DNA of 64,000 nucleotides from contig DATBDY010000045.1 in NCBI GenBank assembly GCA_036269695.1, forward strand, positions 4,607 to 68,606, written 5' to 3'. A program made the position numbers and the translations under genes. The notes below the pieces were generated by a model. The model ran no database searches and was not told where the DNA came from. It saw nothing but the letters and a program-made list of their open reading frames with translations. Each line of letters begins with the position of its first letter. The stretch's first letter is position 1. The DNA is from Allosphingosinicella sp. (GTDB lineage: Bacteria > Pseudomonadota > Alphaproteobacteria > Sphingomonadales > Sphingomonadaceae). Positions 1 through 64,000 of the stretch are shown in pieces.

Positions 1-319
1 CAAATTATTGCCATCTGCCGAGTATCCGGGTCGATGTCGTGGCCAACCCACCGCGGAAGCGCGATTGCGATGAGCCAGATTGCCTTCCATGCAAGTTCGA
101 AGAGAAGCACAGGCAACATCTGAAGCGGATATCGAATTCCGAGGGCTGCCAGAAGCGCCAGGGCCGCCAACAAGCTGGAGGCATGCTGTGCGACAAAGTC
201 CAGCCGTCATGGTGGATAAGACCCGGAAATTCCGAGGATCCGACGCCGGCAAACAATATGAAGTAGCCAGCCCTCATCACATTGAGCCGGAGCGCAGAGA
301 CTTCCATCACCTTTGCCAT
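1..319 (-). pseudogene. Small membrane protein apparently split between two reading frames, or two overlapping frames. It runs off the left window edge.
   Basis: ORF 5..319 starts plausibly (MAKVMEVSALRLNVMRAGYFILFAGVG) but its second half is Cys/Trp/Arg-rich. My hand translation of another minus frame from about 206 to 1 gives a clean TM-like sequence (SLLAALALLAALGIRYPLQMLPVLLFELAWKAIWLIAIALPRW) that continues past position 1. Confidence 0.3.
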
Positions 320-366
320 AGCTTCGGCCCCCCTCCCTCGACGCAGTGAGCTACTCTGCTAATACA

Positions 367-1257
367 CTAATTCACCACCTTCGCGAGTGGAGGTGAACCG
401 GTCTTCTCCCACACGAACACGCCGTAGCGCATCGCGCCGCTCCGCAACGCCCAGAGCAGGCGCGGCAGGCTGAGAAGGAACAGGCGGTTGCGCGTCGTCT
501 GGCTCAGGACCAGCCGGCGCAGATCGCGGTCGGTGAATAGGCGCGCCAAGGTGCGCCGCAGGCAGATCGCCCAGGTGCGGTGCACGTTGCGGCTGATGTC
601 GTCGTAGCGGCACAGGGTGAAGCCCGCCTCTGCCGCCATCGCTTCGTATTCGCTGCGGCTGCCCATCGACGGCAGCCGGCCCTCGTGGCAGATCGGCTCG
701 AGCAGGTGGCGCACCTCCCACGCGGTCGGCTGCTCCGTCGCGAGCCAGGCGCAGACGACGAAACGTCCGCCCGGCCGCAGCACCCGCGCGGCTTCCGCGA
801 AGAAGTGCGGCTTGTCGACCATGTGCTCGGAGCTTTCGATCGCATAAGCGCGGTCGAAGCCTGCGTCGGGCAGCCCATTGGCGAGCCAGTCGCGGCAGAA
901 GATGGTGAGGCCCGGCACCCGCTCGGCCCGCGCTCGGGCGATCGCCGCCTGGGCTTCGGATATGGTGAAGCCCGTCACCTTCGCCTGCCGGTGCTCGGCC
1001 AGCCAACCGGCGGTCGCGCCATAGCCGCAGCCGATGTCGCAGAGGTCCTGCCCCGGCGCGACCTCCAGCCGCTCGGCGACGAGCCGCACCAGCGCCTCGG
1101 CCGCTTCGGCGGGGCTCTCGCGGCCGCTCAGCCAATAGCCGTGGTGGACGTGCTCGCCCCAGATGTCGCGATAGGCGCGGTCGAGCTCGTCATAATGGCC
1201 GCTGACGTCGCGCGCGGTCTGGGGCTCGTTGGGTAAGATCATGTGCCGGCCGAGCAT
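367..1257 (-). CDS. class I SAM-dependent methyltransferase
   Basis: 296-aa ORF with SAM-binding motif DIGCGYGATAG and a downstream RPGGRFVV motif. The frame is GC3-rich. Confidence 0.85.
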   Translation of the reverse strand: MLGRHMILPNEPQTARDVSGHYDELDRAYRDIWGEHVHHGYWLSGRESPAEAAEALVRLVAERLEVAPGQDLCDIGCGYGATAGWLAEHRQAKVTGFTISEAQAAIARARAERVPGLTIFCRDWLANGLPDAGFDRAYAIESSEHMVDKPHFFAEAARVLRPGGRFVVCAWLATEQPTAWEVRHLLEPICHEGRLPSMGSRSEYEAMAAEAGFTLCRYDDISRNVHRTWAICLRRTLARLFTDRDLRRLVLSQTTRNRLFLLSLPRLLWALRSGAMRYGVFVWEKTGSPPLAKVVN

Positions 1258-1325
1258 GGGGCGTGCACGAAAGCGGTCAACGCGTCCACTTCCGCGCCTT
1301 CCGTTGAACGCCTAACGCTGCCGCC

Positions 1326-2087
1326 ATGTCGGAAGACCTCCCGCCGCCGATTCCCGCCGCCACTTTGATCCTGATGCGGCCGGCGGGTTCCCGGCCGCCA
1401 GAGATTTTGATGATGGAGCGGGCGTCGACCATGACCTTCGCGGCCGGCGCCCTCGTGTTCCCCGGCGGCCGGATCGATCCGGATGACCATGCGACCGCGG
1501 CCGCGGTGGCGCCGGACGTGCCCGACCGCGCGGCTCGCGTCGCCGCAATCCGGGAGACGATCGAGGAGACCGGCATCGCACCGGCGCTCACACCCGTCCC
1601 CGATGCGGAGCAAGCGGCGGCGTTGCGGGCAGGCATTGGCGCAGGCCGCCCGTTTGCGGAGCTGCTCGCCGAGGCTGGGCTGTCGCTGGAGCTTGGCGCC
1701 CTGACGCCCTTCGCCCGCTGGTGCCCTAACTTTCGCGAGACGCGACGCTTCGATGCGCTTTTCTATCTCGCCGAAGCGCCTCGGGGCATGGGCGACGCAA
1801 CGGCGGATAAGGCCGAAGCGGTGCGCACCTTCTGGGCCAGCGCCGCCGACGTGCTTGCCGAGATCGAAGCCGGCCGCGCCCGCGCCATCTTCCCGACCCG
1901 CCGCAACCTCGAACGGCTGGCACGCTTCGGCTCGTTCGAGGAAGCCCGAGCGGACGCCGAACGCCATTCGGTTCAGCAGATCACGCCGTGGATCGAGGAG
2001 CGGGAGGGCCGGCGCTGGCTCTGCATCCCGGAGGGCATCGGCTATCCCGTCACGTCCGAGCCGCTCGAGACGGCGATGCGCCGCTAG
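1326..2087 (+). CDS. NUDIX hydrolase
   Basis: 253-aa ORF with a Nudix-box-like segment (FPGGRIDPDD ... AAIRETIEETG). Confidence 0.8.
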   Translation: MSEDLPPPIPAATLILMRPAGSRPPEILMMERASTMTFAAGALVFPGGRIDPDDHATAAAVAPDVPDRAARVAAIRETIEETGIAPALTPVPDAEQAAALRAGIGAGRPFAELLAEAGLSLELGALTPFARWCPNFRETRRFDALFYLAEAPRGMGDATADKAEAVRTFWASAADVLAEIEAGRARAIFPTRRNLERLARFGSFEEARADAERHSVQQITPWIEEREGRRWLCIPEGIGYPVTSEPLETAMRR

Positions 2088-2094
2088 CCAGCCG

Positions 2095-2832
2095 ATGCGC
2101 CGCCGCGCCTCGCCCCTCTTCCGCTGGGTCCGGCGGCTCGTCGTGCTCGCGCTGCTGGCCTTCCTCGCCTTGCTCGGCTGGGGCTATGGACGCGACCATC
2201 CCGAGGACGTGCCGTGGACCCCGTTGAATCTCAGCCAGCCGGTCGGTCTCTTCACCGGCCGCAAGCTCGCCGCCACCCACGGCAGCGCCTGCCGCACGCT
2301 GCTGGCCGACGGCGGCATCAGCTTCACGCCGATGCCGCCGCAGCGCGACGGCCAGGAATGCGGCATGGACGACGCCGTCCGCCTCCTGCCCGACGGCGCG
2401 GCCGATATCGCCTTCCATCCCGCCGGGCTCGGCATGAGCTGCCGCCTCGCCGCCGGGCTCGCTCTGTGGGAATGGCATGTCGTCCAGCCCGCCGCCCTCG
2501 CCCGGTTCGGCAAGCGGGTCGTCGAGATCGACCATTTCGGCAGCTACAATTGCCGCCGCATGTACGGCCGCGCGAGCGAGCCGTGGAGCGAACATGCCCG
2601 CGCCAACGCGCTCGACGTCGCCGGCTTCCGGCTGGAGGACGGGCGGCGGATCAGCGTCGCCGCCGACTGGACCGACAAAGGCGCGAAGGGCCGCTTCCTC
2701 CACCAGGTGCGCGACGGCGGCTGCCGATTGTTCGCGACCGTCCTCTCGCCCGATTACAATGCGGCGCACCACGACCATCTCCACCTCGACGAAGCCGGCC
2801 GCGGCGCCTGGGGCTGGCGCGCCTGCCGCTGA
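2095..2832 (+). CDS. extensin-like C-terminal domain protein (membrane anchored)
   Basis: In-frame ATG at 2095 within ORF 1753..2832; the upstream part overlaps the NUDIX gene. N-terminal TM (LVVLALLAFLALLGW) and C-terminal HHDHLHLD motif are typical of this alphaproteobacterial family. Confidence 0.75.
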   Translation: MRRRASPLFRWVRRLVVLALLAFLALLGWGYGRDHPEDVPWTPLNLSQPVGLFTGRKLAATHGSACRTLLADGGISFTPMPPQRDGQECGMDDAVRLLPDGAADIAFHPAGLGMSCRLAAGLALWEWHVVQPAALARFGKRVVEIDHFGSYNCRRMYGRASEPWSEHARANALDVAGFRLEDGRRISVAADWTDKGAKGRFLHQVRDGGCRLFATVLSPDYNAAHHDHLHLDEAGRGAWGWRACR

Positions 2833-2912
2833 GCGGGCGCGGCATTGAGCGACTCATTCCGCGGGCGTAAGCTGGCCGCGTTCCACGCTCGAACATCAGG
2901 GGGAGAAACGTC

Positions 2913-3485
2913 ATGATCCGCACTGCCCGAATTGCGTTCGTCGCGGCCGCCGCCGGCGCCGCCACGATGAGTTTCCTTGTTGCGCAAAATGCCCAGGCCG
3001 CGCCCAAAATGACCGACGCGCAGCTCATCGCCAATGCGGCATCCGCCGCGCCCGCTTCCATTGGCCACAATGCGACGGTGATCGCCACCGACGGCGCCGG
3101 ACGGATGCGCCCGCTCCGCCGCGGCACCAACGGCTGGACCTGCATGCCGGACGATCCGAACACGCCCGCCAACGATCCGATGTGCGTCGACAGCAACGGC
3201 ATGCTCTGGGCGCAAGCGTGGATGGGCCACAAGGTACCCCCGGCCGACAAGCCGGGGCTCGCCTACATGCTGACCGGCGCCGCCGACGCCAGCAACACCG
3301 ATCCCTATGCGACCAAGCCGGCGCGCGGCGCCTCCTGGGTCCGCACCGGGCCGCACATCATGATCCTCGACCGCAATGCGGCCGCCTCATCCGGCTATCC
3401 GGGCGGGCCCAGTCCGGACACGAGCAAGCCCTATGTGATGTTTGCCGGCACGCCCTATGCGCACATCATGATGCCCGTGCGCTGA
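2913..3485 (+). CDS. secreted hypothetical protein
   Basis: 190-aa ORF with a signal-peptide-like N-terminus (AAAAGAATMSFLVAQNAQA-AP). SD-like GGGGGAGA lies upstream. No recognisable domain. Confidence 0.6.
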   Translation: MIRTARIAFVAAAAGAATMSFLVAQNAQAAPKMTDAQLIANAASAAPASIGHNATVIATDGAGRMRPLRRGTNGWTCMPDDPNTPANDPMCVDSNGMLWAQAWMGHKVPPADKPGLAYMLTGAADASNTDPYATKPARGASWVRTGPHIMILDRNAAASSGYPGGPSPDTSKPYVMFAGTPYAHIMMPVR

Positions 3486-3510
3486 GCTGAGCCTCGCGCC
3501 CAAAGCAATT

Positions 3511-3548
3511 CGGCCTCGCTCCAGGGAGGAGCGAGGCCGAACCGTTTT
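3511..3548. terminator. Rho-independent terminator between convergent genes
   Basis: Perfect 12-bp stem CGGCCTCGCTCC / GGAGCGAGGCCG with a 5-nt loop, followed by a TTTT run. It lies between the 3' ends of 2913..3485 (+) and 3583..3852 (-). Confidence 0.6.
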
Positions 3549-3582
3549 ATAGCCTTGCGCCGGCGGAACCGGCGGCGACCGC

Positions 3583-3852
3583 CTATTTCAGGTGGTTCGA
3601 CAGGTGCTTGTTCATCTCGAACATCGACACCTTGTCCTTGCCGCCGAAAACCTTCTTCAGCTTGTCGTCGGCCAGGATCTCCCGCTTGTTCTGCGGGTTC
3701 TGGAGATTGTTCTTGCGGATGTGGTCCCAAATCTTGCTGACCACCTCGCTGCGCGGCAGCGGGTTCGCGCCCGTGATCGCGGCGAGATCCGCCGACGGGG
3801 TCACCGGACGCGCGAGACCGCCACGAGCGCCGCCTGAACTTCCTTTAGCCAT
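3583..3852 (-). CDS. SWIB/MDM2 domain-containing protein
   Basis: Start taken at internal ATG (MAKGSSGG). The sequence VTPSADLAAITGANPLPRSEVVSKIWDHIRKNNLQNP...KDKVSMFEMNKHL matches the SWIB pattern. Confidence 0.85.
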   Translation of the reverse strand: MAKGSSGGARGGLARPVTPSADLAAITGANPLPRSEVVSKIWDHIRKNNLQNPQNKREILADDKLKKVFGGKDKVSMFEMNKHLSNHLK

Positions 3853-4067
3853 AATTCCCTCCCTGTAGAGCCTCTCTGATAAGCCTGAAACGCACGGCGA
3901 GCGCAAGAGCGCAAGAGAGAGAAATCGTCCGAACTGAGCCTCCGGGCGGTCTGGCGCGAATAATGATGTGGATTAATGGCCGGAACCGCGTCCCGGCGGG
4001 TGCGCGACGGCCGCCGGAAGACGCGGTTTTCACTCGAACGGCGAGACCGCGCGTGCCGAGTCGCGCC

Positions 4068-4883
4068 TCAACGCGCTCCGAACGGCACCACCTTGTTGTC
4101 CGCATCGTGGCCGATGTCGGCACGGCCGAGATAGGGGATGCCCGCGCGTTCGCACCAGAAGCGGAACACCTCCTCTTCCGTCTCGCCGAAATCGGGGTCG
4201 TTCTCCGGCACGTCGGTGCAGCGGCCGAGGCGGATGCCGGCGAGGCGCCGCAATGCAGGCTGGCCGGTGATGTGGAACATCGCCCGGTCGGTCCGGTACA
4301 TATGCTCGGAGACGTCCTCGAGCAGCAATTCGTGCCCGGCGAGATCCGGCTCCAGCGGCGTGCCGAGCAGATGGCCGAAGACGGTGACGTTGAACGCCAC
4401 CGTCGGCGCGCTGCCGAGGCAGGGTTCGAGCGCCTCCTGTGAACGCGCGGTCAGCCAAGCAAGCGCGCGCCGCACCGCCGCTTCGCCGCCTTCCCGGCGG
4501 ATGTCGTTCGCCATCGGCCCATGGGCGAGCTGCGGGAAACCGGCGCGATAGAGGCCGGCGAGCAGGAAGCCGGCGTCGCTATAGCCGAGCCAGCTCTTCT
4601 CCCGCGCCGCCGGACCGAGCCGCGCCAGCACAGCTTCGGCGATCCGGTTTGAGCCATAGCCGCCACGTGCGAACCAGACCGCGTCGAAGGCGGGATCGTT
4701 GGCCACCTCCACCAGCGCGTCGGCACGCGCCTTGTCGTCGCCCGCGAAATGCTTGTGGGCGAAGAAGCATTGCGGGTGGAAGAAAAGCTCGGCGCCCGGG
4801 CAGGCTTCGGCGGCGATTGCCGTTACCCGCTCTGCTGTCTCGGCAAGGATGGGCGTGCTCGGCGCCACGATCGCAATCCGCAT
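4068..4883 (-). CDS. ldcA: LD-carboxypeptidase (peptidase S66, muramoyl-tetrapeptide carboxypeptidase)
   Basis: Start taken at MRIAIVAPS. Ser-Glu-His pattern is present: LGYSDAGFLL, LLEDVSEHMYRTDR, ADIGHD. Confidence 0.8.
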   Translation of the reverse strand: MRIAIVAPSTPILAETAERVTAIAAEACPGAELFFHPQCFFAHKHFAGDDKARADALVEVANDPAFDAVWFARGGYGSNRIAEAVLARLGPAAREKSWLGYSDAGFLLAGLYRAGFPQLAHGPMANDIRREGGEAAVRRALAWLTARSQEALEPCLGSAPTVAFNVTVFGHLLGTPLEPDLAGHELLLEDVSEHMYRTDRAMFHITGQPALRRLAGIRLGRCTDVPENDPDFGETEEEVFRFWCERAGIPYLGRADIGHDADNKVVPFGAR

Positions 4884-4932
4884 GCCGCTCCCGCCGTTTG
4901 AAAAGCTTGCCTGTTCCCAATAGGGCGGCGCC

Positions 4933-6339
4933 ATGGCCGACACCAAATCCTATTTCTTCTGCGGCATCGGCGGCAGCGGCATGCTGCCCCTCGCCTGCAT
5001 CGTCCGCGCGCAGGGGGCGGAGGTCGCCGGCTCCGACCGCTCGCTCGACCAGGGCCGGATCGGCGACAAGTTCGCCTTCCTCGAGCGGCAGGGCATCGCC
5101 CTCTTCCCGCAGGACGGCAGCGGCCTGACCAGCCCCGAGCAGGTGCTCGTGGCGTCGGCTGCGGTGGAAGAAACGGTGCCCGACGTCGAGGCCGCCCGCC
5201 GGCTCGGCGTCGAGCGGATCACGCGCGCCGAGCTGCTCGCCCGCCTGTTCAATGAAGCCAAGCTGTCGGTCGGCGTCGCCGGCACCAGCGGCAAGTCGAC
5301 GGTGACCGGCATGATCGCCTGGATCCTCCATCAGGCGGGCCGAGACCCGACCGTCATGAACGGCGCGGTGATGAAGAATTTCGTCACGCCCGACGCGCCC
5401 TTCGCCAGCGCGCTCGCCGGCCGCGGCGACGTGTTCGTCAGCGAGGTGGACGAAAGCGACGGCTCGATCGCGCTCTACCGGCCGATCGTCGCGGTGCTCA
5501 ACAATATCAGCCTCGACCACAAGACCCTGGAGGAGCTGCGCGGCCTGTTCCGCGACTTCGCGCTCAAGGCGGAGAAGGTGGTCGTCAATCTCGACGATCC
5601 GGAGACGCGCGAGCTCGCCGCCGGCCTCCCCCCGGAACGCCTCGTCGCCTTCTCCTTCGCCGGCCGCGAGGCGCGGCTCACCAGTCCCGGTATCGAAGAG
5701 CAAGCCGGTGCGACGCACTTCGACGTGACCGACCGCGAGACCGGCGAAACGCACCACGCCACGGTGAACCTCTGGGGCGCGCACAACGCACGCAACGGCG
5801 TGGCGGCGCTGGCCGCCGCGGTGGCCGCCGGAATTTCGCTGGGCGATGCGGTGGCAGCGCTCGTCGACTTCAAGGGGTTGCGCCGGCGTTTCGAACTGGT
5901 CGGGGAGCGGCATGGCGTCGCGGTGATCGACGATTTCGGGCACAATCCGGACAAGATCGCCGCCACGTTGCGTGCGGCAAAAAGCGGACTTCAGGGCCGC
6001 CTGCTCATCTTCTTCCAGCCGCACGGCTTCGGGCCGCTGAAGCTGATGAAGGATCCCCTCATCGCCACCTTCGGGGAAGGCATGGGAGCGGACGATGTCC
6101 TGATCCTCTCCGACCCGGTCTATTTTGGCGGTACGGCCGATCGCAGCGTCGGCAGCGATGCCATCATCGCCGGCGTCCGCGCCGCCGGCCGGCAGGCGGA
6201 GCATATCCCCGATCGCGCCGACAGCGGCCGCCGCCTCGCCGCGCTCGCCCGCCCCGGCGACCGCATCCTCATCATGGGCGCGCGGGACGACACGCTCAGT
6301 CGCTTCGCCGAAGAGGTGCTGGAGGATCTGTCGGGTTGA
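4933..6339 (+). CDS. Mur ligase family protein (MurC/Mpl-like, candidate murein peptide ligase)
   Basis: N-terminal GIGGSGM Rossmann, P-loop GVAGTSGKST, and C-terminal DDFGHNP. It is divergent from ldcA, a common recycling pair. Confidence 0.8.
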   Translation: MADTKSYFFCGIGGSGMLPLACIVRAQGAEVAGSDRSLDQGRIGDKFAFLERQGIALFPQDGSGLTSPEQVLVASAAVEETVPDVEAARRLGVERITRAELLARLFNEAKLSVGVAGTSGKSTVTGMIAWILHQAGRDPTVMNGAVMKNFVTPDAPFASALAGRGDVFVSEVDESDGSIALYRPIVAVLNNISLDHKTLEELRGLFRDFALKAEKVVVNLDDPETRELAAGLPPERLVAFSFAGREARLTSPGIEEQAGATHFDVTDRETGETHHATVNLWGAHNARNGVAALAAAVAAGISLGDAVAALVDFKGLRRRFELVGERHGVAVIDDFGHNPDKIAATLRAAKSGLQGRLLIFFQPHGFGPLKLMKDPLIATFGEGMGADDVLILSDPVYFGGTADRSVGSDAIIAGVRAAGRQAEHIPDRADSGRRLAALARPGDRILIMGARDDTLSRFAEEVLEDLSG

Positions 6340-6347
6340 AGCCGTTA

Positions 6348-6414
6348 TTCCCCGGCGAAAGCCGGGGTCCAGTTCAAAAACCGGTGCCGCTGGGCCCCGG
6401 CTTTCGCCGGGGAA
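6348..6414. repeat. dispersed palindromic repeat, family A (REP-like)
   Basis: Inverted arms TTCCCCGGCGAAAGCCGGGGTCCAG / CTGGGCCCCGGCTTTCGCCGGGGAA around a short spacer. Related copies occur at 5 other loci in this window. Confidence 0.7.
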
Positions 6415-6428
6415 CATTAAATGTCGCG

Positions 6429-6974
6429 TCAGCCGGCGATCGTGACGTCGACCTTGTCCACCCATTCCGGGAAGAAAGCCGGCTCGCGGTTCGACCAGCC
6501 GGGCGCCGTCGCCGCCGCCTCGCTGATCGACTGCAACAGGGCCCGGCGCTTCTCCGGGTGGAGGTGCGGCAGAGCGGCGGCGGCGCAGAAGGCGCCGGGC
6601 AGCCACGGCCGCACCGAGGCGCCGATCAGCCGCTCGTAGAGGAAACGATAGGCCGCGAAATCGGGAAGCCGGTCTTGGCCGAGATCGAACGCGGTCATCG
6701 TGATCAGCGGCCCCATCAGGGGCTCCATCTCGTCGAGCCCGCTGTCGTCGGGCACGTTGGCGCGGATATGGTCGAGGCGGCGGTAGATGCGCTCCTGCGC
6801 CCGAATCGAGGCGGCCTCGCCGGCGTCGCGGGACCAGCGGCGCATCGCGTCGCGGCGGCCGAGACCGATGTCGAGCGCCCGGCGAATATAGCGCTGGGTC
6901 GCGGCCGAGAAGCTCGCGAACTCCTTCATCTCAACCAGCGTCAGCGCTCCATCCGCCGGCTTGGTATTCGTCGC
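6429..6974 (-). CDS. hypothetical protein
   Basis: GC3-rich ORF with start taken at MATNTKP. No recognisable motif. Confidence 0.5.
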   Translation of the reverse strand, partial: ATNTKPADGALTLVEMKEFASFSAATQRYIRRALDIGLGRRDAMRRWSRDAGEAASIRAQERIYRRLDHIRANVPDDSGLDEMEPLMGPLITMTAFDLGQDRLPDFAAYRFLYERLIGASVRPWLPGAFCAAAALPHLHPEKRRALLQSISEAAATAPGWSNREPAFFPEWVDKVDVTIAG

Positions 6975-7290
6975 CATCTGCCCAACTCCCACTCTCAACC
7001 CCAGCGGAGATATTGCGCCTCAATGACTTACAAAGCGCTTAACCAGTTCTCCGCCCCCCGTTCAGGAATGAATCAGAGAACGACTGCACCTGCAATGGGT
7101 TAAACGGGAAGCGGCCAAGGCAGGTGCCGCACTGTCACCCAATCGCCACAGCCAGCGGCCCAAAGACCCCGATAATCAGGGACTTCCTTGCGGTCCGGCG
7201 GCTTTTCCACAGAAAAAGCGAATGCGGGCTTGATCGGTGCCGGAAGTCCCGCCGCGGCGGATTCGCCGGCACCTGGAGGATCTGCGAAAA

Positions 7291-8670
7291 ATGCAAAGAG
7301 TGAGCTCGACGGGCGCGGCGACTTTTTGGGTCGCGCGGGCTTTGCTCTTCCTGCTGATCTTCTCGCTCGGCTTTCCGCGGGTGGGGCTCGCGTCGGTCCA
7401 GCATTTCCTGCCGGGCAATTATTTCGGGGTAATGGCGACGGACGCCCTCTTCCTTCTGGCGGCGGGCGCGGCGGGTCTCGCGTGGCTGACCGGCGCGCTT
7501 CGCCCGCGATGGCATCCCTTCTTCTGGCTGTTGCTCTTCTATTTCGCGGCCATGGCGCTTTCGACAATCTTCTCGGAACAGCCGCGGCACAGCCTCGTGA
7601 AACTCGCGGGCGAAACCTATTTGCTGGCGCTTCCAGTGCTCGCCTATCAGCTGCTCGATGGTGTCGCCGACCTGCGCAGGGCGGTCGCGGCGTGGCTGGC
7701 GGCGACGGCTTTGGTCGTGCTGACCGGCCTCGTCGCCTTCGTCCTGTTCTATACCGACCGCACGAGCCCGCTGCTCCAGGGCCTGCTTTATTATAACGGC
7801 TCCTTGCCTCCCGGCCATTATCCGCGATTCCAGCTCACTTTCTTCAACGCCAACCTGCTTTGCAACTATCTCTCCGTCGGAATCATGCTGTTGCTGGCGG
7901 CGGAGCGGACGGAGATGATCTCGCGGCCCTGGGCCCGAGCCTGCCTGGCGCTGCTGCTCGGTTGCACGCTCTTCACCGTCTCGCCGGGCCTCGGCGGTGT
8001 CGGCCTCTGCCTCGGTCTCTGGGGGTGGATCCTGTGGCGCGGCGCCGCGCCCGCGCTGGCACGGACGGCGCTCGCCGGTGGAATCGCTTCGGCGGTGCTG
8101 TTCGTCCTCGCGACGCTCGTCGCATTTCAGTTCCACGCGACCGCGCCGTTCGCCATTCACCTGTTCGGCCACGTGTTCGCGCCGGGGCCGCGCGTGATGA
8201 CCTGGATGGGCTCGTGGCGCACATTCCTCGATCATCCGCTGTTCGGCCGCGGCGTCGGGCTCGACGCCTGCCTGGTCTGGTACCAGCCGCCGGCCGCTCC
8301 GCTGGGTGTGCTTCGCGATGCCCATAATGTGTTCCTCAGCGTGACCGCCCAGGAGGGCATTTTCGGCCTCGCCGCCATCCTCGCCATCCTCGCCTTCATC
8401 GCCCGCCGCACGGCGCCACTCAGGCTCGACGGCGATGCCGCGGTGTTTCGCGTCGCCACCGGCCTCGCGCTCCTCGGCGCCCTCGCCTACCAGGGGCTGT
8501 CCGGCTCGTTCGAGGATTCGCGTTTCCTCTGGCTGCTGATGGGTTTGTTCCTGATCGCATTGCGCGCCGGCGAAACCGGACCTGTGCCGACCGCATCCTT
8601 TTCGACGAACGGCCGCAACAATTCTGCAAACGACGGGCAGGATGCGGGACCCGAAAGCGGGAGCGGGTAA
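7291..8670 (+). CDS. O-antigen ligase (Wzy_C) family membrane protein
   Basis: Many TM segments and a periplasmic-loop pattern (LFGRGVGLDA ... DAHNVFLSVTAQEGIFG). ATG 7291 preferred over upstream GTG 7237. Confidence 0.7.
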   Translation: MQRVSSTGAATFWVARALLFLLIFSLGFPRVGLASVQHFLPGNYFGVMATDALFLLAAGAAGLAWLTGALRPRWHPFFWLLLFYFAAMALSTIFSEQPRHSLVKLAGETYLLALPVLAYQLLDGVADLRRAVAAWLAATALVVLTGLVAFVLFYTDRTSPLLQGLLYYNGSLPPGHYPRFQLTFFNANLLCNYLSVGIMLLLAAERTEMISRPWARACLALLLGCTLFTVSPGLGGVGLCLGLWGWILWRGAAPALARTALAGGIASAVLFVLATLVAFQFHATAPFAIHLFGHVFAPGPRVMTWMGSWRTFLDHPLFGRGVGLDACLVWYQPPAAPLGVLRDAHNVFLSVTAQEGIFGLAAILAILAFIARRTAPLRLDGDAAVFRVATGLALLGALAYQGLSGSFEDSRFLWLLMGLFLIALRAGETGPVPTASFSTNGRNNSANDGQDAGPESGSG

Positions 8671-8676
8671 GAAGGC

Positions 8677-9888
8677 GTGATGGAAATCGTCCACAGCCAG
8701 ATCGCGCGGCGGCGCTTCGCCGATCTGCCGCTCGCGGCCGCTTCGATCTGCGGCTTCTGGCTCTTCTATTTCCTGACCATCCTGATCCGGACCGGTCTGC
8801 TCGATCCGATGGGCACCTTCGCCGGCATTGGCCGGCACGCGCTCGGCTGCCTGTTCGGGATCGCCCTCACCTTCCTCGTCTGGCTCGTCGTCGATCGCGC
8901 GGCGCGGGAAAGAAGCCTGCGCGTGCAGGTCCTCGCCGCCGCCCTCGCCTGCCTACCCGCCTCCGCGATTTTCGCCACCTTCAACGCGGCCTTCTACATC
9001 TACCAGCCAATGGTGACGCAGACCGCCACCGAAAAGGGCGACGGCATCCTCCTCGAACGAACACCCTCGGGCGAGCTCCGGATCGAGCGTCAGGGCCAGC
9101 CGCCGATCATCGTCCAGGTGCCGAAGATGGGCGACGTGCTGATGCACGAAGCGCCCCGGGTGCTCGCGGAAGGCATGGTCACCTGGTATTTCTTCTTCGC
9201 CGCCTGGGCGAGCTTCTACCTTGCCGTCAGCTCGGCCCGGCAGCTGCGGGCCGCCGAGCGCCGGGAAACCAAGGCCAAGCGCGAGGCTCAGACGGCGCAG
9301 CTCAGGGCGCTCCGCTATCAGGTCAATCCGCACTTCCTGTTCAACACTTTGAACTCGCTCTCCTCGCTGGTGATGGGCCGGCGCGAGGACGAAGCGGAAT
9401 CGATGATCGTCAACCTTTCCACCTTCTTCCGCACCAGCCTCGCCATCGACCCGACCGAGGACATCCCGCTCGCGCAGGAGATCGAGTTCCAGCTTCTCTA
9501 TCTCGACATCGAGAAGGTGCGTTTCCCAAACCGGCTCCAGGTCCACACTGACATTCCGCACGACCTCCGGAACGTGAAGGTGCCCCCGCTCATCCTCCAG
9601 CCCCTCGTCGAAAATGCGATCAAGCATAGCGTCGCGCGAACGGCGGAGCCGGTGACGCTGACCATCCGGGCACGCGAGGAGGATGCGCGGCTGCTGCTGT
9701 CGGTGGAGAACGATCGCGGGCCTGTGGCGCCGGCCCCGCAGGGGGGCGAGCGTACCGGCGTCGGCCTCGTCAACGTCTGCGAGCGGCTCGCCGCCCGCTT
9801 CGGGCCCGAAGGCGAATGCGAGCACGGACCGCTGCCCGGCGGCGGCTATCGGGTCGCCCTCGCCATGCCGCTCGAGAGCGATGGCTGA
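8677..9888 (+). CDS. sensor histidine kinase, LytS/YehU type
   Basis: N-terminal TMs, the NPHFLFNTLNSL His_kinase motif, and HATPase motifs (LQPLVENAIKH, GVGLVNV). Confidence 0.85.
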   Translation: MMEIVHSQIARRRFADLPLAAASICGFWLFYFLTILIRTGLLDPMGTFAGIGRHALGCLFGIALTFLVWLVVDRAARERSLRVQVLAAALACLPASAIFATFNAAFYIYQPMVTQTATEKGDGILLERTPSGELRIERQGQPPIIVQVPKMGDVLMHEAPRVLAEGMVTWYFFFAAWASFYLAVSSARQLRAAERRETKAKREAQTAQLRALRYQVNPHFLFNTLNSLSSLVMGRREDEAESMIVNLSTFFRTSLAIDPTEDIPLAQEIEFQLLYLDIEKVRFPNRLQVHTDIPHDLRNVKVPPLILQPLVENAIKHSVARTAEPVTLTIRAREEDARLLLSVENDRGPVAPAPQGGERTGVGLVNVCERLAARFGPEGECEHGPLPGGGYRVALAMPLESDG

Positions 9889-10624
9889 GCCGATCCGCAT
9901 CCTCGTCGTCGACGACGAGCCGCTCGCGATCGAGCGGCTGCAGCTGCTGCTTGCCCGCATGGAGGGCGTGGCGCTTGCCGGCACCGCGCTGGAGGGGCAG
10001 GCGGCGTTGCGGCTGGTCGAAGCGACCGAGCCGGACGCGATCCTGCTCGACATCGCCATGCCGGGCATGGACGGAATCGACGTCGCGCGCGCCCTCGCCC
10101 GCGTGCCGAAGCCGCCGGTGGTGATCTTCGTCACCGCCTTCGACACGTTCGCGGTAGCGGCGTTTGACGTCGAGGCGGTCGATTACGTCATGAAGCCCGT
10201 CGCCGCCGACCGGCTCGCCCGCGCGATCGAACGGGCGCACGACCGGCTCGCCCGGCGCGCGGAAGAGCCGATGCCGGTCGGGCGGTCGTCGAAGCATCTG
10301 GAGGAATTCTGGGTGTCGGAGGCGCGCGGCCTCGTGCGCCTGGCCGCGACGGACGTCGACCGGATCACCGCCGAGCGCGACTATATGCGGCTCCATGTCG
10401 GCAAGAGGAGCTGGCTGATCAATCACACGATCGGCAAGCTGGAGGAGGAGCTGGATCCCGGCTGCTTCGTGCGGCTGCATCGCTCGGCGATGGTGCGGCG
10501 CGATTTCGTGAGCGGGCTCAGGCGGGACGAGACCGGCCGCTGGTATGCCCGGCTCGCCGACGGCGAAGAGCAGAAGGTCGGCCGCCTCTATCTCCACAAT
10601 GCGAAGGGGCTCGCCGGACGCTGA
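9881..10624 (+). CDS. LytR/AlgR family response regulator (receiver + LytTR DNA-binding domain)
   Basis: ATG 9881 overlaps the kinase stop. Receiver motifs RILVVDDEPLA and LLDIAMPGMDG, plus a C-terminal LytTR-like domain (DYMRLHV ... FVRLHRSAMVR). Confidence 0.9.
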   Translation: MAEPIRILVVDDEPLAIERLQLLLARMEGVALAGTALEGQAALRLVEATEPDAILLDIAMPGMDGIDVARALARVPKPPVVIFVTAFDTFAVAAFDVEAVDYVMKPVAADRLARAIERAHDRLARRAEEPMPVGRSSKHLEEFWVSEARGLVRLAATDVDRITAERDYMRLHVGKRSWLINHTIGKLEEELDPGCFVRLHRSAMVRRDFVSGLRRDETGRWYARLADGEEQKVGRLYLHNAKGLAGR

Positions 10625-10631
10625 AAGCGAA

Positions 10632-10676
10632 GCGTTGCGCGAAAAAGTGGGTACCGGTTTTTCGCATAGGCAACGC
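10632..10676. terminator. hairpin between convergent genes (possible bidirectional terminator)
   Basis: GCGTTGCGCGAAAAA ... TTTTTCGCATAGGCAACGC inverted repeat with A/T runs, between the 3' ends of 9881..10624 (+) and 10714..11046 (-). Confidence 0.4.
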
Positions 10677-10713
10677 GTCAAAGATGATCTCAACGTCCGG
10701 CAATGGTGGGAAC

Positions 10714-11046
10714 TTATTTCGTGGTAAGCGCCACCTGGGTGTCGCTGCCGCCGCGAAGCGCGATCTGCACCTCCGCATGGGCGCGGACGAGCGCAGTCTT
10801 CTGGCAGATATCCATATCGCGGCGGGCGCGGAGATCGGTGCCTTCGTCCGGCCCGCAGACCTGCCGCGCGGCGCCGTGGAGGCGCTGCTCGAGCCGGGCC
10901 GCATCGGCGGGATTGGCGAGATCGAGACCGGCAAAGGAGACGACGACCGTGCGCGTCTCCTCCTGGGCGGAGGCGGGGGTGGCGAAAGCGAGCGTCACGG
11001 CCGTCGCGGCCAGGGCGCCGAGCGTGGAAAGCACACGAACGAACAT
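10714..11046 (-). CDS. UrcA family protein
   Basis: 110 aa with a signal peptide (ATAVTLAFATPASA). The pattern AARLEQRLHGAARQVCG ... ICQKTAL is typical of UrcA. Confidence 0.75.
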   Translation of the reverse strand: MFVRVLSTLGALAATAVTLAFATPASAQEETRTVVVSFAGLDLANPADAARLEQRLHGAARQVCGPDEGTDLRARRDMDICQKTALVRAHAEVQIALRGGSDTQVALTTK

Positions 11047-11307
11047 GGGGAATATCCTTCAAATCGACTGCGAGGTGCGACGCGAGGGCTTTCCTCGGGG
11101 ATGATACAAGGTCGTCCCCCGCGCCGCTGAGTTCGGGATACGATTGCACCGCACCGGGCGCCCGCGGCATTCGACACGGGGCCGCAATGAGTCTGCGAAG
11201 CGCACAGCCCGCCGACGAAGCGCCGCCAGCGGTCGACGAGCGTCCCTCCGGGCGCGGGAAAGGAAGCGCCGCTGCTTCGTTGGTGCGGCAAACCGGGAGA
11301 CGAGACG

Positions 11308-11472
11308 ATGCGCAGCAACAACGGCAGCGGCAAGAGCAGCAACAACCGCGGCAATCCGATGCTCGAGGAGCATGAGCGCGCCCACGGCCGCTCGGGCGCG
11401 GCGATCACGGGCGAGAAGAAGGCCGCCAACGAACCCGATCGCCAAAGCGCACGGAAGCGCCAGACGAGCTAG
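11308..11472 (+). CDS. candidate small hydrophilic protein (54 aa), below the ORF-track cutoff
   Basis: Hand translation gives MRSNNGSGKSSNNRGNPMLEEHERAHGRSGAAITGEKKAANEPDRQSARKRQTS. Nearly every third codon position is G/C. GGGAGA lies 7 nt upstream of the ATG. Confidence 0.4.
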   Translation: MRSNNGSGKSSNNRGNPMLEEHERAHGRSGAAITGEKKAANEPDRQSARKRQTS

Positions 11473-11531
11473 CGCTTCGCAGGTGGGCGCGTGATTCTGG
11501 CGCCCGAAACGGCTAAGCTGACCCACCTGAA

Positions 11532-12257
11532 ATGGGGGTGGGCATGCAGGGCCAGAGCGCGATCAATGCGGCACCGACAGCAAAAGGGCTGGACCTGCTC
11601 GGCGTGGTGGAGGGGTTGCGCATTCATCGCGACCTTCCGGCGCTGCCGAGCGATCCGTTCCAGCTCGTCCTGTGGGACAATATCGGCGCGCTGATTCCGG
11701 ACGAGCGGCGCGCGGCCTTGTTCGCGGAGTTCGGCCATAAGGTTGGTTACGAGCCGGGCGCCATCCTCGCCGCCGATCCGGCGCTGCTGCTGTCGATCGC
11801 CGAACGCGGCGGCATGCGCCCGCTCGTGCGGGTCGAGCGCTGGCAGGAGAGCGCTGCGATCGTCCTCGAACGCGGCGGCGATCTCGCGGCGACGTTGCGC
11901 GCGCTCCCGGTCGCCAAGGCGCGGGCGCTGCTGAAGCGCTTCCCGGTGATCGGCGATCCCGGTGCGGACAAGATCCTGCTCTTCGCGGGGATCGACGCCC
12001 GCCCGAGCCTCGATCCGAACGGCCTGCGCTCGCTGGTCCGGCTCGGTTTCTTCCCGCAGCAGGCGTCTTATGCGGCGTCCTACAAAGCGGGCGTCACCCT
12101 GCTTTCCACGGCCGGAAAGCCCGATCGGGAATGGCTCATGGCGGCCTATCTGCGCCTGAGGGCGCACGGCAAGACCCTCTGCCGCCGCGGCACGCCGCTG
12201 TGCCACGCCTGCCCCTTCGACCCCGTCTGCGCCCACGCCCACGCCGATCAATTCTGA
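11532..12257 (+). CDS. endonuclease III-like HhH-GPD base-excision repair protein
   Basis: C-terminal Fe-S cluster loop C-x6-C-x2-C-x5-C (CRRGTPLCHACPFDPVC) with a HhH-GPD-like core. The exact start is uncertain. Confidence 0.75.
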   Translation: MGVGMQGQSAINAAPTAKGLDLLGVVEGLRIHRDLPALPSDPFQLVLWDNIGALIPDERRAALFAEFGHKVGYEPGAILAADPALLLSIAERGGMRPLVRVERWQESAAIVLERGGDLAATLRALPVAKARALLKRFPVIGDPGADKILLFAGIDARPSLDPNGLRSLVRLGFFPQQASYAASYKAGVTLLSTAGKPDREWLMAAYLRLRAHGKTLCRRGTPLCHACPFDPVCAHAHADQF

Positions 12258-12267
12258 GTGACGTTCC

Positions 12268-13704
12268 TCAATAGAGGCCGATCGCGCCCTTCATTGCGTC
12301 GAAGATCTTCTGCGTGTCGTAGCCGATGCCGGCCTTGAACACGGTCGGCATGCGATCGAGCGCCGACGCATCCCGCACCGGATCGCCGTCGACCAGGATC
12401 AGGTCGGCGCGCTTGCCGACCTCGACCGAGCCCGCGTCCCGCTCCCGACCGAGATAGCGGGCGCCGTTCAGCGTCGCGATCTTCAGCGCGTCGGGGAAGG
12501 AGAAGCCTTCCTCGACCAGCAATTGCACCTCACGCCGGCCGGACCAGCCGGGGACGACGCCGCCGTATCCGGTCGGGTCGGTGCCGGAGAGCAACGTGCC
12601 GCCCATCGCGACGAAGCGCCGCTCCATCCGCATCAGCCTGGGCAGGAAAGCGCGCCAGATCGCCGCCTGCGGCGCCTGCTGGATGGCGGTCCAGCGCGTC
12701 TCGTAGGACTGGCGCAGCGGCGGCGTCAGCAGCGCGCGCGCCGCTTCGGGTGCTTCCGGACGGCCCGCGGTGAAGGTCTCGAACACCGTCAGCGTCGAGG
12801 TCAGGGCCACGTGCCGCGCGATCAGGGTCCGCATCAGAGCGCCGATCTCCGGCCCGTCCGGATCGAGCGCGGCGATCGAGGCGATCGTCTGGCTCTGCGG
12901 CGGGCATTGGTCGGGCCGCTTGTCCTTCACGAAATCGGTGGCGACGGCGAAGCTGTGCTCGAGATTGTCGATGCCCATCGCCGAGGCTTCATTGTAGGTC
13001 ACGGAGCAGAGATGGCCGGTGAGCTTCAGCCCATGCCGGTGCGCCGCATCGATCGCCGCCTTCAGCTCGGCGCGGGTGATGTAGTTATAAGCCTTGAACG
13101 AGGTCGCGCCGGCGCCCGCCCAGTAATCGACGGTCCGGGTCGCGTCCGCCGCGTCCTTCAGCCGCACCATCTTGGCGGTGAGCAGGCGCGGCCCTTCGAG
13201 ATAGGGGCCGGTCGCGTCGATGTCCGGGCCCGGCTGCCGGCCCTCGGCGATCGCGCGGGCCGTGTTGATGTCGCCATAGGGCGCGAGGCTGCCGCCGGTG
13301 CGCATCGTCGTCGTGCCGCCGGCGAGGTAGAGGCGCGACATGCTGTAGGGATATTCCTCATATTCCCCACCTTTGGGCGAGGGATAGAACATGTGCTCGT
13401 GGACCATGACGAAGCCAGGCAGCAGGGTCTTGCCGCGTCCATCGATCACCGTGACGCCCGCCGACGCCGCGAGGTTGGGGCCGATCGCCGCGATCCGCCC
13501 GCCCCGCACCAGCACGGAGACGTCCTGCCCGGGCGCCGCGCCGGTTCCGTCGACGAGCTGGACATGCTGAAACAGCAGGTCCGGCTGCGGATAAGCGACG
13601 AACGCCGCATCCGCCGGCGCGAATTGCGGCGCGGGCGCCACAGGCTGCGGAGCGGGCGCCGCTGCAGTCGCAAATAGAAGCGGCAGGACCAGCAGCTGTT
13701 TCAT
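12268..13704 (-). CDS. amidohydrolase family protein (secreted)
   Basis: Signal peptide MKQLLVLPLLFATAAA, metal-binding HxH (MVHEHM), and conserved late Asp region. Confidence 0.85.
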   Translation of the reverse strand: MKQLLVLPLLFATAAAPAPQPVAPAPQFAPADAAFVAYPQPDLLFQHVQLVDGTGAAPGQDVSVLVRGGRIAAIGPNLAASAGVTVIDGRGKTLLPGFVMVHEHMFYPSPKGGEYEEYPYSMSRLYLAGGTTTMRTGGSLAPYGDINTARAIAEGRQPGPDIDATGPYLEGPRLLTAKMVRLKDAADATRTVDYWAGAGATSFKAYNYITRAELKAAIDAAHRHGLKLTGHLCSVTYNEASAMGIDNLEHSFAVATDFVKDKRPDQCPPQSQTIASIAALDPDGPEIGALMRTLIARHVALTSTLTVFETFTAGRPEAPEAARALLTPPLRQSYETRWTAIQQAPQAAIWRAFLPRLMRMERRFVAMGGTLLSGTDPTGYGGVVPGWSGRREVQLLVEEGFSFPDALKIATLNGARYLGRERDAGSVEVGKRADLILVDGDPVRDASALDRMPTVFKAGIGYDTQKIFDAMKGAIGLY

Positions 13705-13737
13705 GGGGCACCTCCACCCGTGTCCTAAACACAGCCA

Positions 13738-13803
13738 TCATTCCCGCGAAAGCGGGAATCCAGCTTCTGCTTTTTTCAGTGACTCCCGCTTTCGCGGGAG
13801 TGA
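13738..13803. repeat. dispersed palindromic repeat, family A variant
   Basis: TCATTCCCGCGAAAGCGGGAATCCAG ... TGACTCCCGCTTTCGCGGGAGTGA, with the same architecture as family A. Confidence 0.6.
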
Positions 13804-13806
13804 CGG

Positions 13807-15360
13807 TCAGGGCGCCAGCGATTCGATGTGCTTGAGCTCGCGGTGGCGGAGCTGGGTGTTGAAGCCGAGCGCCTGCGCAAGCTTGTCGTCCCAGCCATAG
13901 GGGTCGGGGCGGAAGACGACGCGGCCATTCTCCAGATAGGCGGTCTGGTACATCAGGCGCACCGGGATCGGCTTCGGCAGGGCGACGTTCGTCTCCTTCT
14001 GCGTCGCCAGCGCCTGCTCGAACTGGTTCCGGATGCCCTGCTCGTCGGCGAGCATCCGGGCGAAGCCGAGCGCGTCGTCGACCCGGGTGCAGCCGTGGCT
14101 GGCGTGGCGGTCGGGGCTGGCGAACAGGGCCTTGGCCGGCGTGTCGTGGAGGTAGATGGCATAGGGATCGTCCATGTCGAACTTGACGAGGCCGAGCGCA
14201 TTGTCCGGCCCCGGTTCCTGGACGAGGCGGCCGTTCTTCTCGGCGATGTGCTGCTTGGCCATATAGGCCGCGCCCTTCGGCCGCACTTCCTCGTCCGCGA
14301 TCTTGTCCGGGAGGGTCCAGTCGGGATTGGCGACGAGGCGGAAGATACGGGCGCCGATCTCGGGCGTTTCCCAACCGGGCTGGCCGACGACGACTCGGCG
14401 GACGTTCGCCGCCTGTCCGTCGCGCCAATAGGTGAGGACGGCGGCGGCGGTGTTGACGTCGATCCGCGTCGGCGGCGGGCTGCGGTCCAGCCAGCGGCGG
14501 CGCTCCAAATTGACCGCGAGGATGCGGGCGCGCTCGACGGCGCCGTTGTTCAGCGCCTCGAGCGTGTCGTTGCCGATGATGCCGTCGGGCTTGATGCCGT
14601 AGTCGAGCTGCACCCGCGCCACCTCGGAGGCCATTTGCTTGGTGTAGGTGGTCTGATCGACGGGCTTGGTCCCAGGCTGCGGCGCCGGGGCTTGGGTGGG
14701 GGCGAAGCCGTAGCGGCGCAGGGCCGCGGCGATGGCCGGGACGCGCGGGTCGCGGTGGCCGGGCTCGATCTTGTCGCCGCTCGGGATTGGCTGCGGCTGC
14801 GCGCCGGCGGAGGCCTGGCGGTAGCGCAGGAATTCGTCGGAGAGCGCCTTGTACTCCGGGTCGGACGGCGCGAGGCTCGTCAGCCAGTTGCCGACATGGC
14901 CCTGCGTCACCGCCTGCTGGAGACCGGCTGTGAGGTCGAATTTCGGCCGCGGCACCGTATAGGGATCGAACACCTTCTTCGGATCGACGACGCCGAAGGC
15001 CAGCGCATGGGCATAATCGAGCGCCGCCTTGGTCAGCGCAACCTCGCGCTCGGCTGGCGTGCCGCCCTTGGTTTCGTCGAGGAAGCTCTCGGCCTTGAGC
15101 CCCTGGCGCGGCGCGTCGGCCAGCGCGGCGCGGAGGTCCTTCGCCAAATCCTTGGTCCAGACGGCGCTCCAGCCCCGCGCCTCGTAAAAGCGGCGGACGT
15201 CCGGGTCGGTGGCCGCGGCCTGCAAATCCTGCGGCGCGATCTGCGCCAATTCCTGGCTCGGCGCGGCGCTGTTCTGGCTCCCGCCCCCGCCGCCGCCCAA
15301 TTGATTACACCCGCCGGCGAGCAGGGCCGCCAGCGATACGCACACCAACACCTTACGCAT
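13807..15360 (-). CDS. L,D-transpeptidase family lipoprotein (YkuD domain)
   Basis: Lipobox LLAGGC and catalytic region IYLHDTP ... ASHGCTRV. Confidence 0.85.
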   Translation of the reverse strand: MRKVLVCVSLAALLAGGCNQLGGGGGGSQNSAAPSQELAQIAPQDLQAAATDPDVRRFYEARGWSAVWTKDLAKDLRAALADAPRQGLKAESFLDETKGGTPAEREVALTKAALDYAHALAFGVVDPKKVFDPYTVPRPKFDLTAGLQQAVTQGHVGNWLTSLAPSDPEYKALSDEFLRYRQASAGAQPQPIPSGDKIEPGHRDPRVPAIAAALRRYGFAPTQAPAPQPGTKPVDQTTYTKQMASEVARVQLDYGIKPDGIIGNDTLEALNNGAVERARILAVNLERRRWLDRSPPPTRIDVNTAAAVLTYWRDGQAANVRRVVVGQPGWETPEIGARIFRLVANPDWTLPDKIADEEVRPKGAAYMAKQHIAEKNGRLVQEPGPDNALGLVKFDMDDPYAIYLHDTPAKALFASPDRHASHGCTRVDDALGFARMLADEQGIRNQFEQALATQKETNVALPKPIPVRLMYQTAYLENGRVVFRPDPYGWDDKLAQALGFNTQLRHRELKHIESLAP

Positions 15361-15485
15361 GAAGGGAATTTCCTCTCTGAACGGCTCCTCAACGTTCCCG
15401 GCACGCGATCCGATCCATGGCCGCCCGACGCGGACTCGTCGGGAGCGGTCCGGCCCTGCTAAGAAAGGCGGCGGGGGAGGACGCG

Positions 15486-15761
15486 ATGCTGTTCATGGTC
15501 ATCGAGCGGTTCGAGGGGAACGACATGGTTCCCGTCTATCGGCTGGTGAAAGAGAAGGGGCGGCAGCTCCCGGAGGGGCTGGATTACGTCAATTCCTGGA
15601 TCGCCGCGGATTTTAGCCGCTGCTTCCAGCTGATGCGCTGCGACGATCCGCTGCTGCTCCAGCAATGGGTGCTCGCCTGGCGCGGCGCCGGCGTCACCTT
15701 CGAGATCGTGCCGGTGGTGCCGAGCGCGGAGACACGATCGGCGGTAGAACCCCTGCTTTAG
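15486..15761 (+). CDS. DUF3303 family protein
   Basis: Start at MLFMVIERF. The pattern FEGNDMVPVYRLVKEKGRQLPEGLDYVNSWI is typical of this small family. Confidence 0.7.
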   Translation: MLFMVIERFEGNDMVPVYRLVKEKGRQLPEGLDYVNSWIAADFSRCFQLMRCDDPLLLQQWVLAWRGAGVTFEIVPVVPSAETRSAVEPLL

Positions 15762-15813
15762 CCGCTTGCACCAGGCCAACGCCCGTCTACGCTGCCTGCG
15801 GGAGGGGGCGCCG

Positions 15814-16359
15814 GTGACCCATTTCGAATTCGTCTTCTCGCTGTTCGGCCTGCTGCTCGGCCTGTCGCTGGCGGAGGTGCTCGGCGGAGCGGTGCGGACG
15901 CTGAAGGCGCGGCGGCGGGTGCGGGTCGGCTGGCTGACCCCTTTGCTCGGCCTGTTCGTGATGCTGAACCTCGTCTCCTTCTGGATGGGGGCATGGAACG
16001 CGCAGGCGCTGATCCCCGTCGCCTATCCCGCCTTGCTCATCGGCCTCGTCATCGCCGGCCTTTATTACATGGCGGCCTCCCTGGTGTTCCCCGAGGATCC
16101 CGACAAATGGCCGGACTTCGACGCCTATTATTTCGAGCACCGGCGGCAGGTGCTGGGCGGGATCTGGCTGTGCAACATCATGGTCTTCGCCTTGTCGCTC
16201 TGGGTGCGGCGGATAACGCCGTCGGGGCTCGCCATCCTCGTCGACGGCGTTCCGAGCCTGCTCGTCATCGTCGCGATGGTGAGCCGCAACCGCACCGTGG
16301 GCATCGCGATGCTGTCCCTGCTCGTCGCCATCTACCTGCTGCTCTGGATCGCGATCTAG
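15814..16359 (+). CDS. hypothetical integral membrane protein
   Basis: GTG 15814 preceded by GGGAGGGGG. Five or six hydrophobic segments. Confidence 0.55.
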   Translation: MTHFEFVFSLFGLLLGLSLAEVLGGAVRTLKARRRVRVGWLTPLLGLFVMLNLVSFWMGAWNAQALIPVAYPALLIGLVIAGLYYMAASLVFPEDPDKWPDFDAYYFEHRRQVLGGIWLCNIMVFALSLWVRRITPSGLAILVDGVPSLLVIVAMVSRNRTVGIAMLSLLVAIYLLLWIAI

Positions 16360-17456
16360 GCGCCCGCGCGACTTAACCGCCCCGCGCCTTCCGTCCCGAT
16401 CCGGGACAGCGAAAAACGGGGGGCAGAAGTGCGCGCTGCTTTGTGCCTAAGCCACGCTTGCGCCCTTCCTCATCCCGGGCGCGAGGGTGAACGCGAGAGT
16501 GGCAGGGCACAAGCTGCGCAGGAGACGAAAGAGCAGGCTTCCGCTCCTCGGGCGCGCGAGTGCCGGCTTCGCCCTGCTCGTGACCGCCGCCTCCTGCGTG
16601 CCCACCAGCGCGGCTTATGCGCCCGCCGCGACCGCCTTCGCCGCAACATCCGCCGCAGCACCCGCCCCGGCTCCCGCCGATGCACCGCCCGCGCCGCCGC
16701 CGATGGTGCTGCAGAATGTCTCGCCGACCGACGCCGCCGCAATCAACGCCTCCATCCCGCTCGCTTCCGTCGACAATCCGCGCGCGCCGTCGGTCGTCTT
16801 CCGCGCCGCCGCCCCCGTCGACCAGCTCCGCTCGGTCGATTGCCTCGCCCAGGCCGTCTATTACGAAGCGCGCTCCGAAGGGGTCGACGGCCAGCGCGCT
16901 GTCGCGCAGGTGGTGCTGAACCGGGTCCGCCATCCCGCATTCCCGAGCAGCGTCTGCGGCGTCGTCTATCAGGGGCCGCAGCGCGTCGGCGGCGGCTGCC
17001 AGTTCACTTTCACCTGCGACGGCTCGCTGGCGGTGGCGCCGTCCGGCCCGGCCTGGTCGCTCGCCCGCCGCATCGCCGCCGAAGCGCTGGCGGGTGAGGT
17101 GTACGCGCCCGTCGGCGAAGCGACCCATTATCACACCCAGCAGGTCGTCCCCGCCTGGGCCTTCCGGCTCGCCAAGGTGGCGGTGATCGGCGCCCACAGC
17201 TTCTATCGCCTGCCCGGCGCATGGGGCGAGCCCGGCGCCTTCCGCCAGGCCTATGCCCGCCGCGAGCCTTCGCCTTCCGTCCTGATCGCGACGCGACTCC
17301 CGGCTTCGGTCGGCCGCGTCGCGCCGACCCTGCCGGTGCTCGCGACAATGCTCCCCGGTGCACAGATGCCCGGGCGTGCGACCACTCCGCCGCCGCTCGA
17401 CGAGCGCCTCCCCGTCTCGCAGGTGAAGGCGGAATATCGCGATTCTGGCCGCTGGA

Positions 17457-19148
<1,692 letters not shown>

Positions 19149-19253
19149 CGTTCAACTCCGTTTCCAGGTTGCGCGGGCGGGCGCGTTCGTCGCATCCTCA
19201 ATGCTCCGTCCGCCGTCGCGTTGCAGGCGGGCGGCCATCGATGGAGGACCGAA

Positions 19254-19979
19254 TTGGAAACCCGGATCGACGAAATCTCGGATGGAATCTACCGTCTTTC
19301 CACCTTCGTGCCGCAAGTGGCGCCGCCGGCCGGCTTCACCTTCAACCAGTTCCTGGTGCTGGCGGACGAGCCTTTCCTCTATCATTGCGGCGCGCGCGGC
19401 ATGTTCCCGCTCGTTTCCGCCGCGGTGGCTCGGGTGATGCCGGTCGAAAAGCTGCGCTGGATCAGCTTCGGCCATGTCGAGTCCGACGAATGCGGCGCGA
19501 TGAACCTCTGGCTCGCCGCCGCGCCGCAGGCGCAGATCGTCTTCAACCGCCTCGGCTGCGACGTTTCGCTCAACGATCTCGCCGACCGGCCGCCGCGCGT
19601 AGTGACGGAGGATGAGGTGCTCGATCTCGGCGGCAAACGCATCCGCATCCTGCCGACGCCGCACGTCCCCCACGGCTGGGAGGCGCAGGCGGCCTTCGAG
19701 GAAACCACCCGCACCCTGTTCTGCGGCGACCTCTTCAGCCATGTCGGCGACGAGGGCCCGGTGACGGAGCAGGACATCGTCGACGTCGCCATGGCCGCGG
19801 AGGACATGTTCGGCGCCACCAGCCTCGGCCCCCAGACGGGCCCCACGTTGCGCCGCCTCGCGGAGCTGGAGCCGACGACGCTGGCCCTGATGCACGGCGC
19901 CTCCTATCGCGGCGATGGGGCGGCCGCCCTGCGCAGCCTCACTAACCGCTACGAAGCGCGCCTCCGCGTGGTCGCCTGA
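19254..19979 (+). CDS. MBL-fold metallo-hydrolase
   Basis: C-terminal part of ORF 17628..19979; the upstream part is antisense to the M28 gene. There is no in-frame ATG, so TTG 19254 is proposed. Metal motif FGHVESDECG. Confidence 0.65.
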   Translation: METRIDEISDGIYRLSTFVPQVAPPAGFTFNQFLVLADEPFLYHCGARGMFPLVSAAVARVMPVEKLRWISFGHVESDECGAMNLWLAAAPQAQIVFNRLGCDVSLNDLADRPPRVVTEDEVLDLGGKRIRILPTPHVPHGWEAQAAFEETTRTLFCGDLFSHVGDEGPVTEQDIVDVAMAAEDMFGATSLGPQTGPTLRRLAELEPTTLALMHGASYRGDGAAALRSLTNRYEARLRVVA

Positions 19980-19992
19980 GGCCTCCCCCACT

Positions 19993-20060
19993 TGCTCCCC
20001 GACGAAGGCCGGGGCCCAGATCTGACTCGGCAACTGGACCCCGGCCTTCGCCGGGGAGCA
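19993..20060. repeat. dispersed palindromic repeat, family A
   Basis: TGCTCCCCGACGAAGGCCGGGGCCCAG ... CTGGACCCCGGCCTTCGCCGGGGAGCA. Confidence 0.7.
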
Positions 20061-20096
20061 GAAAGGGTGTGGTCGCGGGGTTGAGCCTCGTTTCGC

Positions 20097-21089
20097 TCAG
20101 CGCCCGGGCGGGATGAGGGCGTCGAGGATCGGCTTCGCCCATTGGTCCTTCGTCACGTCGAAGACGATGAAGTCGCTGTCGAACTGCCAATAGGACCAGG
20201 GGAAGCCGTCCTTCTCCGCCTCGCGCGCCACGGCGTTGGTGTAGGCGGCGCGCAGCTCGATCGGGGTGCCGCTCTTGTCGTAGGCGCCGAACTCGCCGAG
20301 CAGGACCGGGCGGCCGGTGTGCTTCGACCAGGCGGCGACCTTCGCGAAGTCCGCCGCCAGCCGCGCCCGGTCCGCCTCGCTGCCCCAGGTGACGCCGTGG
20401 ACGTCGGTCAAATGGGCCCAGGAGGCGCCCTGATGGGTGAAGTGGAACGGCTCGTAATAATGATAGGTGACGAGGATGTTGCGGTCGTTTTCCGGCAGCT
20501 TCAGCGTCGGCAGCTGGTCGAGGCTGTTCCACTGCGTCGGCCCGATCACCACCGTCCGGTTCGGATTGCTGCGGCGGACGATCGCCAGCATGTCCGCCAG
20601 CAAATCGTTCCAATGGTTGGCGTCGAGCTGCGCGTGCGGCTCGTTGAGCAGCTCGAACAGCACGGTCGGCGGGGCGTTGCGATAGCGGGGCGCAACCTGC
20701 TTCCAGAAATTGCCGAGCGCGATGCGGCACATCGCGGCGTCGTTCGAGCAGGGCTCGAAATCATGCTCGTCGAGGATGACGGAGAGGCCGGCGGCGGTGG
20801 CGTTGTCGACCACCCAATCGAGCCGCTTCAGCCAGGCCGGATCGAGCTCGCCCGACGGCTTCCTGTGCCGGAAGGCCTGCAGGTTGACGCGCAGGAAGTC
20901 GAAGCCGCCGTCGTGGATGGTCTTGAAATAGGCCTGCTTGAAGCGGGCGCGGGAAGGATCCGCCCAGATCGGATCGTAGCCGAGCACGTTGACGCCGCGA
21001 TGCAGCGACGGCGGCTGGGCGAAGGCGGCGTTAGCGCTAACACCGATCAGGGCGGCGAGGAGAAAGGCGAACAGTCTCAGCAGCTTCAT
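20097..21089 (-). CDS. glycoside hydrolase family 5 (cellulase-like), secreted
   Basis: Start at MKLLRLFAFLL with a signal peptide. Acid/base motif FELLNEPH and nucleophile region VLLGEFGA. Confidence 0.85.
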   Translation of the reverse strand: MKLLRLFAFLLAALIGVSANAAFAQPPSLHRGVNVLGYDPIWADPSRARFKQAYFKTIHDGGFDFLRVNLQAFRHRKPSGELDPAWLKRLDWVVDNATAAGLSVILDEHDFEPCSNDAAMCRIALGNFWKQVAPRYRNAPPTVLFELLNEPHAQLDANHWNDLLADMLAIVRRSNPNRTVVIGPTQWNSLDQLPTLKLPENDRNILVTYHYYEPFHFTHQGASWAHLTDVHGVTWGSEADRARLAADFAKVAAWSKHTGRPVLLGEFGAYDKSGTPIELRAAYTNAVAREAEKDGFPWSYWQFDSDFIVFDVTKDQWAKPILDALIPPGR

Positions 21090-21151
21090 GGGGACCCCTC
21101 CGGCAGGTGCCTTTTCAGGCAGCAAGATGGCGGCGCCTGTCAAGCCGCCGA

Positions 21152-21191
21152 GCCGAAAAAGCGAAAGGCCGCCCCCGAAGGAGCGGCCTTT
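21152..21191 (-). terminator. Rho-independent terminator (minus strand)
   Basis: Minus strand reads AAAGGCCGC-TCCTTCGGGG-GCGGCCTTT followed by CGCTTTTTCGG. It lies about 30 nt after the small ORF stop and about 60 nt before the GH5 start. Confidence 0.55.
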
Positions 21192-21220
21192 CCATTGTCA
21201 GCCGGTCGCGGCCGTAATCG

Positions 21221-21289
21221 TCAGGCGCGAACCCCCGTGGAGGCCGCGCTCACCCGATCAGCCGCTTTCGGCATATGACAATGAGACAT
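21221..21289 (-). CDS. candidate 22-aa peptide (MSHCHMPKAADRVSAASTGVRA)
   Basis: Strong SD AAGGAGGTG 5 nt upstream of the ATG. The stop is followed by a canonical terminator. It is too short for any homology inference. Confidence 0.35.
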   Translation of the reverse strand: MSHCHMPKAADRVSAASTGVRA

Positions 21290-21416
21290 CAGACCACCTC
21301 CTTTCGATCGTTGAACCAACAGGAGCGGAGATGGCAGCGACGAGAAGAAATTCAAGAGAGCCAGAGACTTGCAATGCACAGCCTCGCTCCCCGCCGCGGC
21401 GACCCCGCTTGACTCT

Positions 21417-21452
21417 GGTAACGCGTAGGTTACACGTAACCTGTAGGTTACC
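21417..21452. promoter_or_regulatory. Operator-like cluster of four GGTTAC/GTAACC half-sites upstream of the membrane-protein/XRE operon.
   Basis: Sequence is GGTAACGCGTAGGTTACACGTAACCTGTAGGTTACC. It contains two perfect 6-bp-arm inverted repeats (GGTTAC-AC-GTAACC and GTAACC-TGTA-GGTTAC). TTGACT lies just upstream at 21409..21414. Confidence 0.4.
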
Positions 21453-21467
21453 ACGAAAGAGAGTCGC

Positions 21468-21926
21468 ATGAGCTATTCGGGCCGATCCAAGCTTTTCCAG
21501 CCGGACGCAGAGAGCATCCAGCGAAGCCGCCGCACGATGATGTGGTTCATTCCCATAATCATCGTTCAGCAGGGCGTGTTCATCTTCAGGTCCGACGCCG
21601 ACGCATTCGCTCAGTTGTTCGGCACCCTGGCCTGGGGCTCGGTCTCCATCGTGCTCGTCTGGCTCCTGCTCGGTTTGCCGCTTCGCTGGGTTTCGGAGGA
21701 AGACCAGGCGATCCTGAACGACGAATGGAATCGGTCGATCAGTGGAGAAGCTGCAAGATGGGGGATTGCCGCGCTGGTCGTCCTTGGTTGCGGCATGATG
21801 GTCGCGCGCATCTGGTATCCACTGAACGCTGGACTGGCTGTCTACGGCCTCGTGAACGGCGCGCTCGTGGTCGCCAGCTGCCGCTACGCATGGCTTAACC
21901 GGGGCGAGCCGGACGAGGATGAATGA
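21468..21926 (+). CDS. small integral membrane protein
   Basis: 152 aa with 4 hydrophobic segments. Its stop overlaps the start of the downstream HTH gene by 8 nt. Confidence 0.6.
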   Translation: MSYSGRSKLFQPDAESIQRSRRTMMWFIPIIIVQQGVFIFRSDADAFAQLFGTLAWGSVSIVLVWLLLGLPLRWVSEEDQAILNDEWNRSISGEAARWGIAALVVLGCGMMVARIWYPLNAGLAVYGLVNGALVVASCRYAWLNRGEPDEDE

Positions 21927-22131
21927 GCGGCTGGTCAATCGGCTGAAGGAGCGGCGGACGGAGCTTGGCATGACCCAGGCTCAGCTTGCGGACCTCTGCC
22001 TCGTCTCCCGGAAGACGATCAATACGGTGGAGAATTGCGTGTTCATCCCATCCACCTTGCTCGCCCTCAAGCTCGCACGAGCGCTCGAGGCGACCGTGGA
22101 AGAGCTGTTCTGGACAGAAGCCGACTGGTGA
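21919..22131 (+). CDS. XRE-family helix-turn-helix transcriptional regulator (short, YozG-like)
   Basis: 70 aa containing LKERRTELGMTQAQLADLCLVSRKTINTVENCVFIPSTLLALKLARAL. Confidence 0.85.
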   Translation: MNERLVNRLKERRTELGMTQAQLADLCLVSRKTINTVENCVFIPSTLLALKLARALEATVEELFWTEADW

Positions 22132-22152
22132 AGGTCCGGCAGGAAGGCCGGC

Positions 22153-22824
22153 CTAGAAATCCACCTTGTCGTAATGCGGCGGCGGGACGATCACCTCCAT
22201 GCGCTCGGCCAGCAACGGCCGGAAGCTCGGGCGAGACTTCATCACCATGTACCAATCCGCCGTCTGCTTGTGGCCGCGCCAGTCGAGACCGCCGAGATAG
22301 TCGGCGACCGAGAGATGGGCGGCGGCGGTCAGATCGGCGAGGCTCAAGGCCGCGCCGGCGAGCCAGCGGCGATGGTCGAGCAGATAGTCGATATAATCGA
22401 GATGGGCGTTGGCGGTCCTCATCGCGTCGCGCAGCACGCGCGTGTCGGGGGCGTCGCGGTTGACGAGCCGCTTCAGCATCCTTTCTTCCGTCAACGGCCC
22501 GACGACCTGGGTATAGAGGCCCTCGTCGAACCAGGCGACGAGCCGGCGCACCTCGGCGCGGTTCGGAGCGGTGCCGGGGATCATCGGCGCGCGGTCCACC
22601 GTCTCCTCGAAATATTCGCAGATCGCGTTCGAATCGATGAGGACGATGCCGCGCGATTCCTCGACCAGAACCGGCGTCTTCCCGGCCGGATTGAGGTCGG
22701 CGAACTCGTCCCGCTTCTCCCAGGGCGATTCGCGCACCAGTTCGTGCGCGATTCCTTTCTCGGCGAGCGTCAGCCGGACCTTGCGGGAAAAGGGGCAGAG
22801 CGGAAATTGATAGAGCTGCCACAT
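22153..22824 (-). CDS. glutathione S-transferase family protein
   Basis: Start at MWQLYQFPLCPFSRKVR (thioredoxin-like N domain) with an alpha-helical GST C domain. Confidence 0.85.
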   Translation of the reverse strand: MWQLYQFPLCPFSRKVRLTLAEKGIAHELVRESPWEKRDEFADLNPAGKTPVLVEESRGIVLIDSNAICEYFEETVDRAPMIPGTAPNRAEVRRLVAWFDEGLYTQVVGPLTEERMLKRLVNRDAPDTRVLRDAMRTANAHLDYIDYLLDHRRWLAGAALSLADLTAAAHLSVADYLGGLDWRGHKQTADWYMVMKSRPSFRPLLAERMEVIVPPPHYDKVDF

Positions 22825-22897
22825 GGCAGCGTCCTTTAGCGACGGCCGAGCCGCCGCGTCCACCGCTGTTCAGCCTATCGGGAAATAGGCGCCGGCT

Positions 22898-23374
22898 TCA
22901 GGGCCGGCCGGCGGGCTCCGGAGGCGCGTCGCCATAGGCCGCGCGGGCGCGCGCGTCGCGTGCCGCAGCCTGGATCTGCCGCCGCGCCTGCGCCAGCGTC
23001 TGGAGCAGGATCGGCGCCGCGGCCGCCGCCTCGCGGACGGCGACGCCGAGTCCCGCCGAGGTCGCGGCGATATCCTGGTGCATCCGCGCGCGGGCATAGG
23101 GGTCGCGGCGGTCGGCAAGGCTGCCGAGGGAGGTCGGCGCGCCGCGGGCGCGGGCGCTCGGATCGATCGCGTCCACGACCGGGCCGATGTCGACCGACAT
23201 GATGGCGTCGGTGAGTTGGTCGATCTGCCGCCCGATCTGCTCCGGCGACTCCGGCCTCAGCGGGCCGGCGGCGTGTGGCGGGGGCGGCGCCGCGCGATGC
23301 GGCTGGGCGAAAGCGGGAGCAGCGGCGAGAAAGGCGAGAGCGGCAACGCTCGCGGCTAGGAAGGGGTGACGCAT
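22898..23374 (-). CDS. secreted hypothetical protein
   Basis: Start at MRHPFLAASVAALAFLAAAPAFAQ (signal peptide). The rest is Ala/Arg-rich with no domain. Confidence 0.5.
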   Translation of the reverse strand: MRHPFLAASVAALAFLAAAPAFAQPHRAAPPPPHAAGPLRPESPEQIGRQIDQLTDAIMSVDIGPVVDAIDPSARARGAPTSLGSLADRRDPYARARMHQDIAATSAGLGVAVREAAAAAPILLQTLAQARRQIQAAARDARARAAYGDAPPEPAGRP

Positions 23375-23515
23375 GACAGGCCTCCTTCGATACGCAACCT
23401 GCGCGAACCGAAAACGCGGAACGGCGCGACTCGGTTGCCCATCTTCCACCATTGGAGGCGTTCGATCAACCACGCTCCGCAATCGCGAGAGCGATAAGCC
23501 TTTTATGCGAGGCGC

Positions 23516-24316
23516 TTAGCGCGCCAGCAGCCACACGAGCGCCGCGCCGCCGGCAACGATCCGGTACCAGGCGAACGGGCCGAAGCCGCGGCGGGAGACG
23601 ATGCCGACGAACCAGCGCACCACGAACAGCGCCACGACGAAGGCGATGACGAAGCCGAGCGCGATGCCGGGGGCGCCCACGGCGCCGAGGTCGTGCCGGT
23701 TCTTGAACAGCTCGAGGCTGGTGGCGCCGAGCATGGTCGGGATGGCGAGGAAGAAGCTGAACTCGGCCGCCGTCCGCCGCTCCACCCCCAAGGCCAGCGC
23801 GCCGAGGATGGTCGCGCCCGAGCGGCTGACGCCCGGGATCATCGCCAGGCACTGGAAGCAGCCGATCGCGACCGCCTTGCCGAGCCCGATCTCGGCGACG
23901 CCGCGCTCCGTGCCCGGAGGCGCCATCTTCTCGATCCCGAAGATCGCGAAACCGCCGACGATGAGGGCGACGGCGACGATGATCGGCTGGCCGAGCATCG
24001 CCTCCACTTGCTTGTGGAACAGGAAGCCGATCACTGCTGCGGGTAGGAAGGCTACGAGCACGTTGCGCGCGAAGCGCCAGGATTCCGCGTCCCGACGGAG
24101 AAGCCCCATGATCACGGTGAGGAAGGTGCGCCAGTAGAGCACGATGATGGCGAGGATCGCGCCGAACTGGATGACGATGTTGAACACCTTCCAGTGGTTC
24201 TCGTCATAGCCGAGCAGCGCGCCGGCAAGGATCAGATGCCCGGTCGACGAAACCGGAAGGAATTCGGTCACGCCCTCGACGATGCCGAGCAGGATGATGG
24301 TGAGGATCGTACCCAT
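23516..24316 (-). CDS. uppP: undecaprenyl-diphosphate phosphatase
   Basis: BacA motifs VEGVTEFLPVSSTGHL and IPGVSRSGATI, with 8 TM-like segments. Confidence 0.9.
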   Translation of the reverse strand: MGTILTIILLGIVEGVTEFLPVSSTGHLILAGALLGYDENHWKVFNIVIQFGAILAIIVLYWRTFLTVIMGLLRRDAESWRFARNVLVAFLPAAVIGFLFHKQVEAMLGQPIIVAVALIVGGFAIFGIEKMAPPGTERGVAEIGLGKAVAIGCFQCLAMIPGVSRSGATILGALALGVERRTAAEFSFFLAIPTMLGATSLELFKNRHDLGAVGAPGIALGFVIAFVVALFVVRWFVGIVSRRGFGPFAWYRIVAGGAALVWLLAR

Positions 24317-24358
24317 GAAGCTCCCGTATGTGCCCCGCCCGCGCGGGAGGAATGAAGG

Positions 24359-25294
24359 TCAGTAAGGAGATTTGGCGGCGAAGCGGCCGTGGCGGCGATA
24401 TTGGGTCAGCCAGCCGTCCGCGACTGCGATCAAGGGCGTCTTCGGAATGCCGAACGCCTCCAGCCCCTTCGCACCCGGCGAGACGACGCTGTCATGGCCG
24501 AGCATCAGCCATTGGTCGTAGGTGATCGGCGCGCCGGGCAGCCAGCCGGTCAGCTGGGCGACGAGCTTCGAGGCGAAATCCGGAATGTCGACGATCGGCC
24601 GGTTCCGCTCCGTCGCTTCGCAGACGAACTGCATCAGCTCGTGCATATTCATCACCTGCGGCCCGCCGAGCTCATAAAGGCGGCCGCCATGCGTGCCCGG
24701 GTCGAGCACGGCCGCCGTGACGGCGCGGGCCACGTCCTGCGCGTAGACGGGCTGCATCCGCGCCTTCGGCCGCACCGCCGGCAGCACCGGCAGCAGCCGC
24801 GCGAGGCCGGCGAAGCGGTTCAGGAAATTGTCCTCGCGCCCGAAGACGATCGAGGGTCGCAGGATTGTCGCGCCCGCAAAGGCGGCCCGCACCGCCTGCT
24901 CGCCTTCGCCCTTGGTCCGGCCGTAGGCGGAGAGGCTGTCGGGATCGGCGCCGATCGCGGAGATATGGACGAGCGCGGAAGCGCCCTCGGCCGCCGCGGC
25001 CTCGGCGACGTTGCGGGCGCCGTCGACATGGACGCCGTGGAAGGGGCCGCGCAGCAGGCCGACGAGGTTCACCACCGCGTCCGCTTCCTTGACGGCTTCG
25101 CGCACCTGGCCCGGATTGCGGATGTCGGCGGCGACGAACTGCCATTGACCGACATGGGCGAGCGGGCGCAGGAAATAGGCGCCGCCGGGATCGCGCTGGG
25201 CGATGCGGACGCGCGCGCCGGTGCGGAACAGGGCCTGGGCGACATAGCGGCCGAGGAAGCCGCCGCCGCCGAACAGGGTGACCAAGCGGTCCAT
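24359..25294 (-). CDS. NAD(P)H-binding, complex I NDUFA9-like SDR family protein
   Basis: Rossmann motif TLFGGGGFLGRYV. Length and pattern fit the alphaproteobacterial NDUFA9-like family. Confidence 0.85.
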   Translation of the reverse strand: MDRLVTLFGGGGFLGRYVAQALFRTGARVRIAQRDPGGAYFLRPLAHVGQWQFVAADIRNPGQVREAVKEADAVVNLVGLLRGPFHGVHVDGARNVAEAAAAEGASALVHISAIGADPDSLSAYGRTKGEGEQAVRAAFAGATILRPSIVFGREDNFLNRFAGLARLLPVLPAVRPKARMQPVYAQDVARAVTAAVLDPGTHGGRLYELGGPQVMNMHELMQFVCEATERNRPIVDIPDFASKLVAQLTGWLPGAPITYDQWLMLGHDSVVSPGAKGLEAFGIPKTPLIAVADGWLTQYRRHGRFAAKSPY

Positions 25295-25402
25295 GAAAAC
25301 GTCCTTGGAATTGCCTCGAAGCTGCGGCGCCCCATGCCTCTCCGCGCCCGCGTTGACAAGCGCGGCGAGCGCCCCTAACTCGCCCCGCCTACCCCCTATC
25401 GT

Positions 25403-25489
25403 GCCCAGGTGGCGGAATTGGTAGACGCACCAGCTTCAGGTGCTGGCGCTCGCAAGGGCGTGGAGGTTCGAGTCCTCTCCTGGGCACCA
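25403..25489 (+). tRNA. tRNA-Leu (anticodon CAG)
   Basis: Acceptor stem GCCCAGG/CCTGGGC, D-arm GGCGGAATTGGTAGACGC, anticodon stem-loop CCAGC-TTCAGGT-GCTGG. It has a long variable arm, T-arm GGTTCGAGTCC, discriminator A and an encoded CCA. Confidence 0.9.
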
Positions 25490-25691
25490 TTTTCCTATTC
25501 GCGGGCGTAGCGCGGCGCTTATCCTGGCGGCCCGCATCCGGAGCCTTGCCTGACGAGCACCAACTAACGGCCAACGTCAAGCAATGGCTCGTTGGCTATT
25601 TGATCTTCGGCCACCCCATGCTCATGGGCTATACCTAGCTCGGGAACGAACCAGTGGCATGTCCGCACTGGGTGAAAAGCAGACGTCGTAA

Positions 25692-26408
25692 TCACGGCTC
25701 ACCATATTGGCTCCCGATGATCTGCAAGGCACGGTCACGCGGCGTATTTGACGGCACGCAAATCGCGACGGAGCCTTTGAAGTGAGTGTCCTCGACGGGC
25801 CTGATGTGATGCGAAGCCGCAGCCAATTTCGTTTGGTCGTATTCGGCGCGGATCCGCCAATCCGCGCTCCGCGCCTGCGAGATCAAGGAGCGGATGGCGA
25901 ATGTCGCTGCCGGCGAGATCGTGGATTGGCCTTCCAGCGCCCGAAGCTGAGCCCATAGCTCCTGTTCACGTCCTTCGATCTGACCGATGACCTCCAGCGA
26001 CGCGTAAAGATCGGCATAGTCGCTCTGGTCCTGAGGCGCGAACAATGCTGTGCGGCCCGCTTGCGATGCAGAATTCCAGACGGAAGTCTCAATCGTCCAG
26101 ACCTGTGGCCGGGCAATCCAGAGCAGCGGCGGTGCATGGCCCACGGTGGCCGCTGCGACGAACCGGTCGAGTTCAGTAAGCCGCCGCGCGATGCATCCTT
26201 CCGTTGCGGCGCGCTTTTGGAGATCGCCGAGAACGCCAGCAATCTCCAGATCGATTGCGTCCCTAGCCTCGTGAGCAACCCGGCGTTCGTGGACCGTCTG
26301 GACGATTTGCTCCAGGCCCAGCGCAATCAGCACGCCGATCGTGATGACTCCGACTTCGCCGATGAACGCACGCCACCCGTGCAGCGGCTTCGGCAAGTGG
26401 AAATGCAT
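25692..26408 (-). CDS. hypothetical membrane-anchored protein
   Basis: Start at MHFHLPKPLHGW, with one TM (VITIGVLIALGLEQIV). GC looks lower than the surroundings. No domain recognised. Confidence 0.5.
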   Translation of the reverse strand: MHFHLPKPLHGWRAFIGEVGVITIGVLIALGLEQIVQTVHERRVAHEARDAIDLEIAGVLGDLQKRAATEGCIARRLTELDRFVAAATVGHAPPLLWIARPQVWTIETSVWNSASQAGRTALFAPQDQSDYADLYASLEVIGQIEGREQELWAQLRALEGQSTISPAATFAIRSLISQARSADWRIRAEYDQTKLAAASHHIRPVEDTHFKGSVAICVPSNTPRDRALQIIGSQYGEP

Positions 26409-26673
26409 GCGACTGATCCCCCAATCGCCTAGGTTAGCAGAAGCGGTTATGTCCGCAACGGGTCGGAAGCGGACGTAGAAGCCAACTGGTCGGGATCGGC
26501 GGCTTTCCGCTTCCGGGGTGCAAGCGAGCGGTCCGCTTCTACCAGATCCTGCCGCCACGCCGCACGAACAACCCATTTGACGCAGGGAGCGGAGCCGCTC
26601 GAAAATAATCACTGCCGGCGCCTGATCGTCCAAGCGCTGTCTGCGGGACAGGCGGCACGATCATGCAGCGGCG

Positions 26674-26952
26674 CTACTTTTCGCCTTCGCCGGAGCCTTC
26701 CGCCTCGCCTTCCTGCGCATCGAGCAGATAAGGCTCCACCTCGCCCTTCAGCTTGATCGTGAGCGGCCGTCCGTGCCGGTCCATGGTCTTGCCCGCCTGC
26801 ACCCGGATCCAGCCTTCCGAGATGGAATACTCCTCGACGTCGCGGCGTTCGCGGCCCTTGAAGCGGATGCCGATGCCGCGGCGCAGGAGCTCGGCCTCGA
26901 AATACGGGCTGCGGGGGTCGAGGGACAGGCGGTCGGGAAGCGTATCGGCCAT
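26674..26952 (-). CDS. DUF3297 family protein
   Basis: 92 aa with DRLSLDPRSPYFEAELLRRGIGIRFKGRERRDVEEYSISEGWIRV ... TIKLKGEVEPY, matching the family pattern. Confidence 0.75.
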   Translation of the reverse strand: MADTLPDRLSLDPRSPYFEAELLRRGIGIRFKGRERRDVEEYSISEGWIRVQAGKTMDRHGRPLTIKLKGEVEPYLLDAQEGEAEGSGEGEK

Positions 26953-27075
26953 TCTTCAGCTCTCGGATCGATTGACCGCGCCTCTCTAACGCCTTCGCGG
27001 CACAGGTCCACTCCCGGCGGAACCGGCGCGGCGCCCTATCGTTGCTTTGCCGATATCTTCAGGAGGTCCCAATCC

Positions 27076-27333
27076 ATGTCGAGCATTCCCAATTCCGCCA
27101 TGCCCCATGCCCAGGCGCACGACGAGCAGGAGGAGAGCGGCAGCTTCGCCGGTGGGTTGCGCGACCTCGTCCGCGACAATCCGAAGACCGCCATCGCCGC
27201 CGGTGCGGCGGTGCTCGCCGGCGCGGTGGCGGCGGCGGCGATCCCGCTGGTCAAGGGCGCGCGGGCCAAGTCGGGCAGCTCGCGGTCGAGCGGCAGCCGG
27301 TCGAAGTCAGGCGCCGGCAAGGAGAGCGGCTGA
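27076..27333 (+). CDS. small hypothetical protein with one TM-like Ala-rich segment
   Basis: ATG 27076 preceded by AGGAGG at 27061. 85 aa with a Ser/Gly/Lys-rich tail. Confidence 0.45.
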   Translation: MSSIPNSAMPHAQAHDEQEESGSFAGGLRDLVRDNPKTAIAAGAAVLAGAVAAAAIPLVKGARAKSGSSRSSGSRSKSGAGKESG

Positions 27334-27347
27334 GCCTCTGTTTTTCC

Positions 27348-27441
27348 GTCATCCCGGACTTGATCCGGGATCCATGAACACGGCCTCTCTGCGGATTATC
27401 GTACGCCGTGTTCATGGGTTGCGGATCAAGTCCGCAATGAC
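27348..27441. repeat. dispersed palindromic repeat, family B (intact copy)
   Basis: GTCATCCCGGACTTGATCCGGGATCCATGAACACGG ... CCGTGTTCATGGGTTGCGGATCAAGTCCGCAATGAC. It is a nested hairpin: each arm also folds on itself. Confidence 0.7.
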
Positions 27442-27511
27442 GAATGGCACGCGCTAAAGCTTTCGTAAGGCTCCAGCGGCTATTCCGCTCCGGTCACAGG
27501 AGGGGTTTGCC

Positions 27512-27883
27512 GTGCACAGCCTTCGATCCTCGCTCCGCGCCCGCGAAGAAGGGGCGCCCGCTCGCCCGCTCTCGCTCGAGGAGCGCCGCCGCGAGGCGCC
27601 CGTCGCCCAGACGCCAGAGCTTCCGAAGGGGGAACGCCGCACCGGCGCCCAGCGCCGCGCGGAGCGGCACCGCGGCGTCGTCGAACGCGCCGCCATCCTC
27701 TATCGCGGCAAGCGGGCGATGGTCGCGGTCGGCAACGTTTCCAAGGGCGGCGTCACCATCGAGACGGCGCTGACTCCGGAGATCGGCGAGACGCTGCTGC
27801 TGGAGCTTCCCGGCAAGACGCCCGCCGAAGCGCGCGTGCGCTGGGTGAAGCCGGGCCGGGTGGGGCTGGCGCTGGCCGGCTGA
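27512..27883 (+). CDS. PilZ domain-containing protein
   Basis: RRxxxR-like basic stretch (RRTGAQRRAERH) followed by VGNVSKGGVTIE ... ARVRWV, a PilZ-like pattern. GTG start. Confidence 0.65.
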   Translation: MHSLRSSLRAREEGAPARPLSLEERRREAPVAQTPELPKGERRTGAQRRAERHRGVVERAAILYRGKRAMVAVGNVSKGGVTIETALTPEIGETLLLELPGKTPAEARVRWVKPGRVGLALAG

Positions 27884-27942
27884 TCGCCGCGAAACCGGAG
27901 GCGCTTTCCTCCGTTATCCTCTCGAAACGAGAGGAGTCGCGA

Positions 27943-28200
27943 ATGCCGGTTTCCAACACCTCGATCGTCGAGCGGATCGCGCGCGTCATCGCCGGCCGCG
28001 TCGTCAGCATCAACGCGGAAGGGGACGACCCCTCGGCGGGCGACCAGGTCGACTCGATCTGGCGCGATTTCAGGGACGATGCATGCGCCATCCTCCGCAC
28101 CCTGCGCGAACCCGATCGCGCGATGGCCCAAGCGGGCGATCCGGCGATGTGGGAGCGGATGGTGCTCGCCGCGCTCCAGGAGGAAGGCGCCTCGGCCTGA
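27943..28200 (+). CDS. hypothetical protein
   Basis: 85 aa with GAGAGGAG upstream of the ATG. GC3-rich. No domain. Confidence 0.5.
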   Translation: MPVSNTSIVERIARVIAGRVVSINAEGDDPSAGDQVDSIWRDFRDDACAILRTLREPDRAMAQAGDPAMWERMVLAALQEEGASA

Positions 28201-28207
28201 CTTCCTC

Positions 28208-28294
28208 GTCACGCCGGACTTGATCCGGCATCCATGAACACGGAAGCAGCAACTTACCGAGGCAGCGTTCATGGGCCCCGGATCAAGTCCGGGG
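28208..28294. repeat. Family B palindromic repeat copy interrupted by the casposon. Its last 4 nt (CGAC) are displaced to 39817..39820.
   Basis: GTCACGCCGGACTTGATCCGGCATCCATGAACACGG ... CGTTCATGGGCCCCGGATCAAGTCCGGGG. The terminal complement of GTC... is found only after the right-hand duplication. Confidence 0.7.
28276..28294. repeat. target-site duplication, left copy (CCCCGGATCAAGTCCGGGG)
   Basis: Identical 19-mer at 39798..39816 in direct orientation, immediately outside the TIRs. The exact TSD/TIR border is ambiguous within the G/C runs, so the TSD is 15-19 bp. Confidence 0.75.
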
Positions 28295-28335
28295 GGTATA
28301 GTGATAAGGGGTGGAATTGTCGCGTTTGACCACAG
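28295..28335. repeat. casposon left terminal inverted repeat
   Basis: GGTATAGTGATAAGGGGTGGAATTGTCGCGTTTGACCACAG. The reverse complement of the right end is GGTATAGGGAACCGGTGGGAATTGCACGTGGATGACCACAG. Shared blocks are GGTATAG, GGAATTG and TGACCACAG. Confidence 0.75.
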
Positions 28336-28393
28336 CGCGAGCTGCCGGCCGGTGCGTCGCCCTGCCCCCGGAAAAGGGCGGTTGCTGCGCTGC

Positions 28394-28921
28394 CTATTTC
28401 AATGATGCGGCGACGTACAGGCGATCCAGCACGTCGCGGGTTTGTTCGCCTAGCTGTCGCATCGCCAGCAGAAGCTGTGGCACCGCCCGCCTATCGACAG
28501 CGTTGTCTAGCGCGGCTTTCACGCTATTGATCGCGTGTGATAGCTTCGTAATAGCCTGAAGATCGGCCCCAGTTTTGAGAACGACCCGAAGATCAACCAG
28601 CATCCATTGAAGCTTAGTAACGGCATCTAGGCAATCTTGGCGGAGAACCGGGGCATCCTTAGAATCGTTAGCCAATGCATCATTGAGACGACGCACCTTT
28701 TGGGATAGCTGGATTATCTGATCATTGAGATCATTCGTCGTGTGACTAAGATGTTCGCTCCTTGCCTTGTCCACTTCGAAATGCCGATTAATAGCAGGGG
28801 AAACGAAATAGACACCGACTCCCGCCGCAACACTTGCCACGATCGTTAGCCAAACAGGCATCTTGTCCGCAAACAACCATGGGCACTTTGATTGCCACCA
28901 AGCTCCGAACCTACCGAGCAT
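28394..28921 (-). CDS. hypothetical membrane-anchored coiled-coil protein (casposon cargo)
   Basis: AT-richer ORF with one N-terminal TM (WLTIVASVAAGVGVYFV), then helical repeats. The start is ambiguous (GTG 28960, ATG 28921, ATG 28861). It overlaps or abuts the upstream gene. Confidence 0.5.
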   Translation of the reverse strand: MLGRFGAWWQSKCPWLFADKMPVWLTIVASVAAGVGVYFVSPAINRHFEVDKARSEHLSHTTNDLNDQIIQLSQKVRRLNDALANDSKDAPVLRQDCLDAVTKLQWMLVDLRVVLKTGADLQAITKLSHAINSVKAALDNAVDRRAVPQLLLAMRQLGEQTRDVLDRLYVAASLK

Positions 28922-30074
28922 CAAGTTGTGCCCTGTGGTTAGCGACCTGAACGCGCTCACTGAGGCTGAGGGTCATCGCATTCGTCGCAGGGCGCCCGAG
29001 TTGGCGCTGTACCTCCCGCCAGTTCGTCGGCCTCATCGAATTGATATAATCGTCCAATTCCGCTTCACGCGGAGCCTTTCCAGCGCCGGCCATAGCATTT
29101 TTGACAGTATCAGTCGCCTCTTGCTTCGTCTGATCGAAATTTTGGGCGGGGTCGGCAGTTGCGACCATTAGACCGGCCGAGGCCAAAATGGACAGCGACC
29201 CAAGCGCAGCGATGATTGAAAACCGACCCGGTGAGTTAAAGTTCTGGGCAAATTCCTCAACAAGCGCTTCGTCATAATAGTGGTCAATAGCCTGTTGAAG
29301 GTCCATCCCTTGGAATGACTCGATTTCACCGATACTGTAGGCGAATACCGAGGCAACCACGTACTTAATTAACCGGGCGGCAGCATATGGTTGCAACGGG
29401 TCTTTACCGCGATAGTCGTCACCAAACACGTCAAGCTTGGAGTGCTCTCCCCAAACGTAGCTCGGATAAACCCGTGAAAAAATCTCTTCATAATATTCAG
29501 GGTCAAGCTTTGTGATCGCGTGCTTATTCTGGAGCCTTCGTGAAACCCGAGCCGGAAAGTCGCGGCGTGCAAGGGCCGTGTTCAGCCACCGCACCTTCCT
29601 CGCGGGCACGATTTCCCCCTGCAATAGCGCGATCGGCGTATCGTCTGTCTTTCGCCAAGGGTGCGTTATCTCACCGATTAGAAACGGATCGAAGTGTCCG
29701 TACGGAGGCGACATCACCAAATCGCCGGCCTTCGCATCAACGAAGAGGCGGATGACGTTGCCTAACTCGGCGGCAAACGATTTCGCTTCGGTGCTCCCGG
29801 TCTGATACGGATACGGGTTGTAAGCGGAGGGGCGGCGAGAGGGCGGCGTATTCGTCGCACCCCGCACGTAGCGTCCTATCGCGTCCGACATGTGCAAATG
29901 CCGGCGGATCAACTCTTCCGACTCAAAAACGCGATCGTTCGCATCGAAGCCGGGCAGGCTCAGGAAAACGGAGCGAGTGTCACGGAATAGCTCAAAGAAC
30001 CGACGCCCGGTGCCGGCATAGATCAACCAGACCGAAACATCATTACGAATCAAACGAATGCGCGATAATTCCAC
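28911..30074 (-). CDS. hypothetical protein, 387 aa (casposon cargo)
   Basis: GTG start preceded by AGGGGGG. There is one hydrophobic segment near residue 310 (FSIIAALGSLSILASAGLMVA). No domain recognised. Confidence 0.55.
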   Translation of the reverse strand: MELSRIRLIRNDVSVWLIYAGTGRRFFELFRDTRSVFLSLPGFDANDRVFESEELIRRHLHMSDAIGRYVRGATNTPPSRRPSAYNPYPYQTGSTEAKSFAAELGNVIRLFVDAKAGDLVMSPPYGHFDPFLIGEITHPWRKTDDTPIALLQGEIVPARKVRWLNTALARRDFPARVSRRLQNKHAITKLDPEYYEEIFSRVYPSYVWGEHSKLDVFGDDYRGKDPLQPYAAARLIKYVVASVFAYSIGEIESFQGMDLQQAIDHYYDEALVEEFAQNFNSPGRFSIIAALGSLSILASAGLMVATADPAQNFDQTKQEATDTVKNAMAGAGKAPREAELDDYINSMRPTNWREVQRQLGRPATNAMTLSLSERVQVANHRAQLDAR

Positions 30075-30410
30075 GAAGCCCCCCTGTCATAAGGCAGCCG
30101 AGCCTAACGTGTGTTTACGTGCAACGCTAGCGGGCGGTGGGCGCGTCTACAGCCGCTTTGATATGCAATCCCGTCCCCCGACCTGATTTGGTTGTCCGCG
30201 AAGCGGCTCATGCCACAGGCGACGCCTAAAGCTCGGCTGGTGACATAATGCCGTAGCGGCTGGGGCGACAGCGCTCTTAGGGCATGCGAAGCGCCCGGCG
30301 CTACAGGACCGTCAAACTACGACTTCGATACTCTTCCTGCTCACCCGCCCTCAAACGCTCGCCTTTTAATCAACAGGCCGCATGTTACAGTGGCGTCGGG
30401 AGGAAGCGTC

Positions 30411-31871
30411 ATGCTCTTATCTGCCGCGCTTGGTATCAATCTTAGCCAACCCCTGCTCGATTTCGTCGATATCGACATGGAGCTCGATTTCCCGCTCTAC
30501 ATTGACCCGCTGGGGTTCGTGGACCCAAAGGACCGCTTCGCGGCTGAGTGTCAGGAGGATATCCGCGATTTCTTTGGGGCCGTTCTTCAGGCCATCATCG
30601 ATGGCGACTTAGGGAAAGGGGGAGCGCTACTAGCTGCTCTCCAAGAGCCGAATGAAACCCATCTAGGAGTTTCACAAGGCGAGCCGAGAGGGCGGGGGAT
30701 CGGTGCGAAACAGGCGCAACAAATTCTCGATAACTTGAGGGCAAGCCCGGCTGCTCGGACAGGGCTTCTACAAGACCTAACCGACTGCGCCTTGTTCATA
30801 GACAACGTTGGCGCGGACAAGGTTTCAGATATAACCACTAACATCATCCGCCGTCATCTGATCGAATACACACAGCAGCAATTTGAACACCTCCGTGTCC
30901 CTATAGACACTATATTGCCAACGGGCCGCCTATGGGCTCGCGGCGAGGCTAGGTGGGACAACACACAGTTTGATCGTGTGCCAGTAGTAGAAGGGCGGAG
31001 AGTGCTGCTAGTTCCGAAGCGGTATGTCCGCTGGCGCGGCGGGATGCAACAACTTGCATCGCAATACTATAATCACTTCGTAACTAATTTTGTGAAGGAA
31101 GAGCAGCTACAGATAAACGGTCATCTCGTTAGAGTCGTAAAAACGAAAAAAGGGGAAAAGCGTGAGGTATTCAAATATGATATCCACAAAGACATGCCCC
31201 TTACAAAGGAAAATTTAGCGCGGTTTTCCGTTGAAAACCCCCAAGTCTATCATGCTTTCAAGGGGACGCTGGTCCGACGCGGCTCCATCGGGCTGCGAAA
31301 GTTGCTGGAGGTCGATGGCGAGCCATTTGAAGGGCGAGCCTTCGACGCTGAAGTGACACAGGTGTTACGGGACATTCCTTCCGGCAGGCCAAGCGCTACT
31401 GCGTACCACCATATCGTCGCCGGTCTGATTACCTACATTTTCTATCCAAATCTCATTACTCCAACGCTAGAGTTAGAAATCAATCAAGGTAGAAAGAGAA
31501 TCGATATTGCATACGCGAATGCGGCGAGTCAGGGACTTTTTCGTGAGATACGCGAAGACCCGTTCCTGCTTGCGCGTGAGATCATGGTTGAGTGCAAAAA
31601 CTACACGGAAGATTTGGAGAATCAGGAAATTGATCAGATGATTGGACGTTTCGACCCGCGCCGGGGTCGATTTGGAATTATCGCATGTCGAGCCGTACAG
31701 GACGAAGCACGCCTCTTAGAGAGGTGTCGAGACATGTTTCGGGCACAGCAAGGCGCGGCCATTGTGTTAACAGATGACGACTTTACGGGGTTACTCGCTG
31801 TTCCGGAGATAGATCGGGGGAATGCGGTCGAAACCCTTTGCCGCCGTAAGTTTCGTGCTTTGCTCCAATAA
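30411..31871 (+). CDS. hypothetical protein with a C-terminal PD-(D/E)xK-like nuclease motif (casposon cargo)
   Basis: ATG 30411 preceded by GGGAGGAAG. The C-terminal region has GRKRIDIAYAN ... EIMVECKNY (D ... E-x-K spacing of the restriction-endonuclease fold). The N-terminal ~330 aa are unrecognised. Confidence 0.6.
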   Translation: MLLSAALGINLSQPLLDFVDIDMELDFPLYIDPLGFVDPKDRFAAECQEDIRDFFGAVLQAIIDGDLGKGGALLAALQEPNETHLGVSQGEPRGRGIGAKQAQQILDNLRASPAARTGLLQDLTDCALFIDNVGADKVSDITTNIIRRHLIEYTQQQFEHLRVPIDTILPTGRLWARGEARWDNTQFDRVPVVEGRRVLLVPKRYVRWRGGMQQLASQYYNHFVTNFVKEEQLQINGHLVRVVKTKKGEKREVFKYDIHKDMPLTKENLARFSVENPQVYHAFKGTLVRRGSIGLRKLLEVDGEPFEGRAFDAEVTQVLRDIPSGRPSATAYHHIVAGLITYIFYPNLITPTLELEINQGRKRIDIAYANAASQGLFREIREDPFLLAREIMVECKNYTEDLENQEIDQMIGRFDPRRGRFGIIACRAVQDEARLLERCRDMFRAQQGAAIVLTDDDFTGLLAVPEIDRGNAVETLCRRKFRALLQ

Positions 31872-31899
31872 CTCAGTTTGTCGAGCGCGAATTCGGCGA

Positions 31900-34800
31900 T
31901 CAGAGCGGCGTCAAATAGCCTCCCCAAGAGGACTCTCGGTACGTAACCGGCCTCGCCTCCGCGAGCCTGCGCCTTAGATTTGATGGGTCGAGGCTGAGTA
32001 TGCGCGCGGCTCCCCTGAGGCCGTTTTTTTCGACCGCTCGGCACAGGGCCGCAATACCGGCTGCCTTGGCGGCGCGTTGAATCGCTGCGGTCTTAGATAA
32101 GCTGGCCAATGCCGAGTTTCCGATGAGCGCGGCGAGGACACTGCTCTCTCCCGACAAAGCCTTTCTCAATTTGGCCCGCGATATTCCCAGCGCTTCAGCG
32201 ACAGTCGCCGGCCGAAGGGTCTGGACAGTCTCCCTCAGCTCGGTAGCCAACCCATTAAGGGAGGAGGTCGAACTTCCGTAATCGGGCGTCGCGCTCCGGT
32301 CTAAACCGATAAAGAACTGCTCCTCCCATCGGTTCGCTTCCTTGCCGATATGCCGAATTCCGGTAGCGAGAACATGCCGGCGGCGTGTCGAGCCGCGATC
32401 AGCAAAATCCGCGTTCAGGAATTTGGATTCAGAGCGAAGATGATATTGCGCCAGTGCATGGCGATAGGATTTGAGGCCAGCCGGTAAAAGCGGCTCGGCG
32501 GTCTCGCGGTCAAAGGCGGCGGCCGATGCCTTGGAATGGTCGGTGTCAAATGGAGCTATCGGCTTCGGGAGCCGGACGGCGGGCTTTCGGCCACGCCTCT
32601 TGCCGCCGATCAGCTCCACAGGCTCACACGGATTTGCGGTGAAGGATAGGAGGAAGCCAAACGGCTTCACCTGTTCCCGGTAGCTCCGTCCCGCATTGTA
32701 GTGCCTGAACCATCGCAATAGCTCGGGGGTGGTCGCCGCGTAGCGACTGACGGCGGGGGCATCCAGCGCAGGATGATAGCCTAGGTCGACCCGATCCGGG
32801 GTGCCGGCCAGCGCGGCGCTCACAATCTGCCACCATAGATCATGGTGCCACAGCTCGAGCTTCAATGGCCCTAAGTTCACTTGGGGAGGCGGAATGTCGG
32901 CAGCCGGATCGTCTTTTCCGTAAGGCGCTCGCAAATGGCCCAACCCGTGAGCGGAAGCCTTCCGAATTACAGGTTTGCCGGTTTCGTCGATATTGAACAG
33001 GCAATACCGTTTTGCGGATATGGCCCAGCAATAGAGTGGAGCAAATTCGCTCCCGCCAATTCGGAAATTCTCATCCTCGATTTTTAGAATTGAGCCTGAA
33101 AAAGAATACGGGTTTAGCGCCCCGAACCAATCGACAATTGCCCGCACACGGTCGCGGAATTGCTCCTCGGACATTGCGGCCGGTTTGGCGATTGCCATGC
33201 TGTCGGTATCGCAAAACGACCACCCCAATTCCGCGTCCGTCACCAATCGCTCGGTAACCGCCAGCATCAGCCTCGCCGCTCCGGCAATCAAAGACGCCAC
33301 CAAGGGGTGAAAGAATGGCCCCGGCTCCTCAACCCGTTCGGACTGGAAGCTGAAAGGATCGTCGGTCCCGCTGTGCACCGTGAGGGAAATCGGCTCCGCC
33401 CGATCGGCGACATTGATTTCGGCGAAAACGCCATAGCTTGTCGAATTGGCCGCAATTTTGATAGCGTTCTGCTCTATCTCCAACGCCTCCCGCTCATTTG
33501 AATTGGCATTGTCGCGGCGGCCTTTGACGGATTGCCGAAGCTCGATCAGCCTGCGGTAAAAATCGTCCTCAATAGGATCGACCACATATTCCGCTTTGCC
33601 GCTGATATTGATCGGCCGCAGCCCCGATTGAACCGGCCCCGGCGCGAAGGCCATTGCTTCGACTACTTGCACCGGCTTCCCCGTGAGCAGCTTCGCGGCG
33701 ATGCAATCTGCCAGCGTGAACCATAGCGGCTGCTCGGACGTGAGCGGATTGAGGCCAATCGTCGGCTGCGCTTCCCCGTTGTAGCTGGCGCGTATCGGGA
33801 AAATGTCGGCATTGGGGAGCACCCGGACCAGCACCGCCAGCCCCTGCCACACCGGCTTTTCCCTCAAGTCAGTTGCATCGATGCTCGCCAGCAACTCGCG
33901 AGTTTCGGCGGTTGCATCTCGCCACGTCATCCCCTCTGCAATGACGAAGCGCCACAGGCCCATGAGGGTGCAAACGGTTGGGTACATGGACAGGAAATCG
34001 CAGAGCATGACGTGTCGCAGCTCGCGCCTGATTCGCACCTCTGAGCGCCCGCCGAAATAGCTTCCCATGATGTTGGCGAGGATCTGTCGCGGGAAATCCG
34101 GCTGGATCTTCTGCCACGGCCGGATGCCCATATCGCGGAAATTGCCCTTGCCGATGCTGGCTTCGCTGAAAACCTTTTCGGGGGGAGTGCTCGTTATCCC
34201 GAAGGCGGCATACCGGTGGACAAGCTCCGCATAGCACTCCCACGTTGTCTGCACGTCGCCCATCGCATAGCGGACCATCGCGCTCGTTATCGGCCCTTCA
34301 AACTCCTCAAATTTGAGCTTGGGATTGGGAACGCTTAGGTGTTTGGCTAGGCCCGCGAGCGAGAATGATCGGGCGAAGATGGAGCCCGCCAGCGTCTTCA
34401 CATCGACAAAATGACCGGCCCGAAAGGGCGATTTATCGCCGCGCCGCCTTTGGCTACGCGCGTCCCGCTGCTTCGGAAGCCCCGCGAACCGAATGAATGC
34501 GGAGCGCTGCGAAATGTGCCTCACTCGCACATGCGGTTGATATGGGTTTTCAGACAGCGCGAAGCTGAAGCCTCCGCGCATTTCATTGCGAGCGGAGCTA
34601 TGGCGTATAGCTATCCGCGAAATGTCGAACGGAAGATTGAAGCCGACGATGGTAGCCCGGCAGGCGTAGCCGATGGCGTAGAAGATCGTCTCCGCAAATT
34701 CGTCCCGAGTTAGCAGCGTCAACTCAGCCGTTTTCGTGTAGGAGCGGAGCACTTCAAGCTCGGCGGCTGAGACGGTCGAGGGCTCATAGAAAATGCCGCT

Positions 34801-35037
34801 GCCGTGCAACTCTCCCGCCCGCCGTACCTGATAGGTGCCGAAGCGCAGCGCCTGGCCCGCGTCGGTCCTCGTCTCTGTGTCGAAAACGAGCGTCCATGGC
34901 GAGGCCGGCACCTCTGAGCGTTTCCGCTTGGGCGCCGATGTTTGCGGCTCTTTCAGCTCCACAAAGCGGGGGCCGGCGAAAGCGCGAAGCGCTATCGGCA
35001 AGCGGTCGGATATTTCGGGCAGGGCTTCGGCGTTCAT
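31900..35037 (-). CDS. family B DNA polymerase (casposon PolB) with a long C-terminal extension
   Basis: Exonuclease motifs: ExoI LVFDTETRTD, ExoII GFNLPFDISRI, ExoIII YAMGDVQTTWE. Polymerase motifs: motif A LCDFLSMYPTV, motif B KIAANSTSYGVF, motif C FCDTDSMAI. Also KxY AISAKRYCLF. Confidence 0.9.
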   Translation of the reverse strand: MNAEALPEISDRLPIALRAFAGPRFVELKEPQTSAPKRKRSEVPASPWTLVFDTETRTDAGQALRFGTYQVRRAGELHGSGIFYEPSTVSAAELEVLRSYTKTAELTLLTRDEFAETIFYAIGYACRATIVGFNLPFDISRIAIRHSSARNEMRGGFSFALSENPYQPHVRVRHISQRSAFIRFAGLPKQRDARSQRRRGDKSPFRAGHFVDVKTLAGSIFARSFSLAGLAKHLSVPNPKLKFEEFEGPITSAMVRYAMGDVQTTWECYAELVHRYAAFGITSTPPEKVFSEASIGKGNFRDMGIRPWQKIQPDFPRQILANIMGSYFGGRSEVRIRRELRHVMLCDFLSMYPTVCTLMGLWRFVIAEGMTWRDATAETRELLASIDATDLREKPVWQGLAVLVRVLPNADIFPIRASYNGEAQPTIGLNPLTSEQPLWFTLADCIAAKLLTGKPVQVVEAMAFAPGPVQSGLRPINISGKAEYVVDPIEDDFYRRLIELRQSVKGRRDNANSNEREALEIEQNAIKIAANSTSYGVFAEINVADRAEPISLTVHSGTDDPFSFQSERVEEPGPFFHPLVASLIAGAARLMLAVTERLVTDAELGWSFCDTDSMAIAKPAAMSEEQFRDRVRAIVDWFGALNPYSFSGSILKIEDENFRIGGSEFAPLYCWAISAKRYCLFNIDETGKPVIRKASAHGLGHLRAPYGKDDPAADIPPPQVNLGPLKLELWHHDLWWQIVSAALAGTPDRVDLGYHPALDAPAVSRYAATTPELLRWFRHYNAGRSYREQVKPFGFLLSFTANPCEPVELIGGKRRGRKPAVRLPKPIAPFDTDHSKASAAAFDRETAEPLLPAGLKSYRHALAQYHLRSESKFLNADFADRGSTRRRHVLATGIRHIGKEANRWEEQFFIGLDRSATPDYGSSTSSLNGLATELRETVQTLRPATVAEALGISRAKLRKALSGESSVLAALIGNSALASLSKTAAIQRAAKAAGIAALCRAVEKNGLRGAARILSLDPSNLRRRLAEARPVTYRESSWGGYLTPL

Positions 35038-35396
35038 GCCTGCCTCGCCCCAGCTGGGGACTTCGCTCGCTCGATAAGGGCGGTTCCAAATTCTGTCAGC
35101 TTCTCAACAATCAGCCGGAGCAGGTCGGCTAAGCCGAGCAGGAAATGGCCGATACAATCCAGCATCGGCTCGGCGGCTGCATCGAACGGCGGATGGCCCT
35201 TTTGATCGTCTGTCACCTTGCGGTGGCAGTTGCTGCAAATGATCACCATCGCTTCATCGCGCTTATGATCGGCGACATGATGGAGATCGAAGCATCGCCA
35301 ATCTGTTTCGCCGCACGTGCCGCACCGCGGCTCATTGGTGCCGAGCTTTTCGAGGCGCGCCTGTTTGCGAGCCTCCGCCGCAAGGGGATTACTCAT
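35034..35396 (-). CDS. HNH endonuclease
   Basis: CGTCGE ... DLHHVADHK ... CSNCHRK, a Cys4 plus His-Asn-His pattern. ATG 35396 with AGGAG 5 nt upstream is preferred over GTG 35411. The stop overlaps the PolB ATG (ATGA). Confidence 0.85.
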   Translation of the reverse strand: MSNPLAAEARKQARLEKLGTNEPRCGTCGETDWRCFDLHHVADHKRDEAMVIICSNCHRKVTDDQKGHPPFDAAAEPMLDCIGHFLLGLADLLRLIVEKLTEFGTALIERAKSPAGARQA

Positions 35397-35407
35397 CACA
35401 ACTCCTG

Positions 35408-35980
35408 TCACTGAATGAGCCGGTAGACCTGTTCGAATCCTTCGCCTCCGGCGGCGGCGAGGCGGTAGAGACTGTTCGGGTCGGTTTCTAAAGGATGCGA
35501 TTTGCCCGCTGCGTCCTTGACGCTGCGCCCCTTGAACGGCTCCAGTTCCGCAATGTCATTGGTTTCGAGAAAGCGCCGCACGGCCGCGAGATGACTACCG
35601 ACCACTGAGGCCTGATCGAAGCCGCTAATCCTCAGCATCTTCGACTGACCGGCCGTGAGCACCCGCATGTGGCGCAATCGTTGGTCTGTGATTTGCCAGC
35701 GGCGGCCGCGCCGCTCGGCAAGCGCATTCTCCCGAAGGAACCGGCGCAACCGCTCCGGCGACACACCCGCTTCCTTCGCAGCGTCGCCTTGTTTGCCGGT
35801 GCGGCGGAGTGCCTTCAGCGCGGCCTCTAACCGGTCCTCACCCTTGATCGGCTTGCGGGTGCGGATCGGCGCTTCGCCGGCTCTGGCGTGACCGCGCGCT
35901 TGAGACCGGCTGAGGCCCTTCGCCGCAGCCCGCGCCAAGCGCCGCTCATACTCAGCCTTATAGTCGCGCCGGCGCGCCAT
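35408..35980 (-). CDS. HTH-containing protein (casposon)
   Basis: Start at MARRRDYKAEYERRLARAAAKGLSRSQARGH. It has a predicted HTH (QGDAAKEAGVSPERLRRFLRE). Confidence 0.6.
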   Translation of the reverse strand: MARRRDYKAEYERRLARAAAKGLSRSQARGHARAGEAPIRTRKPIKGEDRLEAALKALRRTGKQGDAAKEAGVSPERLRRFLRENALAERRGRRWQITDQRLRHMRVLTAGQSKMLRISGFDQASVVGSHLAAVRRFLETNDIAELEPFKGRSVKDAAGKSHPLETDPNSLYRLAAAGGEGFEQVYRLIQ

Positions 35981-36102
35981 GCTTCCCGCCCGCTCTATTC
36001 CCCGACGCGGCGGACAGCCGCGCCTCCTCACGCAATGGAAGCTCATCGGGGAGGCAGGAGTCGAATCGTCAAAACATCAAAAGTCGGGCGAATTCCGCCG
36101 GT

Positions 36103-36783
36103 CTAATTAGATTTCCAAAAGGCTTTCAAATGGCGGATTAGCGTCTGCTGATCGGGCCGGTGTTCCGTAAAATTATCGGGGAATTGGCCTTTTCCAATTT
36201 TCCGGATTTCGCTGGCTTGCGACTTCCAAGGCATTTCCGGCGTGATACGCCCGGACTTCACAAGCGCCGCCGCGATTTCCAACACCCGCTCCCGATTGGA
36301 GGGTCGGCCAATCGTAGGTTTGGCGACCGCACCGCCTGGAATGATGCGGACTTTGGAATATCGCGCATTGCCGTCGCTGAATTCGGATTTTCGCCATTTG
36401 GCGAATTGCTTCTGGATTAGGAATTGCGGGACGGGCTCCGGCTCCGTCGCTTTCGGCCGATCAGCGGGAAATCCGAAGGCGAGCCATTCACCCCGTTCCA
36501 ATGCCGCAATTAATTGGTCCACCCGGCTTTCGCGGGCTTCCACGGTTGCGGACCAAAGGGACATGCCAGTCGCTATCGTGTCGATTAACGAGATTACATT
36601 CTGAGCCCCGGCAAGCCTGAATTTCTGTTTTTGAGCTTCAAAAAGCTGGCGCTGCTCTGCGGTCTTTTCGGCCAATTTGGATTGATCGACGCGCGGCGAA
36701 AATAGCTCCAAAGCCTCCTCTAATTCGAACCCTTCTCGCCACGCGGTTAGCCTTACATCTGCCGTTTTCCGATTAACCATCAT
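36103..36783 (-). CDS. hypothetical protein, 226 aa (casposon, first gene of the minus-strand module)
   Basis: ATG-ATG start next to the AT-rich divergent region shared with cas1. No domain recognised. Confidence 0.55.
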   Translation of the reverse strand: MMVNRKTADVRLTAWREGFELEEALELFSPRVDQSKLAEKTAEQRQLFEAQKQKFRLAGAQNVISLIDTIATGMSLWSATVEARESRVDQLIAALERGEWLAFGFPADRPKATEPEPVPQFLIQKQFAKWRKSEFSDGNARYSKVRIIPGGAVAKPTIGRPSNRERVLEIAAALVKSGRITPEMPWKSQASEIRKIGKGQFPDNFTEHRPDQQTLIRHLKAFWKSN

Positions 36784-36873
36784 TCTCGCCTAATTACCCG
36801 AAATCACTGCGGAAAATGCTTGTTTCGTGCTATGTAATTTCCTCGAAATTGGCCGCGCGAGGAACCACTAATC
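36784..36873. promoter_or_regulatory. AT-rich divergent intergenic region between the replication module and the Cas1 gene
   Basis: A 90-bp gap, the most AT-rich stretch in the element core. It contains the repeated motif CGAAAT (CCCGAAATCAC / CCTCGAAATTGG). Confidence 0.35.
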
Positions 36874-37986
36874 ATGCTGCTCGATCCCCAATTCGCCCAT
36901 GCCGAGATTGAGGCTCAACCGCAATGCTCCGCCCTCGACGCAAGCGCTCCCGATGAATGGACGGAGCGAAGCGATTTCTGGTTAGAGGATACCGCGCGGC
37001 AGGCAAAACCGCGCCGCAAGCGGGAACGCAATCCCAACCCACTAATCCTTTGCGGACATGGGGTGTCGCTTCGGGTGGAGCACGGCGCATTGGTCATCCG
37101 GGACGGCTTCACTCATTACCCGCAAGAGCAGGCCCGGTTTCGGTTCTTCCCCCGTGATTTGGAGCTACCAACCCGCATCCTGTTGCTTGACGGGAGCGGC
37201 ACCCTCTCTTTCGACGTGCTTAGCTGGCTAGCAGAGCAAGGGGTGGCCCTCGCGAGGGTGAGCTGGACCGGCGAGGTCGCGACCGTGGCGAGTGGCACCG
37301 GCTATGCGCCGGATCGTGAAAAGCTCCGCTGGCAGCATGAAACCCGTGCCGACGAAACCAAGCGGCTCGCATTCGCCGCCGATATTATCCGGCAGAAATT
37401 GGCAATAACCATCGCAACGTTGGAACACTATGTGCCCGCCTCTGGCGCCCGCGAAGTAGCCATCGCTAAAGCGAGCGCCGGCATCGATCGGCTCGGCCGT
37501 GAACGGTTCAGCGACATGAACGGGGTGTTCGCCATTGAGGGCGAATGTGCGTCCGCCTATTTCGCCGCTTGGCATGGCCTTCCGCTATCATGGAAGGGCG
37601 TAGCGAGACGGCCGGTCCCCGACGATTGGCATCGCTACAGCGGGCGCAGCTCTCTGGCGACGGGAGTCAAGGCTGAGAACCGGAACGCCTCTCACCCGCT
37701 CAACGCGATGCTGAATTACGGCTATGCGGTGAAGCTCGCCGAAATGAAGATACAGGCGATTGCCGACGGCTATGATCCAAGCTTCGGGATCATGCACAAC
37801 GGCAAGCGCGGAAACCCGGCTTTCGTCCTCGACCTGATCGAGCCGGAGCGCCCCCGAGTAGATGCCGCCACTCTCGCGTTCGTCCAGAGCCGAACTTTCG
37901 CCGCTGCGGACTTCGTAGTCAGCCCGAACGGATCGTGTCGGCTGTCGCCGCAGCTAGCCCGAGCCGTTGCGGCGCTGGCCGCTTAG
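36874..37986 (+). CDS. cas1: Cas1-family integrase (casposase)
   Basis: N-terminal beta-domain pattern (LILCGHGVSLRVEHGALVIRDG ... ILLLDGSGTLSFDVLSWLAEQGVALARV). Catalytic pattern: E in FAIEGECASAYF, H in NASHPLNAMLNYGYA, D/E in DPSFGIMHNGKRGNPAFVLDLIEPERPRVD. Confidence 0.9.
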   Translation: MLLDPQFAHAEIEAQPQCSALDASAPDEWTERSDFWLEDTARQAKPRRKRERNPNPLILCGHGVSLRVEHGALVIRDGFTHYPQEQARFRFFPRDLELPTRILLLDGSGTLSFDVLSWLAEQGVALARVSWTGEVATVASGTGYAPDREKLRWQHETRADETKRLAFAADIIRQKLAITIATLEHYVPASGAREVAIAKASAGIDRLGRERFSDMNGVFAIEGECASAYFAAWHGLPLSWKGVARRPVPDDWHRYSGRSSLATGVKAENRNASHPLNAMLNYGYAVKLAEMKIQAIADGYDPSFGIMHNGKRGNPAFVLDLIEPERPRVDAATLAFVQSRTFAAADFVVSPNGSCRLSPQLARAVAALAA

Positions 37987-38000
37987 ACAAAGCGGACGGG

Positions 38001-38219
38001 CTAGAGCTGTGATTTGCGTTGCTCAAAGGCCGCCGTTTCTTTTGCCACAGCATCAATCAACTGCGCAGCGTTGCGCCGATAGCGAGCCATAGCGCTGGCG
38101 ACACCCGAGCCAATCGAGCGCGGGTTTTGATTGGCAAAGCTGTTCCGCCCCGGCCCCGTCCGCTTCGTGCCGCGCGGTTGCATCGCGAAGTCGCGCCGCC
38201 AGATCAGCGACCGCATCAT
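38001..38219 (-). CDS. possible small basic protein (72 aa); weak call
   Basis: Internal ATG-ATG of ORF 38001..38429 (MMRSLIWRRDFAMQPRGTKRTG...). No clear SD and no motif. It does not look like Cas2. Confidence 0.2.
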   Translation of the reverse strand: MMRSLIWRRDFAMQPRGTKRTGPGRNSFANQNPRSIGSGVASAMARYRRNAAQLIDAVAKETAAFEQRKSQL

Positions 38220-38491
38220 GGTTCGCTTTGGTGGGCACTGCGTGCGGCTTCGTCCTCTATGGAGCATGGGCGGCACTTCACCTCTGGACACATTAGCCCG
38301 GCTACCCTGCCGCTCGCTTCCTTCCGGCAGAGCCCGGCGCGGAGCTGAGTGGAAGGACACAGGGGCTCCGGTCCCCCCTACTAGGTTGGAGCTGCCTCGG
38401 CACCATTTCGCCGCAGACCCAATTTCCAATTTCTGCGAGCCGAATGCGCATGATACGACGGCCTGCCACTGCGACCGGAGGAGAGTCCATT

Positions 38492-39721
38492 ATGGATAAT
38501 TGGGCCGATGCAGCGCACAACTATACACCGCTTTCGCCAGCATCCGGTACCGAGGGGAATAACCCTCCTAGCTATGGCCAGCTACTCGAATGGCTTGCGC
38601 ACACCGACTCAAGGGCTCTAGCATTAGATTTTTGGGCGCGCGGCAACTACGTCAAGTATTTAGCCGCATCGAGGCAAATGCAAGACCCAGTTGTTATAGT
38701 GCCATTTGACTACATTGATGAGCTTCGCGTATATTTCCGAAGGATGGTGTTGATGGGCCTACCTGCCCATTATGTATATACTGGAGAATTGTCGCCGCAA
38801 GAAAAGGTATCTTTTACCGTCCCTGGAGAGGACGATTTTGTTTTTGACGGTGGCGCAGGCTTCCTTGTAATTATGTCCGAACCATTTAGAATCCGTGGAC
38901 GTAAATGGCTTTACGCCTTGGGTAAATCTAGAATAATGCCTGAGGTATTCGCGGAATGGTTGCTTGAAGAAGCGGCAGTCGAGTTTGCCTCTGGCCGCGC
39001 TTTCCTCTCGCCTGCTGAGCTAATCGGTATACCGAAGCCTCTGCTGGCGGAGGGCTTAGATGTAGCGGCAGAGGTTCAAGACTCCATTGTTATCTCCTCG
39101 AAACTCTCTGCTGCAGAATTTATCTTTAATCTGGAGCTGCCTTATATCGATGACATGCCGCATGATACATTTACTAAGATCATCGGCGATCACGATGACC
39201 GGCTTTTCCGGTTTCGCCGAGCAATAAGAAAACTTGTAGCCGGAGTTGTGCCCGGAGAGCTAGATGACACGTTAGAAGAATTAAAAGACGAGATTGCTCA
39301 GTTGCGCTTATCTGATTCCGGCCTACGATTCCGACAGACAATATCTCGCTTCGGCGGCTCTCTGACTACCGTGGCGGCAGCAGGATCAGCGTTTGGTGCA
39401 TCTCTCGGAAGGGGGCTGAATAGTCTCGATACGGCCGGTCCCGTAGTCGCTGGTGCGGCCACGGCTGGGGCCGTTACTGCTTTGGTGGATATCTGGAAGC
39501 AAACAGTTGAACGGCGAGCAAAGCGAAGGGAAAACAAGTTTTCTATCTTCTGGGACCTCGGAGTCAAAAGTCCCTCACAACTAAGGCGACGTAAGAGCCT
39601 ATCAAAATTCAAGGCTTTGAAAAGTAGCACACCGGTGTTGATAAAGGAGGCTCAGGATTGCCATTGGATGTGCGAATCTGCTCCTAACCTCCGTTTGGTA
39701 TTCCAAGCCCGCAGCTCCTGA
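38492..39721 (+). CDS. hypothetical protein, 409 aa, with a Gly/Ala-rich hydrophobic C-terminal region (casposon cargo)
   Basis: ATG 38492 preceded by GGAGGAGAG. It is the most AT-rich gene in the window by eye. C-terminal segment is FGGSLTTVAAAGSAFGASLGRG ... VVAGAATAGAVTALV. No domain recognised. Confidence 0.6.
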   Translation: MDNWADAAHNYTPLSPASGTEGNNPPSYGQLLEWLAHTDSRALALDFWARGNYVKYLAASRQMQDPVVIVPFDYIDELRVYFRRMVLMGLPAHYVYTGELSPQEKVSFTVPGEDDFVFDGGAGFLVIMSEPFRIRGRKWLYALGKSRIMPEVFAEWLLEEAAVEFASGRAFLSPAELIGIPKPLLAEGLDVAAEVQDSIVISSKLSAAEFIFNLELPYIDDMPHDTFTKIIGDHDDRLFRFRRAIRKLVAGVVPGELDDTLEELKDEIAQLRLSDSGLRFRQTISRFGGSLTTVAAAGSAFGASLGRGLNSLDTAGPVVAGAATAGAVTALVDIWKQTVERRAKRRENKFSIFWDLGVKSPSQLRRRKSLSKFKALKSSTPVLIKEAQDCHWMCESAPNLRLVFQARSS

Positions 39722-39756
39722 GGCCGATTGATAGGATGTACCCACCGGGGCGTAAA

Positions 39757-39797
39757 CTGTGGTCATCCACGTGCAATTCCCACCGGTTCCCTATACC
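39757..39797. repeat. casposon right terminal inverted repeat
   Basis: CTGTGGTCATCCACGTGCAATTCCCACCGGTTCCCTATACC, the reverse complement partner of 28295..28335. Confidence 0.75.
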
Positions 39798-39816
39798 CCC
39801 CGGATCAAGTCCGGGG
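39798..39816. repeat. target-site duplication, right copy (CCCCGGATCAAGTCCGGGG)
   Basis: Identical to 28276..28294. It is followed by CGAC, which completes the interrupted family B repeat. Confidence 0.75.
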
Positions 39817-39837
39817 CGACGGTTCGGTGAAAGAGCC

Positions 39838-41625
39838 CTACGTCCCCTCCGCCTTGCGGTCGGCGAGCGGATTGTCCGGTCCGAAGATGATGTCGCTCAT
39901 CGCGTGGATGTCGCCTGACGCGGTCTGGCTGTCGAGGCGCTCGCGGTCGCGCTCGCGATAGATCCGTTCCACCCGGTCCACCTCCTCCGCATCGACGCAG
40001 AACAAGGCGAGGGCTTCGCGGCCCATCGTTACCGCCGATTCGAAGACCTCCCGGATCGTGGATTTGAGGTCGAGCGGCGCCAGCTCCATCAAATGGATGC
40101 GATCGTAGGCGCGCACGAACACCGCCGCCTGCGGGAAAGCGGCGAGGACCGGCTCCAGCCGATGCCGCGGGATCGCTGTATCGGTGCAGAAGAGCAGAGC
40201 CTTGACCTCGGCCGCGCCGGCGAGGCGGAGCAGGTCGAGCCTGGTGCCGTCGCCATAATAGACCTTCTGGCCGAAGCTGCCGACCAGCTCGATCTGCGCC
40301 GGCTTGGAATCGATGAGGGTGAGCGTGATCCCCTTCGCCATCAGCATCTGCGCGACGGTCTGGCCGAAGCGGCCGTAGCCGATGACGATCGCGCTGGAGG
40401 GCGGCGAGTCTTCCGGCCCCTCCAGGCCCGCCCCATCCCTCCGGCTGGCGCGGCGGTCGATCCAGTCGTTGACCATCATCAGGAAGGGCGTCGTCGCCAT
40501 CGACAAAGTAACGATGGCGCTGAACAGGCTCGCCGCCGCCGGCGCGACCAGCAAAGCGTTTTGCGCCGCGGCGAACAGGACGAAGGCGAATTCGCCGCCC
40601 TGGCTCAGCAGCAGACCGAGCTTCAGCGCGCGGCGCGTCTCCATCCGCATCGCCTTGCCGATGCCGAACAGGACCAGGGCCTTCACGGCCACCAATGCCA
40701 GCGCCATGCCGATGACGAAGAGCGGCCGGGCCCAGATGGCGTGGAGGTCGAGCATCATGCCGATGCCGACGAAGAACAGGCCGAGCAGGGTCGAGCGGAA
40801 CGGATCGATGTCCGCCTCCAGCTCGTGCCGGTAAGGGGAATCGGCGAGCATCACCCCGGCCACGAAGGCGCCGAGAGCGGCGGAGAGGTGGAGCGCCTCC
40901 ATCAAGGATGCGGCGGCGAACACGATGAACAGGCCGGCGACGACGAACAATTCGCGCTCGCTGATCCGGCCAACGAGGCGGAAGAGCGGGTTGATGAGGA
41001 AGCGACCGACGAGGACCAGGCCGACGATGGCGCCGACGGTGTAGAGAGCGAGCAGCCAGCCGGGCGGTACGCTGGGGTCGGCGGGTGCGCGGGACAAAGC
41101 GGCGATGATCGTGATCAGCGGGACGATCGACAGATCCTGGAAGAGCAGGATCGAGAAGGCGCGCTCGCCGGATGGGGTGTTGATCGAGCCGTCGGCGCGC
41201 AGGCTCGGCAGCACCTGCGCGGTCGACGACAGAGCGAGCGGCAGGCCGAGGGCGAGCGAGGCGGCGAGGCTGAAGCCGGTGACGACGAAGATCACGCCGG
41301 TGATGGCGAGGCCGGCGAGCGTCACCTGGAGCAGGCCGACGCCCAATATGTCGCCGCGCAGCCGCAGCAGCCGCGCCGGCTGCAGCTCCAGCCCGACCAG
41401 GAACAGGAGCAGGACGATGCCGAAGTCGGCGACGTGGACCATCTCGGCGGCGCCGGTAATGAGGCCGAGACCCTGCGGCCCGATCAGGGCGCCGGCGAGG
41501 AGGTAGCCGAGCACGGCGCCGAGGCCGAGCCGGCGAAAGACCATGACAAAGGCCATGGCCGCGCCGAGGATGATCGCCCCGTCGCGCAGGAAGAAGGCCG
41601 TCGCCTGCGCGGCGGCCGTGCCCAT
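39838..41625 (-). CDS. kefB: CPA2 family monovalent cation:proton antiporter / glutathione-regulated K+ efflux protein
   Basis: Multi-TM Na/H exchanger domain plus a C-terminal TrkA-N Rossmann (AIVIGYGRFGQTVAQML). Confidence 0.85.
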   Translation of the reverse strand: MGTAAAQATAFFLRDGAIILGAAMAFVMVFRRLGLGAVLGYLLAGALIGPQGLGLITGAAEMVHVADFGIVLLLFLVGLELQPARLLRLRGDILGVGLLQVTLAGLAITGVIFVVTGFSLAASLALGLPLALSSTAQVLPSLRADGSINTPSGERAFSILLFQDLSIVPLITIIAALSRAPADPSVPPGWLLALYTVGAIVGLVLVGRFLINPLFRLVGRISERELFVVAGLFIVFAAASLMEALHLSAALGAFVAGVMLADSPYRHELEADIDPFRSTLLGLFFVGIGMMLDLHAIWARPLFVIGMALALVAVKALVLFGIGKAMRMETRRALKLGLLLSQGGEFAFVLFAAAQNALLVAPAAASLFSAIVTLSMATTPFLMMVNDWIDRRASRRDGAGLEGPEDSPPSSAIVIGYGRFGQTVAQMLMAKGITLTLIDSKPAQIELVGSFGQKVYYGDGTRLDLLRLAGAAEVKALLFCTDTAIPRHRLEPVLAAFPQAAVFVRAYDRIHLMELAPLDLKSTIREVFESAVTMGREALALFCVDAEEVDRVERIYRERDRERLDSQTASGDIHAMSDIIFGPDNPLADRKAEGT

Positions 41626-42053
41626 CAGCCCCCTCGCGCCCGCGACGCGGCTTCGGCGGCGGCGTCGAAAGAGAGCAGGATTGAAGCATGGCGGGCGGAG
41701 AAGCGGCGGGCCTCGGCGAACACGTCGAGCCCCGGCCAGGCGCCCGGATCGGCGCGGGTTCCGGCGAGATAGGCGGCAAGCGCGTTGCGCGCCTCGGCGA
41801 GATCGGCACCGGTCCGGCCAAGCGCGTGCGCCCCCATCAGCGCGGCGGATGCCTGGCCGAGCGCGCAGGCCTTCACCTCCTGGCCGAGGGCGACGATCCG
41901 CCCCTCCCCGTCCACCGCGACGTCCACCACCACCCGGCTGCCGCAGACGGGCGAGCTCTTTTCCACGCTCGCCTGCGGATGATCGAGCCGGCCATGGTGC
42001 GGGATTGACGCGGCGAGGCGGAGAATGTCGCGGCTGTAGAGGGTGGTCGCCAT
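41625..42053 (-). CDS. NifU/IscU-like iron-sulfur cluster assembly scaffold protein
   Basis: Start at MATTLYS. Conserved Cys context: SPVCGSRV, KACALGQAS. Confidence 0.7.
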   Translation of the reverse strand: MATTLYSRDILRLAASIPHHGRLDHPQASVEKSSPVCGSRVVVDVAVDGEGRIVALGQEVKACALGQASAALMGAHALGRTGADLAEARNALAAYLAGTRADPGAWPGLDVFAEARRFSARHASILLSFDAAAEAASRARGG

Positions 42054-42119
42054 GAGATGGCTATAAGGGGGGAAGGCAGCGAGTGCCACCTAGCTCCTCC
42101 CCGGAACGGGGAGGAATAC

Positions 42120-42677
42120 CTAGGCCCCCTTGCGCACCGGCGCGTTGGACGGACGCTGGGAGGGGTCCTCCACCGGCGTCGGGTCGCCGCGGCGCCAGGC
42201 CACGAAGTGCAGCACGCCGCGGCCGCTGGCATAGAGCAGGGGATAGGTCCGGGAATTGGCCATCCAGTCCGGCCGGGGCGCGACGCGGCCGTAGATCGTA
42301 TCGTAAACGAGATTGGTGGCGAGATAGAGCAGGGTCGCGATGATGAGCCCCTTCAGGGCTCCGAAGCCGGCGCCGAGCACGCGATCCACGGGGCCGATCA
42401 CCGACCGCCGGATGCCGCCGCCGACCCGGCGCGCGACGAGCTTGCCGGCAAGGAAGACGAGGCCGAAGACGAGCACGAAGGCGAGCACGGCCGCGCCGGC
42501 ATGCGTGCCGACGACGCCGGTCAGCGCGTTGGTCGCCGGCGTGAAGAGCAGGCGCAGGAAGACGATGGCGACGATCCAGGCGGCGAGGCTCAGCACTTCG
42601 CCGACGAATCCCTTCAGCCAGCCCAAGACGAGGCCGCCGCCGACGAGAAGCAGAACGATGATGTCGAGCGCGGTCAT
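42120..42677 (-). CDS. cvpA: CvpA family membrane protein
   Basis: 185 aa with the MTALDIIVLLLVGGGLVLGWLKGFV start and 4 TM segments typical of CvpA. Confidence 0.8.
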   Translation of the reverse strand: MTALDIIVLLLVGGGLVLGWLKGFVGEVLSLAAWIVAIVFLRLLFTPATNALTGVVGTHAGAAVLAFVLVFGLVFLAGKLVARRVGGGIRRSVIGPVDRVLGAGFGALKGLIIATLLYLATNLVYDTIYGRVAPRPDWMANSRTYPLLYASGRGVLHFVAWRRGDPTPVEDPSQRPSNAPVRKGA

Positions 42678-42770
42678 TGTCCTGTGGCTAGATGATCCCG
42701 GCGAAAAAAAGAAGGCGCCGCAAATACGGGATTATTTCGTTTCCGGTCCAGTTGCGGCGTTCGGTCCCGT

Positions 42771-42840
42771 TGTTCCCCGGCGAAGGCCGGGCCCAGCGGC
42801 ACAGGCAGAGGAGCTGGACCCCGGCCTTCGCCGGGGAGCA
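42771..42840. repeat. dispersed palindromic repeat, family A
   Basis: TGTTCCCCGGCGAAGGCCGGGCCCAG ... CTGGACCCCGGCCTTCGCCGGGGAGCA. Confidence 0.7.
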
Positions 42841-42851
42841 ATCTGTTCGCC

Positions 42852-44222
42852 TCACCGCCCCAGTAGATGGTCGACCAGCTCGCCCAGGGTGCGGAAGCTG
42901 GACAAAGCGAGGCCGCCTTTCTCACCCTTCAGCGAGGCCGGCACCAGCGCGCGAGCGAAGCCGAGCTTGCCGGATTCCTTGAGGCGAAGGGCGCCGTGCG
43001 AAACGGGACGGAGCTCGCCCGAAAGCGAGACTTCGCCGAAGGCGACGGCGTCGGCGGGGACGGGGCGCTCCGACAGCGCCGAGACCAAAGCCGCGGCGAC
43101 GGCGAGGTCGGCGGCGGGGTCGGAAACGCGATAGCCGCCGGCGATGTTGAGATAGACTTCCGAGGTCGAGAAGCTGAGGCCGCAGCGCGCCTCCAGAACG
43201 GCGAGGATCATCGCCAGCCGCCCCGAATCCCAGCCGACCACCGCCCGCCGCGGCGTCGCGCCGCTGGCGAGGCGCACGGTCAGCGCCTGGATTTCGACCA
43301 GCACCGGCCGCGTCCCTTCCAGCGCCGGGAAGACGACCGAGCCGGACACCGCCTCGTCGCGATGGGTGAGGAAGAGGGCACTCGGATTGCCCACCTCCTC
43401 CAAGCCCCCCTCGGCCATGGCGAAGACGCCGATCTCGTCGGTGCCGCCGAAGCGGTTCTTGGCGGCGCGCAGGATGCGGTATTGATGGCTGCGCTCGCCT
43501 TCGAAGCTCAGCACCGTGTCGACCATATGCTCAAGCACGCGCGGCCCGGCGATCGAGCCGTCCTTGGTGACGTGGCCGACGAGGACGAGCGCGGCGCCGC
43601 TTTCCTTGGCGTAGCGGATCAGCTCGCCGGCCGAGGCGCGGACCTGGCTCACCGTCCCCGGCGCGCCTTCGATCAGATCCGAATGCATGGTCTGAATCGA
43701 ATCGATCACCAGCAAAGCGGGCGGCGCGCCTTCACCGAGGGTGGTCAGGATGTCGCGGACCGAGGTGGCCGCGGCGAGCCCCACCGGTGCCCCGCCGAGG
43801 CCCAGCCGGCGGGCGCGCAAGCGCACCTGGTCGGTCGCCTCCTCGCCGGAAATATAGGCGACCGCCCGCCCGGCCGCCGCGATCCGCGCCGCCGCCTGGA
43901 GCAGCAAAGTCGACTTGCCGATGCCGGGATCGCCGCCGATCAGGGTCGCGGAGCCGGCGACGAGCCCGCCGCCGACCGCCCGGTCGAACTCCTTGAGGCC
44001 GGTGCTCATCCGCTCGGGCAGCGTCACGTCACGGTCGAGCCCGACCAGCTCGATGGCCTTGCCGCCGCCGCGCAGATTGTGGCGCGCCGAGAACGGCGTC
44101 ACCACCGCGCCGGCATCCTCGACGAGCGTGTTCCACTCCTCGCAATCGGGGCACTGGCCTTGCCAGCGGCTCGAAACCGAGCCGCAGGCCTGGCAGACGT
44201 AACGGGACCTTGGCTTTGCCAT
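42852..44222 (-). CDS. radA: DNA repair protein RadA
   Basis: Zinc ribbon CQACG...CPDC, Walker A GGDPGIGKST, the KNRFG motif and a Lon-protease-like C-terminal domain. Confidence 0.95.
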   Translation of the reverse strand: MAKPRSRYVCQACGSVSSRWQGQCPDCEEWNTLVEDAGAVVTPFSARHNLRGGGKAIELVGLDRDVTLPERMSTGLKEFDRAVGGGLVAGSATLIGGDPGIGKSTLLLQAAARIAAAGRAVAYISGEEATDQVRLRARRLGLGGAPVGLAAATSVRDILTTLGEGAPPALLVIDSIQTMHSDLIEGAPGTVSQVRASAGELIRYAKESGAALVLVGHVTKDGSIAGPRVLEHMVDTVLSFEGERSHQYRILRAAKNRFGGTDEIGVFAMAEGGLEEVGNPSALFLTHRDEAVSGSVVFPALEGTRPVLVEIQALTVRLASGATPRRAVVGWDSGRLAMILAVLEARCGLSFSTSEVYLNIAGGYRVSDPAADLAVAAALVSALSERPVPADAVAFGEVSLSGELRPVSHGALRLKESGKLGFARALVPASLKGEKGGLALSSFRTLGELVDHLLGR

Positions 44223-44333
44223 GAGCGGACGCTACCCGGCGATGGCCGCGCCAGCCAAGCGGCAATTTCAGGGCCCAAACGGAACAGCAGCCCTCGCTTC
44301 GCATTCACAAGAAGGGCAGTGACGGAGAGTAGA

Positions 44334-44657
44334 GTGTTCATCCAGATTCGCGCCGACAACCAGATTCCCAGCGACAATGACCGCGACAGCCGCCTCGAAG
44401 AGCAGATCCGCCAGCGCCTCGCCCGCTTCGAGGACCGGATCACCGACGTCGAGGTGCATGTCTCGGACGTCAACGGCTCGAAGGGCGGCAATGGCGATTT
44501 GCGCTGCAGCCTGGAGGCGCGGGTGAACGGCATCCAGCCGATCGCCGTCGTCGAGCAGGGCACCGACGTCGACCGGGCGGTGATCGGCGCGGCGAAGAAG
44601 GCGGTGCGGGCGCTCGACCACCAGCTCGGCAAGCTCGCCGACCGGCGGGGCCACTGA
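44334..44657 (+). CDS. HPF/RaiA family ribosome-associated protein (short form)
   Basis: GTG 44334 preceded by GGAGAG. Pattern RFEDRITDVEVHVSDVNGSKGG.DLRCSLEARV...PIAV is typical of this ~107-aa family. Confidence 0.65.
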   Translation: MFIQIRADNQIPSDNDRDSRLEEQIRQRLARFEDRITDVEVHVSDVNGSKGGNGDLRCSLEARVNGIQPIAVVEQGTDVDRAVIGAAKKAVRALDHQLGKLADRRGH

Positions 44658-44694
44658 CGATCGCCCGGCGCGCCGCGGCCGCGGACTTGGCGCG

Positions 44695-45390
44695 GTGATC
44701 CGCGTCGCCAGCTATAACATGCGCAAGGCGATCGGCACCGACCGCCGCCGCCGCCCGGAGCGCACCCTCGATGTTCTTTGCGAGCTCGACGCCGATATCA
44801 TCGCCCTGCAGGAGGCGGACCGGCGCTTCGGCGCGCGCAGCAGCGCCATCCCCTTCCACCTGATCGAGGAGCATAGCGACTATAGGCCGGTGCCGTTCGA
44901 GGCGCGGGACGGCAGCATCGGCTGGCACGGCAACGCCCTGCTGGTGAAAAAGGACGTGGAGATCGCCCATAAGGAGATGCTCCACCTCCCCTCGCTGGAA
45001 CCCCGCGGTGCCGTGCTCGCCGACCTCACGGTGCGCGGGCAGGACGTGCGCGTCGTCGGCATGCACCTCGACCTGTCGGGCCTCTGGCGGCGGCGGCAGG
45101 CGCACCGCATCATCGGCTGCATCCAGAATCGCGAGGCGGCGATGCCGACGGTGCTGATGGGCGATCTCAACGAATGGAGCACCCACGGCGGCTGCCTGCG
45201 CGACTTCGCCCTTCACCTGCGCTTCGCCAATTGCGGCCGCTCCTTCCACACCCGCCGGCCGGTCGTGCAGCTCGACCGCATCATGGTGACGCCGGACCTC
45301 GCCATCGCCGAATGCGGCGTCCACCAGAGCGCGACGGCGCGCAAGGCGTCGGACCATTATCCGGTGTGGGCGGCGCTGGAGCGGGCCTAG
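44695..45390 (+). CDS. endonuclease/exonuclease/phosphatase (EEP) family protein
   Basis: Contains IRVASYNMRK, DIIALQEAD, GDLNEW and SDHYPVWA. Confidence 0.8.
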   Translation: MIRVASYNMRKAIGTDRRRRPERTLDVLCELDADIIALQEADRRFGARSSAIPFHLIEEHSDYRPVPFEARDGSIGWHGNALLVKKDVEIAHKEMLHLPSLEPRGAVLADLTVRGQDVRVVGMHLDLSGLWRRRQAHRIIGCIQNREAAMPTVLMGDLNEWSTHGGCLRDFALHLRFANCGRSFHTRRPVVQLDRIMVTPDLAIAECGVHQSATARKASDHYPVWAALERA

Positions 45391-45408
45391 CCGCCGCTGC
45401 GGCCGGAG

Positions 45409-47454
45409 CTAGGATCCGCCGAAGCTCTTCACCAGCTTCAGCCTGAACTCCGGCAGGCGCTGCCGGGAATCGGTATGTTGCTGGAGCAAGGGCGCCCGCA
45501 CGTCGTAATAGTTGTGCAGCGGACCGTATCCCTGCACTGTCGCCGTGACCGCCAGCTTACGGGTGAGGCTGTGCGTGTAGCTGAAGGTGGGCAGGAAAAA
45601 GGCGCCCGAGCGGCTCTCGAACGATCGCTCCGGGCTGTTGTAGTAGATCTGGAGCTGCGCGATATCGCCGGGGCGGCCGTGCCGGTCCGGCCCGTCCCAT
45701 TCGAGCGTGGAATTGGTGGTGAAGCGCACCGTCTCGGCGCTGGCGCTGCCCGCCACAGGGTCGGTCGGCACGCGGCTGTCGAACAGATTGATGCTGGTCG
45801 TCACCTTGACCCGGCGCAGGAGCGGCGTGCCGACGTCGAGCTCCGCGCCGCGATCCGTCTTGCGACCCGCATTGACCGTCGTCCCGACCTCGATACCGTC
45901 CGCATCCACGGAATAGGCCTGGCTCCACAGGTCGTGCGTCTCGCGGTCGTAGAGGATCAGCCCGACATCCAGCTTGCGGCGATGATAATGAAGATTGGCT
46001 TCGTAGGCGTCGGTCGACTGGTCGCGAAGATCGGGATTGCCCTGGGAGACCGACAAAGGATCCGTGACGACCCGATAGGGCCGCAGCTGGTCCAGCCCCG
46101 GCCGGTCGATGCGCCGGCTGTAGCTCAGGGTGAGAGCGACCGCAGCGCCGAAATGGTGTTCCGCGTGGAAGGTGGGGAACAGATCGGTGCGGTCGATCCG
46201 CACGTCCGGCCGGCCGGGGCTGGAGATGCGGCGGCTGTTCTGCTCCAGCCGGAGGCCGGGCATGATTGTCCAGCTCCCGATCGCCTGCTGGAAGGTCGCA
46301 TAAACGGCGCCGGTGCGCTCGACGCCGCGATAGGAGTCCATGGTGCTGAAATCGAGCGACGGATCGCCGGAGCCCGTGAATGTATAGTGGCGGTCCGTGT
46401 CCTGCACGTTCCAATGCGCCCCAAGCGACAGGATCTCCTTCTTGCCGATCGGATGCTCCCAATCGGCGCGGGCCGCGGCGAAGAGGGAGCCGTCGCGCCG
46501 GTCACTCGACAACGCGCCGCCGTCGCCGAGGTCCATCCTGTTGCGCAGCGCGATTTCGGGATTGCCGAAGATGTGCAGGCTGGCCTTCAGCGTCTCGCCC
46601 TGTTTCGCTCCCTTGTGGTCCAGCGCGAGGTCGGCGCCGACGAAGGACACGGTGCTGCGCGCGGCCTGGTGCTCGGAGAAGGACTGGAAATCCGGCGTCA
46701 GCCCCCGGAAATCGGTATCGGCGGTCGTCCAATTATACGAGGCGCCACCGAACCCCTGGAGCGAGACGCTGGTTTTCGGGTCCAGATCGTAGCCGATCTT
46801 GGCGTTGACGTAGCCGAAGATGACGCGGCCCGTTTCCTTTTCATCCTCGGTGTTGACGGTCGGCGTACCGCCACCGGCCGACTCGATGGTGCGTAAAATG
46901 TGGTTGGTGTTGTAATCGGTGCGGCCGTCGTCGCCCTCCGCCTGGAGATCGAAGGTCCACCGGCCCTGCTTCGATTTGACCGTGCCGTTCACTTGGCCGC
47001 GCCCGAAGCTGGACGCCTCTGCGCTGGCGGTGCCGGAGACTCCGTTCTTCTGCTTCCTCTTCAGCACGATGTTGATGATCCCGCCCGTTCCAAGCGCGGA
47101 ATATTGGGCGGACGGGTTGGTGATGATCTCGATCCGTTCGATGTCGCTGCCGTGGAGGGTGCGCAGATATTGGGCGACGTCGAGGACGTGGAGCGGCCGC
47201 CCGTCCACCATGATCGTCACATTGCCCGCGCCGAGCAGCATGACCTCGTCGTCGGGCGAGATGGTCACGGCGGGGAGCCCACGCAGCAGCTGGAGCGTGT
47301 CCTGCTGCGCCGCGTGCGGCGTCTCCTTCACCTGGTAGCTGCGCCGGTCGATCTTCTGGACCTGGTCCGGGCGGTTTCCTACCACTTCAATGACGTCGGA
47401 CTGATCGTCGTTCGAACCCGGCTGAACCACCGCCGGAGGCTGTGACGCGAACAT
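45409..47454 (-). CDS. TonB-dependent receptor lacking an obvious signal peptide
   Basis: Plug region (IEVVGNR, LLRGLPAVTIS, IERIEIITNPSAQY) and a long beta-barrel. An in-frame stop lies 5 codons upstream of the ATG. GGAGG SD is present. Confidence 0.75.
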   Translation of the reverse strand: MFASQPPAVVQPGSNDDQSDVIEVVGNRPDQVQKIDRRSYQVKETPHAAQQDTLQLLRGLPAVTISPDDEVMLLGAGNVTIMVDGRPLHVLDVAQYLRTLHGSDIERIEIITNPSAQYSALGTGGIINIVLKRKQKNGVSGTASAEASSFGRGQVNGTVKSKQGRWTFDLQAEGDDGRTDYNTNHILRTIESAGGGTPTVNTEDEKETGRVIFGYVNAKIGYDLDPKTSVSLQGFGGASYNWTTADTDFRGLTPDFQSFSEHQAARSTVSFVGADLALDHKGAKQGETLKASLHIFGNPEIALRNRMDLGDGGALSSDRRDGSLFAAARADWEHPIGKKEILSLGAHWNVQDTDRHYTFTGSGDPSLDFSTMDSYRGVERTGAVYATFQQAIGSWTIMPGLRLEQNSRRISSPGRPDVRIDRTDLFPTFHAEHHFGAAVALTLSYSRRIDRPGLDQLRPYRVVTDPLSVSQGNPDLRDQSTDAYEANLHYHRRKLDVGLILYDRETHDLWSQAYSVDADGIEVGTTVNAGRKTDRGAELDVGTPLLRRVKVTTSINLFDSRVPTDPVAGSASAETVRFTTNSTLEWDGPDRHGRPGDIAQLQIYYNSPERSFESRSGAFFLPTFSYTHSLTRKLAVTATVQGYGPLHNYYDVRAPLLQQHTDSRQRLPEFRLKLVKSFGGS

Positions 47455-47559
47455 GGAGCCCCTCCCCTAGACTGCATCAATAACGCCAGTTCAGCGCTGG
47501 GGAATTGCAAAAACCGAGGAACAGAGCTCTGCGGCGAAAGAAAAAGCCGCGCGAAATCG

Positions 47560-48810
47560 TCAGCCCCCCGAGCCCTCCGCCTCGGGCTGTTCGGGCGCAT
47601 CGGATTCGATGCCGAGCCAGTCCTTCGGGGGCAGGTGGTAGAGCATGTCCATCACTTCGAACTCGATGCCGCCCGGCCTGTTGGTGTTCGAGTTCCACAA
47701 GGCGACGACGCCGCTCTTCAGCGCCGGATCGAACATGATCAGCGAACGATAGCCCTTGAGGCCGCCGCGATGGGCGATGACGCGGTGACCGGCATAATCG
47801 TAGATCCGCCACCCGAGGCCATAGCTCGTCTCGCGCACGCGCTCGCGGAATTTGCGCATGCGGCCGGTCTCGCCGGGAGTCTTCACCCGCGCCTGCTGCA
47901 CGGCATCGAGCACCTTTTGCGGCAGGATCGAGGGCGCGAGGCCCATATTCGCCTGCAGCCAGATCGCCATGTCCTTGATCGTCGAGTTGACGCCGCCGGC
48001 GGCGGGGACGTGGTAATAGATGTCGGTCACCTCGACCGGCTTCGAATGCTTGCCGCCCTGGTGCGGCCGTGCCCAGCTCGGCGAATTCACCAGCGAATCG
48101 CGGTTGAGCGTCGCCGTGCGCATGCCGAGCGGCAGGAACAGGCGCTGGCGAACGACGTCCTCGTAACGCTTGCCGGTCAGACGCTCGACGATCTCCGACG
48201 CGGCGTCGTAGGCGACGTTCTGATAGGCCCAGCAGGTGTCCGGCGGGCAGATGGGATGGAGCTGGGCGAGGCTCATCCGAAGGAGATGCGGATCGACGCC
48301 TTCCTCCAGCTTCGGATCGTTGGCATGGCTGAACAGGCCGAGCCGGTGCGACAGGATGTCGGCCACCGTCGCCACATTCTCATTGCCGTTCGGCAGCTTC
48401 AGCGAAGCCGCATATTTGCCGGCCGGGTCACCCAGCGACAGCTTGCCCTCGCTCGCCAGCAAGGAGACGAGGTCCGCGGCGACGCCCTTGGAGACGGAGC
48501 CCCAGCGGAAGATTGTGTTGACGGTGACGGGATCGCCGCTCCCGGCGACGGTCTCGCCATAGCCCTTGAGGAAGCGGATCTGCCCGTTCTCGACGATGCC
48601 GACCGCGAGGCCGACCACGTCCGGCTTCTCGGACAGATCCTTCAGCCGCCGGTCGAACCGCGCATAATCGATGGCGCTGTCCGGCGCATTCTGGCGGTCC
48701 TGGATGGTCGCGATCTCGGCGGCGGAAATGCCGACGGGCGGCTGGGCGCGCACCGCCGCGCGATGAACGGAAATATGCGTGCCGGCCCAGATCAGGACGA
48801 TCAGAATCAC
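47560..48810 (-). CDS. serine hydrolase, beta-lactamase/PBP4-like family
   Basis: SxxK (WGSVSKGV) and YxN (WAYQNVAY). The true start may lie upstream of GTG 48810, because the frame stays open through a KRFK n-region. Confidence 0.8.
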   Translation of the reverse strand: MILIVLIWAGTHISVHRAAVRAQPPVGISAAEIATIQDRQNAPDSAIDYARFDRRLKDLSEKPDVVGLAVGIVENGQIRFLKGYGETVAGSGDPVTVNTIFRWGSVSKGVAADLVSLLASEGKLSLGDPAGKYAASLKLPNGNENVATVADILSHRLGLFSHANDPKLEEGVDPHLLRMSLAQLHPICPPDTCWAYQNVAYDAASEIVERLTGKRYEDVVRQRLFLPLGMRTATLNRDSLVNSPSWARPHQGGKHSKPVEVTDIYYHVPAAGGVNSTIKDMAIWLQANMGLAPSILPQKVLDAVQQARVKTPGETGRMRKFRERVRETSYGLGWRIYDYAGHRVIAHRGGLKGYRSLIMFDPALKSGVVALWNSNTNRPGGIEFEVMDMLYHLPPKDWLGIESDAPEQPEAEGSGG

Positions 48811-48923
48811 AAAGGCCCCGACGAATGCCGGGGCAACCTTAAAACGTTTCAGCGAACCACTCCTCGCCGGCTCGATTCAGGACTGGGCCGGCGCACCCGC
48901 GCCGGCCCAGCTCCCTTACGGCC

Positions 48924-50990
48924 TTACCAAATCCTGATGCGCTGTTCAGGGGGGAGATAGAGCTTTCCGTCGCGAACGTTGAACGCCTTGTACCAAGCGT
49001 CGAAGTTGCGGACGACCAACGGCCGTATCTGGCCCGGCGAATGAACGTCGACGGTCAGCAGCTGCTGCATCAGCGCGTCGCGGGTCTTCGTCCGCCAAAC
49101 CTGGGCATAGCCGAGGAAGAAGCGCTGATCGCCGGTATAGCCGTCGATCACCGGCGCCGGCTTCCCGTGCAGCGACATGTGGTAGGCGTCGTAGGCGATG
49201 GCGAGGCCGGCGATGTCGGCGATGTTCTCGCCCATCGTCTGCTCGCCCTTCACGTGCTGGCCCGGTATCGGCTCATAGGCCGAATATTGGGCGCCGAGTT
49301 TGTCGGTCAGCTTCTTGAAGGCGGCGATGTCGGCCGGGCTCCACCAGTCGGCGAGGTTGCCGGTCTTGTCGAACTTGCGGCCCTGGTCGTCGAAATGGTG
49401 GCTGAGCTCGTGGCCGATCACCGCGCCGATGGCGCCGTAATTGACCGCATCGTCCGCGTTCGGATCGAAGAAGGGCGGCTGCAGGATCGCGGCCGGGAAC
49501 ACCACTTCGTTCATCAGCGGATTGGCGTAGGCGTTCACCGTCTGCGGCGTCATGCCCCATTCGGTGCGGTCGATCGGCTGGCCGAGCTTGGAGATGTTGC
49601 GCCGATATTCGAACTGGCTGGCGCGCCCCGCATTGCCCATCAAGTCGCCCGGACGGATCTCCAGCGAGGAATAATCGCGCCACTTGTCCGGATAGCCGAT
49701 CTTCGGCGTGAAGGCGGCGAGCTTCTCGCGGGCCTTCGCCTTGGTCTCGGGCGACATCCAGGTCAGATTGGCGAGGTGCATGTCCATCGCGCGAATGAGA
49801 TTGTGGACCAGCTCGTCCGCCTTTGCCTTGGCCGCGGGCGGGAAGTAGCGGGCGACGTAGAGCTGGCCGATGGCTTCGCCCATGCCGCCGCCGACCAGGC
49901 CCGCGCCGCGCTTCCAGCGGTCCGGCAGTTGCGGCGTGCCCGACAGCGCCTTCGAAAACTCGAAGTTCGCGTCGACGAAGGCCTTGGGCAACAAAGGCGC
50001 CGCGTCGGACAGGGTGCGGAGGGTCAGATAATCCTTCCACGTGTCGATCGGCTCGGACTGGATGAGCTTGGCGGCGCCCTGGAGCGCGTCCGGCTGGGCG
50101 ACGATGAACCGCTGCTGTCCGCCGACGCCGGCCGCTTCGAGATAAGCGTTCCAATCGAAGCCGGGCAGCTTCGTCGCCAGCTCGGCGCGGCTCATCGGAT
50201 TGTAGATCTTGTCGATCTGGCGGTTCTGGATGCGGGTCCAGTGCGTCTGCGCGATCTTGGTCTCGAGATCGAGGATGCGCTGGGCGCGCGCTTCCGGCTC
50301 GCTATAGCCGGCGAGGCGGAACAGCGTCCCGACGTAATTCTTGTAGGCGGCGCGCGCCTCCGCGAATTTCGGATTGGTGAGATCGGTATAGTAATCGCGG
50401 TCGGGAAGGCCGAGGCCGCCCTGGCTCAGATAAGCCGAATAATGGGTGTTCTCCTTGAGGTCGGGGAGCACGCCGATGTCGACCGGGGCGCCGATGCCAT
50501 ACTGACCGAGGGCGCCGAAGGTCTTGGCGAGGTCGGAGGTGTTCTGGATCGCCGCGATCTGGTCGAGATAGGGCTTCACCGGCGTGACGCCCTTTGCCTC
50601 GATCCCCGGCTCGTCCATGAAGCTCGCGTAGAAGTCGCCGACCTTGCGTTCGACGCTGCCAGCCGGCGCGTTGGCTTTGGCGGCGGTCTCGATCACGTCG
50701 CGGGTGCGCTGGGTGCTGAGCTCGTCGAGCACGACGAAGCCGCCCCAGATCGGCTTGTCGGCCGGGATCTGGGTGTTCTTCGACCAGGTACCGTTGGCGT
50801 AATCGTAGAAATTGTCGCCCGGGTTGACGCTGCGGTCCATGCCCGCAATGTCGAAGCCCCAGGTGCCGAAGGTCGGCTTGCCGGCCGTGGCAGCGGCAAC
50901 AGCGTGTGCATTCTGCGCGGAGAAGGCCGGAACGGCGCCGGCGGCGAGCGCGGCAACCGCCGCCCCGCAAAGAGCTATCTTCTTGATCAT
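48924..50990 (-). CDS. M13 family metallopeptidase (PepO / endothelin-converting enzyme-like)
   Basis: Signal peptide, HExxH (IGHELSHHFD) and ExxxD (GENIADIAGL). Confidence 0.9.
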   Translation of the reverse strand: MIKKIALCGAAVAALAAGAVPAFSAQNAHAVAAATAGKPTFGTWGFDIAGMDRSVNPGDNFYDYANGTWSKNTQIPADKPIWGGFVVLDELSTQRTRDVIETAAKANAPAGSVERKVGDFYASFMDEPGIEAKGVTPVKPYLDQIAAIQNTSDLAKTFGALGQYGIGAPVDIGVLPDLKENTHYSAYLSQGGLGLPDRDYYTDLTNPKFAEARAAYKNYVGTLFRLAGYSEPEARAQRILDLETKIAQTHWTRIQNRQIDKIYNPMSRAELATKLPGFDWNAYLEAAGVGGQQRFIVAQPDALQGAAKLIQSEPIDTWKDYLTLRTLSDAAPLLPKAFVDANFEFSKALSGTPQLPDRWKRGAGLVGGGMGEAIGQLYVARYFPPAAKAKADELVHNLIRAMDMHLANLTWMSPETKAKAREKLAAFTPKIGYPDKWRDYSSLEIRPGDLMGNAGRASQFEYRRNISKLGQPIDRTEWGMTPQTVNAYANPLMNEVVFPAAILQPPFFDPNADDAVNYGAIGAVIGHELSHHFDDQGRKFDKTGNLADWWSPADIAAFKKLTDKLGAQYSAYEPIPGQHVKGEQTMGENIADIAGLAIAYDAYHMSLHGKPAPVIDGYTGDQRFFLGYAQVWRTKTRDALMQQLLTVDVHSPGQIRPLVVRNFDAWYKAFNVRDGKLYLPPEQRIRIW

Positions 50991-51098
50991 TTTGGCTAAT
51001 CCCACCCCAATGAAGGTGTCGCGCGTTTACGCTCCAAGCGCCTGTTTGGAAAGCGCGTTTCGACGAAACGACAAAGTGCATGGAGAGCCGGCTCATGC

Positions 51099-51166
51099 TG
51101 CTCTCCGGCGAAAGCCGGAGCCCAGAGTTGAGTCTGTAACTGGACCCCGGCTTTCGCCGGGGATCA
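51099..51166. repeat. dispersed palindromic repeat, family A
   Basis: TGCTCTCCGGCGAAAGCCGGAGCCCAG ... CTGGACCCCGGCTTTCGCCGGGGATCA. Confidence 0.7.
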
Positions 51167-51179
51167 AATCGCGGCGGCG

Positions 51180-51671
51180 TCAGGCGACGTTGCGGACGAC
51201 TTCCAGACGGACCATCGCTTTGCCGGTGCGGACCATGTCGATGTCGCGCGCGGCGGCAACCGACATGTCGAGGATGCGGCTGTGTATGAAGGGCCCGCGG
51301 TCGTTGACGCGGACCAGCACCGAGCGGCCGTTGGAAAGGTTGGTGACCCGCACCAGCGTGCCGAGCGGCAAGGAGCGGTGGGCGCAGGTGAAGGCGTGCG
51401 GATCGAAGCGCTCGCCGCTGGCGGTGCGGTTGCCGGCAAGCTCGTTGCCGTAATAGCTGGCCTCGCCCTGGCCGACCGTCTCGAAGCTCTGCTGCGGCGC
51501 CTGCGGCATCGTGACGCTGTCGTTGAACGCTTGGGCAACGGCGCTTTCGAGGCTCTGCAGCTTGGGGCTGGCGGCAAGGTCGATCGCCTGCGCGGGCGCC
51601 GCGCTCATCAATCCGATGAGCGAAAGCGCGGCAATACGGCTCATGCCCTTGCGGCGCAGCCTGTCGATCAT
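51180..51671 (-). CDS. rlpA: septal ring lytic transglycosylase RlpA family protein
   Basis: DPBB pattern GEASYYGNELAGNRTASGERFDP ... CAHRSLPLGT.VRVTN ... V.VNDRGP. Confidence 0.85.
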   Translation of the reverse strand: MIDRLRRKGMSRIAALSLIGLMSAAPAQAIDLAASPKLQSLESAVAQAFNDSVTMPQAPQQSFETVGQGEASYYGNELAGNRTASGERFDPHAFTCAHRSLPLGTLVRVTNLSNGRSVLVRVNDRGPFIHSRILDMSVAAARDIDMVRTGKAMVRLEVVRNVA

Positions 51672-51845
51672 GGCGGGAACCCCCTCAGCCTCCGTTGATC
51701 GCGGGCGTAACGGTCGATTCTGAATGAGTCCCATGAGTCGCGGCGACTCGAACCGTTGCTGCGGCGAATCGAATTAACCTTCTGGGAACAAATTGCCGCC
51801 CCTGCTCCCGGGCGACGGCCGGGGGCCAGCGGCAGCGGCGCTTAT

Positions 51846-51872
51846 CTGGACGCCGGCTTCCGCCGGGGATCA
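51846..51872. repeat. family A repeat, single arm (half copy)
   Basis: Only CTGGACGCCGGCTTCCGCCGGGGATCA is present, with no partner arm nearby. Confidence 0.5.
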
Positions 51873-51914
51873 ACAGTCTCGACAGTCCCTGCTGCGACTG
51901 CCATCGCTCGGCCG

Positions 51915-54215
51915 ATGCGTGAGAAGGAACTGCGGCTGGCGCTGATCTGCTACGGCGGAATCAGCCTGGCCGTCTACATGCACGGCATCACCAAGGAGGT
52001 ATGGCGGCTCGCCCGCGCCAGCCGCGCCTTCCATGCCGGCGAGCCGCACAGCGAAGGCGGAAGCGAGCCGGTCTACCGCCGCCTCCTCCAGGCGATGGCC
52101 GACGAATGCCAGCTCGAGCTGCGCGTCATCGTCGACATCCTCACCGGCGCCAGCGCCGGCGGCATCAACGCCATCTTCCTCGCCGACGCGATCGCGACCG
52201 GCCGCTCGCTCGAGCCGCTGACCGAGCTCTGGCTGGACGTGGCCGACGTCGACAAGCTGATCGACCCCGAGGTCAGCGCCGTCTCGCGCTTCGCCAAGGC
52301 GGCCGCGGCCGTCCCCTTCGCCTGGGCGATGTCGCGGCGCGGCGATACGGTCGAGCAGACGGTCGAGGCCGGCCATCGCGAGGAGGTGCGCCGCAAGCTC
52401 GCCAATTTCGTCCGCGCCCGCTGGTTCGCGCCGCCGTTCAGCGGGGCCGGCTTCACCGAGCTCATCCTCGGCGCCTTCGACGCGATGGCAACGGGCCCGG
52501 CAAGCCCGCCGCTCCTGCCCGTCTACCAGCCGCTCGACCTGTTCGTGACCGTTACCGACTTCCGCGGCCATCCCGAGCGGCTGCGCCTCCATTCGCCGGC
52601 CGAAGCGATGGAGCGCGAGCACCGCATCACCCTCGCCTTCCGCAAGGAAGCGGGCGTCCAGTGCCAGCTCGCCGAACAGGCCGATCTCGTCTTCGCCGCA
52701 CGCGCGACGGCGAGCTTCCCGGGCGCCTTCCCGCCCTTCCAGGTCGGCGAGCTCGACGCCGTGCTGGAGAAGAAGCATCGGCACTGGCCCGGCCGCGAGA
52801 CCTTCCTCGCCCGCGCGCTGCCCCGCCATGTCGCGATCGGCGACGTCGAGGGCGCGGTGCTGATCGACGGCTCCGTCCTCGCTAACGCGCCGTTCCGTCC
52901 CGCCATCCAGGCGCTGCGCCACCGGCCGGCGCGGCGCGAGGTCGACCGGCGCTTCGTTTATGTCGACCCAAAGCCGGGCGAGCGCTCGGTGCGCCTCACC
53001 GACTCGGGCCGGGGCGAGCCCCCGGGCTTCTTCGCCACCATCTTCGGCGCCCTCTCCGACATTCCGCGCGAGCAGCCGATCCGCGACAATCTCGAGGCGA
53101 TCGAGGGCCGCTCCTCGCGCATCCGGCGGCTGACGCGGATCGTCGAGGCGATGCGGCCGGAGGTGGAGGCGGCGATCGAGCGGGCGTTCGGCGCGACCAT
53201 CTTCCTGCTGCGGCCGACCCGGAGCCGGCTCGCCGGCTGGCGCTCCAAGGCACAGACGGTCGCCGCCCGCGGCGCCGGCTTCGCCTATCCCGCTTATGCC
53301 CAGCTCAAGCTGTCGACCGTGGTGGAGGAGATGGCCGAGGAGCTGCTCCGCCTCGCCGGCGGCGGCGGCCGCGCACGGCGGGAGAGCTTCCGCCAGGCGG
53401 TGTGGACGGCGGTGCGGGCGCAGGGGCTCGCCGATCCAGCGGCGGCGACCGCGGCGGGGGCGAGCGAGGAGATGATCCGCTTCCTCCGCAATTTCGACCT
53501 GCCTTTCAGGGTGCGGCGGCTGCGCTTCCTCACCCGCCGCCTCTCCGAAATGGAGCAGCCGGACGACGCGCCGCGCCAGGCGCTCCGCCGCGCGCGCGAG
53601 GTCGCCTACGATTTCCTCGCCCGCTACCAGGCCGCAGCCTCGTTCGCCCGCCCCTCGCCCGCCTTCGCCGCGACCGAAGCCGAGCCGGGCCCGGCGATGA
53701 AGGCGCTCGCCGACTCGCTCGACCTCAAGCGGATCGACGACGAGGCGGACGAGAAGCTGACCGAGGTGCTCGCCGAATTCCCCAAGCCCGAGCGGCGCAT
53801 CCTGATCCTCGCCTATCTCGGCTTCCCTTTCTACGACATCGCCACCTTGCCCCTGCTGCAGGGCGAAGGGCTGGACGAGTTCGACCCGGTCAAGGTCGAC
53901 CGCATCTCCCCCGAGGACGCGACCGCGATCCGCGAGGGCGGCGCCGAGGCAACGCTGAAGGGCATCCAGTTCAACAGCTTCGGCGCCTTCTTCAGCCGCG
54001 CCTATCGGGAGAACGACTATCTCTGGGGCCGCCTCCACGGCGCCGACCGGCTGATCGACATCATAGTGTCGGCGCTGCCCGAGGGGATGTACCTGCCGCC
54101 GGGCATGGTGGTGGGGCTGAAACGCGAGATCTTCCGCGCGATTCTGGCGGAGGAGAAGCCGCGGCTGACGACGGTGCAGCCGTTGTTCGAGGAGCTGGAG
54201 CGGGAGGTGGGGTGA
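51915..54215 (+). CDS. patatin-like phospholipase family protein (large, DUF3376-type)
   Basis: Start at MREKELRLALICYGGISLAVY (oxyanion GG), GxSxG (GASAGG), catalytic DG (LIDGSVLANAP), and a long C-terminal extension. Confidence 0.8.
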   Translation: MREKELRLALICYGGISLAVYMHGITKEVWRLARASRAFHAGEPHSEGGSEPVYRRLLQAMADECQLELRVIVDILTGASAGGINAIFLADAIATGRSLEPLTELWLDVADVDKLIDPEVSAVSRFAKAAAAVPFAWAMSRRGDTVEQTVEAGHREEVRRKLANFVRARWFAPPFSGAGFTELILGAFDAMATGPASPPLLPVYQPLDLFVTVTDFRGHPERLRLHSPAEAMEREHRITLAFRKEAGVQCQLAEQADLVFAARATASFPGAFPPFQVGELDAVLEKKHRHWPGRETFLARALPRHVAIGDVEGAVLIDGSVLANAPFRPAIQALRHRPARREVDRRFVYVDPKPGERSVRLTDSGRGEPPGFFATIFGALSDIPREQPIRDNLEAIEGRSSRIRRLTRIVEAMRPEVEAAIERAFGATIFLLRPTRSRLAGWRSKAQTVAARGAGFAYPAYAQLKLSTVVEEMAEELLRLAGGGGRARRESFRQAVWTAVRAQGLADPAAATAAGASEEMIRFLRNFDLPFRVRRLRFLTRRLSEMEQPDDAPRQALRRAREVAYDFLARYQAAASFARPSPAFAATEAEPGPAMKALADSLDLKRIDDEADEKLTEVLAEFPKPERRILILAYLGFPFYDIATLPLLQGEGLDEFDPVKVDRISPEDATAIREGGAEATLKGIQFNSFGAFFSRAYRENDYLWGRLHGADRLIDIIVSALPEGMYLPPGMVVGLKREIFRAILAEEKPRLTTVQPLFEELEREVG

Positions 54216-54239
54216 AGAGCCGACGCAACCGCCGGCGCG

Positions 54240-54650
54240 TCAGCGCCGTGCCAGATAGGCGGCGACCAGCGCGACCAGCAAGGCCGCCGAAAACAGGGCC
54301 GGGATCGCGAAGATCAGGAACCAGGCGATCACGCCGTTGACCAAAGCGGCGAGCGCGAAGGCGGCGACCATCGGGCGCACCGGGGCGGCATCGGTCCGCG
54401 CGAGCGACGCCATTTGCCATAGCAATACCGCCTGCAGCAGCATGAAGACGCTGATCGACCAGCCAAGTCCAAGATAGAGGTCGAGATAGGACCGGCTGAC
54501 CCCCATGACGGGGAAGCGGGTCGTGGTCATCGCCCTCAGCACGGGATTGTCGGGCACCGGCGACCATTTGCTGAGGCCGCCGAGCGAATGCGCGGCGGCG
54601 AAGAGGAACGAAATCACCGAGGCGACGCGAAGCATCAAACTGGTTGTCAT
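54240..54650 (-). CDS. hypothetical integral membrane protein
   Basis: Start at MTTSLMLRV. Four hydrophobic segments. Confidence 0.5.
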   Translation of the reverse strand: MTTSLMLRVASVISFLFAAAHSLGGLSKWSPVPDNPVLRAMTTTRFPVMGVSRSYLDLYLGLGWSISVFMLLQAVLLWQMASLARTDAAPVRPMVAAFALAALVNGVIAWFLIFAIPALFSAALLVALVAAYLARR

Positions 54651-54808
54651 GAATAGTCCTCCCCGCACCTTTGTCGCACGGGCCATGCCGGACCTGTCAA
54701 ACCCTCAATCGGGGGTTACGGTGATCGAAGCGCCGGCAGAGACATCGTTAGACCGGACGCCGCGCCCGCTCAGGAAGGAAATAATCGGCTGCCGGGGCCC
54801 CGCCGCCC

Positions 54809-56026
54809 TCAGCCGAAGCCGCCGGCGAGGAAGCGTTCGGCGAAGAGGCAGTGGAGGGCGACGCCCTTCGCCATCACCTCCTCGTCGAGCACCATCGCGG
54901 CGTTGTGGAGCGGCCGGCGCGCTTCGGGCGCGGTGCCTTCCGGGGCGACGCCGAGGAAGGCCATGGCGCCCGGAATCTCGCGCAGGACGTAGGAGAAATC
55001 CTCCGAGCCCATCACCGGCTGCGGCACCTCGAACCACGGAGTGCCGAGCGCCTCGGCGCAGTCTCGCACCAGCGCGGTCGCACGCGGATCGTTGACCGTC
55101 ACCGGGAAACCTTCCTCCACCCGCGCCTCGCCCTTCATCCCGTGCGCCGCCGCGACATGCTCGACGATGCGGACGAAGGAGGCATGAAGCGACGCCCGCC
55201 GCGCCTCCGACAGGGTGCGCACAGTGCCGAGCAGCACGACCTCGTCCGGAATGACATTGTGCGCGCTGCCGGCTTCGATCTTGGTGATCGAAAGCACCGC
55301 CGGGTCGGCGACCGGAACGGTGCGGGCGATATGTGCCTGCAGCGCCATCACGATCTCGCAGGCGACCGGGATCGGATCGAGATTGTCGTGCGGCATCGCG
55401 GCGTGGCCGCCCTTGCCGCGAATGGTGGCGTGGAGCGTGTCGGCCGAGGCGAGCAAAGCCCCCGTCCGCCCCGCGACGGTACCGCGCTCCATCGTCGGCC
55501 AGATGTGGAGCGCGAAGGCCGCGTCGGGCCGGCGGCCGCCGGTCACGTCGTCGAGCAGGCCGTCGTCGAGCATGAAGCGGGCGCCATGAAAGCCCTCCTC
55601 GCCCGGCTGGAACATGAAGGCGATTGTGCCCGGCAGCGTGTCGCGCCGCGCGCAGAGGGCGCGGGCGGCGCCGACGAGCATCGCGGTGTGGGAATCGTGG
55701 CCGCAGGCGTGCATCAGGCCGGTGTTGCGCGAGGCGAAGTCGAGCCCCGTCTCCTCATGGATCGGAAGCGCATCCATGTCGCCGCGCAGCAGCACCGAGC
55801 GGCCATTGTCGCCGCCGCCGCGCAGGATCGCGACGATGCCGCTGGTCGACGGCCCCTCGCGCAGCTCGAGCGGCAGGCCGGCGAGCGCCTGCCTGATCTT
55901 CGCGGCGGTGCGGCTGCAGTCCAGCCCCAGCTCCGGATCGGCATGGATCTCCCGCCGCAGCGCCACCACTCCGTCGAGCTCGGTCGCCGCCGCCGCGGCC
56001 CAGTCGGTGCGGTCCATCACGTCCAT
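54809..56026 (-). CDS. M20 family amidohydrolase (hippurate hydrolase-like)
   Basis: Contains GLMHACGHDSH, GEEG and a dimerisation domain pattern. Confidence 0.85.
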   Translation of the reverse strand: MDVMDRTDWAAAAATELDGVVALRREIHADPELGLDCSRTAAKIRQALAGLPLELREGPSTSGIVAILRGGGDNGRSVLLRGDMDALPIHEETGLDFASRNTGLMHACGHDSHTAMLVGAARALCARRDTLPGTIAFMFQPGEEGFHGARFMLDDGLLDDVTGGRRPDAAFALHIWPTMERGTVAGRTGALLASADTLHATIRGKGGHAAMPHDNLDPIPVACEIVMALQAHIARTVPVADPAVLSITKIEAGSAHNVIPDEVVLLGTVRTLSEARRASLHASFVRIVEHVAAAHGMKGEARVEEGFPVTVNDPRATALVRDCAEALGTPWFEVPQPVMGSEDFSYVLREIPGAMAFLGVAPEGTAPEARRPLHNAAMVLDEEVMAKGVALHCLFAERFLAGGFG

Positions 56027-56162
56027 CGCGAATCTCCTCGTTCGAGAGGCAAACTAGGCCCGCGGGAGCGATGTGGCGAGTGGGTCGGCCGTCCTTCCCG
56101 CCCGCAGCCGCTTGCCCCGCCCGCCGCCGCGCCATAAGCAGGGCGTGGCTTCGGAGGCGGGT

Positions 56163-56498
56163 ATGCAGTTCCTCAAGACCCTGTTCTGGGTGGTGCTGAC
56201 GGTGATCGTCGTCCTGTGGGCGAAGGCGAACTGGTTCACCGTGCCGCTCAAGCTCTGGGGTGGGCTGGTAGCCGACGTGAAGCTGCCGGTCCTGCTCTTC
56301 GTCTTCTTCTGCATCGGTTTCCTGCCCACCCTCCTTGTCCACCATGCCCGCCTGTGGTCGCTGAAGCGGCGGATGGAGCCGGCGACAATCGTGTCGGTCC
56401 CCGCCGCGCCTGTCGCCCCACCGGCTCCGGGGACTGCGACGCCGCCCGCCGCCGAAGAGCGGGTCGCGACCGACAGCAAGGCGTGGCCGACCCCATGA
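56163..56498 (+). CDS. LapA/DUF1049 family inner-membrane protein
   Basis: Start at MQFLKTLFWVVLTVIVVLW, with two TMs then a Pro/Ala-rich tail. It lies directly upstream of pyrF, a common arrangement. Confidence 0.6.
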   Translation: MQFLKTLFWVVLTVIVVLWAKANWFTVPLKLWGGLVADVKLPVLLFVFFCIGFLPTLLVHHARLWSLKRRMEPATIVSVPAAPVAPPAPGTATPPAAEERVATDSKAWPTP

Positions 56499-57169
56499 GG
56501 AGCCCGATCTTCGTCGCCATCGACACGCCCGATTTCGAGCGCGCGAAGGCCATCGCGATGCGCGTCCGCACCCATGTCGGCGGCATCAAGCTCGGCCTCG
56601 AATTCTTCTGCGCCAACGGTCGCCACGGGGTCCGCGACATGGCCGAGCTCGGCCTGCCGATCTTCCTCGACCTCAAATTCCACGACATCCCCAACACTGT
56701 CGGCAAGGCGATCCAGGCGCTGCGGCCGCTCGAGCCCGCCATCCTCACCGTCCACGCTGCCGGGGGCCGGGCGATGATGGAAGACGCCAAGGCGGCGGCG
56801 CCTCAGGGGACGAAGGTGGTGGCGGTCACGGTGCTAACCAGCCTCGACGAGGACGATCTCGGCGCCATCGGCATCTCCGGCAGCCCGCACACCCAGGTCG
56901 AGCGGCTGACCGCGCTCGCGCGCGAGGCGGGGCTCGACGGCGTGGTCTGCTCGGGCAACGAGGTGACGGCGGCGAAAAGGCTCTGGCCGGACGGCTTCTT
57001 CGTCGTCCCCGGCGTGCGTCCCGCCGACGGGGCGCACGGCGACCAGAAACGGGTGATGACGCCCCGCAAGGCCCTCGACGCCGGCGCCTCGATCCTGGTG
57101 GTGGGGCGGCCGATCACCCAGGCGGCCGATCCCGACGTCGCGGCGCGAGCGATCGAAGCCACCTTGTGA
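56495..57169 (+). CDS. pyrF: orotidine 5'-phosphate decarboxylase
   Basis: ATG 56495 overlaps the upstream stop. Motifs IFVAIDTP, FLDLKFHDIPNTV, ILVVGRPI. Confidence 0.9.
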   Translation: MRSPIFVAIDTPDFERAKAIAMRVRTHVGGIKLGLEFFCANGRHGVRDMAELGLPIFLDLKFHDIPNTVGKAIQALRPLEPAILTVHAAGGRAMMEDAKAAAPQGTKVVAVTVLTSLDEDDLGAIGISGSPHTQVERLTALAREAGLDGVVCSGNEVTAAKRLWPDGFFVVPGVRPADGAHGDQKRVMTPRKALDAGASILVVGRPITQAADPDVAARAIEATL

Positions 57170-57543
57170 CGGCCGGGCGCCGAGACCTCGGCGCCGCTCG
57201 AACCTGCCTCATCGCCTGGCTCGCCTCGATCGGTTTTCTTGCACTGGGAAAATGGGCGCTAACTGTCTTCGCCAGTCGCTTTCCCAATGGAGACCGGCTC
57301 TGGGCATTTTCGGGCGAATTCAATTTTGCGCTGCTGAGCGCCGAGACCGTCTATGCGATCGTGCTCACCTGCTTCTGGCTGCTCGTCTTTGCGCTGGGGA
57401 CGGCACGGACTCGGCCTGCCACCCGGACGGCGGCGACAGCCAACGCGCTCCTCATCGCTGCCTTGCTCGCGGCGCTTCTGTTCTGCTTTCTCCATGCGGC
57501 GCCAGGGCTGTTCGCGAATTGGATCGATGCCTGCACGCGATAA
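57166..57543 (+). CDS. hypothetical membrane protein
   Basis: GTGA overlap with the pyrF stop. Three or four hydrophobic segments. Confidence 0.45.
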   Translation: MTAGRRDLGAARTCLIAWLASIGFLALGKWALTVFASRFPNGDRLWAFSGEFNFALLSAETVYAIVLTCFWLLVFALGTARTRPATRTAATANALLIAALLAALLFCFLHAAPGLFANWIDACTR

Positions 57544-57752
57544 TATTATCGAATCCGTCCGGCGGATCCGTGCCTCGACTGCGGAATCCACCGATGCGCG
57601 TCCAAGGCCGACTATGAAGTGAGGCTCACAGGCCTCTTGGTCGTGGTCGCGCTGATGGGCGGCAGCCTCTGGTTCCGCTGGAAAGCGCGAATCGAGGCGA
57701 CGCTTTAGCAACGCCCTCGCGGCGCCGTTCGCCTTCGCGGGAGCCCGCGCGG

Positions 57753-58775
57753 TTAGTGGACTATATGCTGCCGGAACCAGTCGATCATGAGCCGGTCACG
57801 CTCACGCCCGTTCCAGGTGAGGCCGTGCACGTCGCCGTCGAACATGTGCAGTGCATAAGGGCGGCCCCGCGCCTGCAGCGCTTCCGCGACCTCGAAGGCG
57901 TTGCGGGGGTCCACGCGGAAGTCGGCGGTGCCGTGCATGATGAGGATCGGCGGCAGATCGACCTCCTTCGCGACCCGCACCGCTGAGCGACGCGCCAGCG
58001 CACCCGCGCGATCCCGATCGTAACCGGGTATGAGGGGGCGCCAGTTCTGCGCTTCCCAGTCCGGATGGCGCTTGGCCTCGAGTTCGGGGTCGGTCATGCC
58101 GCTGATCGATGCCGCCGCATTGACGGCGGCCCCGTCGCGCAAGGCCAGGAAGAGTTCCATGCCGCCGCGCGACGCGCCGATCATGAAGATGTTGCGCGGG
58201 TCGGCTTCCGGGAGGCCCCGCGCGAGAGCGACGGCATTGACCGCATCGTGAACATCGGCGCCGCCATATTCCTCCTGACCCTCGCCGCCGTCCACGCCGC
58301 GATACTGGACTCCGATCACGATGAATCCGGCGGACACGAGATCCGCCATTCCGCGAGCGCTTTCCGGCATCCACTTCGCCGCGTTGCGACTGCCCCCGTG
58401 CAGCGCGATGATGACCGGCAGCTTCGCGCCGGGGGCGATGTTCGCCGGCTCCCATACATAGGCGACGACGCGCAGCCCGTCGGACCCGTAAAGAATACGG
58501 CGGCACGCGCTGGGATGGGCGAAAGACGCCTCATAGTCCGCACGGCTCACGAGAATGGCGCGCAGGCCCGCTACGGGCGGCGGCGTGATTCCGAATTTCG
58601 CCGACTCGGCCGCCTCGCTCTCGTAATGCCGCACCGTCGTCGAGACGTAATCCTCATAGCTGAGCGGATGCCACACGCAGGGCGCGCTCGACAGCAGGGC
58701 GCCGTCAGCAGGCTTGGCTTCGCCGGCGCCGGGCGCAAGCAGGGCCGAAAGTCCGAGAAGAATCCAGTGAAGCAT
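57753..58775 (-). CDS. alpha/beta hydrolase (S9 prolyl oligopeptidase-like), secreted
   Basis: Start at [14 protein letters not shown] (signal). Nucleophile elbow IGASRGG, with late Asp/His ([15 protein letters not shown]). Confidence 0.8.
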
Positions 58776-58929
58776 CGGCGGTTCCCCTTCCGCACGCTCC
58801 CCGCAACCTAGCAAAATCGGCGAGGGGACCACAAGTATCACCCTGCTCGGCTGCAGCCGCTGCACCGCCGCGATTGTGGACAGTCCGCGCCGCCCGGCCT
58901 ATCCGCGCCAACGAAGGAGACCCGCCCGC

Positions 58930-59781
58930 ATGAGCTGGCTGAACCGAGTCCGCAACTCCATCCCGTTCCTGCCCAAGCGCGAGACGCCGGAGAATCTCTG
59001 GCACAAATGCCGCCAGTGCAACGCGATGGTGTTCACCAAGGAATGGGAGGAGAATGACTTCGTCTGCCCGCGTTGCGACCATCACGGGCGGATGGGGCCG
59101 CGGCCGCGCTTCGAGCTGCTGCTCGATCCCGGCTACACGATCCTGCCGCCGCCACAGGTGCGCGAGGACCCGCTGAAGTTCCGCGACCAGAAGCGCTATC
59201 CCGAGCGGCTGAAGGCGGCGCGCACGGCAACTGGCGAGAGCGACGCCCTGATCAATGCCCGCGGCGCGATCGAGGGGCACAAGGCGGTGGTCGGCGTCCA
59301 GGATTTCGCCTTCATGGGCGGCTCGATGGGCACGGCCGTCGGCGCGGCCTTCGTCGACGGCGCGCGGGCGGCGATTGCCGACCATTGTCCCTACATCATC
59401 TTCACCGCGGCGGGCGGGGCGCGGATGCAGGAGGGCATCCTGTCGCTGATGCAGATGCCGCGCACCACCGTGGCCATCGCTGAGCTGAAGGAAGCGGGCC
59501 TTCCCTATATCGTCGTGCTCACCGATCCGACGACGGGCGGCGTCACCGCTTCCTATGCGATGCTCGGCGACGTTCAGATCGCCGAGCCGGGGGCGCTGAT
59601 CGCCTTCGCCGGCGCGCGGGTGATCGAATCGACGATCCGTGAAAAATTGCCCGAAGGCTTCCAGCGCGCCGAATATCTGCTCGCCCACGGCATGATCGAC
59701 ATGGTCGTGCACCGGAAGGAGCTGCGGCGGACGCTGGCGGAGCTGATCGGCTATCTGGTGCCGGAGAAGAAGGCGGCGTGA
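58930..59781 (+). CDS. accD: acetyl-CoA carboxylase carboxyltransferase subunit beta
   Basis: Start at MSWLNRV. Zinc ribbon CRQC...CPRC and FAFMGGSMG. Confidence 0.9.
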
Positions 59782-59800
59782 CCCAACTCCCCCTTTTTTA

Positions 59801-61129
59801 ATGGCCGACCGCGCCGTCTCCGACGATCCGCGCGTGCAGTGCCAGCTCGACCGGCTGGCGACGCTCTCGCCCGGCACCGACACGCTCGGCCTGGAGCGCA
59901 TCTCCGCGCTGCTCGACCGGCTGGGCAATCCCGAGCGCCGCCTCCCGCCCGTGCTCCACGTTGCCGGCACCAACGGCAAGGGCTCGACCTGCGCCTTCCT
60001 GCGCGCGGCGATCGAGGCGGCGGGGCTCAAGGCCCATTCCTATACCAGCCCGCATCTCGTCCGCTTCAACGAGCGCATCCGCATTGCCGGGCGGCTGATC
60101 GACGATGACCGGCTCGCCGATCTGCTCGAAGAGGCGCTGGACGCGGCGGAGGGGATCGGCCCAAGCTTCTTCGAGGCGACGACCGCCGCCGCCTTCCTCG
60201 CCTTTGCCCGCACGCCGGCCGATGCCTGCATCGTCGAGGTCGGGCTCGGCGGCCGGCTCGATGCGACCAACGTCATCCCCGCTCCGGCCGTCTGCGGCAT
60301 CGCCCAGCTCGGGCTCGACCATCAGCAATTCCTCGGCAACCGGATCGAGGACGTCGCGGCCGAGAAGGCAGGCATTGCCAAGCGGGACGTGCCGCTCGTC
60401 ACGCAGCACTATCCGGACCGGCTCGCCAACCGCATCGGCGAAGCGGCCGCCCGCGTGGGCGCGGTCTGGCTGCCGCGCGGCGGCGCCTGGGACGCCTCCG
60501 TCCACCAGGGCAAGCTCCATTATCGCGACGAGAATGGCCGGCTCGACCTGCCGCTGCCACGCCTGCCGGGGTTGCACCAGGCGATGAACGCGGCGCTCGC
60601 AATCGCCATGCTGCGCCACCAGCGGGCCATCAGCGTCGGCGAGCCGGCACTCAAGGCGGCTATGGGCTGGGCGGAATGGCCCGCGCGGCTGCAGCGGCTC
60701 GGGCCCGGGCCGCTCCACGACCTGCTGCCGGGGGGATCGGAGCTCTGGCTCGACGGCGCCCACAATCCCGCCGCCGCCCGGGCCGTCGCGGATTTCTTCC
60801 GCGCCCATGTGCCGGCGGGAAAGCCCTTTCACATCGTCTGCGGGATCCTCGCGAACAAGGATGCGGCGGGGATTTTGAAGGCCTTCTCCAACCGCGCGGC
60901 GACCGTCCACGGCGTGCCGGTGCCGGACCACGCCCACCATGCGCCGGTCGAGCTCGCCGCGACCGCGCGCGGCGTAGGCCTCGCTGCCATGCCCGCGGCG
61001 GGCGTGGCCGAGGCGCTCGGCTGGAGCGCCCGCCATTCCGCCCCCGGCGAGCCGCCGATCGTGCTGGTGATGGGCTCCCTCTACCTCGCCGGCGACGTGC
61101 TGGCGCGGAACGGGCAGGCGCCGAACTGA
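59801..61129 (+). CDS. folC: bifunctional folylpolyglutamate synthase / dihydrofolate synthase
   Basis: P-loop HVAGTNGKGST and Mur-ligase-like domains. It is adjacent to accD, the conserved order. Confidence 0.9.
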   Translation: MADRAVSDDPRVQCQLDRLATLSPGTDTLGLERISALLDRLGNPERRLPPVLHVAGTNGKGSTCAFLRAAIEAAGLKAHSYTSPHLVRFNERIRIAGRLIDDDRLADLLEEALDAAEGIGPSFFEATTAAAFLAFARTPADACIVEVGLGGRLDATNVIPAPAVCGIAQLGLDHQQFLGNRIEDVAAEKAGIAKRDVPLVTQHYPDRLANRIGEAAARVGAVWLPRGGAWDASVHQGKLHYRDENGRLDLPLPRLPGLHQAMNAALAIAMLRHQRAISVGEPALKAAMGWAEWPARLQRLGPGPLHDLLPGGSELWLDGAHNPAAARAVADFFRAHVPAGKPFHIVCGILANKDAAGILKAFSNRAATVHGVPVPDHAHHAPVELAATARGVGLAAMPAAGVAEALGWSARHSAPGEPPIVLVMGSLYLAGDVLARNGQAPN

Positions 61130-61136
61130 TTCCTTC

Positions 61137-61220
61137 GTCATGCCGGACTTGATCCGGCATCCACCTTTCTGCCTCTCATGTCCCGAAGGAAGATGGATCC
61201 CGGATCAAGTCCGGGATGAC
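61137..61220. repeat. dispersed palindromic repeat, family B (intact copy)
   Basis: GTCATGCCGGACTTGATCCGGCATCC ... GGATCCCGGATCAAGTCCGGGATGAC. Confidence 0.7.
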
Positions 61221-61225
61221 GAAAG

Positions 61226-61978
61226 TTAGCCCGCCCGCAGCTCCGCGAGCGTGCGCGCCGCCCACTCGTACATGGCGGGATCCTTGGCGCGTTCGAAGCG
61301 ATCGAGCCGCTTCACCCGCCGCTCGACCTCGGTGAGCGGCTCGATTGCATCGGCACGGCGGCCTGACGTGATGAGCAGCGCCGCGAGCCGGCACTGCGCC
61401 TCGCAGCCGGCCATGCGGCTGGCGAGCTCCTCGTAAAGGGCGAGCGCGCGCGCCGTCTCGCCGCAGCCTTCCAGCGCGCGAGCGAGGAGCAAGGCGGCGC
61501 GGTCGTTCTCGGAATCGGAGCCCGACGGCGGCAGCGCCTCGAGCAAGGCGAGCGCGGTGGCGTCATCGCCCGCCTCCAGCTCGGCCCGTGCGAGCTTCAC
61601 CTTCGCCGCCCGGTCGCCGCCGCCAGGCGCGCGGTCGAGCGCCTCGCGATAATGGGCCGCCGCCTGCTTCCACTCCCCCGTCGCCGCGAGCGCGTCGGCG
61701 AGGATGCTGTGGTTGGCGGCGGTGTCGGCGACCTCCACGGCTTCCCGGGCGCGCCGGATCTCGCGGTCGGGATCGAGCTTGCGCGCCGCCGCGCTCTTCA
61801 GCGCCCGCACCTCGCGCCGGCCGGCATAAGCCGGGAATATCTCGAAGACGGCGTAGGCGAAGCAGCCGGGCAGCGACAGGAAGATGATCACCATCAGCCA
61901 CAGCCCGTTGCGGTTGTTGCGCACGCAATGGACGGCGCAGGCGATCTGGATGAGGATCGAGAGGAAGAGAAAGGGCAT
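61226..61978 (-). CDS. membrane-anchored tetratricopeptide-repeat protein
   Basis: Two N-terminal TMs (MPFLFLSILIQIACAV, LWLMVIIFLSL), then Ala/Leu-rich TPR-like helices. Confidence 0.65.
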   Translation of the reverse strand: MPFLFLSILIQIACAVHCVRNNRNGLWLMVIIFLSLPGCFAYAVFEIFPAYAGRREVRALKSAAARKLDPDREIRRAREAVEVADTAANHSILADALAATGEWKQAAAHYREALDRAPGGGDRAAKVKLARAELEAGDDATALALLEALPPSGSDSENDRAALLLARALEGCGETARALALYEELASRMAGCEAQCRLAALLITSGRRADAIEPLTEVERRVKRLDRFERAKDPAMYEWAARTLAELRAG

Positions 61979-61981
61979 CGC

Positions 61982-63352
61982 CTATTCCTCCCCATCCTCC
62001 GTGACGGCGCCCTCGACGCCCCGCTGCCGCACCGTCTCGACGACGAAACCGCGCCGGTGCATCATCCAGAGGAAGAACAGGCCGGGGAGGCCGAGAAAGG
62101 CGCAGAAGACGTAGAAGCGCGGCCAGCCCAGGGCCGCCGCGACATAGCCCGAGGGCGTGGTCGCGAAGGTTCGTGCGACGGCCGCAACGCTCGAGAGAAG
62201 CGCATATTGCGTGGCGGTGAAGGCGGTGTTGGAGAGGCCCGCCAGATAAGTCGCGAAGACGGTGAGGGTGATTGCCGCGAAGAGATTCTCGGTGCCCACG
62301 GCCAAGGTCAGCATGATCACCGAATGGCCGGTCATCGCGACGGCTGCGAACATCAGATTGGCGATCATCATGATGATGCCTGCGCCGAACAGCAGGCGCG
62401 ACATGCCGAAGCGCGCGATCATCGCGCCGGCTATCAGCGAGCCGATCACCAGCGCCCAGAAACCGACCAGCTTGTTGATCGCGATATAGTCGGTGTCGGT
62501 AAAGCCCTGGTGGACCACCATCGGCGACAGCATGTTCTGCCCGACCGCCGTGCCGAGCATGTAAGCGAGGACAAAGAGCAGGATCAGCCAGGCACCCGGC
62601 CGCCGCAGGAAATCGGCGAAAGGTGCGACGACATTGTGCTCAAGGAAATGAAGGAATGTGGCGAGGCCGAATCGGCGGTCACGCACGGCCGTATGCCGCC
62701 CCGGCCCGAGCCAAAGCGAGGCGATGGCGCCGGGGAGAACCAGGGCAGCGGTGAAGCCGTAAGCGGCGGCCCAGCCGAGCCCCGCGCCCTCGTTCGAGGC
62801 GAGGAAGATCGTACCGGCGCCGGCGAACAGATTGCCGGTGCGGTAGCCGACCTGATTGGTGGCGGTGCCCTGCGCCAGCTCCTCGTCGGGCAGGGTCTCG
62901 ATGCGATAGGCGTCGATGATGATGTCCTGCGTCGCGGCGAGAAAGGCGGTGGCGGCGCCCCAGAAGGCGAAGCGTCCGATATGATGGGCGGGATCGCTGG
63001 CGCCGAGCTCGATGACGGCGCCCGCGAGCAGGACCTGGACCGTCCACAGCCAGGCGCGTCGCTGACCGACCCAGCGGGAGAGGAAGGGAATGGCGATGCC
63101 GTCGATCAGCGGCGCCCACAGGAACTTGAGCGTGTAGGGCGTCCCAAGTGCGAAGGCGAAGCCGATCGTCTTCTTGTCGATCCCCACCTTCGACAGCCAA
63201 TAGGACATGGTCGCGAGGAGGAGGGTGAGCGGAAAGCCGCTGGAGATGCCGAGCAGAAACGCGCCCAGCGGCCGCGGCTTCAGATAAGATGCGGCAACGC
63301 CCGCAATGCTCCGCCGTTCGACGCGGCGATCCCGTTCCCCAACGCTCTCCAT
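61982..63352 (-). CDS. ampG: AmpG family muropeptide MFS transporter
   Basis: 12+ TM MFS with FLLGISSGFPL and YTLKFLWAPLID motifs. Start taken at MESVGERD. Confidence 0.8.
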   Translation of the reverse strand: MESVGERDRRVERRSIAGVAASYLKPRPLGAFLLGISSGFPLTLLLATMSYWLSKVGIDKKTIGFAFALGTPYTLKFLWAPLIDGIAIPFLSRWVGQRRAWLWTVQVLLAGAVIELGASDPAHHIGRFAFWGAATAFLAATQDIIIDAYRIETLPDEELAQGTATNQVGYRTGNLFAGAGTIFLASNEGAGLGWAAAYGFTAALVLPGAIASLWLGPGRHTAVRDRRFGLATFLHFLEHNVVAPFADFLRRPGAWLILLFVLAYMLGTAVGQNMLSPMVVHQGFTDTDYIAINKLVGFWALVIGSLIAGAMIARFGMSRLLFGAGIIMMIANLMFAAVAMTGHSVIMLTLAVGTENLFAAITLTVFATYLAGLSNTAFTATQYALLSSVAAVARTFATTPSGYVAAALGWPRFYVFCAFLGLPGLFFLWMMHRRGFVVETVRQRGVEGAVTEDGEE

Positions 63353-63438
63353 CCGCCCCCTTCTAGCGGCTCGCCGCGCCGGGCAAAGCCATTTCGGCCC
63401 GCTTGCCTTCATGCGGCGGCGGGCGCACTTTCCGCCCC

Positions 63439-64000
63439 ATGGACATGCCGGCCCGCCAGCGTCCGACCGAAGGGCAGCTCGCGCTCGCCGGGCTGATCGC
63501 GCGGGGCGAGAGCGGGCACGGCGACGGCATCACCCACGTTTCCGCCTCCTGCTATACCGATCCCGCGCGGTTCGAGGCGGAGCAGGCGCGGATCTTCCGC
63601 CGGCGGCCGACGGTGATCGCACCCTCGGCCCTGCTGCCGCGGCCGAACATGGCGGTGGCGCATGACGGGTTCGGGCTGTCGCTGCTCCTCGCGCGGGACA
63701 AGCAGGGGCAGGCGCACGTCTTCTACAATGTCTGCCGCCATCGCGGCACGCGGCTGGTCGAGGGCGGCGAGCCGGTGTGCGCGCCGCGGCTGGCCTGCCC
63801 CTATCATGCCTGGTCCTATGCGCTGGACGGCGCCCTCGCCGGCCTGCCGCGGCCGGACACCTTCCCCGGCCTCGACAAGGCGGACTTCCATCTTGCCGAG
63901 CTGCCGTCGGTCGAAGCGGGCGGCCTGATCTGGTTCGCGCGGGACGAAGCCGCGGATTTCGCCGACGCGCTCAGCCTCGCGCCCGAATTCGACGCCTTCG
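63439..64000 (+). CDS. Rieske [2Fe-2S] aromatic ring-hydroxylating oxygenase alpha subunit (partial, runs off the window)
   Basis: Hand translation from ATG 63439 gives the Rieske motif CRHRG ... CPYHAWSY. It is not in the ORF track because no stop lies inside the window. Confidence 0.75.
   Translation, partial: MDMPARQRPTEGQLALAGLIARGESGHGDGITHVSASCYTDPARFEAEQARIFRRRPTVIAPSALLPRPNMAVAHDGFGLSLLLARDKQGQAHVFYNVCRHRGTRLVEGGEPVCAPRLACPYHAWSYALDGALAGLPRPDTFPGLDKADFHLAELPSVEAGGLIWFARDEAADFADALSLAPEFDAF

What the first reader, a model, noticed from the sequence alone, without database searches (positions are those of the whole stretch)
28208..28294. The casposon sits inside a dispersed palindromic repeat, and the duplicated target is itself a hairpin sequence
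**The duplication.** The 19-mer CCCCGGATCAAGTCCGGGG occurs immediately outside both ends, at 28276..28294 and 39798..39816. It is an inverted repeat in its own right (CCCCGGA-TCAAG-TCCGGGG).

**Empty-site reconstruction.** Deleting 28295..39816 joins ...CGTTCATGGGCCCCGGATCAAGTCCGGGG to CGAC. This restores a complete family B palindromic element. Its outer ends GTCACG.../...GGCGAC pair, just as in the intact copies at 27348..27441 and 61137..61220. This argues for a true duplication rather than two independent repeats.

**TSD length.** Reported casposon TSDs are about 14-15 bp as far as I recall. Here the G/C runs make the border ambiguous, giving 15-19 bp.

**Why it matters (inference).** A Cas1 integrase is seen duplicating a short palindromic, multi-copy genomic repeat. 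That is formally the same event as repeat duplication during CRISPR spacer acquisition. This locus could therefore be informative about how Cas1 target choice relates to palindromic repeats.
Basis: partly seen in the sequence, partly recalled or inferred. Interest (0 to 1): 0.8.

Follow-up and report, generated by a model that had tools for sequence, protein, structure and literature searches.

The report
Casposon inserted in a palindromic hairpin
An 11.5-kb Cas1-driven transposon (casposon) has inserted exactly at the centre of a small palindromic host repeat and duplicated it. About 25-30 related bacterial casposons do the same, so a Cas1 integrase is copying a palindrome much as CRISPR systems copy their repeats.

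Summary
CCCCGGATCAAGTCCGGGG occurs only at 28276-28294 and 39798-39816. It brackets an 11.5-kb low-GC island that has terminal inverted repeats (TIRs) and encodes Cas1, a family-B DNA polymerase (PolB), an HNH nuclease and a helix-turn-helix protein. This is a casposon.

Deleting the island restores a ~95-bp palindromic host repeat. Intact copies lie at 27347-27442 and 61137-61222.

The duplication is a real target-site duplication (TSD), not a continuation of the TIR. The asymmetric loop TCAAG has the same orientation on both sides, and the same holds in all 11 related elements for which both ends were recovered.

Comparison with relatives fixes the TIR end as GGGGTATAG. The true TSD is therefore about 15 bp (CCGGATCAAGTCCGG). 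It reads as 19 bp only because the target's CC/GG flanks match the TIR's CCCC/GGGG ends.

The main new result is that this is a clade-wide rule. In about 25-30 independent casposons from Sphingomonadales and other Alphaproteobacteria, the TSD sits on the symmetry axis of a G+C-rich hairpin with consensus CC^CC-N11-GG^GG (binomial P ~1e-21 against host DNA). Elements insert in both orientations.

Four or five relatives show no hairpin, so this is a preference, not an absolute requirement. No exact empty site was found. I found no report of this targeting in the paper library. I rate it a new variant of a known kind.

The parts
28207..28275 (.). Left part of the interrupted ~95-bp palindromic host repeat ('family B'). 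It contains the outer end CGTCAC, the unused left-arm hairpin CGCCGGACTTGATCCGGCA (28212-28230), the inner stem ATCCATGAAC and the spacer.
   Evidence: (families D4, I5, I11)
28276..28294 (+). Left copy of the 19-mer CCCCGGATCAAGTCCGGGG. The 15-bp TSD core CCGGATCAAGTCCGG is 28278-28292. CC at 28276-28277 is native flank. GG at 28293-28294 is best assigned to the TIR.
28293..28335 (+). Left TIR: GGGGTATAGTGATAAGGGGTGGAATTGTCGCGTTTGACCACAG.
   Evidence: The GGGGTATAG..GA..TGACCACA motif is shared by about 30 relatives.
28394..30074 (-). Two cargo ORFs (188 aa at 28394-28960, 387 aa at 28911-30074) with no family match.
30390..31871 (+). 493-aa cargo protein matching phrog_27295 (function unknown).
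   Evidence: 1.4e-81
31900..35037 (-). 1045-aa family-B DNA polymerase.
   Evidence: Pfam DNA_pol_B 1.1e-3 and DNA_pol_B_2 7e-3, both below the curated cut-off. PHROG DNA polymerase 1.1e-6. ExoI-like FDTETR and motif C FCDTDS are present. No match to solved structures by sequence.
35034..35411 (-). 125-aa HNH-type nuclease.
   Evidence: PHROG HNH endonuclease 4e-5; weak zinc-finger match
35408..36046 (-). 212-aa protein with a weak helix-turn-helix match.
   Evidence: HTH_17, 1e-3, below cut-off
36103..36783 (-). 226-aa ORF of unknown function. It is also called as a gene on the source contig.
36874..37986 (+). 370-aa Cas1-family integrase (casposase).
   Evidence: Pfam Cas_Cas1 1.7e-34. TIGR00287 3.6e-24. 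Best solved-structure match 6OPM at 7e-19. 711 homologues, the named ones mostly Sphingomonadales.
38444..39721 (+). About 410-425-aa cargo ORF with no family match.
39757..39799 (-). Right TIR. Read on the minus strand it is GGGGTATAGGGAACCGGTGGGAATTGCACGTGGATGACCACAG.
39798..39816 (+). Right copy of the 19-mer. The 15-bp TSD core is 39800-39814. GG at 39815-39816 is native flank.
39817..39822 (.). Right outer end (CGACGG) of the interrupted host repeat. It lies 16 bp from the stop codon of kefB.
   Evidence: (I6, I11)
27347..27442 (.). Intact paralogous copy of the host repeat. Its arms TCCCGGA..TCCGGGA and TTGCGGA..TCCGCAA lack the CCCC/GGGG ends.
   Evidence: (I1)
61137..61222 (.). Intact paralogous copy of the host repeat.
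27943..28200 (+). 85-aa host gene that ends just before the repeat. It is adjacent to kefB in relatives that lack the casposon.
39838..41625 (-). Host kefB-type cation/proton antiporter (595 aa), convergent with the 85-aa gene.

Best explanation
**What it is.** Window 28293-39799 is an 11.5-kb casposon carrying a Cas1 casposase, PolB, an HNH nuclease and a helix-turn-helix protein. Its TIRs end in 5'-GGGGTATAG. It integrated into the right-arm hairpin of a ~95-bp palindromic, multi-copy intergenic repeat. That repeat lies between the convergent 85-aa gene and kefB in an Allosphingosinicella-like bacterium.

**How it inserted.**
- Shown: the target read ...GGGCC^CCGGATCAAGTCCGG^GGCGAC.... The two joining points are 15 bp apart and symmetric about the hairpin's dyad.
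- Inferred from how casposases are known to work: the CCCC-3'OH ends of the element were joined at these points, and gap repair duplicated the 15-bp core.
- Shown: the TIR ends (GGGG/CCCC) mimic the target's own GG/CC flanks. The repeat therefore reads as 19 bp, and each junction rebuilds a complete CCCC...GGGG hairpin.

**A clade-wide rule (shown by comparison).** Relatives in Sphingomonadales and other Alphaproteobacteria have Cas1 40-78% identical to this one.
- They place their TSD on the dyad of G+C-rich palindromes (REP-like repeats or terminator-like hairpins).
- The target consensus is CC^CC-N11-GG^GG.
- They insert in either orientation.

**Mechanism I commit to (inference, about 50-55%).** A symmetric casposase oligomer reads two identical half-sites (CC^CC plus the stem) on double-stranded DNA, so a palindrome is its natural target. 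The main alternative is recognition of an extruded cruciform or hairpin.
For: **Identity of the element:**

**Exact 19-mers and TIRs:**

**Direct, not inverted, orientation of the asymmetric loop.** This holds in the window and in L001, L002, L004, L022, L025, L026, L030, L037, L043 and L105, i.e. 11 of 11 two-ended elements.

**TIR end and TSD length.**
- L001 has an exact 15-bp TSD. Its native flanks CCCT/AGGG differ from the TIR's CCCC/GGGG and complete an 11-bp-stem palindrome.
- GGGG precedes TATAG in 35 of 35 junctions, including those without a hairpin.
- The published family 3 casposon NitAL212-C1 has TIR GGGGTATG and a 14-bp TSD.

**Fixed position.** The best palindrome centre lies at the same offset from the TIR in 25 of 34 junctions.

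**Enrichment.**
- A 5-bp stem at that fixed position occurs in 11 of 23 distinct targets, against 0.35% of 51,039 host 15-mers. Binomial P is about 1e-21.
- The native border is CC|CC in 24-32 of 35 junctions.
- Among CCCC-N11-GGGG sites, 11 of 11 used sites are hairpins, against 8 of 26 background sites. Fisher P = 1.3e-4.

**Both orientations.** Relative to the repeat's outer CGTCA end, the split is 4 to 4.

**More distant relatives.** Hairpin targets also occur in L008, L018, L024, L077 and L083.

**Within the window.** Only the one arm of six that has CCCC...GGGG ends was hit.

**Orthologous loci in five relatives.** None has a casposon. Three have no repeat. Two carry a repeat of another subtype, of which L099, the one read in full, has a single hairpin per arm.
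Against: - No exact empty site (same sequence minus the element) was found for any element. The closest relatives of the window's host are only 88% identical in KefB, and the L010 locus is rearranged in its relatives.
- L029, L033, L035 and L074/L075 abut non-palindromic DNA. Only one end was recovered for each, so their TSDs are unverified.
- CCCC-N11-GGGG sites are rare in the background (26 per 0.96 Mb), and many of them are themselves repeat arms. Sequence requirement and structure requirement are therefore not cleanly separated.
- Most loci are metagenomic contigs, and independence was judged only from differing flanks and TIRs.
- PolB support is below curated cut-offs.
- No biochemistry was done.
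Confidence: 0.82

Rival explanations
1. The palindrome belongs to the element. On this view the 19-mer is the outermost part of a long TIR with a terminal hairpin, which is how HenMar-C1 was drawn in 2014. It looks like a direct repeat only because a palindrome equals its own reverse complement, so no real duplication of host DNA occurred.
For: - A perfect palindrome P at both ends gives P+X...rc(X)+P, which mimics a TSD.
- Krupovic 2014 Fig. S2 shows HenMar-C1 with a 37-nt 'TIR' containing CTCCCGGATCGGGAG next to GGGGATAAGG and a TSD of 1.
Against: - The loop TCAAG is not self-complementary, yet it has the same orientation on both sides. An inverted repeat would give CTTGA. The same holds for 11 of 11 two-ended elements.
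- The hairpin sequence varies with the host while the adjacent GGGGTATAGTGATA is conserved.
- The outer flanks complete host repeats that exist intact elsewhere.
Confidence: 0.03
2. The casposase recognises DNA structure (an extruded cruciform, or a hairpin on single-stranded DNA during replication), not a symmetric double-stranded sequence. The CCCC/GGGG ends merely stabilise the stem.
For: - Stems and loops vary widely (GGA/TCC, TCCCC/GGGGA, GTG/CAC, GAG/CTC) while complementarity is kept.
- Used CCCC-N11-GGGG sites are all hairpins.
- The hairpins are stable, about -10.8 kcal/mol.
- Cas1-Cas2 is reported to favour sites next to cruciform-forming inverted repeats (Béguin 2016 introduction).
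Against: - The border dinucleotides CC|CC are far more conserved than the stem interior. This argues for base-specific contacts.
- Other equally stable arms in the window (TCCCGGA...TCCGGGA) were not used, although that is a single case.
- These data cannot separate the two models.
Confidence: 0.28
3. There is no real target preference. Casposons land anywhere, and only insertions in harmless intergenic hairpins or repeats survive selection.
For: All the sites are intergenic, and these genomes are full of such hairpins.
Against: - Selection cannot fix the insertion point to one position relative to the dyad (25 of 34 junctions at one offset).
- Selection cannot impose CC|CC at the native borders.
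- P is about 1e-21 against flanking host DNA, which includes intergenic DNA.
Confidence: 0.04
4. The island is an integrase-type genomic island. On this view the 19-mer is an att core produced by site-specific recombination, and Cas1 is a passenger.
For: - Direct repeats of 15-20 bp are typical of attL/attR sites.
- One relative (L105) carries a serine recombinase.
Against: - No tyrosine or serine recombinase is found in the window's element.
- The conserved TIRs end in the GGG-TATAGG-type terminus shared with archaeal casposons.
- Cas1, PolB and HNH are the only genes conserved across relatives.
Confidence: 0.03

Closest known systems
Family 3 (bacterial) casposons, e.g. NitAL212-C1 of Nitrosomonas sp. 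AL212 (Krupovic et al. 2014, PMC4046053)
   Same: - Bacterial host.
- Cas1, PolB and HNH core.
- Intergenic location.
- TIR beginning GGGGTAT.
- 14-15-bp TSD.
   Different: - The NitAL212-C1 TSD (AGCCGGTACTGCCC) is not a hairpin.
- No target rule has been described for family 3.
- Here the TSD is centred on a palindrome in about 25-30 elements.
- Family assignment by phylogeny was not done.
Family 2 casposons and their casposases (Aciduliprofundum boonei; Methanosarcina mazei, structure 6OPM)
   Same: - 14-15-bp TSD.
- TIR terminus of GGG(N)TATAGG type.
- TIR/TSD overlap of a few bases.
- Terminal 3' nucleotides matter for integration.
- 6OPM is the best solved-structure match.
   Different: The archaeal targets are asymmetric. 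A leader-like segment at the 3' end of a tRNA gene directs insertion next to it, the palindrome (the T-psi-C arm) lies upstream of the TSD, and insertion is directional. Here the palindrome is the TSD, and both orientations occur.
CRISPR spacer acquisition by Cas1-Cas2
   Same: - A Cas1-family integrase makes two staggered joins.
- A short, often palindromic, repeat is duplicated.
- The target is regenerated on both sides of the insert.
- Cas1-Cas2 is reported to favour inverted repeats and cruciforms.
   Different: - The insert is a self-encoded 11.5-kb transposon with fixed ends, not a 30-40-bp captured fragment.
- There is no Cas2, no leader and no array.
- The duplication is 15 bp, against 25-50 bp for CRISPR repeats.
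- No tandem insertions were seen.
Insertion sequences that target REP or hairpin sequences (IS1397/ISKpn1; IS110/IS621-type; from my own knowledge)
   Same: They insert into palindromic intergenic repeats, which are safe multi-copy landing sites.
   Different: The transposase chemistry is unrelated (DDE or DEDD enzymes). None uses a Cas1 integrase or gives a dyad-centred 15-bp TSD.
HenMar-C1 of Henriciella marina (Krupovic et al. 2014)
   Same: It is an alphaproteobacterial casposon. A 15-nt palindrome, CTCCCGGATCGGGAG, lies directly outside GGGGATAAGG.
   Different: It was published as part of a 37-nt TIR with a 1-nt TSD. As printed, the two copies are in inverted, not direct, orientation.

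Membership tests
Casposon | Encodes a Cas1-family integrase that is not part of a CRISPR-cas locus | tested here: met
   Pfam Cas_Cas1 1.7e-34. The best solved-structure match is a casposase, 6OPM. No CRISPR-like array is present in the 64-kb window, and no other cas gene lies in the island.
Casposon | Encodes a family-B DNA polymerase | tested here: met
   The 1045-aa ORF has an ExoI-like FDTETR and motif C FCDTDS, and matches a PHROG DNA polymerase at 1.1e-6. The Pfam hits are below the curated cut-off and there is no match to solved structures by sequence, so support is moderate.
Casposon | Terminal inverted repeats | tested here: met
   GGGGTATAG...TGACCACAG at both ends. The motif is conserved in relatives.
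Casposon | Target-site duplication of about 14-15 bp | tested here: met
   The exact direct repeat is 19 bp, and the core is 15 bp once GGGG is assigned to the TIR. L001 gives an unambiguous 15 bp.
Casposon family 3 (bacterial) | Cas1 and PolB fall in the family 3 clades in phylogenies | not tested
   Only indirect support: bacterial host, HNH present, and a TIR start shared with NitAL212-C1.
REP/MITE-like dispersed palindromic repeat (the host 'family B' element) | Short, imperfectly palindromic, intergenic and multi-copy | tested here: met
   Three copies of 86-96 bp in 64 kb, all beyond gene ends. Related arms occur in Croceibacterium, Sphingomicrobium and metagenomic relatives. Presence or absence varies at the orthologous locus.
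REP/MITE-like dispersed palindromic repeat (the host 'family B' element) | Associated mobilising enzyme (a RAYT or a parent transposon), or its own TSD | not tested
   No complete host genome was available. There is no Rfam match.
CRISPR adaptation module | Cas2 partner, leader sequence and repeat-spacer array | tested here: not met
   No Cas2 family match, no array and no tandem insertions. The resemblance is mechanistic only.

The most novel reading that the evidence does not exclude
This alphaproteobacterial casposon clade has a casposase that recognises a two-fold symmetric (or cruciform) target and duplicates a palindrome. Because the TIR ends mimic the target flanks, each insertion regenerates two complete target hairpins. 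That would make it the closest living analogue of the step proposed to have created palindromic CRISPR repeats from a casposon target site. It would also be a symmetric, leader-independent mode of Cas1 target choice, unlike the leader-dependent mode of the archaeal casposases studied so far.
Probability: 0.4. Interest if true: 0.85.

Novelty: new variant of a known kind. Interest (0 to 1): 0.7.

Why it matters
Casposons are the proposed ancestors of the CRISPR adaptation machinery. The only casposases studied biochemically are archaeal, and they use asymmetric, tRNA- or EF-2-linked targets. The papers I searched and read describe no target rule for bacterial casposons.

Here a large bacterial clade places its 15-bp duplication exactly on the dyad of G+C-rich palindromes. 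Many of these palindromes are arms of multi-copy REP-like repeats, and the elements insert in either orientation.

This has three consequences:
- It gives a natural example of a Cas1-family integrase duplicating a short palindromic repeat. The question of why CRISPR repeats are palindromic, and how Cas1 measures them, becomes testable with one protein, a TIR oligonucleotide and a hairpin target.
- It supplies a practical rule for finding the ends of casposons in Alphaproteobacteria: GGGGTATAG next to a CCCC...GGGG hairpin.
- It suggests that earlier descriptions of palindromes inside casposon TIRs should be re-read.

Tried and rejected
- **Exact empty site for the window.** The flanking KefB protein is found only on the window's own contig. 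Its nearest homologues are at most 88% identical. Their loci (L097, L098, L099, L115, L116) lack the casposon but are not sequence-identical.
- **Empty site for the Sphingomonas sp. CL5.1 element (L010).** Relatives with a 97% identical CNNM protein carry a GST gene where L010 has about 0.5 kb of unrelated DNA plus the casposon. The comparison is not clean.
- **Same casposase at different sites.** P0102 (75 index blocks) and P0049 (29 index blocks) each turned out to sit at a single locus seen in many samples. They give no evidence of recent multi-site mobility.
- **Left ends of the non-hairpin cases.** None was found for L029, L033, L035 or L075, so these exceptions cannot be verified.
- **Rfam.** No family covers the host repeat.
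- **PolB against solved structures by sequence.** No hits.
- **Tandem (array-like) casposon junctions.** None in 1.27 Mb of loci.
- **HenMar-C1.** As printed, its palindromes are inverted, so I do not claim it as a case.
- **Rejected readings.** TIR extension, an integrase att site, and survival bias only. Reasons are given under the rival explanations.

Full report
**1. The observation.** The exact 19-mer CCCCGGATCAAGTCCGGGG occurs only at 28276-28294 and 39798-39816. With up to 3 mismatches there are five matches against 0.02 expected by chance, and the other three are arms of the same repeat family. It is a 7-bp stem with the loop TCAAG. As single-stranded DNA it folds at -10.8 kcal/mol. 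Directly inside the two copies lie imperfect TIRs, GGTATAGTGATA...TGACCACAG. The 11.5 kb between them has 50-62% G+C, against 65-72% outside.

**2. What the island is.**
- It encodes a 370-aa Cas1. The matches are Pfam 1.7e-34 and TIGR00287 3.6e-24. Its best solved-structure match is the Methanosarcina mazei casposase 6OPM, ahead of CRISPR Cas1 proteins.
- It encodes a 1045-aa family-B polymerase. The profile matches are weak, but FDTETR and FCDTDS motifs are present.
- It encodes a 125-aa HNH nuclease and a weak helix-turn-helix protein.
- No tyrosine or serine recombinase was found. The window has no Cas2 and no CRISPR-like array.
- The only tRNA gene in the window, tRNA-Leu at 25403-25489, is 2.8 kb away.
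- This is a casposon with the core gene set of families 2 and 3.
- The host is an Allosphingosinicella-like sphingomonad from a JGI metagenome contig.

**3. A duplication, not a TIR extension.** A palindrome at both ends of an element can pass for a TSD. The loop TCAAG is not self-complementary, however, and it reads the same on both sides. An inverted repeat would give CTTGA. All ten related elements for which I recovered both ends behave the same way: L001, L002, L004, L022, L025, L026, L030, L037, L043 and L105.

**4. The boundary.**
- In L001 the exact repeat is 15 bp (CTCCCCACTGGGGAG). Its native flanks CCCT/AGGG differ from the element's CCCC/GGGG and complete an 11-bp-stem palindrome.
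- GGGG precedes TATAG in 35 of 35 junctions, including those without hairpins.
- The published family 3 element NitAL212-C1 has TIR GGGGTATG with a 14-bp TSD.
- The TIR therefore starts at GGGG (28293 on the left, 39799 on the right), and the duplicated core is CCGGATCAAGTCCGG, 15 bp. This is the usual casposon value.
- The 19-bp identity arises because the target's own CC/GG flanks match the TIR's ends.

**5. The host repeat.**
- Removing 28295-39816 gives a 93-nt element that aligns end to end with the copies at 27347-27442 and 61137-61222. It folds into one long hairpin at -31.5 kcal/mol, z = -6.9.
- Each copy has the layout CGTCA-hairpin-inner stem...inner stem-hairpin-TGACG.
- Of the six hairpin arms in the window, only the one with CCCC...GGGG ends carries the casposon.
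- In five relatives (KefB 85-88% identical) the 85-aa gene and kefB are neighbours with no casposon:
  - L097, L098 and L116 have no repeat.
  - L099 has a repeat of another subtype with one hairpin per arm.
  - L115 breaks off inside a third repeat type.
An exact empty site was not available.

**6. The rule is clade-wide.** Cas1 homologues are abundant in Sphingomonadales. I fetched 8 genomic and 80 metagenomic loci, plus further loci through exact-protein look-ups.
- Wherever a GGGGTATAG-type end was found, the DNA outside it was usually a G+C-rich hairpin.
- The best palindrome centre is at the same distance from the TIR in 25 of 34 junctions.
- A 5-bp stem at that fixed position occurs in 11 of 23 distinct targets, against 0.35% of 51,039 flanking host 15-mers. 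Binomial P is about 1e-21.
- At the native, non-TIR borders the bases are CC|CC in 24-32 of 35 junctions. This gives the consensus CC^CC-N11-GG^GG.
- Among sites with that motif, 11 of 11 used sites have complementary inner stems, against 8 of 26 unused ones. Fisher P = 1.3e-4.
- Targets fall into two main kinds. One is arms of the CGTCA-type repeat: the window, L002, L003, L020, L022, L025, L026, L037 and L105. The other is CCTCCCC...GGGGAGG-type hairpins: L001, L004, L010, L031, L043, L044 and L046.
- Relative to the repeat's outer end, the element faces either way, 4 to 4, as expected for a symmetric site.
- An even-length hairpin (L030) gives a 14-bp core, again centred on the dyad.
- The exceptions are L029, L033, L035 and the more distant L074/L075. 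Each is known from one end only.

**7. Mechanism.**
- Shown: the geometry (15-bp stagger, centred on the dyad), the conserved border bases, the lack of orientation bias, and the regeneration of a full hairpin at both junctions.
- Inferred: by analogy with characterised casposases, the CCCC-3'OH ends attack the two borders and repair fills the gaps.
- Inferred: a symmetric casposase oligomer reads two identical half-sites. Recognition of an extruded cruciform is the main alternative. These data do not separate the two, because sites with the motif but without a hairpin are rare.

**8. Comparison and novelty.**
[quoted passage not shown] In A. boonei the palindrome (the T-psi-C arm) lies beside the TSD, not in it.
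- Krupovic et al. 2014 noted palindromes inside some TIRs. They drew HenMar-C1 with a palindrome-bearing TIR and a 1-nt TSD.
- None of the casposon papers I searched and read describes dyad-centred hairpin or REP targeting by bacterial casposons.
- The element is therefore a known kind, a casposon and probably family 3, with a target mode that appears unreported. This mode is the closest formal match so far to CRISPR repeat duplication.

**9. Limits.**
- There is no exact empty site and no biochemistry.
- Most loci are metagenomic.
- Family placement was not tested by phylogeny.
- No tandem insertions were found.

Noticed in passing
window 27352-27370, 27419-27437, 28212-28230, 61141-61159, 61198-61216: The five unused hairpin arms of the host repeat all lack CCCC...GGGG ends (they have TCCC/GGGA, TTGC/GCAA, CGCC/GGCA or TGCC/GGCA). 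Only the arm with CCCC/GGGG was hit. This is a single case, but it fits base-specific recognition of the borders.
   Followed up: partly
L097 6791-6806, L098 6785-6788, L116 1990-1993, L099 6770-6921, L115 2183-2227: The site between kefB and the 85-aa gene varies among close relatives. Three have no repeat, and two carry REP-like elements of different subtypes. The small palindromic repeats therefore seem to be mobile themselves, and this intergenic spot is a hotspot for them.
   Followed up: partly
L010 3801-3818 (Sphingomonas sp. CL5.1, CP050137.1): The left junction of this casposon has a run of 15 G (CGGGGGGGGGGGGGGGTATAG) where 4-6 are expected. This suggests slippage at the G-tract between TSD and TIR. 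It also blurs the TSD (CTCCCGTTGCGGGG...).
   Followed up: no
L105 341-15685: A 15.3-kb relative inserted in a CGTCA-type repeat arm (TSD CCGGACTTGATCCGG). It carries a serine recombinase and two ParB/RepB-like genes as cargo, and its right end is a variant, ...GCTTTACCCC.
   Followed up: partly
window 30390-31871 (+): The 493-aa cargo protein matches phrog_27295 along its whole length (1.4e-81). That is a phage protein family of unknown function. It has no Pfam or NCBIfam match.
   Followed up: no
Krupovic et al. 2014, Additional file 1, Fig. S2 (PMC4046053): The TIR termini of archaeal family 2 casposons (GGGTTATAGGTAG, GGGATATAGGTAAG) resemble the GGGGTATAGTGATAG found here. The HenMar-C1 'TIR' has a 15-nt palindrome directly outside GGGGATAAGG, which may deserve re-examination.
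   Followed up: partly
window 40656-40790: Three copies of a 23-28-nt motif lie 51 nt apart inside the kefB coding region (families D1 and D3). This probably reflects repeated transmembrane-segment coding.
   Followed up: no
L016 12468, L025 12475, L024 3137, L037 15220, L085 1720: Perfect CCCC-hairpin-GGGG sites that are not occupied lie near or beside casposons. Some are the other arm of the same host repeat. Good targets are therefore in excess, and the elements stay at low copy number.
   Followed up: no

What the first reader, a model, noticed from the sequence alone, without database searches (positions are those of the whole stretch)
28295..39797. An 11.5-kb casposon: Cas1-family integrase plus family-B DNA polymerase plus HNH nuclease, with TIRs and a target-site duplication
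**Cas1 evidence.** ORF 36874..37986 carries the Cas1 signature in order. It has the N-terminal beta domain (LILCGHGVSLRVEHGALVIRDG, ILLLDGSGTLSFDVLSWLAEQGVALARV). The catalytic residues follow in IEGE, NASHPLNAMLNYGYA and FVLDLIEPERPRVD.

**PolB evidence.** ORF 31900..35037 carries every family-B polymerase motif. These are ExoI FDTET, ExoII NLPFD, ExoIII YAMGD, motif A DFLSMYP, motif B KIAANSTSYG, motif C CDTDS and KxY AKRY.

**Context.** An HNH nuclease and an HTH protein lie between them. I see no cas2, no other cas gene and no CRISPR array anywhere in the 64 kb.

**Boundaries.** The unit is delimited by imperfect inverted termini and a direct duplication. It is visibly AT-richer than the flanking chromosome.

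Cas1 plus PolB inside TIRs is the defining architecture of casposons (Krupovic, Koonin and colleagues, 2014). Bacterial examples are few as far as I know. The gene content (PolB, HNH, HTH) resembles what was called family 3. I cannot tell from sequence alone whether one has been described in this lineage.
Basis: partly seen in the sequence, partly recalled or inferred. Interest (0 to 1): 0.9.

Follow-up and report, generated by a model that had tools for sequence, protein, structure and literature searches.

The report
Bacterial family-3 casposon in a palindrome
This is a real, intact 11.5-kb casposon (a self-replicating transposon that uses a Cas1-type integrase) of the already described bacterial "family 3"; it sits in a short palindromic repeat between two host genes, as do its many metagenomic relatives.

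Summary
A Cas1-family gene (Pfam Cas_Cas1 E=1.7e-34) and a 1045-aa family-B polymerase lie in a low-GC block (0.54-0.62 against 0.64-0.73). All exonuclease and polymerase motifs are invariant in 20 homologs, and the AlphaFold model matches only PolB structures. HNH and HTH genes lie between the two. The block is bounded by 43-nt imperfect inverted termini.

Comparison with 13 complete relatives moves the ends 2 nt outward on each side. The element is 28293..39799, its termini begin GGGGTATAG, and the duplication is 15 bp (CCGGATCAAGTCCGG).

The Cas1 is 45% identical to the Henriciella marina casposase (HenMar-C1). It groups with it at bootstrap 100, apart from CRISPR Cas1. No cas2 was found next to cas1, and no CRISPR array lies in the 64 kb.

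Family-3 casposons were reported in Sphingomonadales in 2016, so this is a new member of a known kind.

I found no published report of two details:
- The clade targets short C-run/G-run palindromes. Here the target is one arm of a REP-like hairpin whose outer stem continues across the insert.
- The published HenMar-C1 ends fit a 16-bp palindromic duplication better than the annotated 37-nt terminus with a 1-nt repeat.

Mobility was not tested.

The parts
28207..28292 (.). REP-like intergenic hairpin that holds the target. The 5' arm is CCGGACTTGATCCGG at 28214-28228 and the 3' arm is at 28278-28292. The outer stem CGTCACG (28207-28213) pairs with GGCGACG to the right of the insert (39815-39821).
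   Evidence: (I3, I6). Two uninterrupted paralogous copies lie at about 27347-27443 and 61137-61225.
28278..28292 (+). Left copy of the 15-bp target-site duplication, CCGGATCAAGTCCGG.
   Evidence: 0 mismatches as a direct repeat, 5 as an inverted repeat.
28293..28335 (+). Left terminal inverted repeat, GGGGTATAGTGATAAGGGGTGGAATTGTCGCGTTTGACCACAG.
   Evidence: The terminus GGGGTATAG...TGACCAC is shared by 53 non-redundant ends in related loci and the window.
28394..28960 (-). Cargo ORF of 188 aa, function unknown.
   Evidence: No family hit. A homolog (52% identity) lies in casposon L038.
28911..30074 (-). Cargo ORF of 387 aa, function unknown.
   Evidence: No family hit. A homolog (58% identity) lies in casposon L038.
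30390..31871 (+). Cargo ORF of 493 aa, similar to the PADLOC candidate defence protein PDC-M36A.
   Evidence: PADLOC PDC-M36A E=1.9e-37 and phrog_27295 E=1.4e-81. No PDB or literature match.
31900..35037 (-). Family-B DNA polymerase, 1045 aa, with intact Exo I-III, motifs A, B, C and KxY. The C-terminal tail (about 925-1030) is helical and possibly an HTH.
35034..35411 (-). Divergent HNH endonuclease with invariant CxxC...HH...CxNCH.
   Evidence: PHROG HNH families, best E=4e-5. Invariant columns in 10 homologs. Weak PF01844 and McrA hits.
35408..36046 (-). HTH protein, conserved in every complete relative.
   Evidence: HTH_17 E=0.001, below cutoff. 39-78% identical homologs lie at the same position in 12 elements.
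36103..36783 (-). Variable ORF of 226 aa between the HTH gene and cas1, function unknown.
   Evidence: Conserved only in L026. No family hit.
36874..37986 (+). Casposase (Cas1 homolog), 370 aa, with no fused HTH or Zn domain.
38444..39721 (+). Cargo ORF of 425 aa (called as 409 aa from 38492 in the source record), function unknown.
   Evidence: No family hit.
39757..39799 (-). Right terminal inverted repeat. Its reverse complement reads GGGGTATAGGGAACCGGTGGGAATTGCACGTGGATGACCACAG.
39800..39814 (+). Right copy of the 15-bp target-site duplication. It is followed by GGCGACG, which completes the outer stem of the REP hairpin.
   Evidence: (I6).

Best explanation
An integrated, apparently intact family-3 (bacterial) casposon of 11,507 bp (28293..39799) sits in the chromosome of a probable Sphingomonadales bacterium.

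**Shown here**
- The conserved core is PolB-HNH-HTH on the minus strand, followed by cas1 on the plus strand.
- Variable cargo lies at both ends.
- The 43-nt imperfect TIRs begin GGGGTATAG.
- A perfect 15-bp TSD flanks the element.
- The insertion lies between convergent host genes, in the 3' arm of a REP-like hairpin.

**Inferred from family-2 casposase biochemistry and structure (PMC5137440, PMC6977970)**
- A casposase oligomer uses the 3'-OH of each end (5'-...CTATACCCC-3') to attack the two target strands 15 bp apart.
- Each attack falls at 5'-CC^CC within the palindrome CCCCGGA-TCAAG-TCCGGGG.
- Gap repair then yields the 15-bp duplication.
- The element's own PolB replicates it. The HNH and HTH proteins assist end processing or recognition.

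**Comparative inference**
- This alphaproteobacterial clade prefers short palindromes with a C-run on the 5' side and a G-run on the 3' side, often REP-like elements.
- That fits a two-fold symmetric integrase reading the same half-site on both strands.
- Because the TIR ends in GGGG/CCCC, each junction rebuilds a full target.
For: **Cas1**
- Pfam E=1.7e-34.
- The best solved relative is the M. mazei casposase 6opm, with catalytic positions aligned.
- Only the generic cas1 NCBIfam model passes its cutoff. All CRISPR-subtype models fall far below theirs.
- 45% identity to the HenMar-C1 casposase, and a bootstrap-100 clade with it in the NJ tree.

**PolB**
- All motifs are invariant.
- The PDB profile hits are, with one marginal exception, family-B polymerases.
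- Foldseek's top 50 are all family-B polymerases at E about 1e-10.

**Ends**
- GGGGTATAG occurs only at the two ends, against 0.06 expected.
- The same terminus is present at 53 non-redundant ends in related loci and the window.
- Of 13 two-ended elements, 11 have 0-1 mismatch 15-bp direct repeats. The other two fit with a 1-nt register shift, one perfectly and one with 1 mismatch. The inverted-repeat reading gives 1-11 mismatches.
- L001 and L038 bound the TSD at exactly 15 bp.

**Insertion**
- The REP outer stem is split by the element and is restored in the joined flanks (-32.3 kcal/mol).
- Two uninterrupted paralogous REP copies lie in the window.
- GC falls only inside the element.

**Core synteny**
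- The core gene order is kept in all 12 complete relatives (PolB reduced to a remnant in L049) and in HenMar-C1.

**Palindromic targets**
- 37% of 35 non-redundant TSDs have at least 5 of 7 symmetric pairs in exact register, against 1.7% of control 15-mers (p about 1e-14).
- The enrichment remains among CC..GG 15-mers (39% against 6.7%, p about 1e-4).
Against: - There is no direct evidence of mobility. No sister strain with an empty site was found, because the flanking KefC-like protein is encoded only on this same metagenome contig.
- No near-identical second copy exists. The best Cas1 relative is 78% identical and the best PolB relative 82%.
- PolB, HNH and HTH all fall below the curated Pfam cutoffs.
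- The two TIRs match at only about 70% of positions over 43 nt.
- The TSD sequence is itself a repeated genomic motif (7 copies in the window). The duplication argument therefore rests on position and orientation, and on relatives.
- The tree is NJ only, with weak deep nodes.
- Replication by PolB and the roles of HNH and HTH are inference.
- The palindrome preference could partly reflect survival of insertions in neutral REP sites rather than integrase specificity.
Confidence: 0.9

Rival explanations
1. It is a degenerate CRISPR adaptation remnant, that is, a CRISPR-type Cas1 stranded in a genomic island, and the PolB is an unrelated neighbour.
For: Public records name the homologs 'CRISPR-associated endonuclease Cas1'. 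The generic cas1 model TIGR00287 passes its cutoff.
Against: - No array lies in the 64 kb.
- No Cas2 hit was found among the neighbouring ORFs.
- All CRISPR-subtype Cas1 models score far below their cutoffs.
- The Cas1 falls in the casposase clade at bootstrap 100.
- cas1 and polB are co-linear inside the same TIR/TSD in 13 elements, with polB reduced to a remnant in L049.
Confidence: 0.02
2. It is a genomic island or prophage remnant integrated by another recombinase. The apparent TIR and TSD are then chance products of the abundant REP-like repeats.
For: The duplicated 15-mer is a repeated motif in this genome (7 copies in the window). The cargo includes a phage-family protein (phrog_27295).
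Against: - None of the 10 ORFs matches a tyrosine, serine or DDE recombinase.
- GGGGTATAG marks exactly the two ends and the ends of dozens of relatives inserted at different sequences.
- The TSDs are direct, 15 bp long and in a fixed register.
- Neither the phage nor the plasmid collection holds a match.
Confidence: 0.02
3. It is a true casposon by descent, but immobile or domesticated in this host.
For: It is a single copy with imperfect TIRs (about 70% identity over 43 nt). There is no near-identical copy in public data. No activity data exist for any family-3 element in the literature searched.
Against: - All core ORFs are full length, with catalytic motifs intact.
- The TSD is perfect, 15 of 15.
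- The terminal 9 nt and the TGACCACAG box are kept at both ends.
- GC is still far from the host's.
- Relatives sit at many different sites.
Confidence: 0.15

Closest known systems
HenMar-C1, the family-3 casposon of Henriciella marina DSM 19595 (Krupovic et al. 2014, PMC4046053)
   Same: - Casposase 45% identical, with no fused domains, and in the same bootstrap-100 clade.
- Same core order: PolB-HNH-HTH on one strand, then cas1 on the other.
- Intergenic insertion.
- On re-reading its ends, the same architecture appears. A G-run terminus (GGGATAAGGG) abuts a palindromic direct repeat, CTCCCGCATCCGGGAG, at both ends (L090 positions 352 and 16567).
   Different: - It is 16.3 kb long, with different cargo: a methylase, an SF1 helicase and a LanC/kinase protein.
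- The terminus reads GGGATAAGG rather than GGGGTATAG.
- It was published with a 37-nt TIR that includes the palindrome, and a 1-nt direct repeat. My reading of the record gives a 16-bp TSD instead.
Citromicrobium bathyomarinum JL354 casposon, family 3, Sphingomonadales (Krupovic et al. 2016, PMC4779613)
   Same: Same bacterial order as the closest relatives of this element, same family, and an intergenic insertion.
NitAL212-C1, the family-3 casposon of Nitrosomonas sp. AL212
   Same: Its TIR starts GGGGTATG..., against GGGGTATAG here. Its TSD is 14 bp against 15 here.
   Different: Its Cas1 carries fused Zn-binding and HTH domains. It branches outside the HenMar/window clade. Its published TSD, AGCCGGTACTGCCC, is not an evident palindrome.
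Family-2 archaeal casposons (Aciduliprofundum boonei, Methanosarcina mazei), the only ones with biochemistry, structure and in vivo data
   Same: - Best solved homolog is 6opm.
- TSDs are 14-15 bp.
- The transferred end is 5'-TATATCCC-3' in M. mazei, against 5'-CTATACCCC-3' here.
- The gene set is PolB+HNH+HTH.
- The A. boonei target includes a palindrome, the TpsiC arm.
   Different: - The hosts are archaea.
- The casposase has a C-terminal HTH that is needed for activity and is absent here.
- The targets are tRNA 3' ends with a directional 'leader', not free-standing symmetric palindromes.
CRISPR Cas1-Cas2 spacer integration
   Same: Cas1 fold and catalytic residues. Staggered attack at both borders of an often palindromic repeat, which is thereby duplicated.
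   Different: Here there is no Cas2, no array, a 15-bp rather than a 25-50-bp duplication, and an 11.5-kb insert that carries its own polymerase.

Membership tests
Casposon (superfamily) | Encodes a Cas1-family integrase with intact catalytic residues. | tested here: met
   Pfam Cas_Cas1 E=1.7e-34. E, H and E/D align with the casposase 6opm and with Cas1 4n06. They are invariant in 24 homologs.
Casposon (superfamily) | Encodes a family-B DNA polymerase inside the same element. | tested here: met
   Motifs invariant. PDB profile hits almost only to PolB. Foldseek top 50 all PolB. Pfam alone is sub-threshold.
Casposon (superfamily) | Terminal inverted repeats. | tested here: met
   43-nt imperfect TIRs. 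The GGGGTATAG terminus is unique to the two ends and conserved across 53 non-redundant ends in related loci and the window.
Casposon (superfamily) | Target-site duplication flanking the TIRs. | tested here: met
   Perfect 15-bp direct repeat. The host REP hairpin is split by the insert.
Casposon (superfamily) | Cas1 is not linked to cas2, other cas genes or a CRISPR array. | tested here: met
   No array in the 64 kb. The element's ORFs give no Cas2 or other Cas hits apart from Cas1. The remaining host ORFs of the window were not all scanned.
Casposon (superfamily) | Cas1-dependent integration or excision activity. | not testable with these tools
   This needs biochemistry or read-level junction analysis. 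No empty-site strain was found.
Casposon family 3 | Casposase falls in the family-3 clade of the Cas1 tree. | tested here: met
   In the NJ tree with the Krupovic 2014 Cas1 set, the clade with HenMar-C1 has bootstrap 100, and it is sister to StrAlb/SacSpi/AceAut at 100. Deep nodes are weak, and maximum likelihood was not run.
Casposon family 3 | Bacterial host. | tested here: met
   The closest Cas1 and PolB homologs and related loci are from Allosphingosinicella, Sphingomonas, Croceibacterium, Sphingomicrobium and Novosphingobium. The flanks carry bacterial genes and a REP family shared with those loci. The host itself is an unnamed metagenome contig.
Casposon family 3 | HNH endonuclease and HTH protein genes accompany PolB and Cas1. 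| tested here: met
   HNH: PHROG E=4e-5 and an invariant CxxC..HH..CxNCH. HTH: HTH_17 E=0.001. Both are syntenic in 12 relatives. The HMM support is sub-threshold.
Casposon family 3 | PolB is of the RNA-primed type and nested within family-2 casposon PolBs. | tested here: inconclusive
   The best sequence and fold matches are archaeal PolB and Pol alpha. However, phi29 also matches (rank 27), DNA_pol_B_2 gives a weak hit, and no PolB phylogeny was made.
Casposon family 3 | Intergenic insertion site. | tested here: met
   The element lies between an 85-aa ORF ending at 28200 and the stop of a convergent Na+/H+ exchanger gene at 39838.
CRISPR adaptation module (considered and rejected) | Cas1 reaches a subtype-specific model cutoff and is adjacent to cas2 and an array. 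| tested here: not met
   All subtype models fall far below their cutoffs, for example I-E 25.9 against 215.6, II 61.3 against 120 and I-C 63 against 385. There is no cas2 and no array.

The most novel reading that the evidence does not exclude
The HenMar/Sphingomonadales clade of family-3 casposases may be symmetry- or structure-specific integrases.

- They would select short free-standing palindromes (C-run...G-run, often REP-like hairpin arms) and cut 15-16 bp apart around the dyad.
- Every insertion would then create 'palindromic repeat - insert - palindromic repeat'.
- Because the TIR ends in GGGG/CCCC, each junction would regenerate a complete target that can receive the next element.
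- L081 looks like this. That casposon sits between outward-facing ends of neighbouring elements.

This would be a living analogue of the step proposed for the origin of CRISPR arrays. It would also give an experimentally simple bacterial model, because the casposase has no fused HTH.
Probability: 0.4. Interest if true: 0.7.

Novelty: new member of a known kind. Interest (0 to 1): 0.5.

Why it matters
Casposons matter because their Cas1 integrase is the proposed ancestor of CRISPR spacer acquisition. All biochemistry, structure and in vivo work found in the literature search concerns archaeal elements of families 1 and 2.

This window adds one more bacterial family-3 element, which by itself is ordinary. 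The comparison it prompted yields three more useful points:
- The clade is large in public data. At least 718 Cas1 homologs at E<=1e-3 and at least 1194 at E<=1e-60 to HenMar-C1 were found, against a handful of family-3 elements in the papers read.
- The termini are sharply conserved.
- The target rule is simple and testable: a 15-16-bp duplication of a C-run/G-run palindrome.

The rule also changes the reading of the published HenMar-C1 ends.

A symmetric palindromic target for a Cas1-family integrase that lacks an HTH domain is directly relevant to how CRISPR repeats came to be the integration site.

Tried and rejected
- **Empty site in a sister strain.** An exact-protein look-up of the flanking Na+/H+ exchanger returned only the window's own contig. 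I used the two uninterrupted paralogous REP copies and the split outer stem instead.
- **PolB against PDB by single sequence.** No hit. A profile and then a structure model were needed.
- **Plasmid and phage collections.** No match for Cas1 or PolB.
- **Rfam and tRNA.** Only tRNA-Leu(CAG) at 25403-25489, 2.8 kb away, so it is not the target. The tRNA-targeting model of family 2 is rejected for this element.
- **Cargo.** Pfam and NCBIfam found nothing for ORFs 188, 387, 226 and 425. PDC-M36 has no literature or PDB relative.
- **HNH.** Profile against PDB and Pfam scans of 10 homologs gave only sub-threshold support.
Rejected, because L001 and L038 bound the duplication at exactly 15 bp and GGGG is invariant at all 57 ends counted.
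- **Flanking palindromes as part of the TIR (as published for HenMar-C1).** Rejected for this clade. The asymmetric central bases are direct, not inverted, at both ends.
- **Target always a two-armed REP.** Not so. Only 5 of 42 ends have a partner arm within 130 nt.
- **Supplement of the 2016 paper, for the Citromicrobium ends.** Not held.

Full report
**What is in the sequence**

Between about 28.3 and 39.8 kb, GC falls from 0.64-0.73 to 0.54-0.62. This happens nowhere else in the 64 kb.

The block holds ten plausible ORFs:
- ORF 36874..37986(+) is a Cas1 homolog. Pfam Cas_Cas1 gives E=1.7e-34 and 119.7 bits against a cutoff of 22.3.
- Its best match among solved structures is 6opm (E=7e-19). 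That entry is the Methanosarcina mazei casposase. CRISPR Cas1 structures score lower.
- The catalytic E (IEGE), H (GIMHNG) and acidic pair (DLIEPERPRVD) align, and they are invariant in 24 homologs.
- Among NCBIfam models only the generic cas1 model passes its cutoff. Every CRISPR-subtype model is far below its own.

**The polymerase**

ORF 31900..35037(-) is poorly seen by Pfam (DNA_pol_B E=0.0011, below cutoff). As a single sequence it finds nothing in PDB. Three results nevertheless identify it as a family-B polymerase with an intact proofreading domain:
These are Exo I FDTET, Exo II NLPFD, Exo III YAMGD, motif A DFLSMYP, motif B KIAANSTSYG, motif C CDTDS and KRY.
- A profile of that alignment hits, with one marginal exception, only family-B polymerases in PDB, weakly (Deep Vent E=0.0035, Pol alpha).
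- An AlphaFold model has mean pLDDT 60 and a confident core. Its top 50 Foldseek matches are all family-B polymerases (E 1e-10 to 1e-8, probability 1.0, about 685 aligned columns).

The C-terminal 125 residues give only weak HTH hints. Whether the enzyme is RNA-primed or protein-primed was not settled.

**Between the two genes**

Three ORFs lie between PolB and cas1:
- A 125-aa protein has an invariant CxxC...HH...CxNCH pattern and matches PHROG HNH families (best E=4e-5). Pfam HNH and McrA hits are sub-threshold.
- A 212-aa protein has a sub-threshold HTH_17 hit.
- A 226-aa ORF has no match.

None of the ten ORFs matches a tyrosine, serine or DDE recombinase. The window has no CRISPR-like array, and its only RNA gene is a tRNA-Leu 2.8 kb away.

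**Boundaries**

- GGGGTATAG occurs exactly twice in the window, at 28293(+) and 39799(-). Chance expectation is 0.06.
- From these points the two ends align as 43-nt imperfect inverted repeats that finish in TGACCACAG.
- Immediately outside both ends lies CCGGATCAAGTCCGG in direct orientation.
- This 15-mer is the arm of a REP-like hairpin element. Two complete copies lie elsewhere in the window, at about 27347-27443 and 61137-61225. Seven matches were found against 0.31 expected.
- At the insertion, the 5' arm and loop lie to the left. The outer stem CGTCACG (28207) finds its partner GGCGACG only to the right of the element at 39815-39821 (repeat I6).
- Joining the flanks restores a hairpin of -32.3 kcal/mol, similar to the two intact copies.
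- The site lies between an 85-aa ORF that ends at 28200 and the stop codon (39838) of a convergent Na+/H+ exchanger gene.

**Relatives**

Cas1 and PolB each have hundreds to thousands of homologs. Those that carry an organism name are mostly from Sphingomonadales genomes and MAGs. Most Cas1 homologs are annotated as CRISPR Cas1, and most PolB homologs as hypothetical. I fetched 8 loci from genomes and 80 from metagenomes.

- The terminus GGGGTATAG(T/C)GA...TGACCAC is present at 53 non-redundant ends in those loci and the window.
- Twelve elements have both ends, and they measure 8.2-18.3 kb.
- All twelve keep PolB-HNH-HTH on one strand followed by cas1 on the other, although PolB in L049 is reduced to a remnant. 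Cargo at both ends varies.
- L038 shares all three left-end cargo genes of the window element.
- L049 keeps TIRs and a TSD but has lost nearly all of PolB.

**The duplication is 15 bp and palindromic**

- In 11 of 13 two-ended elements (window included), the 15 nt outside the two GGGG termini are direct repeats with 0-1 mismatch.
- The other two fit with a 1-nt register shift, one perfectly and one with 1 mismatch.
- Read as inverted repeats, the same sequences give 1-11 mismatches.
- L001 and L038 have flanks that differ just beyond the repeat. They fix the length at exactly 15 bp and the terminus at GGGG.

Across 35 non-redundant TSDs:
- The 5' side and the two bases before it are C-rich (68-89% C). 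The 3' side is G-rich.
- 37% have at least 5 of 7 symmetric pairs in exact register, against 1.7% of control 15-mers (p about 1e-14).
- Among CC...GG 15-mers, inner-arm complementarity is still enriched (39% against 6.7%, p about 1e-4).
- The arm sequences differ between targets (CCGGA, CTCCCC, CCGTG, CCCCC). What is shared is the symmetry plus the C and G runs.
- Only 5 of 42 ends have a second REP arm nearby. The minimal target is therefore the short palindrome itself.
- Four ends lack any palindrome (L024, L029, L031, L079).

**Comparison with what is known**

- Krupovic et al. 2014 defined family 3 as the bacterial casposons HenMar-C1, StrAlb-C1, NitAL212-C1 and AceAut-C1, with Cas1, PolB and usually HNH and HTH.
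- Krupovic et al. 2016 added a Sphingomonadales member, Citromicrobium bathyomarinum JL354. They state that all bacterial casposons are intergenic.
- The window's casposase is 45% identical to HenMar-C1 (E=4e-98) and 28% identical to StrAlb-C1.
- I built an NJ tree from the Cas1 sequences of their Additional file 2. The window, six related loci and HenMar-C1 form a bootstrap-100 clade.
- That clade is sister (bootstrap 100) to StrAlb/SacSpi/AceAut. It is apart from family 1 and 2 casposases and from CRISPR Cas1. Deeper nodes are weak.
- The terminus resembles NitAL212-C1 (GGGGTATG..., 14-bp TSD). It also resembles the M. mazei end used in the crystal structure (5'-TATATCCC-3').

The finding is therefore a new member of a known kind.

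**Re-reading HenMar-C1**

The 2014 supplement lists HenMar-C1 with a 37-nt TIR containing an internal palindrome, and a 1-nt direct repeat. I fetched the record as L090.
- Both ends read CTCCCGCATCCGGGAG next to GGGATAAGGGAAAGCA.
- The 16-mer is identical in direct orientation at both ends, and its asymmetric centre (CATC) is not inverted.
- It is bounded by mismatches on both sides.
- It therefore fits a 16-bp palindromic TSD with a TIR that begins GGGATAAGG, the same architecture as here.
- I found no paper in the searchable library that describes target preference for family-3 casposases. Subscription journals are not covered by that library.

**Mechanism**

Shown here: the anatomy, the direct 15-bp duplication, the split host hairpin and the clade-wide target pattern.

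Inferred from A. boonei and M. mazei work:
- A casposase oligomer uses the 3'-OH of ...CTATACCCC at each end to attack 5'-CC^CC on each strand, 15 bp apart.
- Repair then duplicates the 15 bp.
- A two-fold symmetric complex reading the same half-site twice would explain the palindromes. Cruciform recognition is an alternative that these data do not separate.

Replication by the element's PolB and any role of HNH or HTH are inference. Because the TIR ends in GGGG/CCCC, each junction rebuilds the full 19-nt target. In L081, one casposon sits between outward-facing ends of neighbouring elements, which is the pattern expected from re-use of such a junction.

**Limits**

- No empty-site strain was found.
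- No near-identical second copy exists.
- Neither the plasmid nor the phage collection holds a copy.
- No activity data exist for this element.
- The cargo ORF 30390..31871 matches the untested PADLOC candidate PDC-M36A (E=1.9e-37) and phrog_27295. Its function is unknown.

Noticed in passing
window 27347-27443 and 61137-61225 (plus the split copy 28207-28292 / 39815-39821): A family of REP-like intergenic hairpins of about 90 nt, CGTCAYSCCGGACTTGATCCGG...loop...CCGGATCAAGTCCGGSRTGACG. They fold at -32 to -38 kcal/mol. The same arm motif flanks casposons in Croceibacterium, Sphingomicrobium and marine metagenome loci (L002, L003, L010, L014, L017, L022, L066).
   Followed up: partly
window 30390-31871 (+), with 28911-30074 (-) and 28394-28960 (-): The cargo ORF of 493 aa matches the PADLOC candidate defence protein PDC-M36A (E=1.9e-37) and phrog_27295 (E=1.4e-81). 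By eye its C-terminus has a PD-(D/E)xK-like pattern (RIDIAY...VECKNY), which I did not test. It and the two neighbouring unknown ORFs recur together in another casposon (L038), so they may form one module.
   Followed up: partly
L090 (Henriciella marina AQXT01000002.1), positions 336-351 and 16568-16583: The published HenMar-C1 ends (37-nt TIR with an internal palindrome, 1-nt repeat) read better as a 16-bp direct duplication, CTCCCGCATCCGGGAG, next to a TIR that starts GGGATAAGGG.
   Followed up: yes
L081 2200-2260 and 20132-20190; L083 about 390-430: Just outside the TSD on both sides of the L081 casposon lie outward-facing 42-nt inverted repeats, GGGTATAAGCTAACTACACAA..., that look like the ends of neighbouring casposons. 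L083 shows the same on its one visible side. This suggests tandem or nested insertions into a junction-regenerated target.
   Followed up: partly
L049 4321-12549: An 8.2-kb element with intact termini and a 15-bp TSD. It keeps HNH, HTH and Cas1 but only about 5% of PolB, so it is a polymerase-less derivative that would need PolB from elsewhere.
   Followed up: partly
L001 3339-3530 and 12563-12754: A 192-nt internal inverted duplication (78% identity) lies near both ends of the Allosphingosinicella casposon, apparently within small regulator-like genes.
   Followed up: no
L024, L029, L031, L079 (right ends): Four ends with the canonical GGGGTATAG terminus abut sequences that are neither palindromic nor C-run/G-run. 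Three of them share a distinct TIR subtype (..GATTAGTCGCG..). They may be off-target insertions or a subgroup with a different specificity.
   Followed up: no
L090 1707-4268 and 11149-16450: HenMar-C1 cargo includes a RamC_N-Pkinase-LANC_like protein (853 aa), a DNA methylase and a 1364-aa SF1 helicase with a faint PDDEXK hit.
   Followed up: no
window 25403-25489: tRNA-Leu(CAG) lies 2.8 kb upstream of the element. It is not at the insertion site, unlike the tRNA-Leu targets of Methanosarcina casposons.
   Followed up: yes
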